Shown here: one piece after another, positions 1-64,000 of the stretch
Position numbering within the stretch: position 1 is the first letter of the stretch
How the letters are laid out: every line of letters begins with the position of its first letter
Origin: an uncultured Candidatus Saccharibacteria bacterium
Lineage (GTDB): Bacteria; Patescibacteriota; Saccharimonadia; Saccharimonadales; UBA10212
Length of the DNA stretch: 64,000 bases
Reading direction: 5' to 3'
Assembly (NCBI GenBank): GCA_965231085.1
Contig: OZ246413.1
Span: 603,234-667,233 of the forward strand
The notes under the pieces: model-generated
Seen by the model: the letters and a program-made list of their open reading frames with translations, nothing else
What the model was told of the DNA's origin: nothing
Databases searched by the model: none
Translations under genes and position numbers: made by a program

Positions 1-672
1 ACCAGACATTTTAGTCACCATTCTGAGTGATTCCACTATAGCCATTGGATCGTTGTTGATAGTTGTTACCGAACCTGACGTTTCACGATAATCGGTAATT
101 GCTTGGGTTATTTGGCCCTCTACCCAGACACCGTTAAAGGCACTACCTGTGCCGTCTCTGTGCGTAATCGAGGCAGATAATGGCCGATTTGGATCGAGCT
201 TATAGTCTGGGGTAACGGGGATGCTAAAACCAGCCCGCTGACCATTTCTTTGGGCAAAGCCCCTGAGATATGTTGGCTGGTCAAGTGTCCTGACAAGATA
301 ACTTCTGCCAGTTTCTTCGTCCAAGTTCCAGACATTTACATACTTACCGGCAATACTGATCATTGACCCACTTCCCTGCATTTTTGTTATTTTGTCTGAA
401 ATCCGACGAACTCTTTCTAGCATCCGCTGCGCTCGGTTTGGAAATCGTGGTTTTTCAGCATGGATACCCTTGACAATTCCGTAGATCGACAGAGCTTGTC
501 CGGAATTATCGTTATCCCGAATCCGACGAGCAAGTTCGCTTAAACTACTCTGGCTTAAAAAAAGACCCTGGATTTCGTCCAGGGTTCTTTTTCGATTGAG
601 ATAATCATCATCAAGTCCAAAGTCAGGCGGGAAATTCACTTTGCTGTAAGAGGAGCTTTCTGCTTGTGCCAT
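1..672 (-). CDS. hypothetical protein, partial (C-terminus lies beyond the window start)
   Basis: Manual reverse-complement translation gives ATG at 672-670 followed by 224 sense codons with no stop down to position 1 (MAQAESSSYSKVNFPPDFGLDDDYLNRKRTLDEIQGLF...). It is missing from the ORF track because it runs off the edge. I recognise no domain. Confidence 0.55.
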   Translation of the reverse strand, partial: MAQAESSSYSKVNFPPDFGLDDDYLNRKRTLDEIQGLFLSQSSLSELARRIRDNDNSGQALSIYGIVKGIHAEKPRFPNRAQRMLERVRRISDKITKMQGSGSMISIAGKYVNVWNLDEETGRSYLVRTLDQPTYLRGFAQRNGQRAGFSIPVTPDYKLDPNRPLSASITHRDGTGSAFNGVWVEGQITQAITDYRETSGSVTTINNDPMAIVESLRMVTKMSG

Positions 673-726
673 CTTTACCTATATTTACTCAAATTGATAG
701 CAGTATAGGCTTATGCTTGGGACTTT

Positions 727-1683
727 TCAAGACTGGTCGGAAGAGTCTTCGATAACTTTTTTGCCAATAATTTGTTCGATTACAGAATTCAAAGTCACAG
801 CTCCAACTACTTCTTCGAACTTATCGACTACCACCAGCAAGTTTTTCTTGGTTTTTATAAACTCATCAAGAACCTCGCGCAGATTTTTTGACTCGTCAAT
901 TGTGGCCCTGCCATGATGAACAATGTCTTTAACTTTTTGTTTATCGGGATTATCTAGTAGGTCTAGCAAGTGCAGCATACCGATAATCTCTGGATTGGCT
1001 GGTTTTGAAGAGCCCCTAACGACTGGAAATATCATTTGGCCTGTAGCGTGCAATTCATCCATAAGCATTGGGCCAATGTCTTCGGTTTCAGAAACGAAAC
1101 GTACCTTGCGCCGAGGCGTCATGATATCGCTAACTTTTTTGTCGCCAAAGGTTAATGCGTTGGCAGCGATTAGTAAGTCTTCTTCGGGAATATGATTGCT
1201 TGGTAATTTTGCCTGCCTGTTGATGATGTTTATAAGATCTTCTTTCTCGTATATGCCTAGGTGTAGATCGGCTCTGGCGGCAACTGGCAATACACCTGCT
1301 ATACGATCTAGAGTTGGCAGAACAGACTTAGTTATCTTAAAAATATACGGCGCAGCCCAAGCCATGTATAGCCACAGCCAGGCCGACTCCTCGGGTTTTG
1401 GACGCCAAGCTACAAGACTCGCTATTAATATAATTGTCAGACTCGCTCCCCACCATGAACTATGGGCAGCAAGCACGATTAGTTCTATGGCGCTTATTGC
1501 CCCAAGAATCACAAGCAACAGTTCTAAGCCTTTTTGGTTAGCGGCTAATTTATATATAGAGCTAGCTTTTGGGTCACGGTTTCGGGCTCGGCGTCGTAAC
1601 TCGGCCGCTGGTAGCATATGCAAACCTCGGTAAATCGCCACCGATTTTAGAAAAACTAATACCGAAACTATATATAAAAGCAT
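727..1683 (-). CDS. DUF21/CNNM transmembrane domain plus tandem CBS domain protein (HlyC/CorC-TlyC family, putative divalent-cation transporter)
   Basis: 318 aa. The N-terminal half is hydrophobic. The C-terminal half has typical CBS-pair sequence (DIMTPRRKVRFVSETEDIG...IFPVV...IIGMLHLLDLL...LLVVVDKFEEVVGAVTLNSVIEQIIG). Confidence 0.85.
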   Translation of the reverse strand: MLLYIVSVLVFLKSVAIYRGLHMLPAAELRRRARNRDPKASSIYKLAANQKGLELLLVILGAISAIELIVLAAHSSWWGASLTIILIASLVAWRPKPEESAWLWLYMAWAAPYIFKITKSVLPTLDRIAGVLPVAARADLHLGIYEKEDLINIINRQAKLPSNHIPEEDLLIAANALTFGDKKVSDIMTPRRKVRFVSETEDIGPMLMDELHATGQMIFPVVRGSSKPANPEIIGMLHLLDLLDNPDKQKVKDIVHHGRATIDESKNLREVLDEFIKTKKNLLVVVDKFEEVVGAVTLNSVIEQIIGKKVIEDSSDQS

Positions 1684-1818
1684 ATGCTTAATTACACTTT
1701 ATCATAGGTGTAAGCTGCATATAAAAATTGATTTTATGTTGTTTTATTTTGTAAATTCCAAAGATCACAATATTCTTGCATGTTAGACTAGTTTCAGATG
1801 ATTTAAAGGAGCTTTACT

Positions 1819-2490
1819 ATGGACAAGCGATTTTTGGCAATATTAGCAACAATAATAATTATTTTCGTCGGAGTCTTTGCTCTTAATCAAAAATCTACAA
1901 CGACCTCGTCTTCTTCTAATGTTCAAGCTACAAACCACGTAACTGGCGGTGGCGCCAAAGGTGTCACATTGGTGGAGTATGGGGACTATGAATGTCCGGT
2001 TTGCAACAGCTATTATCAACCTTTAAAAGACGCTGTGTCCCAAACCTCGGCTAATATTATTTTCCAATTCCGTAATTTGCCACTGTCGCAGATTCACAAG
2101 AACGCTCTTTCATCTGCCCGCGCCGCCGAAGCCGCTGGCTTGCAGGATAAATACTGGCAGATGCACGATTTGCTATACGAAAACCAGGACCCAACTGGCC
2201 AAGCCGGGTGGGTCGCCAGCAACACTCCTCTTGAAGATTATTACGTTAAATTTGCTACTAGCATTGGTTTGAATATTAGCCAGTTTCGCCAGGATTTTGC
2301 CAGCAGCAAGGTAAATGATGTTATCAATGCCGATATTGCCGAGTTCAAGAAAACTGGTCAGCAACAGGCCACCCCAACCTTCTTTTTAAACGGGAAATAC
2401 GTCGAGAACTCTAAGTTTATCGACGACACAACTGGTCAAGTGAGCACCAGCAAAATTGTTAGCTTGCTTAATAGTTCTGCAGCGCAATAG
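1819..2490 (+). CDS. DsbA-family thiol:disulfide oxidoreductase, N-terminally membrane-anchored
   Basis: 223 aa with an N-terminal TM helix, a CPVC active-site motif (YGDYECPVCNSYY), and a thioredoxin-fold tail (ATPTFFLNGK). AAGGAG RBS lies 7 nt upstream of the ATG. Confidence 0.85.
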   Translation: MDKRFLAILATIIIIFVGVFALNQKSTTTSSSSNVQATNHVTGGGAKGVTLVEYGDYECPVCNSYYQPLKDAVSQTSANIIFQFRNLPLSQIHKNALSSARAAEAAGLQDKYWQMHDLLYENQDPTGQAGWVASNTPLEDYYVKFATSIGLNISQFRQDFASSKVNDVINADIAEFKKTGQQQATPTFFLNGKYVENSKFIDDTTGQVSTSKIVSLLNSSAAQ

Positions 2491-2757
2491 CTCTAGTAGA
2501 CTAAAAACGACTGCCACTGGGCACGTCTAACGTGCACCAATATTTTGTGAGGCCTGGACGGTCTCATAACCACCTTAATTGGCATACCAATACTTTCCTT
2601 TTTTTATTTTTGTTAATTGTTTTTGTTTGACGAGTTTTTTCCCAAAACTACTATCAGTGAGTAGATTGTAGCTAAACTACTTATGTTTGTCAAAACTTTT
2701 TAGTTGGTGACTTTAAAATATTGTGCTAAAGCTTGATAGCGTATAACATTATTTGCA

Positions 2758-4125
2758 GTGAGCAGTAAAGATATTATCGAAAAGGTTGCCGAGGCCCCAG
2801 CCACCGCTCTTGATAAAACCGTTGAGAAATCAGCGGCTGCTGTCGGTGTGATACCAGGTAAAAAAATTGCCAAAGGCACCTGGGATTACTGGCACAATTT
2901 AGGCCCAGGCTTAACCGATGGTGCGGCTGATGACGATCCATCGGGCATTGCTACATACTCTCAAACCGGAGCCCAATACGGCTTACAGCTATTGTGGCTT
3001 TCGGCCCTAACCTTCCCGCTTATGGCCTTTGTCCAAGAAATGTGCGCTCGTATCGGCCTAGTTACTGGACGCGGGTTGGCTGGCAGTATTAGGGTCCACT
3101 TTAGCAAAAAAGTCTTATACGTTTGTACCGTGCTTTTACTGATTGCCAACACCTTTAATATTGGGGCCGATCTTGGGGCCATGGCTAAAGCTGCCCAGCT
3201 ACTTAGGCCCGATTTAAATTTTGGTGTTATGGTATTGGTGTTTGCTCTTATTAGCCTTGGTCTTCAGATTTTCATGCCTTATGCTAAATACGCTAAGGTT
3301 CTTAAATATCTAGCCCTGGTTCTGCTAGCTTACGTGGCTTCTGCCTTAATGGCGCATTTGAACTGGGGAGATGTGCTACATCATGCATTTATACCTCACA
3401 TTAGCTTTAGCAAAGACCAGATTTTGCTAATCTGTGCTATTTTGGGTACTACCATATCGCCCTACTTGTTCTTTTGGCAAACCTCTCAGGAAGTTGAGGA
3501 TCAAATTTCTGGCGGCAATACTACTCTCGAATCACGCCGCGGCACCGACCCTAAATCAATTAGAAAAATGCGAATTGATGTTTGGTCGGGCATGTTCCTA
3601 TCTAACCTTGTGATGTTCTTTATTATTGCCGTTTGTGGTGCCACCTTATTCTCACACGGTATAACCGACATAAAAACGGCTTCAGACGCCGCCGAAGCAC
3701 TCCGCCCGTTTGCCGGTGACGCTTCATATTGGCTGTTCTCAATAGGCATTATTGGTACAGGCTTGCTGGCTATTCCAGTCTTGGCTGGTAGCAGTAGCTA
3801 CGCGATTTCTGAAAGTATGAAGTGGCGAGGCGGGCTAAACCAAAAACTTGGTCAAGCCAGATCGTTTTACGGAATAATTATGCTTTCCGTGATTGTTGGT
3901 TTTGCTATAAACTTTATTGGCCTAGATCCAATTAAGGCTCTTATATACTCCGCCGTTCTAAATGGCATTACTGCACCAATCATTCTTGCAACCATTGTTA
4001 TTATAAGTAGCAACAAAAAAGTCATGGGCGAATGGACTAATAAGAAGTCCGTTACATTGGCTGGCTGGCTGGTAACAATAATTATGGCCGTAGCCGGCGT
4101 GGCAGCTATTTACTCAATGATTTAA
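2758..4125 (+). CDS. Nramp-family divalent metal (Mn2+/Fe2+) transporter
   Basis: 455 aa polytopic protein with GTG start. It carries the Nramp signature region GPGLTDGAADDDPSGIATYSQTGAQYGLQLLW and about 11 hydrophobic segments. Confidence 0.85.
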   Translation: MSSKDIIEKVAEAPATALDKTVEKSAAAVGVIPGKKIAKGTWDYWHNLGPGLTDGAADDDPSGIATYSQTGAQYGLQLLWLSALTFPLMAFVQEMCARIGLVTGRGLAGSIRVHFSKKVLYVCTVLLLIANTFNIGADLGAMAKAAQLLRPDLNFGVMVLVFALISLGLQIFMPYAKYAKVLKYLALVLLAYVASALMAHLNWGDVLHHAFIPHISFSKDQILLICAILGTTISPYLFFWQTSQEVEDQISGGNTTLESRRGTDPKSIRKMRIDVWSGMFLSNLVMFFIIAVCGATLFSHGITDIKTASDAAEALRPFAGDASYWLFSIGIIGTGLLAIPVLAGSSSYAISESMKWRGGLNQKLGQARSFYGIIMLSVIVGFAINFIGLDPIKALIYSAVLNGITAPIILATIVIISSNKKVMGEWTNKKSVTLAGWLVTIIMAVAGVAAIYSMI

Positions 4126-5543
4126 GCAGTTTTTTTGTTTGGTTTGCGCGGCGGTTTGGTCATTTCCTTTTTTTGCCAATATGTTTTGTGCGTTTCGGTG
4201 AATATATCAAAGATACTAGCTCCTCGCTGCTGGGCTCTAGACCTAGATAAAACCTTACCCGTGCAAACATCTAAACAATAGCCACAGTCGGTACAAGACA
4301 ACCTGCCAGCTTCAAGATCTTTTTTTGGAACTACAACTTTGGCTTTGCACTCTGGGCAGCCAATCTTTTTATTCTCGAGACGCATTAGTGATTCTTTGCC
4401 TGTTTTTTCAGCAACACCCGCGGCGGTATTAGAATTTGGTCCGAGTACCAAGCCACAGGCGTCATATGTTACCCCATTGCTTTCGGCTATAGCGCCTGCT
4501 CCCGAGGCAGCCGATGCGTAATTTTCAAGAGGTCGGGTATACTCTCCTGACTCTAGACGCATTTCAAGAAGCGCAATGCAGTTATACATTTCGTTCCGGA
4601 GTCGCTGTTCATACTGAGCATAATTATTTGCCGATGCCCTTAGCAAATCTTCAGTTTGTCTAAAACCCGCCCATACTTCTTCCTGAGAATTTACATAAGC
4701 ATCGAGGTCTACCGACTCGCCGGCCGGCCGACCCTGGCGCCAATCTCCACCGTGCCTGGCTGATATCAAACTATCAACGCCGGCGGCAATATCTTTGGTG
4801 AGTTTTTTTGCCCGAGCCGGATCAAGAGTTAAGATTATAGGCTCAGCCAACATACCATTAGCCGTTTGATTAGAAAATTTGTGACCAGTTTGACTCTCAA
4901 CTACGGCCGCTAGTCTGGCTACGCTCGAATCCTCTGGGTCTTTAGTATAGGTTTTTGCGGCGGCTAGATTGTCGCTTGAAGTTGTGTAGAGATGAGCAAC
5001 CTTACCATCCCAGTAGCTAAGCCTAATCATACTCCGACCGCAGTAGGGTTTTTGAGCTGCAGCTATTAATTTGTTACGGTTTACTTCGGAAGTATCTAGC
5101 TCCTCATTATAAACAGAAATTTCAAGCACACAGTTGCCGTCAATCTCACCGCGCGCCATTGATTCAAACAGCCTGAGATTATCAAGTTCAGCTCGCGACC
5201 TTTCCGGCAAAAAGGTATAAAAATTATCGGCAGTTGCGAGTTTTATATCTTTTCTCAGACACCTAACCAGCATGTCGCCTATTGGCTCGCCGTCCTCAGC
5301 AACTAGACGCCCATCTACCAACTCGAATGGATAGTGAGTGTCGATTTCTCCTCTTTTAGTTAAAGATTCAACAAAGGCCGATTGCATTTCGTCCTTAAAC
5401 CGCCGGTCTAGCTCGGCTAAATGCTGTTCGTAACCAGCTATGGCTAAGCTGCCCACCGGCCGGGCTGCAGATTGGCGCATAGCCTCATAGCGCCTTTGCT
5501 CGAAAGTCTTGGTTTCTACTTGCTTGGTTTCTGCAGTTTGCAC
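4122..5543 (-). CDS. hypothetical protein with C-terminal CxxC...CxxC zinc-ribbon and basic tail
   Basis: 473-aa ORF with GTG start and a GAGG RBS 8 nt upstream. The C-terminus reads GCPECKAKVVVPKKDLEAGRLSCTDCGYCLDVC and is followed by a Lys/Pro-rich tail. I recognise no family. Its stop overlaps the convergent Nramp stop in a shared TTAA (4122-4125). Confidence 0.6.
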   Translation of the reverse strand: MQTAETKQVETKTFEQRRYEAMRQSAARPVGSLAIAGYEQHLAELDRRFKDEMQSAFVESLTKRGEIDTHYPFELVDGRLVAEDGEPIGDMLVRCLRKDIKLATADNFYTFLPERSRAELDNLRLFESMARGEIDGNCVLEISVYNEELDTSEVNRNKLIAAAQKPYCGRSMIRLSYWDGKVAHLYTTSSDNLAAAKTYTKDPEDSSVARLAAVVESQTGHKFSNQTANGMLAEPIILTLDPARAKKLTKDIAAGVDSLISARHGGDWRQGRPAGESVDLDAYVNSQEEVWAGFRQTEDLLRASANNYAQYEQRLRNEMYNCIALLEMRLESGEYTRPLENYASAASGAGAIAESNGVTYDACGLVLGPNSNTAAGVAEKTGKESLMRLENKKIGCPECKAKVVVPKKDLEAGRLSCTDCGYCLDVCTGKVLSRSRAQQRGASIFDIFTETHKTYWQKKEMTKPPRKPNKKTA

Positions 5544-5572
5544 AAAAAATACCTCTGGCTCGGGAGCAGAGG
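5544..5572 (-). terminator. intrinsic-terminator-like hairpin plus U tract abutting the GTG start of the downstream gene (uppP terminator or attenuator)
   Basis: The minus strand reads CCUCUG-CUCCCGAGC-CAGAGG followed by UAUUUUUU and then GTG (5543). The 3' arm of the stem contains the GAGG Shine-Dalgarno. Confidence 0.45.
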
Positions 5573-5768
5573 TAAATATACTTAATTAGTTAAGTTACTC
5601 CTGCTCGGGAGATTTTTATTGCTGTATCGGACTCGTCCTTTTAGTAAAGGCATACCGTTGCGGCACAGTTCTGGGTTGTCACCAGATTCCAGCGTTTTTG
5701 ATTGTTAAATACGTATAAATAGTACCACCCCACCACCATATGTGGTGTAGTAGTTTTAACTGCGCTTA

Positions 5769-6572
5769 TCAGGCTATGAATAATAAAACAACTATACCGA
5801 AAATGATTCGGTAGTAAGCAAACAGTTTAAAGTTATGGGTCGAGACATACTTAAGTAACCAGCTAACAGCTAGCAAGCCAACGATGAATGAAGCAACTGT
5901 TCCCAACACAATACTGGTGCTGCCACCACTGATGGTCGCTAGTTCATGTCGATCTTTTACAAGCTTATACCCGCTGGCCATAATTAGAAGTGGCATTCCA
6001 ACATAGAAAGAGAAGGCAGTTGCAGTTACTCTATTCAACCCACCGAGTAAGCCTCCAACAATGCTTGAACCTGAACGAGAAACTCCCGGAATTAACGCAA
6101 AGATTTGCATAAGTCCGACCCCGAGCGCCTGCTTAGGTGTAATTTTATCAAAGTCAACTTTGGCCTCCGGCTGATGTAACCCAGACTCTTTTTTGTCGAC
6201 TAGCCAAAGTACCGCGCCGCCAATTATTAGGGCCACAGCCGTAACCGCTGGGCGTGCATAAGTCTCGAATTTTTTATCGAAGGCGAGACCCAGCAATCCT
6301 GCTGGGATCATCGCTATTAAAAGATTTGCAAAAAATTTTTGGACGTTTTTTTCTTTGGCAACAAAACCCGTTAATTTACTCCAAATATCTTTGCGGTAGT
6401 ACCAGACAACTGCTAAGGTCGCACCAACTTGGATAACCACGGTGAAGATTTTAGCTGAATCATGAAAGCTCATGTACTTTTCAGCAACTACTAAATGGCC
6501 GGTGCTAGAAATTGGCAAGAACTCAGTTAAGCCCTCGATAACACCTAATATAATTGCTTGAAAAATCAACAT
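5769..6572 (-). CDS. uppP: undecaprenyl-diphosphate phosphatase
   Basis: 267 aa polytopic protein with the BacA/UppP signatures GLTEFLPISSTGHL and PGVSRSGSSI. Confidence 0.95.
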   Translation of the reverse strand: MLIFQAIILGVIEGLTEFLPISSTGHLVVAEKYMSFHDSAKIFTVVIQVGATLAVVWYYRKDIWSKLTGFVAKEKNVQKFFANLLIAMIPAGLLGLAFDKKFETYARPAVTAVALIIGGAVLWLVDKKESGLHQPEAKVDFDKITPKQALGVGLMQIFALIPGVSRSGSSIVGGLLGGLNRVTATAFSFYVGMPLLIMASGYKLVKDRHELATISGGSTSIVLGTVASFIVGLLAVSWLLKYVSTHNFKLFAYYRIIFGIVVLLFIA

Positions 6573-6613
6573 TTCTTAAATTAGAGTATAGCAGATTTAT
6601 CTTGGCTGTGTGT

Positions 6614-6643
6614 TTGACTAATAAGGTGTAATACACATATAAT
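6614..6643 (+). promoter_or_regulatory. sigma70-like promoter for tRNA-Asn
   Basis: TTGACT (6614-6619), an 18-nt spacer, then TATAAT (6638-6643). The tRNA 5' end lies 12 nt downstream. Confidence 0.5.
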
Positions 6644-6654
6644 CAATCTGTTAT

Positions 6655-6729
6655 TCCGGAGTAGCGCAGCGGTAGCGCAGTTGACTGTTAATCAATTGGT
6701 CGCCGGTTCGAATCCGGCCTCCGGAGCCA
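6655..6729 (+). tRNA. tRNA-Asn (anticodon GTT), CCA encoded
   Basis: Hand-folded 75-nt cloverleaf. Acceptor TCCGGAG/CTCCGGA, D arm GCGC-AGCGGTA-GCGC, anticodon arm GTTGA-CTGTTAA-TCAAT, T arm GCCGG-TTCGAAT-CCGGC, discriminator G, CCA. Confidence 0.95.
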
Positions 6730-6733
6730 AGTA

Positions 6734-6760
6734 AAGAGTCGGGTTTTAACCCGGCTTTTT
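6734..6760 (+). terminator. rho-independent terminator after tRNA-Asn
   Basis: Stem GTCGGGTT / AACCCGGC (one G-U pair) with a 2-nt loop, followed by TTTTT (6756-6760). Confidence 0.6.
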
Positions 6761-6866
6761 ACTTGGTCTTCGAATGTTCGAAGTTCGAACCGGAGGTTCG
6801 GCGTAACGAACCAACGCGCAGATGCTTGCATAGAGCATTGGTGAGTGGAGAAGGACGAAGTCCGCT

Positions 6867-6884
6867 ATCCGGCCTCCGGAGCCA
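6867..6884. repeat. exact 18-nt direct repeat of the tRNA-Asn 3' end (att-like core)
   Basis: ATCCGGCCTCCGGAGCCA occurs at 6712-6729 (tRNA 3' end including CCA) and again at 6867-6884. The flanks differ and there is no cloverleaf around the second copy. Confidence 0.9.
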
Positions 6885-6892
6885 TAGAAAAC

Positions 6893-6917
6893 GACCGTCC
6901 ATTTGGGCGGTCTTTTT
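6893..6917 (+). terminator. second terminator-like hairpin directly after the tRNA-3'-end repeat
   Basis: Stem GACCGTCC / GGGCGGTC (one G-U pair), loop ATTT, then TTTTT (6913-6917). Confidence 0.5.
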
Positions 6918-6966
6918 CTATTGTTTTGAAAGCTGAGTTATATCCGCAACCAACCAGACTTATGCA

Positions 6967-7209
6967 TCATAATAGCGGCAGTGACTCAACCGGCAATTCG
7001 AGTGCTCTAGCAAGTCGATCGATTTGTTGAAACTTACAATATTTTATTGGCTTACCATTGATGCTATATATACGGTAGTAGTGTGTAAAATTAACTGTTT
7101 CTCCCTTAAAGTTTTTGGCCTGTGTCGGTTCATCAATTCGTCTGATGACCCAACCATGGGGCTGCTGGTCTAGAATACGCTTTATCTTTGCATAGTGGTT
7201 AAAGGCCAT
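6967..7209 (-). CDS. hypothetical small protein (80 aa)
   Basis: ORF only (MAFNHYAKIKRILDQQPHGWVIRRIDEPTQ...). I recognise no family. It sits just beyond the att-like repeat. Confidence 0.45.
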   Translation of the reverse strand: MAFNHYAKIKRILDQQPHGWVIRRIDEPTQAKNFKGETVNFTHYYRIYSINGKPIKYCKFQQIDRLARALELPVESLPLL

Positions 7210-7256
7210 GCCCCAATTATAAACATTCTGTAATTACAGTAATGTAAAATGTTGCT

Positions 7257-7523
7257 ATGATTCAAAAACAAATTTCCTCCGGTGTAGTGCATAAAGTACC
7301 AAATGACCTAGGAGAAGCTCTTGCTGCTGATGAGTCTGCGCTCGAGCGGTGGAATGATCTCACGCCACTAGCCCGGAATGAGTGGATCTGCTGGACTATC
7401 ACCAATAAAAAACCAGAAACTAGAAAAAATCATATTGAGCGGACAATCACGGAGCTTTTAGCTGGAAAACGGCGCCCTTGCTGCTGGGCTGGATGCATTC
7501 ATCGCTCTACTGCTAAGCTGTAG
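7257..7523 (+). CDS. YdeI/OmpD-associated (OmdA) family protein
   Basis: 88 aa. The pattern LTPLARNEWICWTITNKKPETRKNHIERTITELLAGKRRPCCWAGCIHR matches my memory of this family's conserved C-terminal region. Not verified by search. Confidence 0.65.
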   Translation: MIQKQISSGVVHKVPNDLGEALAADESALERWNDLTPLARNEWICWTITNKKPETRKNHIERTITELLAGKRRPCCWAGCIHRSTAKL

Positions 7524-7613
7524 GTTTGAACATGGGCCGGATTTGAGAACCTTTGGTCTTTAACTTTATGCTTATGCTAAACTGAAATTAGAGTAACTAA
7601 AGGAATAAGATAA

Positions 7614-7850
7614 ATGCAACCAGATAATCCAGCGCCACAAAATGATAATCAAGCACCGGCCCAGCCAGTGGCCCCTGCCCCAGCGCCAATGCCAACTCCT
7701 CCAATTACCGAAGCTGCGCCTCAAGAACCTGTAGCCTCACAACCAATGGCTCAACCAGCAGCCCAGCCAAAGAACAACAACATGATGCTTATCATGATCG
7801 TTGTTTTAGTCGTGCTAATTGCCGCAGCTGCCTACTTATTACTTAAGTAA
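7614..7850 (+). CDS. Pro/Ala/Gln-rich tail-anchored small membrane protein
   Basis: 78 aa. The first 55 aa are low-complexity P/A/Q and are followed by one C-terminal TM helix (MMLIMIVVLVVLIAAAAYLLL). AAGGAA RBS-like sequence upstream. Confidence 0.5.
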   Translation: MQPDNPAPQNDNQAPAQPVAPAPAPMPTPPITEAAPQEPVASQPMAQPAAQPKNNNMMLIMIVVLVVLIAAAAYLLLK

Positions 7851-7855
7851 GTACG

Positions 7856-8506
7856 TTAATCTTTTTCGATAAGCATTTGATTTAGACCGTCGAGATCCCT
7901 TACTACAATACTTTTATGGCTTACCGAGAGTATGCCCCTAGACTTAAGTTCTTTTAATGTTCTATTGACCGTCTCTCTAGAAAGACCGACCCGAGTAGCT
8001 AATTGCTCTTCATGAAAATTAAGTAAATAACTGCCGTCAGCCTGTTTCTCACCAAAACGCTGGCAGGCTATGTTTAGCTCATTAATAAGCCTCGTTTTCG
8101 CAGAACCAACCATAGAATATGACAATCTTTTTAAAATTCCGTCTGCTCCCAAAAAAACCCTGCTTAAAAGATCAAAGCATACATCCGGATTAGTTTTTAC
8201 AAAGTTTACCACCTCGTCGGCTGGGGCTAGCCTAAGCACTGTGTCGTTTACTGTCTCAAAGAAATAGACATTCGGCGTTTTATTAATAGCCCAGCTCATT
8301 GGCAAAAACGTTTTAGGCTTAAAAGTGTTAATTACTACTTCGGCTCCATTATCGGCGATATCGTATTGTCTAACTTCCCCCTTTTCTATAAAGAAAACGC
8401 CCTTTGGTTCTTCTCCGGCATAGATAATGATCTGTCTTGGAGCATATTTTTTTGCTTCAAAGCTTGAAAAGAAATCGCTAACCTTTTTGGCAACCAGTTG
8501 ACTCAT
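7856..8506 (-). CDS. Crp/Fnr-family transcriptional regulator
   Basis: 216 aa with an N-terminal cNMP-binding-like beta-roll (IIYAGEEPKGVFFIEKGEVRQY) and a C-terminal HTH (QLATRVGLSRETVNRTLKELKSRGIL). Confidence 0.9.
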   Translation of the reverse strand: MSQLVAKKVSDFFSSFEAKKYAPRQIIIYAGEEPKGVFFIEKGEVRQYDIADNGAEVVINTFKPKTFLPMSWAINKTPNVYFFETVNDTVLRLAPADEVVNFVKTNPDVCFDLLSRVFLGADGILKRLSYSMVGSAKTRLINELNIACQRFGEKQADGSYLLNFHEEQLATRVGLSRETVNRTLKELKSRGILSVSHKSIVVRDLDGLNQMLIEKD

Positions 8507-8560
8507 GGCTTAATCATAGTTTTACTGCCATAAATCTGCAAACCAGCTGTTTTATATATT

Positions 8561-8576
8561 TGTGATATTAATCACA
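8561..8576. promoter_or_regulatory. perfect CRP/FNR-type palindrome TGTGA-N6-TCACA
   Basis: TGTGATATTAATCACA at 8561-8576. It lies in the 122-bp divergent intergenic region between the Crp/Fnr gene (start 8506) and the 8629 gene. Confidence 0.6.
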
Positions 8577-8628
8577 GAAAATATGAGCTTTTGGGCGAAG
8601 AATATAAGTAGTAATAGGAGGACTCACC

Positions 8629-9081
8629 GTGGAAGAAACTGACAAAAAAGACAGCAAGCAGCCAAGGTGGAAGTGGCCTCGATGGAAGAAGATAGTTACT
8701 GTTGTTGTTGGTCTAATAGTGGTTCTGATAATAGTAGCCTACACCGCTACGAGCGGGGTAGCTAAGGTAAGTAATGAGTTCTTAAAGGATGTTCAGGCAA
8801 GTAACGCCGATGCTGCTTACTCACTTTTTAGCAGAGAAGCTGCAGCCGTAACCGATAAGGCAACTCTTAAGACTGTGGTTGATAAATCTGGACCAATTTT
8901 GAACGCTCCGGCCAAGATGACCAGTCGTGAAGTTTCCGGTGAGACAGGGCAAGCAGGAACAGGCAAGGTTACATACGAGATAAAGGGGACTGACGGAATC
9001 ACCTACATTGTTACTATCAACTTAACTAAAGAAAATGGGGCGTGGAAAGTAATAAGTTTCGAAAGTGCTATCAAAAAGTAG
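8629..9081 (+). CDS. hypothetical membrane-anchored protein
   Basis: 150 aa with GTG start preceded by an AGGAGG RBS. One N-terminal TM helix (IVTVVVGLIVVLIIVAY) and a small extracytoplasmic domain. No family recognised. Confidence 0.6.
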   Translation: MEETDKKDSKQPRWKWPRWKKIVTVVVGLIVVLIIVAYTATSGVAKVSNEFLKDVQASNADAAYSLFSREAAAVTDKATLKTVVDKSGPILNAPAKMTSREVSGETGQAGTGKVTYEIKGTDGITYIVTINLTKENGAWKVISFESAIKK

Positions 9082-9118
9082 AGGACACCCCTAACCTCTT
9101 TTATATTTTTTAGTTTGG

Positions 9119-9937
9119 GTGGATAATAAGCTTATGCTTACGCCTATTTCACAAGTATTGAGTTTGCAGCAAAAAACCGCAATTATTACCGGCGGTGCTA
9201 TGGGTATAGGCCAAGGCATAGCGGCACGGCTGCATGAAGCCGGGGCTAACGTAGTTATTGCTGACCTTGATGAAACAGCGGCAGTTAGTTTTGCTAACCA
9301 ACTCGAGCAAGCTCGCCCAGGGTCTACGCTTGCGGCGGCTTGTGATGTTTCCAAAGCAGATGATGTAGCTAATCTAATTAAAACTACTTCTGATAAATTT
9401 GGCTCTATCGACATCCTAGTTAATAATGCCGGTATTTATCCGCCCTCACCCCTTGCCACAATGACTGAAGATCAATTTATGAAAGTGATTGATGTTAACT
9501 TGCGCGGGTGTTTTTTAACCATTAAACAAGTGTCCGAGCAGATGATTAAACAAGGCCGAGGTGGAAAAATTATTAATGTTACTTCTATAGATGCCTTGCA
9601 CCCATCGATGGTTGGCCTAGCCCACTATGACGCATCAAAACATGGTCTCTGGGGCTTTACCAAGAACGTTGCACTAGAGTTAGCTGAGCATAAAATTTGG
9701 GTTAACGCCATAGCACCAGGCGGCATAGCCACCCCGGGCGTTAGCAAAATGCAAGGACCATCTCAAGAAGGTTCAGATATGAAAGCCATCCAAGATGCAT
9801 TCCTTAAGAAGATACCCATGCACCGGATGGGCGAACCCGATGACATAGGCAGGGTTGCTCTATTTTTGGCTAGCGACTTAGCAAGCTATATGACTGGCGA
9901 GCAGATCGTGGTCGATGGCGGTGCTCTCTTAAGTTAA
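9119..9937 (+). CDS. SDR-family oxidoreductase (FabG-like)
   Basis: TGGAMGIGQG cofactor motif, NNAG, and catalytic YDASKHG. The start could instead be the ATG at 9134. Confidence 0.9.
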   Translation: MDNKLMLTPISQVLSLQQKTAIITGGAMGIGQGIAARLHEAGANVVIADLDETAAVSFANQLEQARPGSTLAAACDVSKADDVANLIKTTSDKFGSIDILVNNAGIYPPSPLATMTEDQFMKVIDVNLRGCFLTIKQVSEQMIKQGRGGKIINVTSIDALHPSMVGLAHYDASKHGLWGFTKNVALELAEHKIWVNAIAPGGIATPGVSKMQGPSQEGSDMKAIQDAFLKKIPMHRMGEPDDIGRVALFLASDLASYMTGEQIVVDGGALLS

Positions 9938-10413
9938 ACGACAAATTCGTTGTCTTTGGCCTTCTTTTTTAAAGCAGTCAGCCTGGGTATGAAAGCTTGC
10001 GAAGCTCCATCTAGGCCCAAGACCTTTAGTGCGCCTATTAAAACGTAGAGCTGGTCTAGTTCTCTTTCTACTACTTTGGGCGCTTTCTCGACATCCCGAA
10101 AAAACAATTCTACCTTTTTAACTAGCCATTTTTCTTCTGAGCTGCGCAACTGCTTTACCTCAATTGGGGCTGTTTCTTTTGAGTTATGATGAGGGTCTCT
10201 TATAATTTCGAGTGATCTTGCTGAATGATCACGCTTCACTAAATGACCACGCTTAATTAGGTTGTTTATATGGAGACTGACCGTTGCGACAGATGTGTAC
10301 CCCAGGCTCTTCATGATTTCACGATAGCTCGGGCTGTAACCATAGCGCTTAATAAACTCATCAACAAAAAGCAGCATTTCTTGTTGCTTCTTTGTTGGTC
10401 TAACGTTTGTCAT
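9934..10413 (-). CDS. LexA-type winged-helix DNA-binding domain protein lacking the S24 peptidase domain
   Basis: The N-terminus (KKQQEMLLFVDEFIKRYGYSPSYREIMKSLGYTSVATVSLHINNLIKRGHLVKR) follows the LexA DBD pattern. The 90-aa C-terminus has no Ser/Lys peptidase motifs. Confidence 0.7.
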   Translation of the reverse strand: MTNVRPTKKQQEMLLFVDEFIKRYGYSPSYREIMKSLGYTSVATVSLHINNLIKRGHLVKRDHSARSLEIIRDPHHNSKETAPIEVKQLRSSEEKWLVKKVELFFRDVEKAPKVVERELDQLYVLIGALKVLGLDGASQAFIPRLTALKKKAKDNEFVV

Positions 10414-10416
10414 TTA

Positions 10417-10890
10417 CTAAACCCCACTGTGGCCGTGCGCTCTATGCGTAAACAGCCTAGATAATTTTATTTGGAATTTCCTATTATCTAATTTGTCCGG
10501 GAATACCCAGAACCTATACCAAAAATAATTCCAGACAGTAAAGAAACCAGCGCTCACAAACTGTCCAAGATACGGTGTTAAACCAAGATTTCTAAGGCCT
10601 GCCACAATCAGATAATCCATGCCAAAATCTACCAGAGTAATAAATGCATATCTCCCGGTTACTCGAGTTTGGTGTTTTTTAAGATCCGAGTTATTGAAAA
10701 CCCAGAATCTTTGCAGCAAGTAGTTAACCGACCAGCCTACAACATTGGCAGAAAGTTTTGCCCACCATAAACTCCAGCCAAAAAATGACCAACAAAGAGC
10801 AAAAACTCCGTAGCCAGACCAGAAATAAGCACCGCCAGTAATTAGATACTCTGCAATCTGTATCCGGTGTTTATAAACTGAATTAGACAT
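10417..10890 (-). CDS. GtrA-family membrane protein
   Basis: 157 aa with 4 TM helices and GtrA-like motifs (YLITGGAYFWSGYGVF..., LQRFWVFNN, YRFWVF). Confidence 0.8.
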   Translation of the reverse strand: MSNSVYKHRIQIAEYLITGGAYFWSGYGVFALCWSFFGWSLWWAKLSANVVGWSVNYLLQRFWVFNNSDLKKHQTRVTGRYAFITLVDFGMDYLIVAGLRNLGLTPYLGQFVSAGFFTVWNYFWYRFWVFPDKLDNRKFQIKLSRLFTHRAHGHSGV

Positions 10891-12205
10891 TTGATTTCCT
10901 GGCTTGTCGATTGATAAGCGTCGGGGCTAGCGCGATACCTGCAAAGCCCCACCACAGCAGGCTCAGAGTGTCGTCGGTCCAGGCATGCGAAACTAGGTTT
11001 ATCAGACTAATTCCTATGAAACTAACCAGTAAAACCATAGCAAGACTATCAGATTTCTGTTGCCAGAGAGCCTTGAACACTAGTGCGCAAATGGCGATAA
11101 ACAGAACTAAGCCTTCTACCCCAACCTCTTGGCCGATTTGTAAATAATAATCTTCAGCAATTCTAGGCTGGTTTGGTGTATTCCTGAAAGAAGCCGGTCC
11201 AGCAGTTCCAGGGCCTCTTCCTAATGGCTGTCTTGAAGTAACATCCTTGAACGCATCTTTCATGAGCGAGGCCCTAAGCTTATCTGAACTCGGAACTGTA
11301 CTGGTGTTGTAGCCCGAGTGAAAAAAGATATTCTTTGTGGCCTGGTTAATCTTAGCTACGTAAGACAAACTCACTAAGCCTGCTATCAAAATGACGATTA
11401 GCAGCGGCCAAAATCTTTTTACTAAACTTTTAGCAAAATAAATACTAACTAAAGCTGCAAGAGTGAAAAATAATCCGATCCACGCGCTTCTTGAATACGA
11501 GAACCACAAACACAGTACCGCTCCGGCTAGAATCATAAATTTTACTAATATCCTGTTTTTCAGTGATACCAAAAACCCGGGAACAGCCAAGACTAAATAG
11601 GCTCCGAAGGGATTCGAGCCTCTAAAAGTCGAAATAATTCTGGCTAGGTTTATGTTATTGTCTACCGTTTGGTAGGTTGGGATAGTATGATATCCGTAAA
11701 AATATCTTAAGAAATCAACCGGTAGAACAAGCCGCTGTAATACCCCGAAAACTATAGTAATAACGGCCGGGATCAGTAATATTTTTTGCCAGGCTCTATG
11801 CAAGATATCGGTTTTGCTGGCAACGATTAGACATAATAAGAAAAAGCCAATAAAACGCAGATTTATTAATAGACCGTAGGCTAGAGCTGTTTTATTTACT
11901 TGATTATTTCTGTATGCCAGATAGCCAAAAACTAGATGGAGCAGAATGTAGGTAAAATAGAGCCACAGTATTTTTGATTTTAAAAGATTTTTTCTGAGAT
12001 TGGAGTCTCTAACTACTAGATATATCGCCGGGATAAATAAGCCAATGATCAAAATCTCGGCCCAGGTTCTGAAGAGATCTAGGTGACCAAAATTATTACC
12101 AGCCCATGAAGTTAGGAAAGCATGAAATGGCAGAAGAGAAAGAATCCCAGCAATGGACCAGGCGAGATAGTGAGCAATCTTTGTATCTGGCTCTGTGTTT
12201 TTCAT
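10883..12205 (-). CDS. O-antigen ligase/polymerase family (Wzy_C domain) membrane protein
   Basis: 440 aa, polytopic, with a central Wzy_C-like stretch (FSYSRSAWIGLFFTLAAL) and a large loop after it. Confidence 0.8.
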   Translation of the reverse strand: MKNTEPDTKIAHYLAWSIAGILSLLPFHAFLTSWAGNNFGHLDLFRTWAEILIIGLFIPAIYLVVRDSNLRKNLLKSKILWLYFTYILLHLVFGYLAYRNNQVNKTALAYGLLINLRFIGFFLLCLIVASKTDILHRAWQKILLIPAVITIVFGVLQRLVLPVDFLRYFYGYHTIPTYQTVDNNINLARIISTFRGSNPFGAYLVLAVPGFLVSLKNRILVKFMILAGAVLCLWFSYSRSAWIGLFFTLAALVSIYFAKSLVKRFWPLLIVILIAGLVSLSYVAKINQATKNIFFHSGYNTSTVPSSDKLRASLMKDAFKDVTSRQPLGRGPGTAGPASFRNTPNQPRIAEDYYLQIGQEVGVEGLVLFIAICALVFKALWQQKSDSLAMVLLVSFIGISLINLVSHAWTDDTLSLLWWGFAGIALAPTLINRQARKSNV

Positions 12206-12226
12206 AAGTGCTACAATCTAGTATAG

Positions 12227-13672
12227 ATGAAAAATAACATTTCGCTCATATATAGCTTGATACTTATGGTGGGCGATTTTCTGGCTTTAGTAGCGGCCTT
12301 TATTAGTGCTTACGTGTTGAGAGGCGATCTTAGTAATACTCCAGTTGCCCACCCAATCCCGTCGGGGACCTACGTTGGGGCGTTCTTCCTACTTTTGCCT
12401 TTCTGGATATTAATTTTTGCTTTGCTCGGTCTATATAGCAGCTCGATTCAAGAGAAAAGATTTAACGAACTTGGTAGATTATTCATTGGCTCGTTTGTGG
12501 GGCTGTTGTTCGTAATTAGTTATGGCTACGCCGTCAATAGACAGATATTCCCTGCTCGCTTGGTGCCAGTTTACGGTTTTAGCTTAGCGTTCATATTCTT
12601 ACTGTCATATAGAAATTTGGCTCGCGAAATCAGAGCTTATTTGTATCGTTACGACATAGGTATTACCAATCTGCTGATTGTTGGAAATACCAAGGTTAGC
12701 ACTGAGCTTGTGGCTGGCCTTCAAAATAGCAAAATATCAGGCTACAGAATAATCGGAATGGTTGGGGCCAATAATACGACAATAAAAAAATACCCTCACA
12801 TTAAGAACTTTGAATCATTTGACGTGGCTATAAAAAATTTAAAAACCAGTGACATCCATAGCATTGTGCAGACGGAGCTCTACTCTGACCAATTAAAAAA
12901 TAGCGAGATACTCGAGTTCGCCCAAACTAACCATATCGCTTATCGGTTTGTACCTGGCAACGCTGAGTTGTTTGTTGGCAACATCGCGGTTGAACTGTTC
13001 CGCTCATCAATCCCGGTGATCGCCGTCCATCAAACCGCCTTAATTGGCTGGGGGAGAATTGTTAAGCGCTTAACTGACGTAGTCTTTGGTGGCATAGCCT
13101 TAGTAATAGCTATTCCGTTTATGGGTATCGTGGCTGTACTTATAAAAATATTTGATTCTAACGGTCCGATACTGCGTAAGGACCCTAGGCTCACACGTTT
13201 TGGTAATACGGTTAGAGTTTATAAGTTTAGAACTCATCTGAAGGCCTATGATGGTCTTACGCCAGAACAAGCTTTTACTAAAATGGGCAAGCCCGAATTA
13301 ATAAAAGAGTACCGGGCTAATGGCGACCAGCTAGCAAAGGATCCTAGAGTTAGTAAGATTGGGGCTATCCTGCGCAGTACTAGCCTGGATGAATTACCTC
13401 AACTATTTAATGTCGTTAAGGGTGATATTAGTTTGGTGGGTCCTCGTGCGTTGCAAGCGCACGAGCTAGATAAGTATGCAAAGAAGGATCTGATTTTGGC
13501 TGTTAAGTCAGGTTTGACTGGCCTTGCCCAGGTTTCCGGGAGAAGAGAAATCAGTTTTGAGGAACGCCGAAAGCTTGACTTATACTATGTGCAGAATTGG
13601 AGTTTCTGGTTAGACATAATCATTATGATTAAAACTGTTCGAGTTGTGATTAAAGGTATTGGAGCCAAATAA
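12227..13672 (+). CDS. polyprenyl-phosphate glycosyl-1-phosphate transferase (WbaP/WsaP-like initiating sugar transferase)
   Basis: 481 aa with N-terminal TM helices. The C-terminal bacterial sugar transferase domain carries LDELPQLFNVVKGDISLVGPRA. Confidence 0.9.
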   Translation: MKNNISLIYSLILMVGDFLALVAAFISAYVLRGDLSNTPVAHPIPSGTYVGAFFLLLPFWILIFALLGLYSSSIQEKRFNELGRLFIGSFVGLLFVISYGYAVNRQIFPARLVPVYGFSLAFIFLLSYRNLAREIRAYLYRYDIGITNLLIVGNTKVSTELVAGLQNSKISGYRIIGMVGANNTTIKKYPHIKNFESFDVAIKNLKTSDIHSIVQTELYSDQLKNSEILEFAQTNHIAYRFVPGNAELFVGNIAVELFRSSIPVIAVHQTALIGWGRIVKRLTDVVFGGIALVIAIPFMGIVAVLIKIFDSNGPILRKDPRLTRFGNTVRVYKFRTHLKAYDGLTPEQAFTKMGKPELIKEYRANGDQLAKDPRVSKIGAILRSTSLDELPQLFNVVKGDISLVGPRALQAHELDKYAKKDLILAVKSGLTGLAQVSGRREISFEERRKLDLYYVQNWSFWLDIIIMIKTVRVVIKGIGAK

Positions 13673-13675
13673 AAG

Positions 13676-14620
13676 GTGAACGATTTTTTTGTTTATACCG
13701 AGATAGTTAGGTGCGGCGAAATTGGCGTGATTGCACTGAGATCTTTCTATGCATACCACCCTGATGTGGTAGTACACGTTTACGGGCTGGAAAGTGATAG
13801 ATGGGCTGTAAAGGAATTTAAAAAGGTTGTTTATCATAGCCTAGATAAGCCAGATCCCAAAATCGAACCATGGGGAGATAAGGGCATTATCGAGAAGTTC
13901 AAAATGAGAAAACGTAGTAAAACCATTGCTGCTAATTTCGACCATGGTCATCTCGGTACAGCTAGCCTATGGGCCAATATTATCCAAACTCGTCCAGAGA
14001 GATATTTAATTCACTTCGATAGCGACGTAGTGTTTAGAGCACCTGCCCTAGACGACATAGTGTCTAGATTAAAAAACGGTTACGACCTTGTTGGCACAAT
14101 GCGTAATTATAAAAATAATCCGCATAAAGTGGCCGGTATCCGCGGGTACAAAGATTTAACCCAAACCTGCTTTTTTGGCTTCGACAAAACTAAAATATCA
14201 CCTCAACCATATGACATCTTGACTAAAATGTGTCAGGGCACCTACAACCCCAAAGGTTTTCAGGTTCTAGATTTCTTTGATCCGGTATCGTTCGATATGC
14301 TTGATAATGGCGCAAAGATATATCATTTGTCGGTCGATGATTACGGTGGCTGGACTGAAGCCGGGGATCGTAAGAACAAGTATAACGAGGTTAATGCTAT
14401 CGTTGACTTTGGTAAAAAATTCTCTCATTTTTCGGCCGTTGGTTCGGGTCTAAATTTTTACAAAAACCGAGGCAAAATTACGGATGTCCCGGGTATCTAC
14501 ATTCAATACTCATTGGAAAAATATGCCATTTATGCGAAGCTTTTTTATGATAAAGATATTGGCGAGCCTTATGACGAGAATAAATATAAGCCTTTGTTTA
14601 AAGTAAAAAAATGGTACTAA
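13676..14620 (+). CDS. hypothetical protein, possible GT-A-fold glycosyltransferase
   Basis: 314 aa, GTG start. There is a DxD-like HFDSDVVF motif and the gene sits in the glycan operon. Family not recognised. Confidence 0.5.
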   Translation: MNDFFVYTEIVRCGEIGVIALRSFYAYHPDVVVHVYGLESDRWAVKEFKKVVYHSLDKPDPKIEPWGDKGIIEKFKMRKRSKTIAANFDHGHLGTASLWANIIQTRPERYLIHFDSDVVFRAPALDDIVSRLKNGYDLVGTMRNYKNNPHKVAGIRGYKDLTQTCFFGFDKTKISPQPYDILTKMCQGTYNPKGFQVLDFFDPVSFDMLDNGAKIYHLSVDDYGGWTEAGDRKNKYNEVNAIVDFGKKFSHFSAVGSGLNFYKNRGKITDVPGIYIQYSLEKYAIYAKLFYDKDIGEPYDENKYKPLFKVKKWY

Positions 14621-14624
14621 AAAA

Positions 14625-15725
14625 ATGAAAGTAGCTATTGTCTGCGACTGGCTAACGGGAACCGGTGGTGCTGAACGAGTTGTCTTAGAGCTCCACAAGT
14701 TATATCCTGAAGCCCCTATTTATACGTCACAATATGACAGCAACCCGAAGATTTGGCATGGTGAGGAATGGTTCAAAGATGCCGATATTAGGACTACCTG
14801 GCTACAAAAATTTCCAAAAAGTCTAAAAAAATTTTTACCAATTTTTAGAGCCTTAGCTTTTAGCCGTCTCGACCTAAGCCAGTACGACCTGATAATTTCA
14901 TCAAGTGGAGCCGAAGCTAAGGGAGTCAATAAAGCTAAAAACGCGATTCATATAAATTACTGTCATTCACCGACCCATTACTACTGGATGCGGTACGACG
15001 ATTACCTAGCTAACCCAGGGTTTGGACGATTAGACTTTCTGGCAAGAATTGCTTTAAAAATTTTGGTTGGGCCGCTTCGCAAATGGGACTACAAAGCTGC
15101 TCAAAAGCCAGATTTTATAATTGCCAACTCCAACCACACAAAATCTATGATCAAGAAGTATTATGATCGTGAGGCACAGGTAATACACCCGCCTGTCGAT
15201 ATTAATAGATTTAAGTTGGACGTTGACGAGCCAAGACGCGGCTACGTGACTGCGGGCCGACAAACACCCTATAAGAAAATTGGTCTGGTAGTTCAGGCCT
15301 TTTCCGAACTAGATTCTCCACTCCTCGTACTAGGCAATGGGCCTGATCACTCCAAGCTCAAAAGAATTGCAACTCGAAATGTTACTTTTATAAAGCGACC
15401 AAGCGACGAGCAGGTTGCCCACTATTTTAAGACCTCTGTTGGATTTATCTTCCCCGGTTTGGACGATTTCGGGATAGTAGCTGTCGAAGCTCTGGCAGCC
15501 GGTACCCCCGTGATAGCGTATAAAGCTGGCGGCGCACTGGATTATGTAAATTCCGATAATGGCATATTCTTTGATACTCAGGATGTACCGAGTTTAGTTA
15601 GTGCAATTAAAAAATTTGAGTCTAGATCTTTTAGTCACACCAAAGTGACTCAGTCGGCTCAGCAATTTTCGCCGGAAATTTTTCAACAAAAAATTAAGCA
15701 AGTAGTCAAGAAACTGGTATCTTAA
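14625..15725 (+). CDS. glycosyltransferase family 4 (GT-B, group 1)
   Basis: 366 aa. N-terminus MKVAIVCDWLTGTGGAERV and a C-terminal EX7E-like region (DDFGIVAVEALAAGTPVIA). Confidence 0.85.
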   Translation: MKVAIVCDWLTGTGGAERVVLELHKLYPEAPIYTSQYDSNPKIWHGEEWFKDADIRTTWLQKFPKSLKKFLPIFRALAFSRLDLSQYDLIISSSGAEAKGVNKAKNAIHINYCHSPTHYYWMRYDDYLANPGFGRLDFLARIALKILVGPLRKWDYKAAQKPDFIIANSNHTKSMIKKYYDREAQVIHPPVDINRFKLDVDEPRRGYVTAGRQTPYKKIGLVVQAFSELDSPLLVLGNGPDHSKLKRIATRNVTFIKRPSDEQVAHYFKTSVGFIFPGLDDFGIVAVEALAAGTPVIAYKAGGALDYVNSDNGIFFDTQDVPSLVSAIKKFESRSFSHTKVTQSAQQFSPEIFQQKIKQVVKKLVS

Positions 15726-15732
15726 TCTAGGT

Positions 15733-17565
15733 ATGTGTGGAATTGTTGGATACATTGGCAATAAGAATGCGCTCGAACCGGTAATTTCTGGCCTTAAGTC
15801 TCTAGAGTACCGGGGCTATGATTCAGCGGGAGTTGCTTTTATAAATAAGCTTGAGGCCGAATCCATAAAACAGGTCGGAAGAGTCGAAGAATTAGAAAAA
15901 ATACTCAAAAAAAAGACTAAAAATCTAAAGCCTGATGTGGCTATTGGGCATACCCGCTGGGCAACTCACGGCGCCCCAACTCTCATAAATGCCCACCCTC
16001 ACAGCAATACCGACAGAACTATCTTTGTTGTTCACAATGGTATTGTTGAGAATTACTCGGAAATAAAAACAAAGCTCGAAAGTCTTGGCTACAATTTTAT
16101 TTCACAAACCGACACAGAGGTCGTCCCCCATCTCATAGATTACAACCTTAAGCAGGGCTTAAATTTTGAACAAGCCTTTGAAAAAACTCTCCAGGAGCTC
16201 CGTGGTGCTTATGCATTCGCGGCAATCACTACACTTGAGCCGGACGTAATATATGCGGCTAGGCTTTCCAGTCCGTTAATACTGGGTGTTGGTAAGAAAG
16301 AATATATTCTGGCCTCCGATCCAACGGCTGTCATGGAGCACACCAAAAATGTTGTCTATCTAGATGACTTCGAGATGGTCAAGATCGATCGCAAAGGCTA
16401 CAAAATAAGGAATATTAAGCGCGCCAAAGCAGTCACGCGACAAGCCGAGGAATTGGATTTTGATTTTGAACAAGCTCAGCTCGGTGACTTCCCTGATTAT
16501 ATGTTAAAGGAAATATATGAAGCTCCTCAAACAATTCGCTCGGCTACTCTTGGACGAATCCAACCAAAATACTCTACGGTTAAACTCGGTGGTCTAGACA
16601 GCGTCGAGCAGCAGCTAAAATATATAGATCGAATGATTATCGTAGCTTGCGGGACCTCCTACTATGCCGGGCTCGTCGGCGAGTATCTGATTGAGGAACT
16701 AGCCGGGATACCTGTGGAGGTACAGCTTGCTTCTGAATTTAAGTACCGTAACGAGCCGCTTTCAAGAAGCACCGCAGTTATGGCAATATCCCAATCTGGG
16801 GAAACAGCCGATACCATTGCCGCCCTGAAAAAAATTGAAGACTACGGAATATTACGACTTGGCGTTGTTAACGCGGCTGGCTCAACAATCGCTCGTCTAA
16901 CTGACGCCGGTGTATATTTACACGCCGGTCCAGAACAAGCTGTGGCCTCCACGAAAGCCTTTATCGCCCAAGTTACGGTACTTTCTTTGATCGCCCTGCA
17001 TTTGAGTAAAGGGACTTCTAATCTGACCAAACCCCTAATAAAAGAGCTTGATGATCTGCCCCGTAAAGCTGAGCAGGTTCTAGCAAAAGCCAAAGAGATT
17101 GAGAAACTAGCTGAGAAATATAGCCATTTTAAAGACTTTTTATACATTGGCCGCCGTTATGGCTACCCATGCGCACTCGAGGGAGCTCTAAAACTTAAAG
17201 AAATTTCCTATATACACGCTGAGGGCTATGCCGCCGGTGAGATGAAACACGGACCACTAGCCATGATTGATAAAAGCTTTGCAACGTTAGCTATTGCACC
17301 AGACGGCAGCCTAAAAGATAAAACTTATTCAAATATTCAGGAAATTAAAGCTCGTAGCGGACCAGTACTGGCTATCGCGACTGAAGGCAATAAGTCCATA
17401 GCCAAATTAGTAGACGATGTTATTTACATTCCTAAAACTTTGGAACAAACTCAACCAATCCTTGTCGCCATCGTAATGCAGCTGTTTTCTTACTACGCTG
17501 CCAAAAAACTTGGTAAGAATGTTGATAGACCGCGCAATTTAGCAAAGTCGGTTACGGTAGAATAG
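15733..17565 (+). CDS. glmS: glutamine--fructose-6-phosphate aminotransferase (isomerizing)
   Basis: 610 aa. MCGIVGYIG N-terminal nucleophile, two SIS domains, and a C-terminal KSVTVE. Confidence 0.97.
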   Translation: MCGIVGYIGNKNALEPVISGLKSLEYRGYDSAGVAFINKLEAESIKQVGRVEELEKILKKKTKNLKPDVAIGHTRWATHGAPTLINAHPHSNTDRTIFVVHNGIVENYSEIKTKLESLGYNFISQTDTEVVPHLIDYNLKQGLNFEQAFEKTLQELRGAYAFAAITTLEPDVIYAARLSSPLILGVGKKEYILASDPTAVMEHTKNVVYLDDFEMVKIDRKGYKIRNIKRAKAVTRQAEELDFDFEQAQLGDFPDYMLKEIYEAPQTIRSATLGRIQPKYSTVKLGGLDSVEQQLKYIDRMIIVACGTSYYAGLVGEYLIEELAGIPVEVQLASEFKYRNEPLSRSTAVMAISQSGETADTIAALKKIEDYGILRLGVVNAAGSTIARLTDAGVYLHAGPEQAVASTKAFIAQVTVLSLIALHLSKGTSNLTKPLIKELDDLPRKAEQVLAKAKEIEKLAEKYSHFKDFLYIGRRYGYPCALEGALKLKEISYIHAEGYAAGEMKHGPLAMIDKSFATLAIAPDGSLKDKTYSNIQEIKARSGPVLAIATEGNKSIAKLVDDVIYIPKTLEQTQPILVAIVMQLFSYYAAKKLGKNVDRPRNLAKSVTVE

Positions 17566-17569
17566 AAGT

Positions 17570-18592
17570 ATGGCACTGAAAAATATATTAGTTACTGGTG
17601 GCGCGGGATATATAGGATCACATACAGCCGTCGAGTTAGTCGAAGCTGGTTACAACCCAATTGTTCTAGATAACTTCAGCAATTCTTCTAAAGAAGTTTT
17701 GAAAAAAATTGAGGAGATTGTTGGTAAAGATATTACTTTTTACGAAGGCGACTATCAGGACAAACAGCTCCTCAGAAAAATATTTGATGATACCCAAATC
17801 GACGGTGTTATTCATTTTGCTGCCTACAAAGCAGTCGGGGAGTCGGTAAATGAACCCCTAAAATACTATGATAACAATGTTGCCGGCCTAATAAGCTTGC
17901 TGGAATTCATGGAACAATCTAAAGTATCAAACTTTGTTTTTTCGTCATCCTGCGTTGTTTATGGTAACCCCGATAAATTACCCGTAACTGAAGATAGTCC
18001 GGTAAAGCCGGCGGTTTCGCCCTATGGCTCAACCAAGCAGATGTGCGAAACAATTATTAAAGACACGGCTTATGTAAGTAAGGGTCTTAGAGCGCTAGCT
18101 CTGCGCTACTTTAACCCAGTGGGGGCACATCCTTCGGCAAAAATAGGCGAGCTTCCGATCGGTGTACCAGCTAATCTCGTTCCGCTTGTGACTCAAACCG
18201 CAGCGGGTATTCGCCCCGAGTTAACAGTTTTTGGCAATGACTACCCAACTAGTGACGGTACCAATATTCGCGATTACATCCATGTAGTTGATCTTGCTAA
18301 AGCCCACGTTAAAGCCTTGGAAGTGCTTGATAGGAAAGGCCCAGGTTTCTACGATTTTATTAATGTAGGTACCGGCAAAGGCAGTAGTGTTTTGGAGGTA
18401 ATCAATACCTTTGAGTCAGCAACGGGTGTTAAATTAAAATATAAAATTGGTCAACGCCGACCCGGTGATGTAGTTGCAACCTACGCTAGCTGCGATAAGG
18501 CCAACAAGGAGCTTGGCTGGGAGGCTCAGAAGTCTTTGGCTGATGCTTTGATAGATGCTTGGCGCTGGCAGCAGACTTTAGCTAACAAATAG
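17570..18592 (+). CDS. galE: UDP-glucose 4-epimerase
   Basis: 340 aa. GGAGYIGSH Rossmann motif, YGSTK catalytic motif, and typical GalE length and C-terminus. Confidence 0.93.
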   Translation: MALKNILVTGGAGYIGSHTAVELVEAGYNPIVLDNFSNSSKEVLKKIEEIVGKDITFYEGDYQDKQLLRKIFDDTQIDGVIHFAAYKAVGESVNEPLKYYDNNVAGLISLLEFMEQSKVSNFVFSSSCVVYGNPDKLPVTEDSPVKPAVSPYGSTKQMCETIIKDTAYVSKGLRALALRYFNPVGAHPSAKIGELPIGVPANLVPLVTQTAAGIRPELTVFGNDYPTSDGTNIRDYIHVVDLAKAHVKALEVLDRKGPGFYDFINVGTGKGSSVLEVINTFESATGVKLKYKIGQRRPGDVVATYASCDKANKELGWEAQKSLADALIDAWRWQQTLANK

Positions 18593-19354
18593 CACAGCTT
18601 GAATCACAAGTGCGGTTTCTTCCCAACTTCGAATCTCCATTGAATCTATTCCCATAGCCATAACTGGATAATCGTTCCCACCTTCTGCTAAACGATCGCC
18701 TATGAACAAAATATCTTCTTTAGAAATACTTAACATGTCAATTAATTTTTGCATTCCGTAGGCTTTATCTATGCCTGGCTTAGTTACATCTATGGAGGTA
18801 ACCCCGCCGACACGAACTTCAAACTCCGGCAATAGTTCAGCTGCCTGGTCTCGAATCGCCTGCTTCTTTTTATTATCGGTGTCCCATTCTTCTTTTTGTT
18901 TCACTCCCTCAAGACCAAGCACGTCTACGATATCCTGTCCTAATGCTGAAAAGGTTACTTGGCTGCCTCTGTCTTCAATTGCGTCTCCGTATATCTTTTC
19001 TTCACGGTAGCCTAGCTCGTCAACCACTTTATTGAGGACATCGATAATCTTCTTTTTTTCAGCTTCAGTAAAATTCTCCGCATAAACTTGCTTCCAGGTC
19101 TTCGCGGTCTCATCGTAAGTCATATAGCGAGTGCCGCAAGTAGGCATAATATGAAGATTTTTTAAGGCCTTGTCACTGGCCTTGAGATTAGCCAGAAGCT
19201 GCTTCTCGAATTGCTCAAACTTACCACCGGAAATGACACAAACTTTATACTTTTCTAGAAGTTGGCTTATTAGGGGTGACATACGGTCCGGTAGGGGTGA
19301 CTTACTGGGAGCGAGCGTGCCATCGAGGTCAAAAGCTATGAGTTTTTTCTTCAT
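18578..19354 (-). CDS. HAD-IIB family phosphatase/phosphomannomutase-like protein
   Basis: MKKKLIAFDLDGTLAPSK carries the DxDGT nucleophile motif, and there is a C-terminal GDRLAEGGNDYP. I prefer the ATG at 19354 because an AAGGAG RBS lies 8 nt upstream and it sits directly after the upstream gene's stop. The track's 19387 start is less likely. Confidence 0.75.
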   Translation of the reverse strand: MKKKLIAFDLDGTLAPSKSPLPDRMSPLISQLLEKYKVCVISGGKFEQFEKQLLANLKASDKALKNLHIMPTCGTRYMTYDETAKTWKQVYAENFTEAEKKKIIDVLNKVVDELGYREEKIYGDAIEDRGSQVTFSALGQDIVDVLGLEGVKQKEEWDTDNKKKQAIRDQAAELLPEFEVRVGGVTSIDVTKPGIDKAYGMQKLIDMLSISKEDILFIGDRLAEGGNDYPVMAMGIDSMEIRSWEETALVIQAVLFVS

Positions 19355-19355
19355 G

Positions 19356-20393
19356 TTATTTCTCCTTGTTTTGCAATTTTTTCGCAATATCCCCTACTTT
19401 TTGAGCATAGTTTTTGTTGGTTATTAATACACCATCTTCGGTAGAAACAACCGCTATGTTATCAAGTCCGATAACTACAACAGGCAGATCTTGTTCGTTA
19501 CGTATGTAGCTATTGGTAACATTATCTAACTCAACATTGTTGCCGTTTATGTGGTTGCCCTTACTATCTTGGTGGCTAACTTCGTGTAGATCTTTGAATG
19601 AGCCGATATCCACCCAGTCGAAGGCTCCTGGCACCACAACCGCATCGGACACTTTTTCTGACAGAGCGTATTCTACTGCCTCAGGCTCCAAGTTTTCGTA
19701 AATTTTCGTAACATCATCTGACTCTAGCAATTTGTTATAGTCTTGCCATAACCTTGGCGCATATTCATGAATATCACGTTCAAAAGTATCTAGTGTCCCC
19801 ATCAGATACCCCATATTCCATAAATAATCCCCGCTCTCAAAATATTCCTCGGCTATATCATGGGGTGGTTTTTCAACGAATTTCTCAAGCTCGTAAACGT
19901 TCTTGAATCCATTTTCTAGACGATCACCTTTTTTAATATAACCAAAGCCAGTTGACGGATACGTCGGCTCAACTCCTAGAAAAACAAGTCTGCCTAGCTT
20001 TTCGGCTAATTCGTCAGCTTGTTTAACGGCAACAGTGAAGCCCTTTTTGTCTCTAATTAAATGGTCTGCCCAAAGAAAAAATATAGACTGGTCCTTATAC
20101 TTTCGTTTCTTGATCTCAGACAATGCCCAAATAACGCAGGACGCTGTACCGCGGCGAGCTGGCTCTACCAATATGTTTTCCTTTGAGATTTCGGGCAGCT
20201 GCTTATAAACATGTTCGACATGAGAGGCTTCCGGTATAACAAAAATATCGTCGGCCAATTCTTTGACGCGATCATATGTATTTTGCAATAGGCTACGCTC
20301 ATTGGTTAAGCGCAGTAGATGCTTGGGGTAATTAACGGTTGATAACGGCCAAAGTCTTGTCCCTGAGCCGCCGGCAATGATGACTACAATCAT
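19356..20393 (-). CDS. mannose-1-phosphate guanylyltransferase (NTP-transferase domain only)
   Basis: 345 aa. MIVVIIAGGSGTRLWPLS is the canonical ManC/CpsB N-terminal signature. There is no C-terminal PMI/cupin domain. Confidence 0.88.
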   Translation of the reverse strand: MIVVIIAGGSGTRLWPLSTVNYPKHLLRLTNERSLLQNTYDRVKELADDIFVIPEASHVEHVYKQLPEISKENILVEPARRGTASCVIWALSEIKKRKYKDQSIFFLWADHLIRDKKGFTVAVKQADELAEKLGRLVFLGVEPTYPSTGFGYIKKGDRLENGFKNVYELEKFVEKPPHDIAEEYFESGDYLWNMGYLMGTLDTFERDIHEYAPRLWQDYNKLLESDDVTKIYENLEPEAVEYALSEKVSDAVVVPGAFDWVDIGSFKDLHEVSHQDSKGNHINGNNVELDNVTNSYIRNEQDLPVVVIGLDNIAVVSTEDGVLITNKNYAQKVGDIAKKLQNKEK

Positions 20394-20422
20394 AATCTAG
20401 ATTCCATAATAGCAGAATTGCC

Positions 20423-21430
20423 TCAACTAGTTTTTCTCTCCAGAACATCCAGAAAGTTTTTAAACAATTTATCCGGGTTCCAGTATTTGTATCCGCCGTG
20501 TTTTATGAATTTTTGGCCAGCAGCTTGGATTCTACTAAATTCCTTTGGGCTAACGCTCCGTAAATAAGTGTTTAGTTCTGAGAAGTTTTTAAAATCTCGC
20601 ATATCAATAAAACAATTTCTTGGAACATACTTTTCAATATTTGGGGTGCCAAGATACACGGGGACAGTCCCAGACAAAAGCGAGTCAAATATCTTTTCGG
20701 TGATGTAGCCTGGGGCGTTTTTTTCATTTTCAAAACATAGGCTAAATTTATAGCTCCGAAGTAATTTGTTTTTATCTTCTACGCTGCCCCGATAATTTTT
20801 GTACGGTCTAATGTCTACAAGGTCTTTAAGTACTTGGAGCAAGCGCCCTCTTTTTATAGCTCCGATTAACTGATGCCTTTTTATAACCCTATTACCCTGT
20901 TCCCACCCATAGCCGTATAGATCAAAGTCGTTAAACTTTTCAAAAAATCGGATGGCTTTTCGTCTATATGAATAAAGCTCATTAGTCACGTAACTATATT
21001 TGTTGGCATTAATTAGTATCAAAAATTTACGCTCGTTAAAACCAGGGACTTTATCAAGCGGCTCTTCGGCCAGGGGTTGGCGGATTTTAAAGATTCGTTT
21101 GTTATCCACTAGGTCGTCCAGATGGGTAAAGATTGTGCCATACTGATCCCAAACTTGTTTAGTGTACTGTCTGGGCAAAACCACCCTTGGCTCAAAAGCA
21201 AACAAGGCTAACCGTTGTTTGGGAATGTTCGCAGCCTGACATTTTTGAAAAAACTCCTCTTTATAGTTAAAACACAGGACCATATCGGCTGCTTTTAAAT
21301 CACCTAGATCATAGGTGTTAATATTGATGCCTCTGTTCTTGGCCTGTCTCTTTAGTTCACGGTAGGGGCTATCAAAGATTTTATTCTTGAGCTCAGCCGG
21401 ACCAGTGGGGTCTAGAAGGTATTGCTTCAT
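20423..21430 (-). CDS. GT10-family alpha-1,3/4-fucosyltransferase-like glycosyltransferase
   Basis: YKFSLCFENEKNAPGYITEKIFDSLLSGTVPVYLGTPNI matches the GT10 motif seen in Helicobacter FucT (F.LCFEN...GY.TEK...P.Y.G.P). Confidence 0.8.
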   Translation of the reverse strand: MKQYLLDPTGPAELKNKIFDSPYRELKRQAKNRGININTYDLGDLKAADMVLCFNYKEEFFQKCQAANIPKQRLALFAFEPRVVLPRQYTKQVWDQYGTIFTHLDDLVDNKRIFKIRQPLAEEPLDKVPGFNERKFLILINANKYSYVTNELYSYRRKAIRFFEKFNDFDLYGYGWEQGNRVIKRHQLIGAIKRGRLLQVLKDLVDIRPYKNYRGSVEDKNKLLRSYKFSLCFENEKNAPGYITEKIFDSLLSGTVPVYLGTPNIEKYVPRNCFIDMRDFKNFSELNTYLRSVSPKEFSRIQAAGQKFIKHGGYKYWNPDKLFKNFLDVLERKTS

Positions 21431-21546
21431 CGCTTTTTAGTCTAGCTTAAAGCTCATAATTTTATACAATTTTTATCAATTTATAACACCTTGAAAAATA
21501 TGCCGCTAAACTGTTAAACTGTGTGTGGATAAGTTAAAATAAAGAT

Positions 21547-22098
21547 ATGGTCAGACTAAAGAAAATTGATAAACGGCTAATAGCTGGCGCCCTCGTTTTG
21601 GTGGCCGGCGCTGCATTGTATTTATTGATTTGGCATAACCCCCCTAAGACGGCAGTTATCCCATCGACCAATGCCGCATCCGTTACTACACAAACCAGCA
21701 CAGCTGACTCTGTGGCTAGCCAATCGGCTATCCCTAACTCTGTTAGTACTAATGCTGGCGACAAATCGTCTAGCGTTGACGTGCCGGCCGGATCGGCTCC
21801 GGCTGCTCCAACCGGTAATTTCATAAGTAACCACCGACCTAGTGTTAGTACGTCTCTTCAGGAATCTTCGGTTTGCGTATCAACACCTGGCGCCACTTGC
21901 TACATCCAGTTTTCACAAGGTGACATGACCAGAACACTTGCCGAGCAGAAGACTGATAGTGCCGGCTCGACCTATTGGAACTGGAATGTATCTGAAGCCC
22001 AGTTAACCAACGGGTCGTGGAAAGTTCAGGCTATAGCCAAGCTAAATGGTCAGACAGCGACCTCTTCAGACCCAATGAATCTAGAGGTTCAATTATGA
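21547..22098 (+). CDS. hypothetical membrane-anchored protein with Ser/Thr-rich linker
   Basis: 183 aa. N-terminal TM helix, then an S/T/A-rich segment (SVTTQTSTADSVASQSAIPNSVSTNAGDKSSS), then a small C-terminal domain. Confidence 0.6.
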   Translation: MVRLKKIDKRLIAGALVLVAGAALYLLIWHNPPKTAVIPSTNAASVTTQTSTADSVASQSAIPNSVSTNAGDKSSSVDVPAGSAPAAPTGNFISNHRPSVSTSLQESSVCVSTPGATCYIQFSQGDMTRTLAEQKTDSAGSTYWNWNVSEAQLTNGSWKVQAIAKLNGQTATSSDPMNLEVQL

Positions 22099-24605
22099 AA
22101 TACTTAACTAGTAAACTAAAACTATTTGTGGTCTTTCTAATTGTGACCCTATTCGCCAGCAGCCTACATACTAGCGCTGGTTTTATTGCTAATAATCTAA
22201 TGGACGATGGTGTCTTTGATAACTATAACTCTATGAGTGCCGACCAGATTGATTCATGGCTTAATAGCACCTTCCCTAGCAGCTGTATTAGCTCCAATAA
22301 TGGCTTTACGTCTCCTGACCCAACTGGCTACACCCCATCAACCGGCTTCACTTTTGGTAGCGAAGTTTCCGCTGGTACAGTTATAGCTCACGCGGCACAA
22401 GTATATGGTTTAAACCCTCGAGTCATAATTTCAACCTTGCAAAAAGAGTCATCGCTAGTGTCAGGCTCTCAGGGGTGCCCTAGTTGGCGCTATGCCTCCG
22501 CTATGGGGTATGGCTGCACAGACGCTGGTGGTAGTTTTGACTATCCGGGGGTTGAACTCTATAGCATGAACGGCACACCTGTCGTTGGGATTACCGGCAG
22601 CTGCGTTAATAAACAAAGCCGGGTTGGTTTCTCGAGGCAGGTTATTGTCGCCACTTGGCAATTAAAATTTGACCAGCAAAGATCAAAGGGTAATGTTGGT
22701 TGGAATGTCCAGAAACCCGGATGGGATAACACCGATGACCTAACAACCAACTATAACGGTTGGATGACTCAAGGTGTATTTCACCGTAATAACGGAGACA
22801 CAGCGGCAGCCTATGACGGTTGGGCAACTATTGATGGCTCTCCAGTACATATCGATACTGGGCCAACAGCAGCTCTTTATAATTACACCCCTCATTTTGC
22901 CGGCAATCTAAGCTTCGACAATATCTACCAGGGGTGGTTTGGCTCAATCTACAATCCAGCCTACTCCTGGGTAATGTATGACATTACTATTTCGCCGCTC
23001 GTAGCCGGACAACCTGGAGCTTCCGTTTATGGCAACCGGCCAATTAGCATAACTTTTGCTGCCCGCAACACCGGTAATGTTACCTGGACAAATAACGGTG
23101 CAAACCCTGTAGATATTGGCACGGCTGGGCCTACTGACCACGCCAGCCCACTTTATGTAGCCTCTAGCTGGATCAGCAATACTCGCCCGGCTAGATTGAC
23201 CGAAAGTTCGGTGGCACCAGGCAACATTGGTCACTTTAGCTTTACAATCAATCCACCCAACCGAGACGGAGCCTACAATGAATACTTTAGTCTAGTGTCA
23301 GAAGGAGCTTCCTGGTTTGATAACCCCTACCAGCTGAGCCTTAATGTAATTGCCACTCACTATTCTTGGCAGGTAGTTTCTCAAACTGCATCAAACGGCC
23401 TAACCCTTACTCCCGGGCAAACTTCGCAAATAACGATTGTGGCTAAAAATACTGGTAATATCGACTGGTCAAACTCGACTAACCCTGTAAAACTGGCTAC
23501 CTGGAGTCCACCAAATCATAGCAGCGCTTTTTGTGACTCTAGCTGGGCGACCAATTCACCGAACCCGAGTCTAGGCTGTATTAGACCGGCCCTCATGACC
23601 GAAAGCTCCGTGTCCCCCGGTAGTAATGGAACATTCACCTTCACCCTAAAAGCCCCGGCTACTAATGGCAGCTACTCTGAGAAGTTCAATTTGGTATCGG
23701 AAGGTTCTTCCTGGTTTGAGGAGCCAGCCACAACTATCAACGTAACGGTTGGCACTTTCTACACCTGGCAGCTGGTTGGCCAGACTTACGGGGCAGGTTC
23801 GACAACCTATACCGATGGTATCCCCGCTGATCCCGGCGATGTTATACCTGTAACCGTAACTGTTAAAAACACTGGCAATGTTACATGGTCGAACACAACT
23901 AACCCTGTAAAACTGGCTACCTGGAACCCACCAAACAAGAATAGCCCTTATTGTGATTCGAACTGGGCAGCTAACTCGCCGAACCCAAGTCTAGCCTGTA
24001 TCAGAGCCGCCACTCTCAACGAGGCGACTGTGGCGCCTGGAGCCAATGGGACATTTAGTTTCAACCTTAAGGCTGGTCTACCTGGTAACTACGGCCAATA
24101 CTTTAACCTGGTTTCAGAGGGCGCCGCCTGGTTTAGCGAAAACGGCATAATTAGATTTAACCTTAATGTCCGCGGCAATTACGGCTGGCAGCTGGTTGGC
24201 CAGACTTACGGGGCAGGTTCGACAACCTATAACGACGGTGTACCCATACATCCAGGCGATAGCGAGACTGTAACTATTGCCCTAAAAAATACTGGCAACA
24301 CTACTTGGAAAAACAGTGGTTCATACCCAATAAAGCTGGCTACCTGGGATGCACCAAACCGCACCAGCGCCTTTTGTGACTCTAGTTGGGCGACCAATTC
24401 GCCGAACCCAAGCCTTCCCTGCATTCGCCCTGCTCTTCTTACTGAAAGCTCTGTAGCTCCTGGGGCTACTGGCCACTTTACCTTTATAGTTAAGGCTCCG
24501 TCTACGGCTGGTAACTACGGCGAATACTTCAACCTGGTTTCAGAAGGCGCTGCCTGGTTCCCGGTCAATGGTTTTATAAGATTCAACTTTAACAACTGGC
24601 CATAA
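22095..24605 (+). CDS. secreted protein: N-terminal lysozyme-like/cell-wall-hydrolase-like region plus four tandem ~140-aa Ig-like (NBR1-like) repeats
   Basis: I prefer the ATG at 22095, which overlaps the upstream stop as ATGA and is followed by a signal peptide (MKYLTSKLKLFVVFLIVTLFASSLHTSA). The region AAQVYGLNPRVIISTLQKESSLV is hydrolase-like. The repeats carry KNTGNxxW...SEGxxWF motifs. Confidence 0.75.
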   Translation: MKYLTSKLKLFVVFLIVTLFASSLHTSAGFIANNLMDDGVFDNYNSMSADQIDSWLNSTFPSSCISSNNGFTSPDPTGYTPSTGFTFGSEVSAGTVIAHAAQVYGLNPRVIISTLQKESSLVSGSQGCPSWRYASAMGYGCTDAGGSFDYPGVELYSMNGTPVVGITGSCVNKQSRVGFSRQVIVATWQLKFDQQRSKGNVGWNVQKPGWDNTDDLTTNYNGWMTQGVFHRNNGDTAAAYDGWATIDGSPVHIDTGPTAALYNYTPHFAGNLSFDNIYQGWFGSIYNPAYSWVMYDITISPLVAGQPGASVYGNRPISITFAARNTGNVTWTNNGANPVDIGTAGPTDHASPLYVASSWISNTRPARLTESSVAPGNIGHFSFTINPPNRDGAYNEYFSLVSEGASWFDNPYQLSLNVIATHYSWQVVSQTASNGLTLTPGQTSQITIVAKNTGNIDWSNSTNPVKLATWSPPNHSSAFCDSSWATNSPNPSLGCIRPALMTESSVSPGSNGTFTFTLKAPATNGSYSEKFNLVSEGSSWFEEPATTINVTVGTFYTWQLVGQTYGAGSTTYTDGIPADPGDVIPVTVTVKNTGNVTWSNTTNPVKLATWNPPNKNSPYCDSNWAANSPNPSLACIRAATLNEATVAPGANGTFSFNLKAGLPGNYGQYFNLVSEGAAWFSENGIIRFNLNVRGNYGWQLVGQTYGAGSTTYNDGVPIHPGDSETVTIALKNTGNTTWKNSGSYPIKLATWDAPNRTSAFCDSSWATNSPNPSLPCIRPALLTESSVAPGATGHFTFIVKAPSTAGNYGEYFNLVSEGAAWFPVNGFIRFNFNNWP
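22955..24602 (+). repeat. intragenic tandem domain repeats (4 copies; the last three have an exact 420-nt period)
   Basis: Identical 47-nt blocks at 23765-23811 and 24185-24231. Identical 28-nt blocks at 23478-23505 and 23898-23925. The KNTGN codons recur at 23448, 23868 and 24288. Confidence 0.85.
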
Positions 24606-24639
24606 TACAACATTATTACTGAAGTCTATATCTTAAATC

Positions 24640-24648
24640 TGGTATAAT
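24640..24648 (+). promoter_or_regulatory. extended -10 promoter element (TGGTATAAT) 9 nt upstream of the fcl ATG
   Basis: TGnTATAAT at 24640-24648. There is no Shine-Dalgarno between it and the ATG at 24658, which implies a leaderless or near-leaderless transcript. Confidence 0.4.
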
Positions 24649-24657
24649 AACACCTAT

Positions 24658-25593
24658 ATGTTCTGGAAAAATAAACGAGTACTTGTTACCGGCGGCCATG
24701 GATTTGTGGGTAGTCATCTGGTTGAAAAACTCGAAAAATTAGGCGCGATTGTTATCGCTCCGACACACAAACAGTACGATCTCATTGATGGTGATCAGGT
24801 CCGCAAAATGTACGATGAAAATCCAGCCGATATTGTTCTGCACCTAGCGGCACGAGTTGGTGGAATTGGTGCTAACCGCGAGCACCCTGGGTCATTTTTT
24901 TATGACAACTTGATGATGGGAACCCAGCTTCTTCATGAGGCCTATACTCATAAAATTCCTAAATTTGTAGCTTTGGGCACAATCTGCGCCTATCCAAAGT
25001 ACACCCCTATTCCATTTAAGGAAGAGGACTTATGGAGCGGATACCCAGAAGAGACCAATGCCCCATACGGCCTAGCTAAAAAAATGATGCTAGTGCAAAG
25101 CCAGGGCTACCGCGAAGAATATGGTTATAACTCGATTTTTCTGCTACCAGTAAATCAATATGGCCCTAGAGATAACTTTGACCTGGAGTCATCGCATGTC
25201 ATCCCGGCCATAATTAGAAAATGTATTGAAGCCGAGGCTTCCGGCGCCAAAGAAGTCGTGTTATGGGGAGATGGTAGCCCAACCAGAGAATTCTTATACG
25301 TTGATGATACCGTTGAGGGGATCCTATTGGCCGCTGAGAAGTATGATAAAAGCGAACCAGTTAATCTAGGTTCTGCTTATGAAATATCTATTAAAGATCT
25401 TGCCGAATTAATCGCTAAAGAGACTGGATTTAGCGGCCAGATTAAATGGGATACTTCCAAACCAAATGGCCAGCCACGCAGAAAGCTTGATACCTCGAAA
25501 GCTGAAAAAGAATTCGGCTTTGTGTCTAAAACAAGTTTTGAGGATGGCTTAAGGAAAACGATTAATTGGTATAAAAAGGAGACAAACAAATAA
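24658..25593 (+). CDS. fcl: GDP-L-fucose synthase (GDP-4-keto-6-deoxy-D-mannose 3,5-epimerase/4-reductase)
   Basis: 311 aa. [13 protein letters not shown] Rossmann motif, NAPYGLAKK catalytic Y..K, and [10 protein letters not shown] typical of Fcl. Confidence 0.9.
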
Positions 25594-26417
25594 GTACTTC
25601 AACTGAAATAGTAATTAAGCCTCAAAAGTTTATTGGGGTTCACTTTAGCGAAATATGGCGAGCCAGAGAGCTCTTCTATTTCCTAACCTGGAGAGATGTT
25701 AAAGTCCGCTATAAGCAGACTATGATTGGTGCCTCCTGGGCAATCATCCAGCCGTTTGTCAGCATGGTTATATTTACCATATTCTTTAATAAAGTAGCTG
25801 GGATCCAAGTTTCCGGAATCCCATACGCTATCTTCTCGTTCTCTGGGCTGCTTTTTTGGGGGTATTTTTCTGGCGCCTTATCTAACGTTAGTAACAGTCT
25901 ACTGTCAAATCAGGCGATCGTAACCAAGGTTTACTTTCCGAGGATAATGCTGCCAATTGCTGGGACATTAATCGGTTTGGTTGACTTCTTTTTCGCATCG
26001 ATTGTATTTGCTGGACTAATGGTTTACTACGGAATCACGCCAGGCATTGTCGGGATACTAATGATAGTCCCTATGCTTTTGCTCTGTTTAATCTCCGCCC
26101 TCGGGCTTGGCTGTGTGTTTGCAGCCCTTAACGTCCGTTATCGTGATGTGAGAGCCGCAGTTCCGTTCGTAATTCAGATTGGCCTGTTTTTAACGCCAAT
26201 TATCTACCCGGTAAGTTTGATCCCAAAAAATTATCAGTGGCTGCTTAACTTAAATCCCATGGCCAGCGTAATTAATACTATGCGCGCTGGTCTTCTGCAC
26301 AATGGCAGTATTAACTGGGCAGGCATCGGTATATCGACAGCAGTATCATTAATCATGTTAATCATCGGTGTTATAGTATTCGGCCGAGCTGAAAGGAAAT
26401 TTGCGGACATAATATGA
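25590..26417 (+). CDS. wzm: ABC-2 type polysaccharide export permease (Wzm/TagG-like); start codon non-canonical or unresolved
   Basis: The conserved N-terminal family sequence ([24 protein letters not shown]) is encoded upstream of the first ATG (25722). The frame is open back to 25575 with no ATG, GTG or TTG. An AAGGAG RBS (25576-25581) is spaced 8 nt from ATA at 25590. Confidence 0.8.
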
Positions 26418-27655
26418 GCCAACCAGTTATTGAAGTTGAGGGCATTTCGAAGAAATATCAAATTGCTCATAGCCGAGCAAAGGGCCGTAGTATGGGGCAA
26501 GAGATTGCTTATAACTTTAAACGGCCGCTTGAGACTATCCTGGGTCGAGGTGAAAAGAAAGAAGATTTTTGGGCGCTTAGAGACATCAGCTTTAGCCTGA
26601 ACGAAGGTGATGTCTTGGGCATTATTGGTAGAAATGGTTCGGGCAAGTCTACTTTGTTAAAAATTCTAACTAGAATCGTGGACCCAACTGAAGGGCGAGC
26701 AGTTATGCGAAAACGTGTAGCCAGCTTACTGGAAGTCGGCACCGGTTTTCACCCTGAGCTAACTGGCCGTGAAAATGTATTTTTAAACGGGTCAATCCTT
26801 GGTATGAGCCAGCGAGAAATAAAAAGCAAATTTGATGAGATTGTTGCTTTTTCCGAAGTTGAACAATTCTTAGACACCCCGGTGAAGTTTTATTCATCCG
26901 GTATGTATGTGCGTTTGGCCTTTGCCGTAGCCGCTCACCTTGACCCTGAAATATTGATTATCGATGAAGTCTTGGCAGTTGGAGACGCTCCGTTCCAGAA
27001 AAAATGTCTCGGGCGCATGGAAGACATCGCCAAACAAGGGCGAACCGTATTGTTTGTTAGCCACAGCATGGGCTCGGTACGTGATCTCTGCAAGCAAGGT
27101 CTGTTCCTACAAAAAGGTATTGGTAAATTCTACCCTGACGTCAATGAAGCCCTGATCGACTACCAGGCCAGCACGGCCGTTAAACACGGCAAGCACGTCA
27201 AGATTTTGCCTAAAGATAAGGATATCGAATTTAATAACATTATAGTTAACGGCCAACCGATTGAACAAAATGTTCATGTTTTTTCTGGTGATAGTCTCAA
27301 AATTAGCCTCGATTACAAGAGTGATAAAAAACGAGACTACGATTTATGCGTTGGGTTCTCTCTTCGCAATAAACGCGATAACGCTTTAGTTGTCTACACC
27401 CACAGCCATCTAGAAAGTGTTAAGCATAAAACTGGTAAAAATGGCCATTTGGATGCCGAGTTGATGATACCAAAGCTAGCCCCAGATCTTTACGGACTAG
27501 AGGTTAATGTTTGGCTAGATGATGATTACGTCGTTGGCGACGAAGAAGTTGGAACTATTAAGTTCGAACCAACTCCATCTTTTGAATCAAAGCAAATGCC
27601 AAGCTCATTCCCTTCATACATCATGGCTAGCTCAACCTGGAGTTTTAGAGCATGA
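26414..27655 (+). CDS. wzt: polysaccharide ABC exporter ATP-binding protein with C-terminal glycan-binding-type extension (Wzt/TagH-like)
   Basis: Walker A GRNGSGKSTLLK, signature YSSGM, Walker B ILIIDE. About 160 additional C-terminal residues occupy the position of the Wzt carbohydrate-binding domain. Confidence 0.9.
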   Translation: MSQPVIEVEGISKKYQIAHSRAKGRSMGQEIAYNFKRPLETILGRGEKKEDFWALRDISFSLNEGDVLGIIGRNGSGKSTLLKILTRIVDPTEGRAVMRKRVASLLEVGTGFHPELTGRENVFLNGSILGMSQREIKSKFDEIVAFSEVEQFLDTPVKFYSSGMYVRLAFAVAAHLDPEILIIDEVLAVGDAPFQKKCLGRMEDIAKQGRTVLFVSHSMGSVRDLCKQGLFLQKGIGKFYPDVNEALIDYQASTAVKHGKHVKILPKDKDIEFNNIIVNGQPIEQNVHVFSGDSLKISLDYKSDKKRDYDLCVGFSLRNKRDNALVVYTHSHLESVKHKTGKNGHLDAELMIPKLAPDLYGLEVNVWLDDDYVVGDEEVGTIKFEPTPSFESKQMPSSFPSYIMASSTWSFRA

Positions 27656-29715
27656 AAATTTTGCTGGCCTATAGCAAAGCTCACTTTGACCCAAGCAAAA
27701 AAAAGTCCGAACACAAATACTGGGACTCATCGGCCAACATAATATCCCGTAATCTCTATGAGAGCTTATCTAAACTGGGCGATGTAACCTACATTGACTG
27801 CTGGCACCGTGAAGAAATCGAGTCTGTTACAAATCAAGAGTTTGATGTTTTCATAGGGATTATAGATAAGTTTGCCGACATAGTTTCTAAAATTACCGCA
27901 AAGAAAAAAATACTATGGGCAGTTAATAGCCACCCAACCTATAGGAACAATCAGCTCAAGACCTTTATGGAGCGCGAGCATCTTGGCCAAGCCTCACTGA
28001 ATGATTGGGATATTGTTGACGATAGTTTTTTAGAAAGCGTCAATCTAGCCGATTATATAATTGGTGTTGGCGACAACGTTACCTATAACACCTATATTTC
28101 CGAGGGCGTAGATAAGAAGAAAATTAAAATGGTCAACTATGGTGTTGGTGAAACCGCTAAAATATCTAATGCTAAAAGTAACCGATTTTTATACCTTTCT
28201 TCCGACATTGGTTTACGAAAAGGCTTCGATATCATTACGGCCATCTTTAGCCACCCAGCAGTGCTCGAGAAAAACTTTCACCTTGATATAGTCGGCCCAA
28301 TCAGCACTAAGCATTACGAGAAAAAAATGAGGGTTTTTGAGGAGCTTACTAAAGGTAAGGTCACCTACCATGGCTGGGTCCCAGCCGATTCTAAGAAATA
28401 TGATGATATTGTCTCCAATGCTTCTTTCTTGGTTTTTCCTAGCCTAGAAGAAGGGCAAGCCGGAACCGTGCTTGATGGTCTAGCCCGTGGCATCATCCCG
28501 ATATCATCCCAGCATTCCGGAGTGCCTTTTTCACCACTTGGTAACTTTGACTTGTCTACCGTCTCAGATACTAATGTGGCTCTGATACTAGAAGCTTTAA
28601 ATCTAACAAAGCCCGAGCTTTCTAGCCTACGTCAACATGCTAAGCGTTACTACGAGGAATTTCATGGCCAGTGGACCAAAAATCTTGAGGAAACCTTAGA
28701 CAATGTCATACACAAGGATCGGCTTTACCCTAAAATTAGTGTCGTCTTGCCTATATTCAATAAACAGGAAATCATCGAGGACCTTATCGCTAATTTGGAT
28801 GAGTCTTGTAAAGTTTATGGCAATAACGAATTGCACGTAATCTTTGATGGATGTAAGGATGATACCGAAAAATTAGTCCGTAAATTCTACAAAGACAAAA
28901 ATGATTACCCAGTTACTTTTGAGGTCACACCAAACATTTTTGAAGTTAAAACTAATAATATTGGCCTTAAAAAATCCACCGGTAAATATGCCGCAATCAT
29001 CCAGGACGACAACTTTATTTATGACCGTAATTTATTCTTTGAAACAGCCATGCTGCTTGATAACAACCCAAAGATTGCGATTCTGGGTGGGCTAGCCGGA
29101 GTTAACTTTTATCCTCTCGGGTATAAAAACATCAAAGGCCCCGGCCAGATCGCCATCAACGATAATGAATCTTATTGGCGGCAAGACGCGGCAACAAATC
29201 CAGAATATAAAAACCGCTACTACGAAGTTGATGCTTGCATGAGAGGACCGTTAATATTCCGTAAATCCTTCCTAGAAGAACATGGGTACCTTGATGAAGC
29301 CTTTGCACCGTTTTACATGGATGACATGGATATATCCATGCGAGCCAAAAAATTTGGCTATCACGTTTATACCGCTTTATTCAATGTTGAAAATAGGTCC
29401 TCAACTATCGCTCATTACAACACAAAGGAACGTCAGAAGTTCTGGGAAGATACGATGAGTAAAAATGGTAAACTTTTTTACCAACGTTGGACCCCTTCAA
29501 TAAAGAAAGACTACGACTGGATTAATCGCGTAAAAATTGTTGATTCTACAGCTGACATTGAGCGCGAGAAAATGTTTAAATACTTGAATACCAAAAGAGC
29601 TGAGGACAAGGCCAGATATTACCGACGTAAAGCTATGCTTTTAGCCCCAGCCGTTAAAACGAAAAGGAGAGCCCGTGCCATCGCCGGACGTATCAAAAAT
29701 AAAATTTCTTCCTAA
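27652..29715 (+). CDS. bifunctional glycosyltransferase (N-terminal GT4-like GT-B, C-terminal GT2)
   Basis: 687 aa. GT-B EX7E region (SLEEGQAGTVLDGLARGIIPI). The GT2 half starts at KISVVLPIFNKQEII and includes FDGCKDDT and IIQDDN. Confidence 0.8.
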   Translation: MKILLAYSKAHFDPSKKKSEHKYWDSSANIISRNLYESLSKLGDVTYIDCWHREEIESVTNQEFDVFIGIIDKFADIVSKITAKKKILWAVNSHPTYRNNQLKTFMEREHLGQASLNDWDIVDDSFLESVNLADYIIGVGDNVTYNTYISEGVDKKKIKMVNYGVGETAKISNAKSNRFLYLSSDIGLRKGFDIITAIFSHPAVLEKNFHLDIVGPISTKHYEKKMRVFEELTKGKVTYHGWVPADSKKYDDIVSNASFLVFPSLEEGQAGTVLDGLARGIIPISSQHSGVPFSPLGNFDLSTVSDTNVALILEALNLTKPELSSLRQHAKRYYEEFHGQWTKNLEETLDNVIHKDRLYPKISVVLPIFNKQEIIEDLIANLDESCKVYGNNELHVIFDGCKDDTEKLVRKFYKDKNDYPVTFEVTPNIFEVKTNNIGLKKSTGKYAAIIQDDNFIYDRNLFFETAMLLDNNPKIAILGGLAGVNFYPLGYKNIKGPGQIAINDNESYWRQDAATNPEYKNRYYEVDACMRGPLIFRKSFLEEHGYLDEAFAPFYMDDMDISMRAKKFGYHVYTALFNVENRSSTIAHYNTKERQKFWEDTMSKNGKLFYQRWTPSIKKDYDWINRVKIVDSTADIEREKMFKYLNTKRAEDKARYYRRKAMLLAPAVKTKRRARAIAGRIKNKISS

Positions 29716-30679
29716 GAAATTAAGCCTGGTATACCTAGTAGGAGCAAATTTACCAAAAGGAATCCTTGCTAAACAGGTTATTAAGTTTAAATCATCAAGT
29801 GAAGACTGGGTTTCCGCTGATCCGCTATTAAAAGCCGACCTGGTTGTTATTAATGATCAAAAAGCTGATGTTAAAAGTCTGGCAAAAAAAATCGCGGAGG
29901 CTACGCATGAAGCTGGCGCCGTATTTATAGCCAGCGACAACAAGCCTTTGTCGGCCGAGCTTAAAAAAAATAATTTTAAGTCTGTAGAGGCCAATCTTTT
30001 TCAGAAGTCATCCGGAACAACTCCAGAAGAATACGGCCAAGAATACATCGATCGCTGGGGTAATAATGACTGGATGGCAAATGCCAAAATGGAGGCTGAT
30101 CAAATCTTAGAACATCTGCCCAAGGGTTTAAAAAAATCTGAGATTAAGGTCCTTGATGTTGGGTGCTTGAACGGCTACATTTTAGAAGCCGTTAGACGGG
30201 GTGGTGTTAAGCATGTTTACGGCACCGATATTTCGTATTTTTTGGCCGTAGAAAAGCAGATTAACCCTGAACTTTTGCCAGCAATTACTATTGGTGACTT
30301 TAGTGTCAATAATTATCCTAGTAATTATTTTGAGATGGTCATTTGCATGGAAGTCCTGGAGCATATACCTCCACAGATGACCTCAAAGTTTATTAAGGAA
30401 TTGAAGCGTGTCACAGCCAAAAATGGCGTGATCTTAATATCCACCAGCGAAGACTGGAAGGCTGATGAGACCCATGTTAATTGTCGAGGGCGCTTTGAAT
30501 GGTATTTTGAGTTTGCAAAAAAAGGTTTGGCGGCAACTGGCAGTCAGGTAATTTTTCCTGGTTTCAATTCTTTCGTAGTGAAGCGGGAGAATAACCCTTT
30601 CAAGGCACTTACTAATTTATTGCTCACTGGTCTGAAGTTTGCCAGACAAGGCCGGATTGCGGGGCCAGAAACCAAATGA
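29675..30679 (+). CDS. class I SAM-dependent methyltransferase with N-terminal unknown domain
   Basis: 334 aa, GTG start, overlapping the upstream gene by 41 nt. SAM motif I is VLDVGCLNGYILEAV, with a later VICMEVLEHIP. Confidence 0.75.
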   Translation: MPSPDVSKIKFLPKKLSLVYLVGANLPKGILAKQVIKFKSSSEDWVSADPLLKADLVVINDQKADVKSLAKKIAEATHEAGAVFIASDNKPLSAELKKNNFKSVEANLFQKSSGTTPEEYGQEYIDRWGNNDWMANAKMEADQILEHLPKGLKKSEIKVLDVGCLNGYILEAVRRGGVKHVYGTDISYFLAVEKQINPELLPAITIGDFSVNNYPSNYFEMVICMEVLEHIPPQMTSKFIKELKRVTAKNGVILISTSEDWKADETHVNCRGRFEWYFEFAKKGLAATGSQVIFPGFNSFVVKRENNPFKALTNLLLTGLKFARQGRIAGPETK

Positions 30680-31551
30680 TAATTGTTAGATTAATGGGCG
30701 GGCTAGGTAACCAGATGTTCCAATATGCAGCAGGGCGCCGGCTGGCAGAATACCGAGGGACTAATCTAAAACTGGACCTAAGCTGGCTCAACACTTATCA
30801 AAAGTTAGAAAATGTCGCAAAAAGACAGTACGACTTGGACTGTTTTGTGCTTAAAGCCGATTTTGCTACAAAACAGGATATTGCCCGGGTTAACACCCCA
30901 CCCAACACGCTAAGAAGGGTTGTGTATAGAAAACTAGCTGGCCCGATAACCTTACTTAGAGAGCCCGAAAAAGCAGATTTTCAACCACATGTATTGACGG
31001 CAAAAAATAACACCTACCTAGAGGGCTACTGGCAGAGTGACAAATACTTTTCAGACCAGGCCGATATTATTAGAAAGGATCTATCATTTAAGAATCCTCC
31101 TTCTTCAAAGTATTCCGAGATAATGGCTTTAATAGAAAATGGCACAACAGTTTCCCTGCACGTCCGTAGGGGCGACTATGTCAAAGAGAAGCTTGCTAGC
31201 GAAATTTTAGGAGCTTTACCACTCTCCTACTATGAGTCAGCCATGAAATATATCGCTTCAAAAGTTGCAAACCCAGTATTTATTGTTTTTTCTGATGACA
31301 TAAACTGGTGTAAAAAGAATCTTAAAGCTAAGTATAAAATTGTATTCGCTGACGTTGGTGGCAAAAGTTGGGAAGATCTACAGGTAATGTCGCTCTGCAA
31401 CCATCATATTATCGCTAATAGTTCCTTTAGTTGGTGGGGTGGATGGTTAAACCCCAGCCAAGAAAAAATTGTTGTGGCTCCAAAAAATTGGTTTAAAGAA
31501 AAATCTATGAATTCAGTTAGATTATTCCCTGAAGAATGGGTAAAATTATAG
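30676..31551 (+). CDS. GT11-family alpha-1,2-fucosyltransferase-like glycosyltransferase
   Basis: MIIVRLMGGLGNQMFQYAAGRRLA and HVRRGDY are the hallmark GT11 motifs (as in Helicobacter FutC and E. coli WbsJ). Confidence 0.88.
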   Translation: MIIVRLMGGLGNQMFQYAAGRRLAEYRGTNLKLDLSWLNTYQKLENVAKRQYDLDCFVLKADFATKQDIARVNTPPNTLRRVVYRKLAGPITLLREPEKADFQPHVLTAKNNTYLEGYWQSDKYFSDQADIIRKDLSFKNPPSSKYSEIMALIENGTTVSLHVRRGDYVKEKLASEILGALPLSYYESAMKYIASKVANPVFIVFSDDINWCKKNLKAKYKIVFADVGGKSWEDLQVMSLCNHHIIANSSFSWWGGWLNPSQEKIVVAPKNWFKEKSMNSVRLFPEEWVKL

Positions 31552-32306
31552 AGATGAAGAAATTAATAAAATCAGTTATGCGTCGAGGTTCAGCAAGCCC
31601 AACTAAACAAACTAACGAATCGAGTAAATTTGATGAGGAGGTGGCTTTCTGGGAAGACGAAATCAAGCTTTACCAGAAATGGTACAACGGCGAAATTAAG
31701 GAACACTATGGCCATAAGCCGCCAAAGGCTAGCGACAAAGTAAAAGCTAATAACCTAAAAGATAGCGCTATTTTAACCTGGTTTAACGTTCACCAAAAAC
31801 CAAAGTATGCTGCCGATCTAAAAATAGCCAAGTCGGCGTTCAAAGGAAAAAAAGTTTTAGATATTGGAGCCGGGCCAATGCCTAGCGCCCTAGTGTTTGA
31901 AGGTTGCGATGTATATTCGCTAGATCCACTTTATGGTAAGTATCTAGCAGCGGGATACCCAATCCACTACTATAACCGCACCAAATTTGTTAATGCTTAT
32001 TCTGAGGATATCCCTCTAGCGGATAGTTCGATCGACGCAGTCATCTCAGTTAACGCTATTGATCATGTAGATGATATAGCAAAAACAGCGGCCGAGATTA
32101 AACGAGTTTTGAAGCCGGGCGGAAAGTTTGCTATGCACGTTCACTACCACGCCAAAACACCAACTGAGCCACTTGAACTGAATGATAAGGTTTTTAAACA
32201 ACATTTTGGCTGGGTTAAAAATCTTAAAAAAGTTGATACAGCCGTTAAGAAGTATGGATCGGTGGCCATGCCCGGAGAAGAATTTGCCCTTTGGAAAAAC
32301 TTCTAG
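31536..32306 (+). CDS. class I SAM-dependent methyltransferase
   Basis: VLDIGAGPMP motif I, IDAVISVNAIDHV, and LKPGGKFAM. An alternative in-frame start exists at 31554. Confidence 0.8.
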   Translation: MGKIIEMKKLIKSVMRRGSASPTKQTNESSKFDEEVAFWEDEIKLYQKWYNGEIKEHYGHKPPKASDKVKANNLKDSAILTWFNVHQKPKYAADLKIAKSAFKGKKVLDIGAGPMPSALVFEGCDVYSLDPLYGKYLAAGYPIHYYNRTKFVNAYSEDIPLADSSIDAVISVNAIDHVDDIAKTAAEIKRVLKPGGKFAMHVHYHAKTPTEPLELNDKVFKQHFGWVKNLKKVDTAVKKYGSVAMPGEEFALWKNF

Positions 32307-32322
32307 TTAGAAAGGATTTCCT

Positions 32323-33294
32323 GTGAGTCACAAGAACACCGACCAAAGCATTCCAAAAATAAGTGTAGTTATGAGTGTTTATAATGGTGAGGACTATTTA
32401 CGTCCTGCTATTGATAGCATCCTAAACCAGACATATCGCGATTTTGAATTTATCATAATCGATGACGGCTCAACCGATTCAAGTAAGAAAATTATCGAGA
32501 GTTATAAGGACTCAAGAATTAGATTGATTAGCCGAAAGAACCACGGACTAACCTATTCTCTTAACGAAGGCCTGAAGCTAGCCCGTGCCGAATACATTGC
32601 CCGCCAGGATGCCGATGATATTTCCCTGCCACACAGATTCGAAAAGGAAGTAGCCTTCCTTGATTCACATCCTGACGTTGGTTTGGTTGGCAGCAACTAT
32701 ATAGCGGTTGATAAGACAGCTAAGAAGGTTGTGGTTGTATCTAATGTTTTTATGCACCACGATGATCTTAAAGCTTGTCTGGTTCTATGCAATCAATACG
32801 GCCATGGGTCTATCATGATGAGGAAGAGCGCGATTGAAAAAGTGGCTGGTATCAAGGGATACGATAAAAAAGTTGGCCATGTAGAAGACTATGATTTATG
32901 GGTTAGATTAAGCCGTGTTTCTAAAGTGGCCAACATCGAAGATCCTCTTTATAAGTATCGCAAAGTCGACACTAGCGTGTCCCACTCAAAGTTGGAGGAA
33001 CAAGTGCAACTAACTTTCAAAGTAAGAGATAAGGCTTTTCAGCATTACCTAAAACATAAACATGAATACAAACCATTTCGTTTTCACCCAAGTGGCAAAA
33101 ATTATATGGAGCGTAAGTCAACTATGTATCGAGATTACGCCTATCTCGCCAGAATAAACGACAAACCATTGCTCGCTATTAAATTTTTAATAGCAGCGAT
33201 CATTTGTCAGCCAAAACTTAAAAGAAATTATAAGTATTTGGTTATCGCTGTATATAAACCCTTACTATATAGATGGAGATTTGACTGGTTATGA
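32323..33294 (+). CDS. glycosyltransferase family 2
   Basis: GTG start. ISVVMSVYNGEDYL, IIIDDGSTD, and ARQDADDIS (DxD). Confidence 0.88.
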   Translation: MSHKNTDQSIPKISVVMSVYNGEDYLRPAIDSILNQTYRDFEFIIIDDGSTDSSKKIIESYKDSRIRLISRKNHGLTYSLNEGLKLARAEYIARQDADDISLPHRFEKEVAFLDSHPDVGLVGSNYIAVDKTAKKVVVVSNVFMHHDDLKACLVLCNQYGHGSIMMRKSAIEKVAGIKGYDKKVGHVEDYDLWVRLSRVSKVANIEDPLYKYRKVDTSVSHSKLEEQVQLTFKVRDKAFQHYLKHKHEYKPFRFHPSGKNYMERKSTMYRDYAYLARINDKPLLAIKFLIAAIICQPKLKRNYKYLVIAVYKPLLYRWRFDWL

Positions 33295-35165
33295 GCAAAA
33301 CAACCGTAGACGTAATTATCCCAACTTATAATGGCTTGCCGTATTTGAAGGCAACAGTAGAAAGTGTCTTGGCCCAAACCCACAAAGACCTAATTCTTTA
33401 TGTAATTGATGATGGTTCCACGGATAATGGAGCAACTGAGAGATATATAAAAAGTATTAAGGACCCCCGAGTTAAATACTTCCGCAAAGAAAACGGCGGT
33501 CAATCAACAGCCAGGAACTACGGTATAAAAATATCCAAGTCACCTTTTGTGGCCTTAGTAGATGCCGACGACCTTTGGTACCCGCAAAAACTCGAAAAGC
33601 AACTAGAACGCTTCAGGAAAAACCCAAAGGCAGGAATGGTTTATGGTTTTCATAAATTAATTGACGATGACGAAAACAAATTTGCTGAAGTTATGTATGG
33701 ACGAACTGGTCATTTGTTTAATTATCTCCTCCGCGGCAACAAGATATCAGGCAGCGGTAGTATGGTTCTAGTCCGGCGTGAGGTTTTTGATAAGGTCGGC
33801 TTATTTCACGAGGACTTTTTAGTAGCCGAAGACTGGGAAATGTGGCTCAGAATAGCTAAAGATTATGAGATTGACTGTGTGCCTGAGTTCTTAGCTAGTC
33901 TCAGAGTTTTAAGTAATGGCATGCAGCAAAACTACATGAAGATGGCTAAGGGCTTAGAGTATATGCTGCCAATTATGGTTAAGGAATTTAAGCTGAACCC
34001 TTACCAACGGGCGCTAGTCGGCAAAATGTGCCTAAAAGAAGCTAGTCTATTGTATTTCAACAGCGGTGAGAGAAAACTCGCTCGGCGGGCTTTTTTGCGA
34101 GCACTGACTTACAACCCTTTTACCTACTTCACTCTCGACCGCAAGTGGTTCTTTGTGTATCTCAGAATTTTAATTGGTGCTGAGTGGATAAGATCAATCC
34201 GTAGACTTTTGTCCAGGAGTTACCGCACCAGAGAACAGGAGCATATACAGAAAAAAGCTGCTAAGGAAAGACCCCCTAAAGTATCGGTGGTATTACCCGT
34301 ATATAACGGCGAAAAATACATAAAGGCTGCTGTTGATAGCATACTCGAACAAACCTTTTCTGATTTTGAGTTGATTATCATTAATGATGGTTCCGAGGAT
34401 AAGACCCAGGAAATACTTGATTCAATTAAAGACCCTCGTGTAATAAAGGTTAAGCAACCAAATAAAGGTATTGTATTTAGCCTTAATAAAGCCATAGAGG
34501 TTTCAAAAGGTGAATACATTGCCCGCCAGGATGCCGACGATTTGTCGTTGCCGTCTCGGATAGAGGAGGAAGTAAATATTTTGGACAATAATCGGGATAT
34601 TATTCTAGTCGGTACGAACGCCATTGAGATTAATGAAAAAGACAGAAAAATTGGTGATAGACAAATGCCAGCTGACGACCCGTCTATTAGAATAAGTCTC
34701 TTTAATTTTAGCCCTTTCGTTCACGGTTCGGTAATGTTTAGAAAGTCAGCTTTTAAGCAAGCTGGTGGCTACCGCCAAGATTACTGGCCAGTAGAGGATT
34801 TTGACCTTTGGCGGAGAATGATAGGACTTGGCAAGGCTAAGAATATTCAAATGGGGCTCTACAAATTCAGAATTAATTCTGAAGGAACAAGCCAGACAAA
34901 CCTTGATAAAACAAAAAGGCTATCCGCTCAAGTCCAGCAAGAAATTGCTAAAAAACCTGTAAAGGTTATCGGCAGTGCCTTAAATATCAGGCGATCAATT
35001 AAAAACAATCCAGATAATTACAAATACTATAGCCATACGGCTCTTAGGGTTGCCAGAACATCTATCAAACATTTAAGGATCGTTAATAGTCTCTACTTGT
35101 TACTAAGTATTTCTCTGTCGCTCGCCGCGCTAAATAAGGCTAGGGCAACCAATGACAAACGCTAA
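33291..35165 (+). CDS. tandem double-GT2 glycosyltransferase
   Basis: 624 aa with two complete GT2 modules. The first has VDVIIPTYNGLPYL...VIDDGSTD...LVDADD. The second has VSVVLPVYNGEKYI...IINDGSED...ARQDADDLS. Confidence 0.88.
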   Translation: MSKTTVDVIIPTYNGLPYLKATVESVLAQTHKDLILYVIDDGSTDNGATERYIKSIKDPRVKYFRKENGGQSTARNYGIKISKSPFVALVDADDLWYPQKLEKQLERFRKNPKAGMVYGFHKLIDDDENKFAEVMYGRTGHLFNYLLRGNKISGSGSMVLVRREVFDKVGLFHEDFLVAEDWEMWLRIAKDYEIDCVPEFLASLRVLSNGMQQNYMKMAKGLEYMLPIMVKEFKLNPYQRALVGKMCLKEASLLYFNSGERKLARRAFLRALTYNPFTYFTLDRKWFFVYLRILIGAEWIRSIRRLLSRSYRTREQEHIQKKAAKERPPKVSVVLPVYNGEKYIKAAVDSILEQTFSDFELIIINDGSEDKTQEILDSIKDPRVIKVKQPNKGIVFSLNKAIEVSKGEYIARQDADDLSLPSRIEEEVNILDNNRDIILVGTNAIEINEKDRKIGDRQMPADDPSIRISLFNFSPFVHGSVMFRKSAFKQAGGYRQDYWPVEDFDLWRRMIGLGKAKNIQMGLYKFRINSEGTSQTNLDKTKRLSAQVQQEIAKKPVKVIGSALNIRRSIKNNPDNYKYYSHTALRVARTSIKHLRIVNSLYLLLSISLSLAALNKARATNDKR

Positions 35166-36252
35166 ACCGAAACTACTGATCGTTTCACCCGCAAGGGTTA
35201 TTGGTGGTGGTGAAGTGTACCTTAGAAATATTGTCCCAGAACTTAGCCGTCAATTTGAAGTCACAATTTTATGCCCGAGACAAACTGTAAAATTCTTTTC
35301 AAATATAGCCAGAACTCGAAAGTTCAGTATTTTCCCAAAACTCCTAGAAAATAAGTTGCCAAGACATCACCGAATCAAGAGACTGTATTACGCCGTATAT
35401 TTTAAAATTATTTCTAGTTATCTAAGGTCCTTTGACCTGGTTAATGTTCAGTGGTTCGATGGCGCACTGCTTGAATCTATAGGGTTCAGGCCATTAGTAG
35501 TAACCATGCACACTGAGTTTGTGATTCCTGAAGTTTACAATAATTACGTTAAACATGTGCTTAACAAGGTAGACAGAGTAATCTGCGTTAGCCAGAAAAC
35601 AACGTCTCAAATTGCAAAACGCGGGGTTGACGCAAATAAGGTAGTAACCATTGCTAATGGAATCCAGCTTGGTAAGTACAGTTTCAATAAAAAACCCGGC
35701 AATAAAATTGTCTGGATTGGCCGTGTCGAGCAGCAAGATAAAAACGTCATGTTATTCGCAGAAATAGCTAAAGAGTCTATGCAGGCCGGGCTAGGCCATA
35801 AGTTTAGTATTGTTGGCGAAGGTAGTTATGTTGCTAAGCTAAAAGAATTCATAATCAACAACAAATTAGATAATTTAAGTCTGGAAGGTTATTGCCCGCC
35901 AGATAGGCTGTCTAGTGTTTATAAAGATTCAAAAATATTGTGCTTAACATCCACTAACGAGGGTGGTACACCCTATGTTGTTATGGAAGCTATGGCCAGT
36001 GGAGTCCCGGTGATAGCAAGTGACGTTGGGGCATTACCCGAAATTATTAAAAATAATAAAAACGGACTCTTAGTACAAGACGGATCCGCAAAATCCTATC
36101 TGGAAAATATAGACCAGCTGGCATCTGATCCTAAGCTATACACCAAAATTGCGGCTGGTGGCAGGCGAACAATCCAAGATTCGTTTAATCTTGAGCGTAG
36201 TGCGCTACTTACAGCCAGGCTCTTTAATAGTCTCATGGGGCCGCGGCAATGA
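35152..36252 (+). CDS. glycosyltransferase family 4
   Basis: 366 aa GT-B with C-terminal STNEGGTPYVVMEAMASGVPVIASDVG. Confidence 0.85.
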   Translation: MTNAKPKLLIVSPARVIGGGEVYLRNIVPELSRQFEVTILCPRQTVKFFSNIARTRKFSIFPKLLENKLPRHHRIKRLYYAVYFKIISSYLRSFDLVNVQWFDGALLESIGFRPLVVTMHTEFVIPEVYNNYVKHVLNKVDRVICVSQKTTSQIAKRGVDANKVVTIANGIQLGKYSFNKKPGNKIVWIGRVEQQDKNVMLFAEIAKESMQAGLGHKFSIVGEGSYVAKLKEFIINNKLDNLSLEGYCPPDRLSSVYKDSKILCLTSTNEGGTPYVVMEAMASGVPVIASDVGALPEIIKNNKNGLLVQDGSAKSYLENIDQLASDPKLYTKIAAGGRRTIQDSFNLERSALLTARLFNSLMGPRQ

Positions 36253-37394
36253 TTAAGGTTGGCATAGAGGGGAGTTTGTTTTTCAAAAGGGGCAGCGGTG
36301 TGAGTACCTACGCCAAAAAACTAACTGAGGCGGCTTCAAAAATTGATTCTAACACTCAGTTCGAAATCGTACGGCATTGGCTACCATTTAAAAAATTTAC
36401 TGCTCCTATACCAATAACCTCTCATCTTAAGTATCGCCTGGTTAAATGGTTCCCACCTGTTGTGTATTTTCAGGTATTTAAAAGGTTTGGTACCTTTATA
36501 CCATACGATTTATTAGCTCTTAAAAGATACAAGTACTTCTTATTCTTTAACTTTGTCTCCTTTCCACTCAGCAAAAAAACTAAGGGGATTATTGTTGTGC
36601 ACGATCTGGCATTTTTATACTTTCCTGAGTATATTCAGGCTAAAAATCTAGCATATTTAAAGCGATTCTTACCAAAGTCGGTTAAGAGGGCTGCCTATAT
36701 CATAACTGTGTCAGAAAATTCTAAAAAAGACATCATTAAACATTACAAGGTTCCTAGTGAAAAAATAGTTGTTATTCCTAATGCTATAGATCCTGGTATT
36801 TTTAAGCCGGCTAACAAAACTGAGATTAACCACGTTAAAGAAAAATACCGTTTGCCGAAAAAGTATATTCATTTTCACGGTAATATTGAACCGCGTAAAA
36901 ACATCCAAGGCCTACTATCCGCCTATGAGTTGCTACCGAGTAAGCTAAAGACTGAATATAGTCTTGTGCTAAGCGGGGGAAAGGGCTGGAATGACGATCA
37001 GATCCACTCCCAAATTGCTAAACTCAAAAAAACGGGCCACGAAATTGTTCTTACTGGCTATGTGGATAACGAGGATGGCTTGGCGGCCATCTACAGTGGG
37101 GCTAGTTTGTTTGTCTACCCATCTTTCTACGAAGGTTTTGGGATCCCGCCCCTAGAGGCTATGGCTTGCGGCATACCAGTTATTACCAGTAACGCTTCGT
37201 CATTGCCTGAAGTCGTTGGCGATGCCGCTATTCTTGTTAGCCCTCAAGATGCGCCACAGCTTTCTAAAGAGATTGCCAAAGTTTTAAGTAATGCTAAGCT
37301 TCGAAAAAATATGATTGATAGGGGCTTAGCGAGAGCCAGGATGTTTAGCTGGGATAGCTCTGCGAAAAAACTTATTGAGCTTTTAGAAAAATAA
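36249..37394 (+). CDS. glycosyltransferase family 4
   Basis: 381 aa GT-B with [33 protein letters not shown]. Confidence 0.88.
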
Positions 37395-37396
37395 TC

Positions 37397-38431
37397 CTAT
37401 TTCCCTGGTGCGACTTCCTGAGCAACCGTGACCTTACCGCTCAATTTCTTGTTTAGTTCTTCAACGTCAGCATCTACCATAATTTTAACCAGCTCTTTAA
37501 AGGTGGTTTTCGGCTCCCAGCCAAGTTTTTTCTTGGCTTTAGTGCCGTCACCAATTAATAGATCGACTTCAGCGGGGCGCAAATAGCGCTTGTCGAATTC
37601 TACGTAGTCTTTGTAGTTAAGGCCTACGCAGCCAAACGCTTCCTCCAGGAATTCTCGGACGGTATGAGTCTCGTTGGTAGCAATTACGTAATCGTCTGGC
37701 TCGTCCTGCTGCAACATCAACCACATAGCTTCGACATATTCCTTGGCAAAGCCCCAGTCCCGCTTTGAATCCAAGTTTCCGAGATAAAGTTTATCTTGCA
37801 ACCCAGCCTGAATATGAGCTACGGCCCTTGTTATTTTTCTAGTTACAAAAGTTTCACCACGCCTTGGACTCTCGTGGTTAAATAAAATTCCACTGCAGGC
37901 AAACATGCCATAGCTTTCACGGTAGTTTTTAGTAATCCAGTGCCCGTATAACTTTGCTACAGCGTAGGGAGAACGGGGGTAGAATGGTGTGTTTTCAGTC
38001 TGGGGGACTTCTTGGACCTTCCCAAACATCTCACTAGAAGAAGCCTGGTAAAATCTTGTGTTCTTTAAGCCCAGACGGTGCATAGCTTCGAGAATTCTAA
38101 CTGCTCCGAGGGCATCGATATCGCCTGAATACTCTGGTATGTCAAACGATACCCTTACATGGCTCTGGGCGGCCAAGTTGTATATTTCGTCAGGTTTAAT
38201 GTCCGCAAGGGCAGAATATATAAAGCCCGCATCGCTTAGGTCGCCATAGACTAAGTGCAGTCTTGAGCCTTTTTCGTGCGGATCCTGGTAGATGTGATCT
38301 ATCCTGTGAGTATTAAAGGTGCTTGCCCGCCTGATAACACCGTAGACCTCATACCCCTTATCTAATAATAGTTCTGCTAGGTAGCTGCCGTCTTGCCCGG
38401 TAATCCCAGTAACTAGTGCACGTTTTGCCAT
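37397..38431 (-). CDS. gmd: GDP-mannose 4,6-dehydratase
   Basis: 344 aa. [26 protein letters not shown] and YAVAKLY are the canonical Gmd motifs. Confidence 0.95.
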
Positions 38432-38518
38432 AAATAATAAACTCTTTCCTCTATATAATTTAAGTTATTACTCTATTATATCTTACGGCGCCAGTAACTA
38501 CGTGGTAAGATTGTATAA

Positions 38519-39892
38519 ATGTTGTTGTCGTCTGTTTACTGGCAAAAAGTAGTTTACTTTCTAGAGTTTTTTGGCGTCGGCATAACGGTTATCTTGTTAC
38601 CAATTGACCGATTCCCTTACCTCCACCATATACCTTTTAGCCTTGGTTTTATTTCGCTAGTCTTGCTATTGGCAGCAACAGGCGCCCGACTTTTAGAGAT
38701 TTATTTTAGAAAAGACCGTCGTGCCTTAAAGAGATACGCCTTGGTAGGTTTACTCTTGGCCCTGCCGGTTATTGGTTACGCACAGAGTATCCACTACGCA
38801 ATAGACAGACAATACGCCCTAGGCGCTACTAAATTACTCTTGGCAGCCGTCCTGAGAGCTTTTTGTATATATATTCTAGTTTCTGAAAACCGTAACCTGC
38901 TAAATCGTATAAAGAAACTTCTTTACGCCATGACTGCTATTATCGTAGCTTTTGGTTTCTTTCAGTTCTTCTTTGATATATTTGGCGCTTCACAAAATGT
39001 TACAGATCTATCATCGTGCTGCACATCCAACTCTACATATATTTTCCCAAGGGTGCACCCATTTTCGATCGAGCCCCTATATTTCTCAAACTTTTTACTC
39101 ATACCAATTTGGCTACTAGCCTATGATTTTCTAAAAAATAAACGTCTCCGATCCAATAAGAAATACATTGGTTTATTTATAGCAACTTCGTTATTGTTTT
39201 TACTCTCATTATCAAGAGGTGCAATTCTCGGTCTATTAATTGGCACCTTGGTTTTATACCTTGGTCTAAAGCCTCGCAATTTTGATATCCGGAAATGGTG
39301 GAAATTCCTGGCTAAGCTTTGGGGCGGGGCACTTATTGTGACCTTGATACTAGTTATTATCAGCGGGGTAGCAGCCTCAACAACCACGCCAAAGCATGCA
39401 ATCAATGGCTCAACATCAGGTGTCGCTGGCAATGTCCAAATATTTAGTGCGCATGCGGTTAATGTTGTCGATGATTCGGCCAAGACGCGCTATACGCTAT
39501 GGCCAAAATCCATCGATTTTATAAAACATCATTTACTTAAAGGCGTCGGTGCTTATAACAGTCGGGTTATATTAAACCAGGCTCAGTACGAAAATGGCAG
39601 AAACCCAACCGCCTTGCAACCCTTTAATAACGACCTTATTGGCTTGCTTGTTGACCTTGGATTGATAGGCGTTATTGCTTTTGGGCCACTTATTGCCGTT
39701 TTGTTTATTATCATAAAAAGTCTGCACAAAATTAAATGGGACAGTCCCATAACCCCTTACTCTATGGCTTTAATCGGTATGCTAGTACAAAGCAATTTTT
39801 TCCACGCCATCCTACTAACCAGGTTATGGTTTGTGGTTGGTCTAGTGCTGACATTTTATGGCACTTCTAAACAAGCAAAACAGAAGGCTTAG
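38519..39892 (+). CDS. O-antigen ligase/polymerase family (Wzy_C-like) membrane protein
   Basis: 457 aa, polytopic, with LSLSRGAILGLLIGTLVL (Wzy_C-like) followed by a large extracytoplasmic loop. Confidence 0.75.
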   Translation: MLLSSVYWQKVVYFLEFFGVGITVILLPIDRFPYLHHIPFSLGFISLVLLLAATGARLLEIYFRKDRRALKRYALVGLLLALPVIGYAQSIHYAIDRQYALGATKLLLAAVLRAFCIYILVSENRNLLNRIKKLLYAMTAIIVAFGFFQFFFDIFGASQNVTDLSSCCTSNSTYIFPRVHPFSIEPLYFSNFLLIPIWLLAYDFLKNKRLRSNKKYIGLFIATSLLFLLSLSRGAILGLLIGTLVLYLGLKPRNFDIRKWWKFLAKLWGGALIVTLILVIISGVAASTTTPKHAINGSTSGVAGNVQIFSAHAVNVVDDSAKTRYTLWPKSIDFIKHHLLKGVGAYNSRVILNQAQYENGRNPTALQPFNNDLIGLLVDLGLIGVIAFGPLIAVLFIIIKSLHKIKWDSPITPYSMALIGMLVQSNFFHAILLTRLWFVVGLVLTFYGTSKQAKQKA

Positions 39893-39893
39893 G

Positions 39894-40979
39894 ATGAATA
39901 TCGTAGTTGAGGCAAGAGAATCAGGCACCAGCACCGGGCGGCACATTGACAAGCTAATCGAGAATATTTATAAACTTGAACCCAATAAAGATATTACAAT
40001 TTTGACCAAAAAGGGTCGGGTCGATTTTTTTAAAAGCATAGCCCCTGGCTACAAGGTTATCGAGTGTAACTTTAAAGAATTTACTTTTTCGGAACAGATT
40101 GGGCTGGCATGGCAGCTATACAAATTAAGGCCCAAATTAGTCCATTTTACTATGACCCAACAGCCACTTTTATATTTCCCGAGATCAATTACTACGATCC
40201 ACGACTTGACCACAGCCAGATTCACGAATCCCGCTAAAAATTTATTTATATTCAAATTCAAACAGCTCATTTACAAAGCCGTGGTAGTTTGGGCTGCTCA
40301 TAAGTCAAAGGCTATCCTGACAATTTCAGAATATGTAAAAAAGGATATTGCGGAATTCGCACACGTTAACCCGAATAAAATTAACGTGACATATCTAGCA
40401 GCCGATAGGATAGAAGAAAAAGCTAAACCAATCGGAAACTTAACTAGTAAAGCATTTATAATGTACGTTGGTAGGCCACAGCCGCATAAAAATTTAGGTC
40501 GGTTGATCGACGCTTTTGTGATACTCCAAAAAACCTACCCTGAGTTAAGACTTGTATTAGCTGGCAAAAAGGACGTGCTCTATGAAGCTTACGAAAAAGA
40601 TGTGGCTAACCGAAAAATTAAAAATGTCCTCTTTACTGATTTTATAACCGAGGGACAACTTAGGTGGTTGTACGAAAATACTCTGGCCTACGTCTTCCCC
40701 TCCCTGAGTGAAGGATTTGGGCTACCGGGTCTCGAGGCCATGGCGCATGGCGCCCCTGTTGTCTCGAGTAATTACACTTGCTTACCGGAGATCTACTCTG
40801 ATGCAGCTCATTACTTTGACCCCACTGACGTGGCGGATATTGCTGCCAAGGTGTCGGAGGTCATTGAGGATAAGAAATTAGCGGCCCAATTGGTAAATAA
40901 AGGCTATGAACAGGTCAAAAAATTTTCTTGGGCTAAGATGGCCAGCCAGACTAACGATATCTACGATAAATCTATTTAA
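39894..40979 (+). CDS. glycosyltransferase family 4
   Basis: I prefer the ATG at 39894 (MNIVVEARESG...), just after the upstream stop. FPSLSEGFGLPGLEAMAHGAPVVSSNYTCLPEI. Confidence 0.88.
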   Translation: MNIVVEARESGTSTGRHIDKLIENIYKLEPNKDITILTKKGRVDFFKSIAPGYKVIECNFKEFTFSEQIGLAWQLYKLRPKLVHFTMTQQPLLYFPRSITTIHDLTTARFTNPAKNLFIFKFKQLIYKAVVVWAAHKSKAILTISEYVKKDIAEFAHVNPNKINVTYLAADRIEEKAKPIGNLTSKAFIMYVGRPQPHKNLGRLIDAFVILQKTYPELRLVLAGKKDVLYEAYEKDVANRKIKNVLFTDFITEGQLRWLYENTLAYVFPSLSEGFGLPGLEAMAHGAPVVSSNYTCLPEIYSDAAHYFDPTDVADIAAKVSEVIEDKKLAAQLVNKGYEQVKKFSWAKMASQTNDIYDKSI

Positions 40980-41458
40980 TCTTGCTCGACTGTTTCAAGG
41001 GGTTTTAAAACAATATGACGGTCACGACCAAAACCTACTGATTCTGTGGTTAAACCATATTCTTCGGCGACCTTATGAATAATCCTTCTGTCAGCGGCAT
41101 TCATTGGCTCAAGCTCCATGGGCTCTTTTGAGTTTTTGACTTGGCGAAACCAGTCTTCGGCCTTCTTACTTAATCTTTCGGCTCGTTGTTTTTTGTAGCC
41201 TGCAATATCGACATTGACTCGGGTATGCGTGAAGTTCTGATTCTTTAATGCTGAGCTAATTGTGTGCTGGAGAGACCGCATAGTATCCCCTTTGCCGCCG
41301 ATTAAAAAACCGTTTAGGTGTGTTGACGGAACATCAAGCTCAATTACCTCATGATCCTCTGTCGTAGCGTGTACTTCGGTGTTTAAACCAAAGAAAGATA
41401 GAAGATCTTCAAGATATTTTTTGGCATAAAGTATTGCTTCTTCTATATCGTCTTTCAT
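40976..41458 (-). CDS. jag: Jag/KhpB-like KH + R3H RNA-binding protein
   Basis: 160 aa with R3H motif (EPMNAADRRIIHKVAEEYGLTTESVG). It sits in the conserved position downstream of yidC. Confidence 0.85.
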   Translation of the reverse strand: MKDDIEEAILYAKKYLEDLLSFFGLNTEVHATTEDHEVIELDVPSTHLNGFLIGGKGDTMRSLQHTISSALKNQNFTHTRVNVDIAGYKKQRAERLSKKAEDWFRQVKNSKEPMELEPMNAADRRIIHKVAEEYGLTTESVGFGRDRHIVLKPLETVEQD

Positions 41459-42378
41459 TTTCTTCTCCTTTTTGCAGAAGATGGTTTTTTCTTTTTATTT
41501 TTTTGATGGGTTGTCTTATTAATTGCAGCTGGTTTAAAATCTTCAGCCTCTTTGACATCCTCGTTAAGTATTCTTGATTGCTGGAAAAAGGCCATACCGC
41601 TGCTGGCCAACCAGTACAGTGGCAAAGCGGCTGGTAAGCTGATTGAGAAAGCAAAAACCATGAACGGAACTATAAAAACCGTACCTCGACCAACTGCTGC
41701 ATTAACTTCTGACTGGTCGGCTTGCTTACCGGAACCGGCTTCGCTCAAAATTTTTCGCAGCGACCGTGCCTGTGGATCCTGGGGCATTAGTTGTTTGCTC
41801 TGTAGGTATTGTGTAATGGCGCTGGCTATAACAATCGCCATGGCTGGCCAGTAGATACCGCTTTTCCCAACCGCTGTTCGTGTTAGGTCAACTGCTCCGA
41901 GCAGAGTATTGTCAAAGTTATGGATATTGGTCGATAGATGTTTTATCCAACCGAGGTTTTGCACGAACGAATAGGAAAAATGGGTTATCTGGCCGGGATC
42001 GTTGATTATTTTTCTAAGGCCGCTATAAAGTCCAAGCAATATTGGTAGCTGCACGAATATAATCCCCAGGGAAGCTAGTGGCCTAATCTCTTTCTCTTTG
42101 TATAGCTCCATAATAAGCAGTGACTCTTTTTTTCTGTCGCCTTTAGCGGCAGCTTTGATTTTTTTTATCTCTGGCTGCAGCTCTCGCATAGCCTTGCTGT
42201 GGTTTATCTGTTTTTTTACTAACGGCCACATTAAAAGCCGGACTAGAATCGTAAATAAAATTATGGCCAACCCGAAGTTGTGGCCCGGGACCATCGCATA
42301 AATAAAAACTAGCAAGTTAAAAATTGGCTGGACAATTAAAGTCGTAAACATCAAAAAAATAAACCTCTCTTTAGACAC
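41455..42378 (-). CDS. yidC: membrane protein insertase YidC (short, monoderm type)
   Basis: 307 aa. ILFTILVRLLMWPLVKKQ motif, a basic C-terminal tail, and rnpA-yidC-jag synteny. Confidence 0.9.
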   Translation of the reverse strand: MSKERFIFLMFTTLIVQPIFNLLVFIYAMVPGHNFGLAIILFTILVRLLMWPLVKKQINHSKAMRELQPEIKKIKAAAKGDRKKESLLIMELYKEKEIRPLASLGIIFVQLPILLGLYSGLRKIINDPGQITHFSYSFVQNLGWIKHLSTNIHNFDNTLLGAVDLTRTAVGKSGIYWPAMAIVIASAITQYLQSKQLMPQDPQARSLRKILSEAGSGKQADQSEVNAAVGRGTVFIVPFMVFAFSISLPAALPLYWLASSGMAFFQQSRILNEDVKEAEDFKPAAINKTTHQKNKKKKPSSAKRRRK

Positions 42379-42410
42379 TACTATACCATAAGAGAGACCC
42401 TGCTCACCCC

Positions 42411-42761
42411 TTATCTATTAAGAATTCCAGCTTGTTTAAGTTGTTTTTCCAGTTGGCTAGTAACCTTTTGGCTTTCTTCGCTCAGAAGCTGGTCGTTAAA
42501 AACATTAATAACTATGTCAAATGGTCCACTAAAGTCGTTTTCGAGCAAACGTATAGCTTCGTATAGCCTGCGGCGAATTCGGTTTCGCGAGACCGCCGAT
42601 TTATGAACTTTTCGACTTACCACTACAGCAACCCTGTAGCTTTTTCGTTTCGGATTTCTATAAACCTTTACCGCATACTGTGGACCACGAATAGTCGAAC
42701 CAAATTTATAAACCTGCTTTAGGCTACTGTAGCCATGGAACCGGTGTTTAGAAGAAATCAT
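42411..42761 (-). CDS. rnpA: ribonuclease P protein component
   Basis: 116 aa. VSRKVHKSAVSRNRIRRRLYEA is the RNR motif. It lies directly downstream of rpmH. Confidence 0.9.
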   Translation of the reverse strand: MISSKHRFHGYSSLKQVYKFGSTIRGPQYAVKVYRNPKRKSYRVAVVVSRKVHKSAVSRNRIRRRLYEAIRLLENDFSGPFDIVINVFNDQLLSEESQKVTSQLEKQLKQAGILNR

Positions 42762-42773
42762 ACTAACAGTTTA

Positions 42774-42807
42774 TAGGTTCCGACTGATTGTTTACAGCCG
42801 GAACCTA
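42774..42807 (-). promoter_or_regulatory. 9-bp stem hairpin in the rpmH-rnpA spacer
   Basis: TAGGTTCCG (42774-42782) pairs with CGGAACCTA (42799-42807) around a 16-nt loop. It sits 12 nt upstream of the rnpA ATG. Function unknown. Confidence 0.3.
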
Positions 42808-42832
42808 CTTTATGGTTCAAATTTTAGAGTTT

Positions 42833-42970
42833 CTAGTGAGTTAGGCGAACGCGACCCTTGGCTCGACGACTCTTCAAAACCCGACGACCAGCTTTAGTGG
42901 CCATCCGCTTCATGAAGCCATGTTCACGAGATCGATGTCGTTTTTTTGGTTGGTATGTTCTCTTTGGCAT
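42833..42970 (-). CDS. rpmH: 50S ribosomal protein L34
   Basis: Manual translation gives [45 protein letters not shown] (45 aa, TAG stop at 42833-42835). It is too short for the ORF track. Confidence 0.95.
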
Positions 42971-43259
42971 ATGAATACCTTACCACACCACCCCGCTGAT
43001 AGCCAAAGGTTGAGGCAGCTTTAATTAACGTGTGGAATATACAATGGTAAACCACAGTAATTGCCTTTTTATCCACTAAAACTAAATCTTTGTCCACAGA
43101 ATAACAGATGTAGTTTTTAGATGTGCATAACTTCTCTCCTGTGGGCTGGAGTTTTTAGATACTGATGTTTTTTTATACAAACCTGTGGAAAAGCCAGCCC
43201 TAGTTGTCTATATTGATATATACAAGTTTATTGAGGGAAGTTAATAGCAAGGACAGCTG
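42971..43259. other. oriC part 1: DnaA-box cluster and AT-rich tracts upstream of dnaA
   Basis: Matches to TTATCCACA: TTATCCACT at 43069-43077, TTGTCCACA at 43090-43098, TGTGGAAAA (reverse TTTTCCACA) at 43184-43192, and TGTGGAATA at 43031-43039. AT-rich runs lie at 43163-43180 and 43207-43232. Confidence 0.7.
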
Positions 43260-44639
43260 ATGCAAGATAGTTCGCTATGGCAGGCCGTTTTGGGAGAGAT
43301 CGAACTGAGTGTTTCACACGGTAATTTCGTGACTTGGTTTAAGAATACTCAACTTATAAAACAGAAGGACGGCGTTGTTGTTGTTGGTGTGCCTAATGTT
43401 TTTGTAAAAAACCAGCTGGAGAGAAAATTTAACGAGCTACTTTTAGCTGTTCTTAAGAAAAACGAGGTTGATGCAAATAACATTGAGTATAAGATCCACA
43501 CCGGGATAGCCCCTAACTCTCGTAAAGATGAGTCTGGTGTGCTAGACAACCCCACATATTCCCCAGCAAAAAAACCTGTTTTGCCTAGGCGCTCAATCGC
43601 CAATATCACCCACTCATATAGACAGGGCTTAAACGAAAAATACACTTTTGAGACTTTTGTAGTTGGAGCTGGCAACGAGCTAGCCTACGCAGCTTGTCAG
43701 GCAATTGTTGGCAAGCCGGGCACTAAATACAACCCACTATTCCTGTATGGTGGAGTGGGTATTGGTAAAACCCACCTTATACAGGCTGTTGGTAATGCTA
43801 TTTTGGCTGCGAAGCCTAATTCGCGGATTGTATACGCCTCAACTGAGCAATTTGTTCAAGAATTTGTCGATGCCATAAGATTCAAAAAAAACACCGGAGA
43901 CTTTGCCGATTTTTATCGTAGCGCTGATGTGCTGATAGTTGATGATGTCCAATTTTTAGCCGGTAAGGAGCGAGTCCAGGAGGAGTTCTTCCACACCTTT
44001 AATGCCCTGCACCAGGCTAACAAGCAAATTATTATTAGTTCGGATAAGCCGCCCAGGGATATCCCGACGCTCGAGGAGAGACTCCGCAGCCGTTTTGCTT
44101 GGGGGATGACAATAGATATGCAAACTCCAGACTTCGAAACCCGCTGTGCTATCCTTCAGACAAAAGCAAGTACTCAAGAAATCGAGCTGCCATCAAGTGT
44201 CATGGAGTTTTTGGCTGGCAGGGTCCAGAATAACATTCGAGAGCTAGAAGGGGCCCTTAACCAAGTTTTGGCCTTTTGTGAAATGAGGGGTGTTGAACCG
44301 AGCATAGAGGTAGTACAAAGTATTTTTGAAGCTGAACGTAATCGGCCAAAGCACGTTAGCGCTAGGCAGATAATTGAAAAAACCGCTAAGTACTTTCATG
44401 TGTCTATGGACGACATATTGGGACCCAAACGCGACAAAGATATTGTTGTCCCACGACAAATTGCAATGTATATGCTTAGAAGCGAACTACACTTAAGTTT
44501 CCCAAAAATAGCCCATGAACTGGGCCGGAAGGACCACACTACCGCCATCCACTCTATCGAAAAAATTCAAAAGGAGTCTAGTTTTGATGGTCCCATAAAA
44601 CAGTACGTCTCGGAATTAAAGGAGAAACTATATGTATAA
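43260..44639 (+). CDS. dnaA: chromosomal replication initiator protein DnaA
   Basis: 459 aa. Walker A GGVGIGKTHL, DDVQFL, and the C-terminal DNA-binding signature (GRKDHTTAIHSIEKI). Confidence 0.98.
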   Translation: MQDSSLWQAVLGEIELSVSHGNFVTWFKNTQLIKQKDGVVVVGVPNVFVKNQLERKFNELLLAVLKKNEVDANNIEYKIHTGIAPNSRKDESGVLDNPTYSPAKKPVLPRRSIANITHSYRQGLNEKYTFETFVVGAGNELAYAACQAIVGKPGTKYNPLFLYGGVGIGKTHLIQAVGNAILAAKPNSRIVYASTEQFVQEFVDAIRFKKNTGDFADFYRSADVLIVDDVQFLAGKERVQEEFFHTFNALHQANKQIIISSDKPPRDIPTLEERLRSRFAWGMTIDMQTPDFETRCAILQTKASTQEIELPSSVMEFLAGRVQNNIRELEGALNQVLAFCEMRGVEPSIEVVQSIFEAERNRPKHVSARQIIEKTAKYFHVSMDDILGPKRDKDIVVPRQIAMYMLRSELHLSFPKIAHELGRKDHTTAIHSIEKIQKESSFDGPIKQYVSELKEKLYV

Positions 44640-44882
44640 GATTGTGGAAAAATTGTTCAATTCTTGTGCTCAAAAACTGGACTTTTCCAGACTTTACACA
44701 TCAATTGAAAACACCAGACAACAAACCATATTTTTTATACAAGTTATAAGCTCAGGTTTTTCACAGAAACTAACCGCTTTTAAACAGCCTATTAGCCACA
44801 AATTTGATCTTGTGAGTGGTTTTTTATGCACTGTTTCCACAAACCCTACTAAGACTACTAAATTATATAAAGGAATAAATTA
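44640..44882. other. oriC part 2: DnaA-box cluster between dnaA and dnaN
   Basis: TGTGGAAAA at 44643-44651, TTTTTCACA at 44757-44765, TTAGCCACA at 44792-44800, GTTTCCACA at 44833-44841. AT-rich tract at 44730-44750. Confidence 0.65.
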
Positions 44883-45974
44883 ATGAAACTCCAAGTAACT
44901 CAAGCCAATCTAGCCAAAGCCCTAAACTCAGTTGCCCGAGTAGCAAGTAATAGAGGGACTTTGCCTATTCTAGCCAACGTTTTAATTAAAACCGAAAACA
45001 ACAGACTTAGCATTTCCGCTACCAATCTAGATATTGCGATAACCCATTTTGTTGGCTCTAAAATAGAAGCCGATGGGGCTATAACAGTGCCAGCTAGATT
45101 AATGCAAGATTTCGTTAGTAACCTACCCGATAGCGTTATAAATCTAGAGCTTGAGGACAACAAACTTCACATCAGTACAGACAAACATAAATCTACAATC
45201 AACGGGGTTAGCGCAGAAGACTTCCCTGTTATGCCAGCAATAAGCGAGGATATTTCTTGGGTTGAGACAGCCGCCGATTTTAAAAAAGCTATCTCGCAGG
45301 TTGTTTTTGCCGCTAGTAACGATGACGCCAGGCCTGTTTTAACAGGAGTATATTTCCATACGAAAGACAACAAAGTGTTAGTTGCTGCCACCGACAGTTA
45401 CCGTTTAGCAGAATCGGTCCTGGGGGCCACCAAAACCAACCAAAACTTTCTAGTTCCCTCCTCGGCTATCTCGGATTTATTAAGAATTATTTCAGATACC
45501 GACAAGGAGGTTATGGTTAATCATGACGATCAGCAGGTTATGTTTAAGGTGGGGGAGGTTACATTAGTAGCAAGGCTCATCGAGGGCAATTATCCTGACT
45601 ATGCCAAACTAATACCCACCAAATTTGCCACCATAGCCAAGCTTTCCAGAGCAGATTTTACTAATATTGCTAAGGTTTCTAGTTTGTTTGCAAGGGAGAG
45701 TGCTGGCAGTATCACTATTAAGGTAGATAAAACCACCAAAAGCGTTAGTATTAATGCTGTGGCCTCACAGCTTGGCGAAAACACAGCAACCGCTGATGCC
45801 GAGGTGGTTGGGGTTGGGGAGGTAACACTAAACTCAAGATACCTAATAGAGGCTCTGGGGGCTTTCTCTGGGGATGATATAGAGTTTTGTTTTAACGGCA
45901 AACTAGAGCCATGTATATTAAGAAGCCAGAGCGAACCAAAATACACACATTTGATAATGCCGCTTAGAAGCTAG
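44883..45974 (+). CDS. dnaN: DNA polymerase III beta sliding clamp
   Basis: 363 aa. MKLQVTQANLAKALNSVARVAS...LPILANVLI is a typical DnaN N-terminus, and the gene follows dnaA. Confidence 0.97.
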   Translation: MKLQVTQANLAKALNSVARVASNRGTLPILANVLIKTENNRLSISATNLDIAITHFVGSKIEADGAITVPARLMQDFVSNLPDSVINLELEDNKLHISTDKHKSTINGVSAEDFPVMPAISEDISWVETAADFKKAISQVVFAASNDDARPVLTGVYFHTKDNKVLVAATDSYRLAESVLGATKTNQNFLVPSSAISDLLRIISDTDKEVMVNHDDQQVMFKVGEVTLVARLIEGNYPDYAKLIPTKFATIAKLSRADFTNIAKVSSLFARESAGSITIKVDKTTKSVSINAVASQLGENTATADAEVVGVGEVTLNSRYLIEALGAFSGDDIEFCFNGKLEPCILRSQSEPKYTHLIMPLRS

Positions 45975-46000
45975 CCTGGTTAAACTGCTAGTATATAAAA

Positions 46001-47065
46001 ATGATAATCAGTAGTTTGAGACTACAAAACTTTAGGTCATACAAGGACAGCACCTACATTTTGGGCCCGGGGGTAAATGTTGTTTTTGGTAAGAACGCTA
46101 GCGGAAAAACCAACCTACTAGAAGCGGCGCTGGTTTTATTACAGGGCAAATCATATAGAGCGAAAGACAAAGATCTTATTAGAGGTGGTTCCGAATGGGC
46201 AAGGTTGGATGCTGGTATTGACGGTGACAAAAGAACTGTAAAGATTAAGGCTGATGGTGGACGGACTGAAAAAGAATTTGAGTTTAAGGGTAAAAACCAT
46301 AAAAAATTAGGTTTTTCTAGCCGTCTACCAGTAGTTGTGTTTGAGCCAAATCACCTTCAGCTAATTACTAGGGGCCCCGATCAAAGGCGAGAGTATGTAG
46401 ATGATATCCTAGAGAGAATTAACCCGGAATATAAAAGCCTAATCAATAAATATAGGCGGTCTTTAGCCCAAAGGAATCACTTGCTAAAGCTTTCTAGGGG
46501 CCAAGCCTCGTCTGGGCAAATGTTTGTGTGGGACCTTAAGCTGGCTGAGATTGGCGAGCAGATAGCCCTAGCTAGGTTTAATTTAGCCAAACAACTAAAT
46601 AGCAGGCTGAGTGAGAAGTATAGTTCAATCGCAAAAAATAAGGCCAACATTGAACTGGAGTATCTTAGCCACTTCCCTATCGACCAATATGCGACCCAGA
46701 TGGTTAAACGGCTAGAAAAAAACATCAAAGAAGATATGCTCAGGGGTTTTACTGTTTACGGCCCACATCGGGAAGCTCTAGATTTTAAGATTAATGGCCA
46801 GCCCATGTCGGTGGTTGGTTCGAGGGGCGAAGTAAGAAGTTTAATGCTTGCTCTAAAGATTTTAGAGCTTGATCTTGTTGAGCATGCTCATGCAGATAAA
46901 CCAATTTTGCTGCTAGACGATGTTTTTTCTGAGCTCGACTCAGGACGCCGGCGGGCGCTAGTTGGGTCAATTAAAGGTTTTCAAACAATTATTACTACGA
47001 CTGAAGCCGACTCGCTACCAAAGACGCTCAAAACCGGTCCGTATAGAACTATAAGAATTAAATAA
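46001..47065 (+). CDS. recF: DNA replication and repair protein RecF
   Basis: 354 aa. LQNFRSY, Walker A GKNASGKTNLLEA, and C-terminal LLLDDVFSELD. Confidence 0.95.
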   Translation: MIISSLRLQNFRSYKDSTYILGPGVNVVFGKNASGKTNLLEAALVLLQGKSYRAKDKDLIRGGSEWARLDAGIDGDKRTVKIKADGGRTEKEFEFKGKNHKKLGFSSRLPVVVFEPNHLQLITRGPDQRREYVDDILERINPEYKSLINKYRRSLAQRNHLLKLSRGQASSGQMFVWDLKLAEIGEQIALARFNLAKQLNSRLSEKYSSIAKNKANIELEYLSHFPIDQYATQMVKRLEKNIKEDMLRGFTVYGPHREALDFKINGQPMSVVGSRGEVRSLMLALKILELDLVEHAHADKPILLLDDVFSELDSGRRRALVGSIKGFQTIITTTEADSLPKTLKTGPYRTIRIK

Positions 47066-47068
47066 GCT

Positions 47069-47983
47069 TCATTTAACGGCCAGGATTTGCTTTATAGCTT
47101 GTTCGGATTGGTCGCTTGGTACTTGCACCAGCGACTCTCTTTCCATCCTGTCCGGCAAATCACCCGAATCGGATATCCAAACCATACCGCTGCGCGTCCA
47201 GGGGTTTTTGCCTGGGACAGAAAGATAGCCGTCTTTGGTTGAGGTGGACTTAACTAAACCCGGGTTGTCGCCTGGGTGGCCAAGGATAAGCAGTTGCTCC
47301 GGGTGGTTGTTGACTAGATCTGTTATGTCAACGACGCTTCGTAAAAATATATCCATCACAGTCTTCCCTGTCGGGTGTGGATCCTTGTCGTAGGCCCAGT
47401 CGCTGGTGTCTGTATAGCCTATTCCATGGTAGAACCGTTGCTCGTACTGCCTTCTGCCGATAACAAAGACGTGGCCATTATCCCTGCCGATTAAGCAATC
47501 CACAAAAACCTGATAATCACTGTCGGGCAGCCAGCCCCAAGGCCTTTGTTTTGGATCGCTTTCAGTGGATAGCCAAGTTGGAACCGGCCTTTGATCGGTA
47601 GCCAATATCGCGATCCCACCGTAAAACAAATTAGGGGTCTTTTTTTTGGTTATCATGTCCATGAATTTGAGTTGATATAGCATATGTTTACGGAAGGAGG
47701 GGGGGTAGTTATTTATATCACCCGGGTCATCCGGAAGGGTGAGTGTGTTTGGACCAAGCCTCAACTTATTAGCCTCTACGCTATTAATGGGGCCTTCTTT
47801 GCTAGCCAGGTTGGCGGCAGCAGCAGCTGGGGCCTGGCTGACTTCGTGACTGGCGTGGGCTGTAGCCCCACCAAAACCTAGCCCGGCAACGCTCATTAGA
47901 GCCAGGGCCCCTGCCCGCCTTACGCGGTTTTTGGGGTGCGGGTGGTTAGAGGGGTCCGTCTCTCGGGGTCTATGGATAGGCAT
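47069..47983 (-). CDS. hypothetical secreted protein with twin-arginine-like signal peptide (last gene of the T4SS-like operon)
   Basis: 304 aa. The N-terminus reads KNRVRRAGALALMSVAGLGFGGATAHA-S. Local GC is high (hand counts 35/60 and 41/60). No domain recognised. Confidence 0.6.
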   Translation of the reverse strand: MPIHRPRETDPSNHPHPKNRVRRAGALALMSVAGLGFGGATAHASHEVSQAPAAAAANLASKEGPINSVEANKLRLGPNTLTLPDDPGDINNYPPSFRKHMLYQLKFMDMITKKKTPNLFYGGIAILATDQRPVPTWLSTESDPKQRPWGWLPDSDYQVFVDCLIGRDNGHVFVIGRRQYEQRFYHGIGYTDTSDWAYDKDPHPTGKTVMDIFLRSVVDITDLVNNHPEQLLILGHPGDNPGLVKSTSTKDGYLSVPGKNPWTRSGMVWISDSGDLPDRMERESLVQVPSDQSEQAIKQILAVK

Positions 47984-48027
47984 AAGCGAACAATATCATC
48001 GAGCTTAGTTTTATGTCAAACTTGCCG

Positions 48028-48507
48028 TTAGTCACTGGTAACTACGGTCGTTCCCGGTCCAGTTAATTTAATACTGATAACAAACTGTGTAGCCGGCGAA
48101 TCTTGCTTGATAGTCGCTTTTATAACGTCGTCACCAAGATCCCACTTAGCTGTGCCCGGCATAACTTTCGCGTAGGCAGCTGGCACGGTGCCAGTTTTGG
48201 TTGTGATAATTGCTTGGATTTGGGCTAAGGCCGAATCATACTGACCGGGGCCCAGAAGGCCGCTAAGCTCACCACTATTTAATAAAAAGAAAGCTTGGCT
48301 AGGACTTTCAGAATTTTGGTTGGGGTAATACTCTAAGCTTTGCCCAGTGTCTTTATCAACAATTGTTATCTTTTTTTCCGGGCTCTGGCTGACGATTTTG
48401 TTATGATTATTTATCAAAATTATAATCAAGCTAACCACTCCAACCACAAACACTACAACTCCCAAAGACAAAATGCTTAATCTGCGATTCATGGTGTTAT
48501 TGCCCAT
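48028..48507 (-). CDS. hypothetical bitopic membrane protein (candidate VirB8-like component, unverified)
   Basis: 159 aa with an N-terminal TM helix (LSILSLGVVVFVVGVVSLIIILI) and a domain of about 120 aa. The alternative start at 48492 forms an ATGA overlap with the upstream stop. Confidence 0.6.
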   Translation of the reverse strand: MGNNTMNRRLSILSLGVVVFVVGVVSLIIILINNHNKIVSQSPEKKITIVDKDTGQSLEYYPNQNSESPSQAFFLLNSGELSGLLGPGQYDSALAQIQAIITTKTGTVPAAYAKVMPGTAKWDLGDDVIKATIKQDSPATQFVISIKLTGPGTTVVTSD

Positions 48508-49760
48508 AAGTTTTGCAACCCAGCGTTTGTTAAATCATCACTACTGTAACCATTAGAGTTTTTAGGATCGTTTTGAGGCGGCAGGCTGGTATTAGGATCT
48601 CCTAGAAGAAAGTCACCGTTGGGGGTTAAAGCCCTCAGAACCAATATGTGACCATTTGCGGTGAATGGCCCGGGGTCCTTCGGGCCCTTACCGGCAGCGA
48701 CCACTAGTCCGCCCTGGGCTAGGGTTTGGGCTGCCAGGGTTAGGTCCTTGCCGATACTTCGGGCATTAAGGCCGTAGGCTTTTGCCACGTCTGGGAACAA
48801 GCCCCAGTCGCTTCCCTGGCCCGTGCCATCAGGACCACCGGGCACATGGTGAGAGCCAAAATTTGCGGCTATAGTATCAGGAGTTACAGTTTGGCCCGTA
48901 AGGTTGGTAACCACCATAGCCATCGAGGTAGGGCCGCAACCAGACTGGCTTATATCGCCAAGGCTGGTTGGACCATATGGGGCGTCTTTCCACCTATCGT
49001 CGAATTGGCTAAATAGTACAAAATTATCAATTAACGAGTAGCCAGTGAAGCCACAAGAAAGTGCCGGACCAGCATCGGATATAATATCGCCAAACCAAGC
49101 CTTTAGTTGAGTGATATAAGTGGCGGTATCGTTTTCTCCCTTAGGGGCATATTTGTTTATGGCTGCATCAATTGTGGTCAATCCCTGAGAGATATATACG
49201 TCAAGTAAATATTGGGGTTCGCTGTAGGCGTCGTTAATATCAACACTGGCTGCAAAGGAATCCCATTTATACCAATGAGTAATCTTGCCATTACTGGTCG
49301 AATCGAGATGGGGCTGGGATTCTGATGCTTGGCGCCCAAAAGCGTTGTTGGCTTTTATGGTTACTGTTCCGGTTGTGCCAAAGCCAGATTCTTTTCTAGC
49401 AATACTCGCAACAAGCATCGGGTTAACACCGTATCTTATAGAGCTCTCAACTATCTGTGGGCCTAGGCCGGCAAACGGCGAGCTTCCGCCCCCGCCATCG
49501 ACAATGAACTTGTTAATTGCATCAGCTAGGCCGCCAGCATCGTTGATAGGAGGAGTTTTTAGGCTGTAGCAGCTGTTACCGAGGGCCGCTGCCAGCCCGG
49601 CGCTAACATTATTGGTGTCTACTCGGTAAAAATATACTCCCTGGGCGAAAGAATCACGTTGCTCGGGTGATAAAGCATAGGTCTGCGAAGGTATGCAAAA
49701 CAGCATAACCGATAAACTGATAAGCAAAAAAACTTTATTAAAAGTAGTTGATTTAAACAT
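48489..49760 (-). CDS. secreted bifunctional cell-wall hydrolase: lysozyme-like N-domain plus C39-like papain-fold cysteine peptidase C-domain
   Basis: 423 aa with a signal peptide. The region SSIRYGVNPMLVASIARKESGFGT is lysozyme/transglycosylase-like. The C-terminal QSGCGPTSMAMVV (catalytic Cys) and NGHILVL (His) are typical of Peptidase_C39_2-like domains. Confidence 0.75.
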   Translation of the reverse strand: MFKSTTFNKVFLLISLSVMLFCIPSQTYALSPEQRDSFAQGVYFYRVDTNNVSAGLAAALGNSCYSLKTPPINDAGGLADAINKFIVDGGGGSSPFAGLGPQIVESSIRYGVNPMLVASIARKESGFGTTGTVTIKANNAFGRQASESQPHLDSTSNGKITHWYKWDSFAASVDINDAYSEPQYLLDVYISQGLTTIDAAINKYAPKGENDTATYITQLKAWFGDIISDAGPALSCGFTGYSLIDNFVLFSQFDDRWKDAPYGPTSLGDISQSGCGPTSMAMVVTNLTGQTVTPDTIAANFGSHHVPGGPDGTGQGSDWGLFPDVAKAYGLNARSIGKDLTLAAQTLAQGGLVVAAGKGPKDPGPFTANGHILVLRALTPNGDFLLGDPNTSLPPQNDPKNSNGYSSDDLTNAGLQNLWAITP

Positions 49761-49762
49761 AT

Positions 49763-52700
49763 TTAGTTATTAACCTTCACGCTAAATATCTTTGTTGTTT
49801 TATTGCCGCCGGTATCGGTGGCCGTTACAGAAACAGAATATACTCCGTTTGGCATCTTGGTAGTATCCCAGTTTTTAATCAGATAATAATTGTAGTTGCC
49901 CGCCGCGGTTGTTGAGTTCTGAATTGTGCCGGTTGCATAAATTTGGTCTAATATGTCGGCACTACACATTACTTTGCCAAAGTCTTCCGCCATTTTTGTA
50001 TCCATTACGGTATTACCTTGTGCATCGCTAACGCTCCAACTGATTGTGGCTGGTGACAAAATTGCGTTATCCCAAGGTTTGGGCGGTTTAATAGGTGGAG
50101 TGTCATATGCATTGACTACAAGATCGACGGTATTGGTAATGTTGGTTGTGCCATCAAGAGTGCCGTCAGCTTTAATGATACTTAGAGAGCTTACGGCAGG
50201 AGCGGTGTTGTCTTTGTAGGGCGTCAAGGCCCCGGCTCGTAGTGGATTAACGTAGTAAACCTTACCATCTGGCCCCCGATGACTTTCTGCTAAATGCACA
50301 TGGCCCCAGCTAGTCGCGACATGGCCTATTAACTGGTGCTGCTTCACTTTGTCACCGTTTGAAACTATACCAGTATAATCAATGTGCCAGTAGTCCAACA
50401 TTTTATCGGCGGACACGATGGAAATAGATTGGCCACCGCTGACATGTACCTCGCCAGGCTCAATGGCGTACACAGGGGTCCCATCATCCGCCGAAATATC
50501 GATTCCGAAATGGAAGGCCTGTGAATCGGCGGTGTCTATGTCCTTACTTCCCGAAAAACGTGGGTCATTAAGGTTGGCTCTTACGGCGTGCTGCTGATCA
50601 AAAGGCGTGATGGGCCAGCCATAACTGGTTACAGTCGGGACGGTCATATAGTTGCTGCAAACCGGAGTAAAGCTGCCAACCACACTAGCGTTAGCTTGAG
50701 AATTGGCAGCGGGGGTGGTTGAGGTTGAGCTGGCAGGAGCCGAGACTTGGGCCGTGGTAGCCGTCGTGTCGGAAGGCTGGTCAAAACCAAGGTCGGCACA
50801 AGCAGAAGCGCTACCATCAACGTTTTCGTAGCAGCCAGCCCCATCGATGGTGATAGTATCCATTATAAAGAACCGGACCTTTAGCCAATTAGAGTCTGGA
50901 TCAGAAGCACAATCATCTTTTAGGGTTGCTTGGTTGGGGGATGAGTTGGCGTCGCTTGTGACTCCCCAGACTCCAGACGCGTCCTTATAAATCTTAGCTC
51001 CAAAACATCTTTGGGCCTTAGCTATATATTTATTACCATCTTTGGATTCTAGTAGGTTGACAACCGCCTCAGCATTAGCATACGGATTTGCAAAGTCCGG
51101 GTTGTTCATGTCTGTTTCTGAAAAGCCTACCTTTTGGATACCATAGTTATAGCCGCTACTAGCTGCTGCTGCCGGCTTGGAGAAAATTTTAGTGAGCGAA
51201 CCAAAAGCCTTGGGTATATCGATAATGGCTGAGCCAAGCCGAGCCAGGTTACTAGAAAAACTATTTGATGATTGATCAATTAGTTTAGACACAGCACTGT
51301 GGCTATCGTGGGTATTTAAAAGTTTATAGGCGATACTCTGAGAATTAAATTGGTCAGCTTGATTTGTTTGATCTATAGCCCTTAGGGCTACAGCTTGCTG
51401 GTCGGTTAACTTGACGCCACCAAGCGAAAGAGCTTGGTCGTTGCTGGCAAGCAAAGCCCCGTAGTTAATGTAGTTACCGCGCTGGGGCCCGTTGAGGGCT
51501 TCATCGTTGGGGCTAATTGGGTTACCAGCCAACCATCTGCCAGTCACGTCTTCACCCTGACCGATTAGATAGCCTTGTATCGGAGCAGTTGCTAATTGGG
51601 CTACTACTGAAGTACCAGCGGTAAAGATTGTTACGGCGAAACCTATTACCTGGCCTGGTAGACCACACGCAGCACCGGTAATCGATCCAGTGGTGCCAGT
51701 ATTCAGGAAATGAAATGGTGTGTACACATCGTTTAGACTTTTGAGGGTGTCATCGGGCTGTACATACTTGTTAGCGTTGGTTGCATCGGCATTACCAAGC
51801 TCACCTTGGATGCTGGCAGCGGAATACCAGGTTTTACCTGAAGAGTCTTTAAGTTGAGAGGCATAGTAATTCATCTGGTCTAAGTTCACATTAAAACCAT
51901 TTTGGAAGTTGCCCCCCTGGGATAAAGATAATCCCCCCATTCTCATTAGTGGCAGGTACACCCCTGTTTGCTTTAAAGCAGGCGCATGGTTATCAATTGT
52001 CTTTAGTGAGCAGACAAGGGCAATTAAAAATGTACCTTTTGTTACCCCCGACTTAATGCCTGTTTTGAGGTCGGATATTGCTGTAGTAGAACCCTTTTTT
52101 AACGCTAGGCCAGTTTTCTCAGCGGTCGTGCTTAGTTCATTGGTCTGGGTAACGGCATCATTAATAGCGGCTTGCTCTTGCGGGGTTGTGGTTTTTGGGT
52201 CCTTACTTGCCCCAGTTGCGGTGATTTTTTCGGTGGTGAAACCTCTGGTTACATAGGCATCTTCTTTTGCAGCGGTTTCCGTATCAGTGATCTTTTTTCT
52301 AGCAGAGTTAGTAGCGGCCTTCTCTATTTTGGACTGAACATTAGCAGTCCATTTATCAGTCGGGTGCCAGCTTATTCCAGCCCGCTTTGTCATTAGTCCG
52401 GTACCAACAGCCGAGGCTTTGGCATCAAGGCCAATAGCTTTGAATAGAGCGTAATTTGATTTATATGCGTTTGCGTACCCCTCGGGGATTGTGACCATTG
52501 GTCGGCCACTGGTGTCCTCACCAAATACTAGATTTGATTCACCAAGATTTTTCTTAGCCGCGGCAATGGCTTCGTCCTTACTCATCTTGTAATACGGCGA
52601 TTTTGGTGAAGCCCTATCAAGCACATAACCTTCAGCCAAACCAAAATTTCGTGAATAGCTTGCGACAAGTCCTTTTTCGGCCAATTTATTCTCAAAAACA

Positions 52701-53371
52701 TCAGCCAATTTATTACCAACTAAGCCCATCCTGGTTCGTTCCACAGTGCCTTTTGTGTAGTTTCTGGCGTAGCGCAGGCTATGCATTAATCGGTTATCTT
52801 GCTCATTCTCAAGACTTGAATAATGAAACTGCCGCAAAAGCTGAGAGATATGGATAAACTGCAATGGCCCAGAGGAAAGTGTTAATAGCATGACCAGTCC
52901 AACAATACCCCCAGCTATGCCGCCACCAATGGTTGCCCGTCGCCCCGGGCGCCTAAAGCGAAACCAAGGCCTAGGCGTCTCAACCTGTTTATATAAGGAG
53001 TTGGAATCTGCCCCACCTCCCAATTTTTCCTGTTCAGCTTGACTGGCTAAGTCTGCTTGTGTCTGCCCGGCTCCGTTCTTTTCAGCCTTTGCTAATTCGT
53101 CATCGGTAGCGGGCTTTTTACCAGCATTTTTTTTGTCGGCTACACGTTTGCCGGTAATAGTCGAGGGCTCATTACCAGAGCTCTCGTAAACCCCCTGGCT
53201 ATCCTGATTGGCTTTTTCTGATAAAGGAGTTGAAGCGCGCTGGTCTATGGCCCGCTCTTCGTCTTTGCCTATGCCTGTATTGAAACCCATACCTTCGTCG
53301 CTAGGCGGCAAGGGCTCCCCTTTGTACCAGTCTGTATCTTCCTGTTGCGGCTCTAAAGTAGCTTTAGCCAT
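49763..53371 (-). CDS. giant membrane-anchored protein with C-terminal M23 (LytM) metallopeptidase domain and Ig-like tail
   Basis: 1202 aa. An acidic, disordered N-terminus of about 145 aa precedes a TM helix (IGGGIAGGIVGLVMLLTL) and a large external region. M23 motifs are FHFGIDISADDGTPVYAIEPGEV and WGHVHLAE. Confidence 0.75.
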   Translation of the reverse strand: MAKATLEPQQEDTDWYKGEPLPPSDEGMGFNTGIGKDEERAIDQRASTPLSEKANQDSQGVYESSGNEPSTITGKRVADKKNAGKKPATDDELAKAEKNGAGQTQADLASQAEQEKLGGGADSNSLYKQVETPRPWFRFRRPGRRATIGGGIAGGIVGLVMLLTLSSGPLQFIHISQLLRQFHYSSLENEQDNRLMHSLRYARNYTKGTVERTRMGLVGNKLADVFENKLAEKGLVASYSRNFGLAEGYVLDRASPKSPYYKMSKDEAIAAAKKNLGESNLVFGEDTSGRPMVTIPEGYANAYKSNYALFKAIGLDAKASAVGTGLMTKRAGISWHPTDKWTANVQSKIEKAATNSARKKITDTETAAKEDAYVTRGFTTEKITATGASKDPKTTTPQEQAAINDAVTQTNELSTTAEKTGLALKKGSTTAISDLKTGIKSGVTKGTFLIALVCSLKTIDNHAPALKQTGVYLPLMRMGGLSLSQGGNFQNGFNVNLDQMNYYASQLKDSSGKTWYSAASIQGELGNADATNANKYVQPDDTLKSLNDVYTPFHFLNTGTTGSITGAACGLPGQVIGFAVTIFTAGTSVVAQLATAPIQGYLIGQGEDVTGRWLAGNPISPNDEALNGPQRGNYINYGALLASNDQALSLGGVKLTDQQAVALRAIDQTNQADQFNSQSIAYKLLNTHDSHSAVSKLIDQSSNSFSSNLARLGSAIIDIPKAFGSLTKIFSKPAAAASSGYNYGIQKVGFSETDMNNPDFANPYANAEAVVNLLESKDGNKYIAKAQRCFGAKIYKDASGVWGVTSDANSSPNQATLKDDCASDPDSNWLKVRFFIMDTITIDGAGCYENVDGSASACADLGFDQPSDTTATTAQVSAPASSTSTTPAANSQANASVVGSFTPVCSNYMTVPTVTSYGWPITPFDQQHAVRANLNDPRFSGSKDIDTADSQAFHFGIDISADDGTPVYAIEPGEVHVSGGQSISIVSADKMLDYWHIDYTGIVSNGDKVKQHQLIGHVATSWGHVHLAESHRGPDGKVYYVNPLRAGALTPYKDNTAPAVSSLSIIKADGTLDGTTNITNTVDLVVNAYDTPPIKPPKPWDNAILSPATISWSVSDAQGNTVMDTKMAEDFGKVMCSADILDQIYATGTIQNSTTAAGNYNYYLIKNWDTTKMPNGVYSVSVTATDTGGNKTTKIFSVKVNN

Positions 53372-53381
53372 TGGTTATATT

Positions 53382-55301
53382 TTACGCTTTGCTTTGCAAG
53401 TCTGCAGGGTTTAGGGGCGCCCCCTGTGAACTGGGTTGAACTTGGTCTGGAGCTGCAGCTTGAGTTTCTTCAACCACGCTCGGTGTAGTTGATATAAGGT
53501 CAGTTTCAGTCTGGCTGGCGATTACCTGAATATGAACATGGTTTTGCCCGGCAAAAAACAAGCCCTGGCCAATCGGGAACTGGCTAAGACGCTTCTTTTC
53601 CTCACTAGTTAGCTTAAATACATCAGCCAAAACATCGACTGCGGTCGGCGACTGTTTCATCAAAAACTGCATGCTAGCGTTGGCTACAATAGCTCGACCC
53701 ATCCGCGATGCCATAAAATCCTCAACGTCTTGGGTGACAGTTGTAATACCAAGATTGTACTTTCGGGCTCGTTTAGCCAAGCTAAATAAAAAGTTAGCAC
53801 TATCTTCGTAGCGCATTAACTGCCAGGCCTCATCCACGATGAGTATTCTTCTTTTTCTGTCGGCCTTAGTTTTGTTCCATATGTAATTAAGCACAATGTA
53901 CATGGCGACCGGCCTTAACTCATCTTCGAGGTCACGAATATTAAAGACAACCATAGGATTATCAACGTTAACATTACTTTGCTGGCTGAATATGCCAGCA
54001 AAAGTACCACTAGTGTATTTTCTAAGTCTTTGTGCTAATTGTGGGCCTGAGCCGCCCATGTGCAGCAAAGTATCGTAAAGATCATTAATAGTTGGTGGCG
54101 TAGAACCATGCGTGAGGGGGTCGTTTGTAATTCCGACTTTGGCATAAGTTTCTATTAGGGCCGCGTCTAAGTCGGCTTCCTCGGCTGGTGTTAGAGCTGG
54201 TATGGTAGACGACGATCCTTGCAGAATTTGGACCTGGGCTCCGCCGAGCATCAGACGTAGCAGCCCATGCAAAGTTATTAGGTTTGATCTAAGCGCGTTG
54301 TCGCTTTCTTCAGAATCAACAACTTTGGGTAGATCAAAAGGGTTAATCCGGGTAGCACTGTTAAGACTTAACCGTACATAAGCTCCACCTACAGCGTCAC
54401 TAAGTTTTTGGTATTCATTTTCCGGATCGACAATAAATATCTCGGTACCGAACATCATACTGCGCAGGGCTTCGAGTTTCACAGCAAAGCTTTTACCGGC
54501 ACCGGATTTTGCGAATACTACGCTGTTACCGTTTTCCAGGCTAAATCGGTCAAAAATAACCAGTCCGGAGTTATTCATATTAACGCCGTATAGGATGCCA
54601 TTATCTTGGGTTAAATCAGAGCTGGTAAATGGAAAGGTTGTTGATATAGCACCGGTATTCATGTTGCGGTAAATCTGTAATTGATCGCTAAATTGAGGGA
54701 TGGTACTGTTTAGGCCCTGTTCTTGTTGAGCGCTGGCCGGCTTAGAGTATATAAGCTGTTGGCCCAGCAGACTCTCAACTTTATGCGATACAAACTCAAG
54801 CTCCTCCATGGAGCCGGCGTAAATAGTAAAATACAGCCCAAACCGGAAGAAGCGTTCTTCCCCGACTTGAAGTTTATCGCGCATCTCTTCAGCGTCCTGG
54901 ACGGCTGCTTGCTTACCTGGGTCTCGGACTTTACCCTGCTCTGAATCAATTTGAATACCGGCCTCAAGTTGTGAAACTTTTCGGCGTAGGTTGTTTAGTA
55001 CTATTTGACTATCAACTGGTTGTACGATCATCGACAGGTCAATCACCTCGTCCAAGTTCACCATGCTGGAAATCCACCCTGTATATAACTCGCGAGGATA
55101 CCCGTAGACATAGTAGGTTCGAGCGTAGCGAGTGCCGAGTTGGAAGTTGGTGGTGCTAAAAATTAGTGAACTTGGGGCAATAAAATCCCGCAGCGCAGTT
55201 ACGCCTTTGTTAAAGGCACTGGCAACGGCAGCCTGCTCTTGTACGGCAGCAGCCAAAGCTGGGTCTTGTGGTAATTTATCCTTTTTACCAAATAATTTCA
55301 T
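53382..55301 (-). CDS. virB4: VirB4-family type IV secretion ATPase (PrgJ/TraE/TrsE-like)
   Basis: 639 aa. Walker A VVFAKSGAGKSFAVK, Walker B RILIVDEAWQLM, ARKYNLGITTVTQ, and an N-terminal YVYGYPRELYTGWIS pattern typical of VirB4. Confidence 0.9.
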   Translation of the reverse strand: MKLFGKKDKLPQDPALAAAVQEQAAVASAFNKGVTALRDFIAPSSLIFSTTNFQLGTRYARTYYVYGYPRELYTGWISSMVNLDEVIDLSMIVQPVDSQIVLNNLRRKVSQLEAGIQIDSEQGKVRDPGKQAAVQDAEEMRDKLQVGEERFFRFGLYFTIYAGSMEELEFVSHKVESLLGQQLIYSKPASAQQEQGLNSTIPQFSDQLQIYRNMNTGAISTTFPFTSSDLTQDNGILYGVNMNNSGLVIFDRFSLENGNSVVFAKSGAGKSFAVKLEALRSMMFGTEIFIVDPENEYQKLSDAVGGAYVRLSLNSATRINPFDLPKVVDSEESDNALRSNLITLHGLLRLMLGGAQVQILQGSSSTIPALTPAEEADLDAALIETYAKVGITNDPLTHGSTPPTINDLYDTLLHMGGSGPQLAQRLRKYTSGTFAGIFSQQSNVNVDNPMVVFNIRDLEDELRPVAMYIVLNYIWNKTKADRKRRILIVDEAWQLMRYEDSANFLFSLAKRARKYNLGITTVTQDVEDFMASRMGRAIVANASMQFLMKQSPTAVDVLADVFKLTSEEKKRLSQFPIGQGLFFAGQNHVHIQVIASQTETDLISTTPSVVEETQAAAPDQVQPSSQGAPLNPADLQSKA

Positions 55302-56173
55302 TGGGCAGCTCCTTGCATATTCGGTTTGGGTGGTTCGCCTTGCCCCTTGGTAATGACTGGAGCAGTTAGGTCGTTAAAATTCTTTAATTGCTGTCGAGTA
55401 GCCGTATCGGGGTTATAGGCATCATAGTAAAGTTCGATAAGCTCCTGGGTATCCAGCGGGACGCTTTGTACCCCACACTCCAGCAACCCTTGCATCGCAG
55501 CTTGGACCCTGTTGCGCAGTTCGGTTTTAGCCTTTTCAAGCTGGGCTTCGTCAATTACGACCTTATTTTCTCTTTGAGGTTTAATAAGTTCTCCCACTCC
55601 GCTAAAAAACCCAGTCCCTTGTTTTAAGGCGCTTTTTAGCTTTTGGTCTGGCTCAGGGTATTGGATTACTACATAAAATTTCTTGTCCATAATGTTTGTT
55701 TCTTGGGATATCTCGGATAAAAAGCCAACATAGTCCTCAACCAAAAGCCCCAGCAACATATTTTCTTGCTGGCTTCTAATTTTGGCTAACTTTTCGAGAT
55801 ACGGCCGTAAATCTATTTTTTGACTGCGTACAAAGATCTGGATTGGGAAATATAAAGAGTTCAGAAAACCCTGGTAGCTATACTCAACGGCTTCCCTTTC
55901 TTCAGGGCTCATTAAGTCAAAGTTTATCGACCGGCACATAATGACGGCTCTAAAAGTCCCGTCGTTCATGATTACTATGCCATCTCTGATTTCGCTGATG
56001 AGTAAGGCGTTTTGGGTGCTATTGGGGTTGGTCTGAGCCGGCTGGACGTTAGGCTGGATAACTTGGCCGTTGACTATTGGAGCACTCACAGGGCCCCCGG
56101 GGGATAATACCTGGCCAGGCACATTCATGCCCTGAGCTGTAGTATCTGTGTTTGGCGTTTGCCCGTCGTTCAT
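55298..56173 (-). CDS. hypothetical T4SS-operon protein, possibly a detached VirB4 N-terminal-like domain
   Basis: 291 aa, overlapping the virB4 start by 4 nt. The patterns IRDGIVIMNDGTFRAVIMCRSINFDLMSPEEREAVEYSYQGFLNSL and LDTQELIELYYDAYNP resemble my recollection of the N-terminal region of monoderm VirB4 proteins. Unverified. Confidence 0.4.
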   Translation of the reverse strand: MNDGQTPNTDTTAQGMNVPGQVLSPGGPVSAPIVNGQVIQPNVQPAQTNPNSTQNALLISEIRDGIVIMNDGTFRAVIMCRSINFDLMSPEEREAVEYSYQGFLNSLYFPIQIFVRSQKIDLRPYLEKLAKIRSQQENMLLGLLVEDYVGFLSEISQETNIMDKKFYVVIQYPEPDQKLKSALKQGTGFFSGVGELIKPQRENKVVIDEAQLEKAKTELRNRVQAAMQGLLECGVQSVPLDTQELIELYYDAYNPDTATRQQLKNFNDLTAPVITKGQGEPPKPNMQGAAQ

Positions 56174-56200
56174 TAATCCACCCTTTTAAGCATTTAAATA

Positions 56201-57166
56201 TTAAAGCGGCCCAACCGTTGCTCCATTACCCAGCCCACTGTTAGCCAGGCGCGCGATAGTCGCCACGCTAAGATCATTACCATAATTCGCTAACTCCATT
56301 TTAACAGCCCCGCTTGTAGGTGTCATTACGACCTCACGAGTAGCGCCCTTGATTATCTTCGGAGGATGTAGCGTGAGTTCTCGTTGCTGTTCATGGATTT
56401 GGCGCAAAAGCTTTTCCTCAGCTAGCTTTGTGTTGTCAGCTGCCACCTGTGTTTGAGCTTTAGGAGTAGCGGTTTTAGCACGTTGTGCCTCTTGCCGGGC
56501 CGCTTCAAGCTGGTCAGCAATTTGTTGTTTGCGTCTTTCCTCGGCCTCAACCATCATAAATTGCACCTTTTGAGCCTTTTCATTATTCTGCTCATCTAAG
56601 ATATCGTCCTCTGGCTTGATATCAACTTCCGGTATATCTTTAGCCAGGGTTGTGCCTGTAGCCAACCTATCTTCGCTCGCTTCGGTCGTCTGAAACGCAA
56701 CCTGGGGGGCAACATTTAGAGCCGCATTTCTTATGGCCCAGCCTCGGCTGTCTAGTGTACTGGCAAGAGCCTGCAGCCGGCTAGATACTTCAGTTTGGCT
56801 GATATTTTTGGTGAATATTTGACTAGTTTTTTTTGGCACAGTTATCGCAACCAGTTCCTTAGTACCGCTCTGGTCCCATTTGCGCTCTCGGTTCTTTAAT
56901 AAAAACTTCACTCTTGATAATAACCAGACCTCTGTGGGTTGCTCCCTGCCGAGAGGTGAGGCCAAAACCCCAAACAAAACCATTGGCGGCGTGGCCAAAC
57001 ATATGATCACAATTTTTATTATTGACGGAATCGAACTTATGGCCAGCCGGATACAAATAAATAGTAATATCGCCGAAACCCCAGCGTATACAAAACCCTT
57101 TAAGGTTAGGGGGCCAAGGAGCTTGTCCTCAGCCTCGATGTCCTGAATTACCTTATAAACTGCCAT
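56201..57166 (-). CDS. PrgI-family (VirB3-like) T4SS membrane protein with long charged coiled-coil-like C-terminal extension
   Basis: The N-terminus MAVYKVIQDIEAEDKLLGPLTLKGFVYAGVSAILLF plus two TM helices is the PrgI-family pattern. The C-terminal ~190 aa are rich in E, Q, A and K. Confidence 0.75.
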   Translation of the reverse strand: MAVYKVIQDIEAEDKLLGPLTLKGFVYAGVSAILLFICIRLAISSIPSIIKIVIICLATPPMVLFGVLASPLGREQPTEVWLLSRVKFLLKNRERKWDQSGTKELVAITVPKKTSQIFTKNISQTEVSSRLQALASTLDSRGWAIRNAALNVAPQVAFQTTEASEDRLATGTTLAKDIPEVDIKPEDDILDEQNNEKAQKVQFMMVEAEERRKQQIADQLEAARQEAQRAKTATPKAQTQVAADNTKLAEEKLLRQIHEQQRELTLHPPKIIKGATREVVMTPTSGAVKMELANYGNDLSVATIARLANSGLGNGATVGPL

Positions 57167-57208
57167 ACTTTAAAGTATCTGATACATAAGCGCTATTAGC
57201 AAGTTGTT

Positions 57209-60200
57209 TTAAGGAGTTTGAGGTGGTGGTTGTGGTGGTTCCTGTGGAGATTCTGGGGGTTGGTTTCCTGGACCCTGGGACAGAAGATCATCGCGGGCTG
57301 GACCACCTTCGACTGTATCCCTATCAATTCCGGCGCCAGGCCGTACGCCAGCTCGGTTAAGAGCTCTTCTCGTACCCTGTTCGGAGCCACGAGCAGCTCC
57401 CATTCGGGTAGCTTCTTCGATGTCTTCTAGACTTCGTCTATCGATGTGCATCTCCGGGGATGTTATATTCTGAGCTGTTCCACCTTGAGGTGAGTGCAAA
57501 TATGGCGTTTCATTTGGCGGTATGTCATTGCGCGGCCTAGGTGTTCCACCGCCACCGCCAGCGTTAGTATTGTTGTTCTGATTAGTATTTCCCCCACCAC
57601 CATTTTGCCCACCGCCGTAACCAAAGTCTCCTGGTTGTGCTGCTGGCCTATGGACAGGTGGAGGGGCGGTGCCTTGTTTTGCAGCTTCAATCAGGGATGG
57701 AATTGAAACTCCGGTACCGTCGAGCGCGCTTTCAAGATCGACGGCTATACTGCTGCCGGCTGGACCTGACATTTTCTGTAGCGTAGGAATTCCTTGAGGA
57801 CCGCTAGCCGCGATTGACTGTAGTAGTTTCGCAAACTTCTCGCGTACTACCGGGTCCTTAGCCCGAGCAATTGCCTGGTAGTAGCCCTGGGCAACATCAC
57901 CAATATTGTTAGCATCGATGTAAGAGTCATCGATTGACAACATAAGACGGTGTCTATCGCTCAAGCGTTTGCCTTTATATCTTTCGCGAACTCGTCTATC
58001 TTCTTCTACGTTGCCAGATACCCCTATGCCTAGTTCGGTTAGGTTTTTATCATTATAGCGGGACTGGAGTAGAGGTGGGTTTAGATCCGGTCGAGCTTTT
58101 GTTACCTTGCCCCAGTATTCGGCATTAGTGTCCTGAATACCTTCAAATTCGGCTATCATGTGGGGTCTGACCAGTATTTTACCGTCAACAGTTCTTGGGA
58201 TTTCATCTTCAGCATATTCTTTTAAGATGTAATCACGTAATCTGCGGTGATAATCGCGATTAGGGTTGTTAGGGTTGTCTGGGTCCAGTGCTTCTCCGGT
58301 GTTTTCAGTCTCAATCCAGGAGCTGGTGTCCATCCATTTTTCCATAGCAACTTTACGCTCGCGGTCAGTGCCATAAAGAATGGCTTTCCAGATAGCTCGT
58401 TTTCCGGCGCCGACTCCTTTTTGACCCTTAGAATAATGCTTCATAACCCATCCGCCTTGACCGTTGTTTGCATTATCGTCGTAACCCCAAACGTCGGTAT
58501 CAAAGCCCTCTTTTTCGGCAACTTCAAACTGCCTATCAACATAGGCCCGCTGTTCGGCATCGCGTTCTTCTTTCCACTCCTTATATTTTTTAACCGTTAG
58601 GGCTCGGCCACGGGCTGTCGGCATCAGACTGCCTGATGCCAGACGAGGCAAAACTCGGCCACCAACCATAGGCACGCTGAATTTTTTGCCCTTAATACTA
58701 AACTGTCGGTTACCATAACTAGCCGTTGGGTCAAATGGGTCGTAGGCTGAATTCTTGCCCTTCCATCGGTCGCGGTTTTCTTCGAGAACCTTGCGACCAC
58801 CCTCTTTAAATTTATTGAGCCCTTTGCTATTGGCGATAGCGTTATTAGCAGAAGCCATAATCGAACCGCCCCATTTGAAAGTTTTTGGTAGGAAGAAGTA
58901 AGGCCCAAAGAACCCAGCCATAACGGCAATTAAGTCTAGTGGCCCGGCGTGGCCCAGCCCACCAGCTACCCAGGCAAAGATTCTACCACCATAGATCATA
59001 GCCATAACCATCGGAAATAGCAGCAGAGTTTTGGTAAAGTTTTCTTTCCATTTTTTCCAATAGCTGTCAGTTCCAGGTAGTACCCAAGCTAGAAAGGCTA
59101 GCGGCGAAAGTATTACCAAAATGATTATTAGAGCGTTTCTAAATAGCAATGTGCCCATAGCGAGCAAGATGCTAACAATGATAGAAAAGGCCATTATTAG
59201 CAGCGTTGGCCAGTACAGAAAGACAAGTGTGGGCCCGAGCAGCAGAGCAGTTATGGATGCTGTACCACCTACCGCCCCTGCCCAATAAGCACTTAAGCGG
59301 TTAAGTAAGGCCGGGAGCTCTAGTTGACTCATCCCGCCAAAAGGAGCGGCTATTAACTGCCCTATTCCCTGTCCGAAGTCGTTGGCGATCTGTATTAAAT
59401 ACACACACATTTGCCAAGATATTTGGATTAGTATCACCGAAACCACAAGTCGTGGTAGCAGCTTTTTGATAGTGTAGGCGTCAAGGGGGCCGCCACCAAT
59501 GGCTTGCCCCAGAACCATTAGAAGCATAACTATTACTAAAATTACAGAAACCAAATTTTTTATAATTGCCCAGGCTTTCTCGACGGAGCCGTTATCTGGC
59601 AGGTTTTCATGGATACTGAAGTTCAAAGACGAAGAAACCCAGTCATTAATTACACCTGCCGCATCACCTATCCCTTTGACTACTGGGCATATTATCCAAT
59701 CAAGCCCGGAATTTGTTACGCAGCCAGTAATTGACGTGTCACCGCCTCCCCCTGTTTTACTGTATGTGCCACTGAGTATCACGGAGCGTGTGTAGTTTGT
59801 GGGGTAAATAACCTGACACCGCGGATAGGCTTTACCAATAGCGGTTGTCGGATCGCCATTGCCAATGGCCGCTAGCGTGTACAGTGTGCCGGCGTTGCCA
59901 TTAGCTTCATTTAAAATAACCACATAATTACCGCCGCAAGCGCCGCTAGCATCTTGAGCGTAAATGGTGCCAGTAGCGTCCCCTGTTTGTTGGTTTAAAC
60001 CACTCAATCCAGACTTGGTGGATATCGATTTTATAGTTGAGCCTGACCACGCTAGGACCTCGGTAGCAACCGCTCCAGTATTATCTATATCAAACTTAAA
60101 AACCTTAGAATCATTACCACTCCTACAGGCACCATTGCCAGAAGCCGTTGTGTCGTAATAAGGTATGGTAGCTGTTATGGGTAGTGGGTTGGCAGCCTGC

Positions 60201-60937
60201 TTGTTGTCATCAAATTTTATTGAAGCTCCACCACCACAAAAGTCGGAGCTATTAACAGGTGTAAATTCTCGTTTGCCATCTTCTGGACTAGTATCTTGAA
60301 AATTGATGACCTTACCGTTTAAGGTGAACTGAATAACGGAACCATCGTTTTTAGCAAATGCAAAACTATCTTTAGTTACATTGGCCAATGTTTGGTCGCT
60401 CGAGGAGCTGCCGTTGCCTGTCGGTGTGGTCCCTGGTGTATACGATAGGGTCAGAGCCGTGCCGGATATTGTTCGGGAGCAATTACTAACTGTTGTGCCG
60501 CCGGCGTAGGCAGCAACATAGCCAACTACTGTGTATACCCCAGTCTTGCTGTCGGTGCTCGAGGCTACAACTTGAATGAGGTTGGTATTTTCGGAGTTAG
60601 CGCTACCGATGCCCCTATTAATTTTTGTACCATCGCTAAGAGTTAGCTGGAGTGTCCCTGGGTATCCATCAGGCACACAGAAAGTTCCTGAAGGCGGTTT
60701 ATATATGCCACTTCCTTGGTTCTTGAATGAGATAGTGCCAACACCTGGATAGGTGGCGTCAACTTGATCTTTGCTAACCAGTTTGTAGCTAGACACATTG
60801 GTGATTTGGGAAGCAGCTATGCCCTTGCCGATCGAGTCAGCCAAAACTTTACCTACAGAAAAGCTAAAAAATAAACTGATGAAAACTAAAAAAAGCCCAA
60901 TCCCAATTGTAGTTTTTTTGTATGTTTTCATGCTCAA
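57209..60937 (-). CDS. VirB6/TrbL-like polytopic T4SS channel protein, expanded (1242 aa)
   Basis: Signal/anchor sequence, a Cys-containing external domain of about 430 aa, about 7 TM helices (aa ~440-700), then a cytoplasmic tail of about 540 aa. The tail ends in a G/N/P-rich low-complexity region (GGGQNGGGGNTNQNNNTNAGGGGG...QPPESPQEPPQPPPQTP). Confidence 0.7.
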   Translation of the reverse strand: MSMKTYKKTTIGIGLFLVFISLFFSFSVGKVLADSIGKGIAASQITNVSSYKLVSKDQVDATYPGVGTISFKNQGSGIYKPPSGTFCVPDGYPGTLQLTLSDGTKINRGIGSANSENTNLIQVVASSTDSKTGVYTVVGYVAAYAGGTTVSNCSRTISGTALTLSYTPGTTPTGNGSSSSDQTLANVTKDSFAFAKNDGSVIQFTLNGKVINFQDTSPEDGKREFTPVNSSDFCGGGASIKFDDNKQAANPLPITATIPYYDTTASGNGACRSGNDSKVFKFDIDNTGAVATEVLAWSGSTIKSISTKSGLSGLNQQTGDATGTIYAQDASGACGGNYVVILNEANGNAGTLYTLAAIGNGDPTTAIGKAYPRCQVIYPTNYTRSVILSGTYSKTGGGGDTSITGCVTNSGLDWIICPVVKGIGDAAGVINDWVSSSLNFSIHENLPDNGSVEKAWAIIKNLVSVILVIVMLLMVLGQAIGGGPLDAYTIKKLLPRLVVSVILIQISWQMCVYLIQIANDFGQGIGQLIAAPFGGMSQLELPALLNRLSAYWAGAVGGTASITALLLGPTLVFLYWPTLLIMAFSIIVSILLAMGTLLFRNALIIILVILSPLAFLAWVLPGTDSYWKKWKENFTKTLLLFPMVMAMIYGGRIFAWVAGGLGHAGPLDLIAVMAGFFGPYFFLPKTFKWGGSIMASANNAIANSKGLNKFKEGGRKVLEENRDRWKGKNSAYDPFDPTASYGNRQFSIKGKKFSVPMVGGRVLPRLASGSLMPTARGRALTVKKYKEWKEERDAEQRAYVDRQFEVAEKEGFDTDVWGYDDNANNGQGGWVMKHYSKGQKGVGAGKRAIWKAILYGTDRERKVAMEKWMDTSSWIETENTGEALDPDNPNNPNRDYHRRLRDYILKEYAEDEIPRTVDGKILVRPHMIAEFEGIQDTNAEYWGKVTKARPDLNPPLLQSRYNDKNLTELGIGVSGNVEEDRRVRERYKGKRLSDRHRLMLSIDDSYIDANNIGDVAQGYYQAIARAKDPVVREKFAKLLQSIAASGPQGIPTLQKMSGPAGSSIAVDLESALDGTGVSIPSLIEAAKQGTAPPPVHRPAAQPGDFGYGGGQNGGGGNTNQNNNTNAGGGGGTPRPRNDIPPNETPYLHSPQGGTAQNITSPEMHIDRRSLEDIEEATRMGAARGSEQGTRRALNRAGVRPGAGIDRDTVEGGPARDDLLSQGPGNQPPESPQEPPQPPPQTP

Positions 60938-61050
60938 ATCTTCTAGCTCGACTATACCATAGCCGTTATGGTTATTAACAGATTAATCACGCTTAAGTTT
61001 TATTGATAAAAATTTAATAGATGTTAAGCTTATAGCTAGGTAGGCATTTA

Positions 61051-61611
61051 ATGCTAAAAAAAATAAAAAAACTAACCCCGGTATTATTGGTAGCCCTGAG
61101 TGTTTTTGCAATATATCAAACACCCTCTATAACCTATGCAGCAACATCGCCAGACCCAAACTTAGTTTGCCACCCGGAGCTCCAAAAGGCAGCCTCGGAT
61201 CCTAATGGCGCATCCCTTGGGGCAGCCTTATCAAACGATCAGAAGAATGCCTGTGAGGCCTGTGTAAAAACCGAGCTACAAGCGGTTAACCCAAACGACA
61301 AAAAATATGAGAACAACGCTGCGCTATTAGCCGCAGACCAAGCTAAACAGAATTCAGCCATAGCTGATTGCGTTAACGGCAATCCAATAGTCAAGGATCT
61401 AAACATATTCATCAATATTTTAGCCGGCTTAGTTGGAGTAGTTATTGTTGGAGTTATAATTTTTGGCGGTATCCAGTATAGCTTGGCTGGTGGAAAGCCC
61501 GAGGCTGTGAGTGCCGCTCGAAAACGACTTGCCAATGCTGTCGTCGCCTTTCTCGTCTTCTTATTTATTACTGGTTTTCTAGAGTGGCTAATCCCGGGAG
61601 GGATATTCTAA
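61051..61611 (+). CDS. T4SS pilin-like protein (VirB2/TrbC-like), paralog 1
   Basis: 186 aa. Signal peptide, a 4-Cys variable head, then a two-helix hairpin (LAGLVGVVIVGVIIFGGIQYSLAGGKPEAVSAARKRLANAVVAFLVFLFI). Confidence 0.75.
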   Translation: MLKKIKKLTPVLLVALSVFAIYQTPSITYAATSPDPNLVCHPELQKAASDPNGASLGAALSNDQKNACEACVKTELQAVNPNDKKYENNAALLAADQAKQNSAIADCVNGNPIVKDLNIFINILAGLVGVVIVGVIIFGGIQYSLAGGKPEAVSAARKRLANAVVAFLVFLFITGFLEWLIPGGIF

Positions 61612-62004
61612 ATGGAGTTTATTGCTTCAAGCCTGACTAATTTTTTGCCTCATGTCTATACGGCAATAACTTGCACACCAGCCAAAGACCTATTCGGCAT
61701 CGTACCTGTTTGGTACAAGTATCTAAAGATTCAGCCGGATGTTTTGGGGCAATGCGCCCCGGTATTCTCCTTCCCTAACGATATTTTTGCTATAGGCTTA
61801 GCCATAGTGGATATGCTGCTTAGAGTAGCTGGCTTTGTGGCAGTTATATCGATCATCGTTGCTGGCATTCAGTACATCATCTCTCTGGGCAATCAAGAAA
61901 AAGGCACTCTGGCTCGTAAACGTATCCAGAATGCCTTAATTGGCCTGGCGATTGTCTTTGTGGCCACGGCTTTTGTATCGTTTATAGGTAGGAGATTCGG
62001 ATGA
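61612..62004 (+). CDS. T4SS pilin-like protein, paralog 2 (atypical N-terminus)
   Basis: 130 aa with 2 Cys. C-terminal hairpin VAGFVAVISIIVAGIQYIISLGNQEKGTLARKRIQNALIGLAIVFVA. Its start abuts the paralog 1 stop. Confidence 0.65.
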   Translation: MEFIASSLTNFLPHVYTAITCTPAKDLFGIVPVWYKYLKIQPDVLGQCAPVFSFPNDIFAIGLAIVDMLLRVAGFVAVISIIVAGIQYIISLGNQEKGTLARKRIQNALIGLAIVFVATAFVSFIGRRFG

Positions 62005-62306
62005 AATTATTAGACATGGCTGCTCAAACCTCACTAAAGATTCTTAATACTCAAGAAACTCCCAACTTGCCAACAGCAACACCTAATCATGCTGCTTTCA
62101 GCAAAGCTTTTACTACGCTTTTCGTGATAATTGGTGCGGTGGCCGTTCTGTTAATAGTTATTGCTGGGCTGCGCTATATATTGTCTGGCGGCGATGCCAC
62201 AAAGGCAGCAGAAGCTAGACGGTCGATAATTCACATTGCCGTTGGTTTGATAGTTGCCAGCCTTGCTTACTCAATTGTTACTCTTATAGTGAGTAGGTTG
62301 GCATGA
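62001..62306 (+). CDS. T4SS pilin-like protein, paralog 3 (short, no Cys)
   Basis: 101 aa. IIGAVAVLLIVIAGLRYILSGGDATKAAEARRSIIHIAVGLIVASLA. 4-nt overlap with paralog 2. Confidence 0.7.
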   Translation: MKLLDMAAQTSLKILNTQETPNLPTATPNHAAFSKAFTTLFVIIGAVAVLLIVIAGLRYILSGGDATKAAEARRSIIHIAVGLIVASLAYSIVTLIVSRLA

Positions 62307-62749
62307 TAAAAAGAGCATTGTTAATCATGATTGTAAGCCTTGGGATGCTGGTAGGTGTTGCTGGCTCTAGGGGCTACGCTGCCTTCGACCCCTTACAAGG
62401 GGCTTGCACAGGCGGAACTAGCAATACTAGCAACCCCCAGACCTCGGCCATATGTAAGCAAAATCAAGAACAGGCAACCAATGGCAACTCTAACCCAATA
62501 GCTGGGTCTAATGGGGTGATTCAAAAAGCCACAAATCTTATAGCGGTAATCTCCGGAGTAATAGGCGTAGTTATGATAATTGTTAGTGGGTTTACCCTAA
62601 TTACTGCCGGTGGCGCTCAAGGCGGCGGCGATAACCCCAACAAGGTTAAAAAAGCTCGGGGCCGCATAATGGCATCCCTCATTGGTTTGGTTATTATTGC
62701 CCTGGCCTGGACGATTGTTACTTTCATAATTCAAAAATTTGTTAAGTAG
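62303..62749 (+). CDS. T4SS pilin-like protein, paralog 4
   Basis: 148 aa. Signal peptide, a 2-Cys head, and hairpin ISGVIGVVMIIVSGFTLITAGGAQGGGDNPNKVKKARGRIMASLIGLVIIALA. Confidence 0.75.
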   Translation: MIKRALLIMIVSLGMLVGVAGSRGYAAFDPLQGACTGGTSNTSNPQTSAICKQNQEQATNGNSNPIAGSNGVIQKATNLIAVISGVIGVVMIIVSGFTLITAGGAQGGGDNPNKVKKARGRIMASLIGLVIIALAWTIVTFIIQKFVK

Positions 62750-62759
62750 GAGTTTAAAA

Positions 62760-63233
62760 ATGCTTAAAAAAATCCATAATACTATCATCGCCCTAACAAT
62801 TGCTCTAACCCCTAGCTTATTAGTGCCAGCAGCTGCTCATGCAGTTGATTGTAACGCCAGCACTAAAAATGCTCTGCAGTGTGGAGCCGACAGTGGCAGT
62901 GGCCAAACAAATCCAGACTCATCCACCGCATCAAAGAGTATCGACTCCACTATTTCAACCGGGCTAAACCTATTGTCTGTAGCTGTTGGAGTGGTGGCCG
63001 TAGTCATGGTTTCGCTGGCTGGTTTTAAATATATTACTAGCGGTGGCAATGAAGAGAAGGTTAAGTCTGCTAAAAAAAGCCTCATCTATGCCTTAGTTGG
63101 GCTAATTGTAGTTGTGCTTGCTCAGGTTATTGTTCAGTTCGTGCTAAAGAAAGTCACCGCCGATCCAACAAAATCTACCAATGTCACTAATATTCCATCC
63201 AATCTTAATGGCCAGGGCGCTGGTAGCCAATGA
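62760..63233 (+). CDS. T4SS pilin-like protein, paralog 5
   Basis: I prefer the ATG at 62760 (TAGGAG RBS upstream; MLKKIHNTIIALTIAL... is a signal peptide). 2-Cys head. Hairpin AGFKYITSGGNEEKVKSAKKSLIYALVGLIVVVLAQVIVQFVLKK. Confidence 0.8.
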   Translation: MLKKIHNTIIALTIALTPSLLVPAAAHAVDCNASTKNALQCGADSGSGQTNPDSSTASKSIDSTISTGLNLLSVAVGVVAVVMVSLAGFKYITSGGNEEKVKSAKKSLIYALVGLIVVVLAQVIVQFVLKKVTADPTKSTNVTNIPSNLNGQGAGSQ

Positions 63234-63253
63234 GCCCACACGCTGTTAGTCGC

Positions 63254-63280
63254 TTGACGAAAACATAAACGGTATATAAT
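63254..63280 (+). promoter_or_regulatory. possible internal promoter ahead of pilin paralog 6
   Basis: TTGACG (63254-63259), a 15-nt spacer, then TATAAT (63275-63280), within the only sizeable gap (77 nt) of the pilin array. The spacer is shorter than optimal. Confidence 0.3.
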
Positions 63281-63310
63281 CTAGAAGTATTAATAAGGAT
63301 AAAAAGTAAA

Positions 63311-63736
63311 ATGCTACATAAAATCAAAACTCTTGTTCTATCACTAACCTTAGCCCTGACCGCTCTTGCCCCAGTTGCTTTACCCTCGGCCGTTTCTGCC
63401 GAAGTTACGGGCCAAGTTACTGGCGGTGTTTGCCAGGGGGCGAGCACACTTAAAGTATCAGATAGTGTTAGCAGCAACAGCTGTACGGCTGCCGATCAGC
63501 AAAGCACAGTCGATAACCTAATTTCAAAGATACTTAACATTTTCTCTGTGGTTGTCGGCCTTGCAGCCGTAATCATGATTGTTATCGCTGGCTTTAAGTA
63601 CATCACCAGTGGTGGCAAAGAAGAAGGCGTCAAATCTGCCAAAAACACAATTCTCTACGCCGTGATTGGTCTGGTAGTGGTTGCTCTCGCCCAGGTCATC
63701 GTCCAGTTCGTACTCAAAAAGAGCACAACTATCTAG
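63311..63736 (+). CDS. T4SS pilin-like protein, paralog 6
   Basis: 141 aa. Signal peptide, a 2-Cys head, and hairpin AGFKYITSGGKEEGVKSAKNTILYAVIGLVVVALAQVIVQFVLKK, nearly identical in protein to paralog 5. Confidence 0.8.
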   Translation: MLHKIKTLVLSLTLALTALAPVALPSAVSAEVTGQVTGGVCQGASTLKVSDSVSSNSCTAADQQSTVDNLISKILNIFSVVVGLAAVIMIVIAGFKYITSGGKEEGVKSAKNTILYAVIGLVVVALAQVIVQFVLKKSTTI

Positions 63737-63771
63737 AGCACTATTGGTCACAGGCAGTATATAATTAGATC

Positions 63772-64000
63772 ATGCTTAAAGTGTCCAGATTAATATTGTC
63801 TGCCGTACTACCGATTGTTTTTGCAGTGGTTCTATTTGCTGCACCGGTTAATGCTCAGAAGGCTGATATTCAAAATGGACTATGCACGGGCGCCAACCTC
63901 GAACTGACTGGCAATATCAGCAGTAACGCCTGCAGTACTACCGACCCAAATAAGAAAATTAACGACTTCGTACACAAAGTGATTAATCTCTTTTCGGCTG
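63772..64000 (+). CDS. T4SS pilin-like protein, paralog 7 (partial, continues past window end)
   Basis: MLKVSRLILSAVLPIVFAVVLFAAPVNA signal peptide and a 2-Cys head (GLCTGA...NACSTT). It has the same layout as paralogs 5 and 6. TATAAT at 63760-63765 lies 6 nt before the ATG. Confidence 0.65.
   Translation, partial: MLKVSRLILSAVLPIVFAVVLFAAPVNAQKADIQNGLCTGANLELTGNISSNACSTTDPNKKINDFVHKVINLFSA

Follow-up and report, generated by a model that had tools for sequence, protein, structure and literature searches.

The locus examined here raises the question of why three peptidoglycan-cleaving modules are encoded side by side in a type IV secretion system (T4SS) operon of a Saccharibacterium, a minute parasitic bacterium, and whose wall they cut. 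It lies in a window of 64,000 nucleotides, by which we mean the whole stretch of DNA that was analyzed. The operon is a chromosomal, origin-proximal, monoderm-type (MPF-FATA-like) T4SS, and the two hydrolase genes have exactly the coordinates given in the original prediction. The features discussed are the following:

48489–49760, minus strand: gene for a 423-aa secreted two-domain hydrolase (open reading frame; in the position of SEML1_0006)
48591–49022, minus strand: Peptidase_C39_2 papain-like domain, residues 247–390, including C275 and H371 (Pfam, E = 8e-16)
49233–49460, minus strand: Glucosaminidase (GH73) match, residues 101–176, including E124 (Pfam PF01832)
49674–49760, minus strand: Sec-type signal peptide, residues 1–29 (hydrophobic N-terminus at residues 4–31; cleavage between SQTYA and LS placed by eye)
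49763–53371, minus strand: gene for the 1202-aa T4SS scaffold-hydrolase (open reading frame; SEML1_0007 of Southlakia and PrgK of pCF10 have the equivalent position)
49766–50626, minus strand: M23 and Ig-like module, the C-terminal tip, residues 916–1202 (43% identity to HKB94742.1)
50309–50515, minus strand: Peptidase_M23 match, residues 953–1021, including H954, D958 and H996 (Pfam PF01551)
50759–52972, minus strand: conserved scaffold, residues 134–871 (profile search, AF2)
51584–51682, minus strand: conserved Gly/Ala-rich hydrophobic stretch, residues 564–596 (Kyte-Doolittle hydropathy)
52847–52936, minus strand: transmembrane anchor, residues 146–175 (Kyte-Doolittle hydropathy)
52937–53371, minus strand: N-terminal region, predicted cytoplasmic, residues 1–145, preceding the sole strong transmembrane helix
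53382–57166, minus strand: upstream T4SS core of VirB4, TrsD-like and PrgI/VirB3-like genes (NCBIfam and Pfam)
57209–60937, minus strand: polytopic membrane protein of 1242 aa, presumed VirB6-like (hydropathy; in the position of SEML1_0011)
61051–63736, plus strand: array of six VirB2-like T4SS pilin genes (Pfam T4SS_pilin PF18895)

The 423-aa and 1202-aa reading frames are 2 bp apart, and 10 bp separate the latter from virB4. Immediately upstream of the 1202-aa gene come the PrgI-like, TrsD-like and CD1110-family VirB4 genes, with gaps of at most 10 bp. VirB4 (639 aa) matches NCBIfam conju_CD1110 (3e-107), the split VirB4 N-domain protein (291 aa) matches NCBIfam TrsD (4e-8), and the PrgI/VirB3-like protein (321 aa) matches Pfam PrgI (7e-7). 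The 1242-aa protein has no Pfam match; its location, which is as in Southlakia, together with several hydrophobic segments within residues 451–683, suggests that it is VirB6-like. All six pilin genes score above the PF18895 cut-off, and the array parallels the essential pilin array of Southlakia.

In the 423-aa protein, Peptidase_C39_2 (papain-like, clan CA) scores 59.3 bits (cut-off 24) over the whole Pfam profile, and its dyad of C275 (GCGPTS) and H371 (NGHILVL) is kept in all six C39_2-bearing homologues. Foldseek matches of this domain include PeiR, Alr0975, staphopain and the ComA peptidase domain (probability up to 1.0, E ≥ 2.6e-3). The label “C39-like” describes the fold and not a bacteriocin-processing function. 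A bacteriocin-processing C39 peptidase was considered and rejected, as the 423-aa protein is Sec-secreted, stand-alone and fused to a glycosidase; Pfam and NCBIfam scans of eight operon proteins revealed no ABC exporter. The segment originally described as lysozyme-like is by its Pfam match of the GH73 glucosaminidase type and not SLT. This match is marginal: its score of 32.2 bits barely exceeds the cut-off of 30.2, and of the 123 profile positions only 2–75 are aligned. The Glu of the ES.G motif is the catalytic residue in GH73, and E124 (IARKESGFG) is kept in the four closest homologues (P0008–P0011). No sequence match to the GH73 region was found in the PDB, and its Foldseek matches to SagB, Acp, LytB and AtlE are weak (E = 0.09–1.7) and come from a low-confidence model of the 423-aa protein (pLDDT 64).

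The N-terminal 145 residues of the 1202-aa protein are poorly conserved and vary in length among homologues. This region had been called acidic, but it is only mildly so (25 D+E vs 22 K+R), and the stretch before the transmembrane helix is basic: a strongly basic cluster, RPWFRFRRPGRR, abuts the helix, which fits the positive-inside rule. Hydropathy and the basic cluster together predict an N-in topology. The 19-residue Kyte-Doolittle mean of the anchor is 1.95, and the family mean is 1.97. Outside the membrane, about 800 aa of unknown sequence had been noted. The large conserved scaffold is real, but the region divides into about 700 conserved residues and, after them, an S/T/A/P-rich linker of about 45 aa. 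The scaffold is mostly helical, with six near-invariant cysteines (residues 454, 569, 789, 821, 847 and 858). Structure prediction, proposed at the outset, gave a confident AF2 model (pLDDT 80.8, pTM 0.84), with low pLDDT at scaffold residues 451–474. No Pfam or NCBIfam family matches the scaffold, and Foldseek found no fold relative in the PDB or BFVD (TM-score ≤0.11). The Gly/Ala-rich stretch has a Kyte-Doolittle mean of about 1.5–1.76, and hydrophobic windows appear in the family mean at residues 562–607 and 437–463. This stretch may be a core helix, a re-entrant loop or an extra transmembrane segment.

The tip of the 1202-aa protein matches Peptidase_M23 with 34.5 bits against a cut-off of 28.7. 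The active-site residues are H954 and D958 (FHFGID), H996 (DYWHI), and H1024 and H1026 (GHVHLAE), the last two forming an HxH motif just downstream of the Pfam match. PDB matches include 6smk, lysostaphin and LytM. The HxxxD and HxH motifs align to AHYGVD and PHVH of LytM, and the motifs also align to lysostaphin; H996 aligns to the YGHM histidine of 6smk and lies two columns off the LytM histidine in the phmmer alignment. The C-terminal end, described as Ig-like, matches FlgD_ig only below threshold (14 bits vs 27), but homologues of the M23 module retain it. Three wall-cleaving domain types are thus distributed over two proteins of the T4SS operon, as the original prediction stated, with Pfam matches above the curated cut-offs; every checkable catalytic residue of M23, C39_2 and GH73 is present in alignment.

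Tip residues 916–1189 share 43% identity (E = 3e-71) with a secreted M23 protein of Gaiellaceae, HKB94742.1; the alignment starts exactly at its mature N-terminus (YGWP…) and spans its entire mature length. This alignment takes in every active-site motif as well as the Ig-like part at the C-terminus. Unlike the 1202-aa protein, the free-standing Actinomycetota proteins of this type are 270–340 aa long, have their own signal peptide and lack a scaffold; they are encoded in high-GC genomes, and the gene neighbourhood of the one that we examined is ordinary chromosomal DNA. The four organism-named clusters among the tip matches are all from Actinomycetota, and 119 of the best 120 matches are Arg-rich proteins, as is typical of high-GC organisms. 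The same three active-site motifs occur in 89 of the best 120 matches in this stand-alone family.

The scaffold defines a large, undescribed family in which one conserved body carries a swapped enzyme tip. Its conserved part covers about 730 positions after an N-terminal transmembrane helix. A profile search retrieved 1,779 sequence clusters at E ≤ 1e-3, of which 900 reach E ≤ 1e-30, and the homologues P0002–P0007 match 58–68% of the 1202-aa query (E = 1e-99 to 7e-47). The loci recovered for the family all come from Saccharibacteria-labelled MAGs (one is labelled Babeliales), invariably in this T4SS-operon setting. VanY/LAS is the commonest tip (97 of 127 tails of family representatives); others are beta-lactamase-like, Amidase_2, Amidase_3, Amidase_5, M15_4, M74, M14 and GDSL domains, apparent NlpC/P60-like tails and one alginate lyase (E = 5e-33). 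The M23+Ig tail is unique to the 1202-aa protein among 153 representatives. The closest scaffold relatives usually bear different tips. In 26 of the 153 representatives the tail is shorter than 40 aa, although some of these may be contig truncations; since some members appear to be tipless, the function that is conserved may be one of the scaffold and not hydrolysis.

The arrangement of these genes has a counterpart in Candidatus Southlakia epibionticum ML1, where Tn-seq in co-culture scored all T4SS genes as essential, SEML1_0006 and SEML1_0007 among them (Wang et al. 2023, Cell; PMC10633639). Both genomes have the same order of dnaA-dnaN-recF, two small genes, hydrolase, scaffold and VirB4. 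SEML1_0007 (1113 aa) is likewise a large bitopic protein annotated only at its C-terminal tip, but there the tip fold is of the Hedgehog/DD-peptidase type (LAS, M15-like), in place of M23+Ig. Synteny, size, annotation and the family profile indicate that it is probably the ortholog of the 1202-aa protein. SEML1_0006 shares the GH73 and cysteine proteinase domains of the 423-aa protein and differs in an added Phage_lysozyme2 domain and in length (643 vs 423 aa). The order VirB4, scaffold, two-domain hydrolase, near recF, recurs in six related loci (L003, L004, L005, L008, L009 and L010); in L006 the flank upstream of the scaffold gene is missing. In each of seven related loci the second gene encodes a glycosidase domain combined with a Cys-peptidase or an amidase, and relatives carry the PrgK domains in this gene: Phage_lysozyme2 with CHAP, NlpC/P60 or C39_2. 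Because the Southlakia equivalents are syntenic and essential, the finding of two wall-hydrolase genes is largely known in kind. New are the scaffold family, its swappable tips, the actinobacterial affinity of the M23+Ig tip and the precedent for such a trio of modules in hydrolases of ordinary conjugative T4SSs.

The two genes probably encode dedicated cell-wall-opening components of the Saccharibacterium T4SS/pilus machine. The 1202-aa protein would be anchored in the epibiont membrane by its single strong transmembrane helix, with the N-terminus inside, and would project the helical body of about 700 aa, then the flexible S/T-rich linker, then the exchangeable tip, here an M23 endopeptidase with intact catalytic residues and an Ig-like domain. 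The Sec-exported 423-aa protein would supply a GH73 glycan-strand cutter and a C39_2 peptide/amide cutter. If the two associate with the T4SS, they would cut peptidoglycan locally at the machine, allowing the channel and the VirB2-type pilus to pass the wall. The wall cut would be at least the epibiont's own, as for PrgK, TraG, CwlT and TcpG in conjugative systems. Counting against a wall-opening role are the marginal GH73 call and the low confidence of the 423-aa model.

The host (partner) wall is a plausible target as well. It is possible, though doubtful, that the main target is the host wall or envelope at the attachment zone, with the tip matched to host chemistry; the secreted GH73/C39_2 enzyme would then assist, and the path opened would serve the T4SS pilus or nutrient extraction. 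The many tip types on one scaffold, replaced repeatedly between nearest relatives, and the resemblance of the M23+Ig tip to proteins of Actinomycetota, the phylum on whose members cultivated Saccharibacteria grow, lend this idea indirect support. An alginate lyase has no peptidoglycan substrate, and such extreme tip diversity is hard to explain by own-wall remodelling alone; the alginate lyase is, however, a single case, hydrolases of ordinary conjugative T4SSs also shuffle domains, and organism names are attached to only four tip-match clusters. A 2026 preprint images putative T4SS pili extending from a Patescibacterium towards the host envelope, in keeping with a host target, but a protein anchored in the epibiont membrane must first cross the epibiont's own wall. 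The essentiality of SEML1_0006 and SEML1_0007 in co-culture fits a host target and is equally expected if the enzymes serve only assembly of an essential T4SS. In addition, Saccharibacteria rely on host-derived building blocks, so that their own wall may resemble the host's, in which case tip-to-host matching is uninformative. We consider only tentatively that the whole family serves to breach the host's envelope, as a polymorphic device anchored at the T4SS whose tip suits the chemistry of the host's wall or capsule and in some cases was acquired from the host phylum, as the actinobacterial-type module here suggests. If this were true, the host range of uncultivated Saccharibacteria could be predicted from the tip type in their genomes, and the fold-novel scaffold with its hydrophobic stretches would form that section of the conduit which spans the two walls.

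It is very unlikely that the two proteins are housekeeping autolysins serving growth and division of the epibiont, or scavengers of muropeptides and amino sugars, merely co-located with the T4SS near the origin. M23, GH73 and papain-like hydrolases are common among division autolysins, the free-standing actinobacterial homologue examined is in an ordinary chromosomal setting, and an origin-proximal site may merely reflect high expression. Nevertheless, the order VirB4, scaffold, hydrolase is kept with near-zero gaps across divergent Saccharibacteria, the positions equal those of PrgK and TcpG in conjugation loci, and the scaffold has invariably been found with a T4SS. We give hardly any credence to the notion that at least one of the three domains is a wall-binding or regulatory module and not an enzyme. 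PrgK offers a precedent: according to the review PMC12857230, which cites Sun 2024, its middle muramidase is the only active domain, and LytM and CHAP are regulatory. The PrgK LytM is degenerate, falling below the Pfam M23 threshold, and GH73 is matched here only marginally and over part of its profile. Given that LytM and CHAP of PrgK reportedly lack catalysis, a domain with intact motifs need not be lytic. Against a regulatory role of the present domains, all the catalytic residues are in place (five in M23, the Cys/His pair of C39_2, the Glu of GH73) and homologues conserve them, and the motif set prevails among the best stand-alone M23 matches.

The wall-opening explanation agrees with the organization of known conjugative systems. 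PrgK of Enterococcus faecalis pCF10, a VirB1-like hydrolase of the “DELTA” class, directly follows a CD1110-family VirB4, as the 1202-aa protein does, and the pCF10 order PrgI, PrgJ, PrgK equals the order PrgI, VirB4, bitopic hydrolase here. It likewise has a cytoplasmic N-terminus, a transmembrane helix and external domains of metallopeptidase, glycosidase and Cys-peptidase type, but it lacks the 700-aa scaffold and holds in a single chain the three domains that are here spread over two proteins. The parallel drawn originally therefore stands for position and not for sequence: homology of the window proteins to PrgK was rejected (BLASTP E = 0.83, hhalign probability 0.13%). The middle domain of PrgK, given as SLT, is by Pfam a Phage_lysozyme2 muramidase, and thus not GH73 either. 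With its LytM and CHAP domains reported as regulatory, PrgK is a weaker model for three chemistries than was assumed. The scaffold family resembles polymorphic toxins and phage tail or tape-measure lysin proteins in having a conserved body and a repeatedly replaced C-terminal enzyme. This is an analogy only, as no sequence or fold relationship to these proteins was found, and the family tips are wall hydrolases and not intracellular toxins. TcpG of pCW3 is a glucosaminidase and NlpC/P60 protein. In the clostridial Tcp conjugation locus of Enterocloster bolteae pCbo51, a secreted C39_2 peptidase in the TcpG position directly follows the VirB4-like TcpF; this C39 family peptidase has no GH73 domain by Pfam and no partner scaffold gene. 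The closest match in domain content is WP_182154977.1 of Gordonia amicalis pCP86, annotated as “peptidoglycan DD-metalloendopeptidase family protein”, which combines M23, SLT and C39_2 in one 611-aa chain. Its T4SS-type cluster also contains an SCO6880-family protein, a coupling-protein-like gene and a relaxase, and the plasmid is presumably conjugative. As here, M23, a glycan-strand cleaver and Peptidase_C39_2 occur together in a T4SS cluster; unlike here, the glycosidase is SLT and not GH73, there is no scaffold, and the gene is plasmid-borne with a relaxase. The original prediction saw in the three modules a capacity beyond remodelling of the bacterium's own wall. Trios of M23, glycosidase and Cys-peptidase in hydrolases of ordinary conjugative T4SSs, namely PrgK and the pCP86 protein, speak against this: three modules are no sign of excess capacity.

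Two adjacent genes in a minus-strand operon of the window together encode three modules predicted to cleave the cell wall. The original prediction had located them correctly across a 423-aa and a 1202-aa protein, and three Pfam domains score above their cut-offs there. The same operon also codes for a PrgI/VirB3-like protein, a TrsD-like split VirB4 N-domain and a VirB4 of the CD1110 family (3e-107).

43260-47065, plus strand: dnaA, dnaN and recF, immediately downstream of the T4SS operon, with recF convergent with the operon's last gene
47069-48507, minus strand: two small operon genes downstream of the hydrolase genes, for proteins of 159 aa (one TM helix) and 304 aa (possible signal peptide)
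48489-49760, minus strand: ORF of the 423-aa protein, with Glucosaminidase/GH73 at residues 101-176 (Pfam 32.2 bits against a cut-off of 30.2, the profile only partly matched) and Peptidase_C39_2 at residues 247-390 (Pfam 59.3 bits, above the curated cut-off)
49763-53371, minus strand: ORF of the 1202-aa protein, with Peptidase_M23 at residues 953-1021 (Pfam 34.5 bits against a cut-off of 28.7)
53382-55301, minus strand: VirB4, 639-aa ATPase
55298-56173, minus strand: VirB4, 291-aa TrsD-like protein
57209-60937, minus strand: 1242-aa polytopic protein, TTG start
61051-63736, plus strand: six small, consecutive T4SS_pilin genes (PF18895, each above cut-off), divergently upstream of the T4SS operon

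The catalytic residues of both peptidases, looked for by alignment, are present. The M23 active site is complete, with H954 and D958 (FHFGID), H996 (DYWHI), and H1024 and H1026 (GHVHLAE); the HxxxD and HxH motifs align with those of LytM and lysostaphin, and H996 with the equivalent histidine of 6smk. The C39_2 dyad of C275 (GCGPTS) and H371 (NGHILVL) is kept in all C39_2-bearing homologues, and the GH73-type glutamate E124 (RKESGFG) in all four of the closest homologues of the 423-aa protein. The segment originally described as lysozyme-like does hold a predicted glycan-cleaving domain, which Pfam assigns to GH73 rather than SLT. An AF2 model of the 423-aa protein has low confidence (pLDDT 64) and gives weak but coherent Foldseek matches: the N-terminal half resembles the GH73 autolysins SagB, Acp, LytB and AtlE, and the C-terminal half the papain-like peptidases PeiR (a pseudomurein endoisopeptidase), Alr0975, staphopain and the ComA peptidase domain. 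Neither single-sequence nor profile searches of the PDB with this protein gave a significant match, and comparison with phages gave just scattered, uninformative C39_2 matches (gut, Enterococcus and Eggerthella phages). Residues ~185-215 (window ~49116-49208, minus strand) hold a motif kept in homologues, YISQGLTTIDAAINKYAPKGENDTATYI. This '…YAP..ENDT..Y' motif has a sub-threshold likeness (E = 0.21) to PDB 9vvp_L, 'Gp29' (…YGRQGYDSIEKIINRWAPPNENDTKAYI…), which may reflect a shared lysozyme-associated helix.

Most of the 1202-aa protein is a scaffold (residues 134-871) that matches no Pfam or NCBIfam family. In the few relatives recovered by a word-indexed search it is conserved at 27-34% identity over the query (25-33% in the alignment), and the C-termini of these relatives differ. 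When 1.84 billion cluster representatives were searched with a profile of the conserved part, 1,779 clusters passed E ≤ 1e-3 and 900 passed E ≤ 1e-30. This family of some 1,800 clusters has no known fold relative. Six near-invariant cysteines and a single strong TM helix (residues 144-179) are found family-wide, and in the 1202-aa protein a basic cluster lies ahead of the helix; the N-terminus, originally called acidic, is just mildly so. We infer a membrane anchor with the N-terminus inside and the C-terminus outside. Two moderately hydrophobic stretches also occur family-wide, at residues 437-463 (~51983-52063, minus strand) and 562-607 (51584-51682, minus strand), each with a near-invariant cysteine inside it (C454 and C569, respectively), and the AF2 model has low confidence near the second. 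Buried helices, a re-entrant loop or additional membrane segments might each account for them; a three-TM topology, if adopted, would still place the C-terminal tip outside.

We then took 153 family representatives and compared what follows the scaffold in each. Almost no tail is present in 26 of these, and 127 have a tail of at least 60 aa. A single BLAST-linked cluster, VanY (PF02557) members included, accounts for 97 of the 127; the others comprise a beta-lactamase-like group, Amidase_2, Amidase_3, M15_4, M74, M14 and one Alginate_lyase2, and several unannotated tails look NlpC/P60-like by eye. Other relatives have GDSL and Amidase_5 tips. Overall, a dozen or more enzyme families take turns as the tip. 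In P0057, a family member from outside the window, a 535-aa tail contains Alginate_lyase2 (E = 5e-33), which is not a peptidoglycan hydrolase; here a polysaccharide-degrading tip sits on the same T4SS scaffold. Rare tips are spread through scaffold similarity space and the nearest scaffold neighbour mostly has a different tip, as in an Amidase_2 protein and a VanY protein with 59% scaffold identity. This implies repeated tip replacement. The second gene is likewise modular, its relatives combining Phage_lysozyme2 with CHAP/NlpC, C39_2, Amidase_2 or a GDSL domain (GDSL + Phage_lysozyme2). The window's M23+Ig tail is the sole example among the 153 representatives sampled. A 245-aa fragment with 60% identity to it and native-like composition exists, and the Southlakia supplement lists a 'Peptidase M23 domain-containing protein', A0A0G4B0T2, among the structural neighbours of SEML1_0007, the positional equivalent of the 1202-aa gene (PMC10633639).

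The M23+Ig tip resembles free-standing secreted enzymes. Residues 916-1189 match a secreted 302-aa Gaiellaceae M23 protein (43% identity, E = 3e-71), the match starting exactly at that protein's mature N-terminus. The Ig-like end noticed originally is backed by this kind of conservation, with no significant Pfam match. Among 450 proteins of the M23+Ig type, the best 120 include 119 that are free-standing, 245-342 aa long and strongly Arg-rich, with a median R/(R+K) of 0.84 in these best homologues against 0.20 in the window tail. Four clusters have an organism name attached, in each case from Actinomycetota, and the contig of one homologue has 63% GC. The M23 module has the GC of the operon (47%) and a native, Lys-rich composition; recent horizontal transfer is therefore unsupported and any transfer would be old. 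A phage-lysin origin was dropped, since the M23+Ig module has no match in phage genomes. A diverged version of the family's usual LAS/VanY tip was rejected too: the M23 tip has no BLAST link to any other tail, and its match to a stand-alone protein covers the whole of that protein. Because cultivated Saccharibacteria live on Actinobacteria, the actinobacterial affinity of the tip sequence is suggestive; its meaning, and the direction of transfer, we infer.

The surroundings of the two genes are those of a T4SS. The 1202-aa gene starts 10 bp after the end of virB4 and is separated by 2 bp from the 423-aa gene, whose end is overlapped by the 159-aa gene (19 bp). The TrsD-like protein corresponds to the N-terminal portion in VirB4 models; its gene runs 4 bp into the start of the ATPase gene, and this split recurs in related loci. 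The 1242-aa protein has an N-terminal signal or anchor, a ~420-aa external Cys-containing region, hydrophobic helices clustered between residues 451 and 683, and a long C-terminal tail whose low-complexity end is rich in Gly/Asn/Pro/Gln; it matches nothing in Pfam or NCBIfam and is presumed VirB6-like from its position alone. The 159-aa and 304-aa proteins, both read as exported, match no family. In Saccharibacteria this operon is the T4SS located near the origin; the window is placed in that group by the relatives recovered and by synteny. Between dnaA and dnaN, a 244-bp spacer contains an 83-aa ORF, which is probably spurious. All relatives recovered are Saccharibacteria MAGs except one, DATIIZ010000027.1, labelled 'Candidatus Babeliales'; it carries a complete Saccharibacteria-type cassette (TrsD, VirB4, scaffold, hydrolase, recF), and the MAG was probably misbinned or mislabelled.

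The best-supported reading, which we consider probable, is that the two genes are the T4SS's own wall-opening components. The membrane-anchored scaffold would carry the endopeptidase tip, the Sec-secreted glycosidase/Cys-peptidase would assist, and local cutting of peptidoglycan would let the channel and pilus emerge. The main rival, plausible but less likely in our view, is that tip and secreted enzyme instead act chiefly on the host envelope: the variety of tips, the one alginate lyase and the tip's actinobacterial affinity favor it, but the scaffold is anchored in the membrane, comparable shuffling occurs in conjugative systems, and epibiont and host walls are possibly alike chemically. Tight synteny and intact active sites make housekeeping autolysis very improbable, and non-catalytic roles even more so.

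Epibiotic growth of Saccharibacteria requires the T4SS, whose role a 2024 perspective describes as 'completely unknown'. The size of a family without a fold relative, the swapping of tips and the actinobacterial-like M23 tip make the once vague idea of action on a partner's wall testable. It predicts that activity on host and on self sacculi depends on the tip, that tip type correlates with host, and that catalytic-dead alleles have a phenotype in the genetically tractable Southlakia. Wall opening by itself would still make this a useful annotation of two essential 'hypothetical' genes and a large uncharacterised protein family.

In Enterococcus faecalis pCF10 the order PrgI, PrgJ (CD1110 VirB4), PrgK puts the 1202-aa protein in PrgK's position, but profile-sequence comparison of the scaffold with PrgK showed no relationship. 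PrgK had been cited as a LytM/SLT/CHAP protein; Pfam bears out CHAP, identifies the glycosidase as Phage_lysozyme2 and finds the LytM region too degenerate to score, and a 2025 review (PMC12857230, citing Sun 2024) describes the muramidase as PrgK's only active domain. For the trio, the nearest precedent comes from a plasmid of Gordonia amicalis, where a protein of a T4SS-type cluster has M23, SLT and C39_2 in a single chain; in a clostridial Tcp locus a C39_2 peptidase follows the VirB4-like TcpF. These three chemistries thus recur among monoderm T4SS hydrolases. The original prediction was right that they are redistributed here, and its argument from excess capacity fails. The literature searched gives the two hydrolase genes a one-sentence mention only; a published survey of Patescibacterial T4SSs notes 'peptidase and lysozyme homologues' as possible stand-ins for VirB1. 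That literature seems to contain no description of a family that combines a fold-novel scaffold with interchangeable tips for degrading walls. Candidatus Southlakia epibionticum ML1 has, gene for gene, the same order as the window operon. The window's six pilin genes form a VirB2-like array comparable to one reported as essential in Southlakia, and its SEML1_0005 (PEGA/Ig-like) and SEML1_0004, essential there, occupy the place of the 159-aa and 304-aa genes. SEML1_0006, the equivalent of the 423-aa gene, has GH73, phage-tail-lysozyme and cysteine-proteinase folds, and in SEML1_0007 (1113 aa) the only recognised fold is a C-terminal DD-peptidase; both follow VirB4 and are essential by Tn-seq (PMC10633639). 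The feature is thus already known in kind from Southlakia, and what is new is the specific domain set, an M23+Ig tip with a GH73+C39_2 partner.
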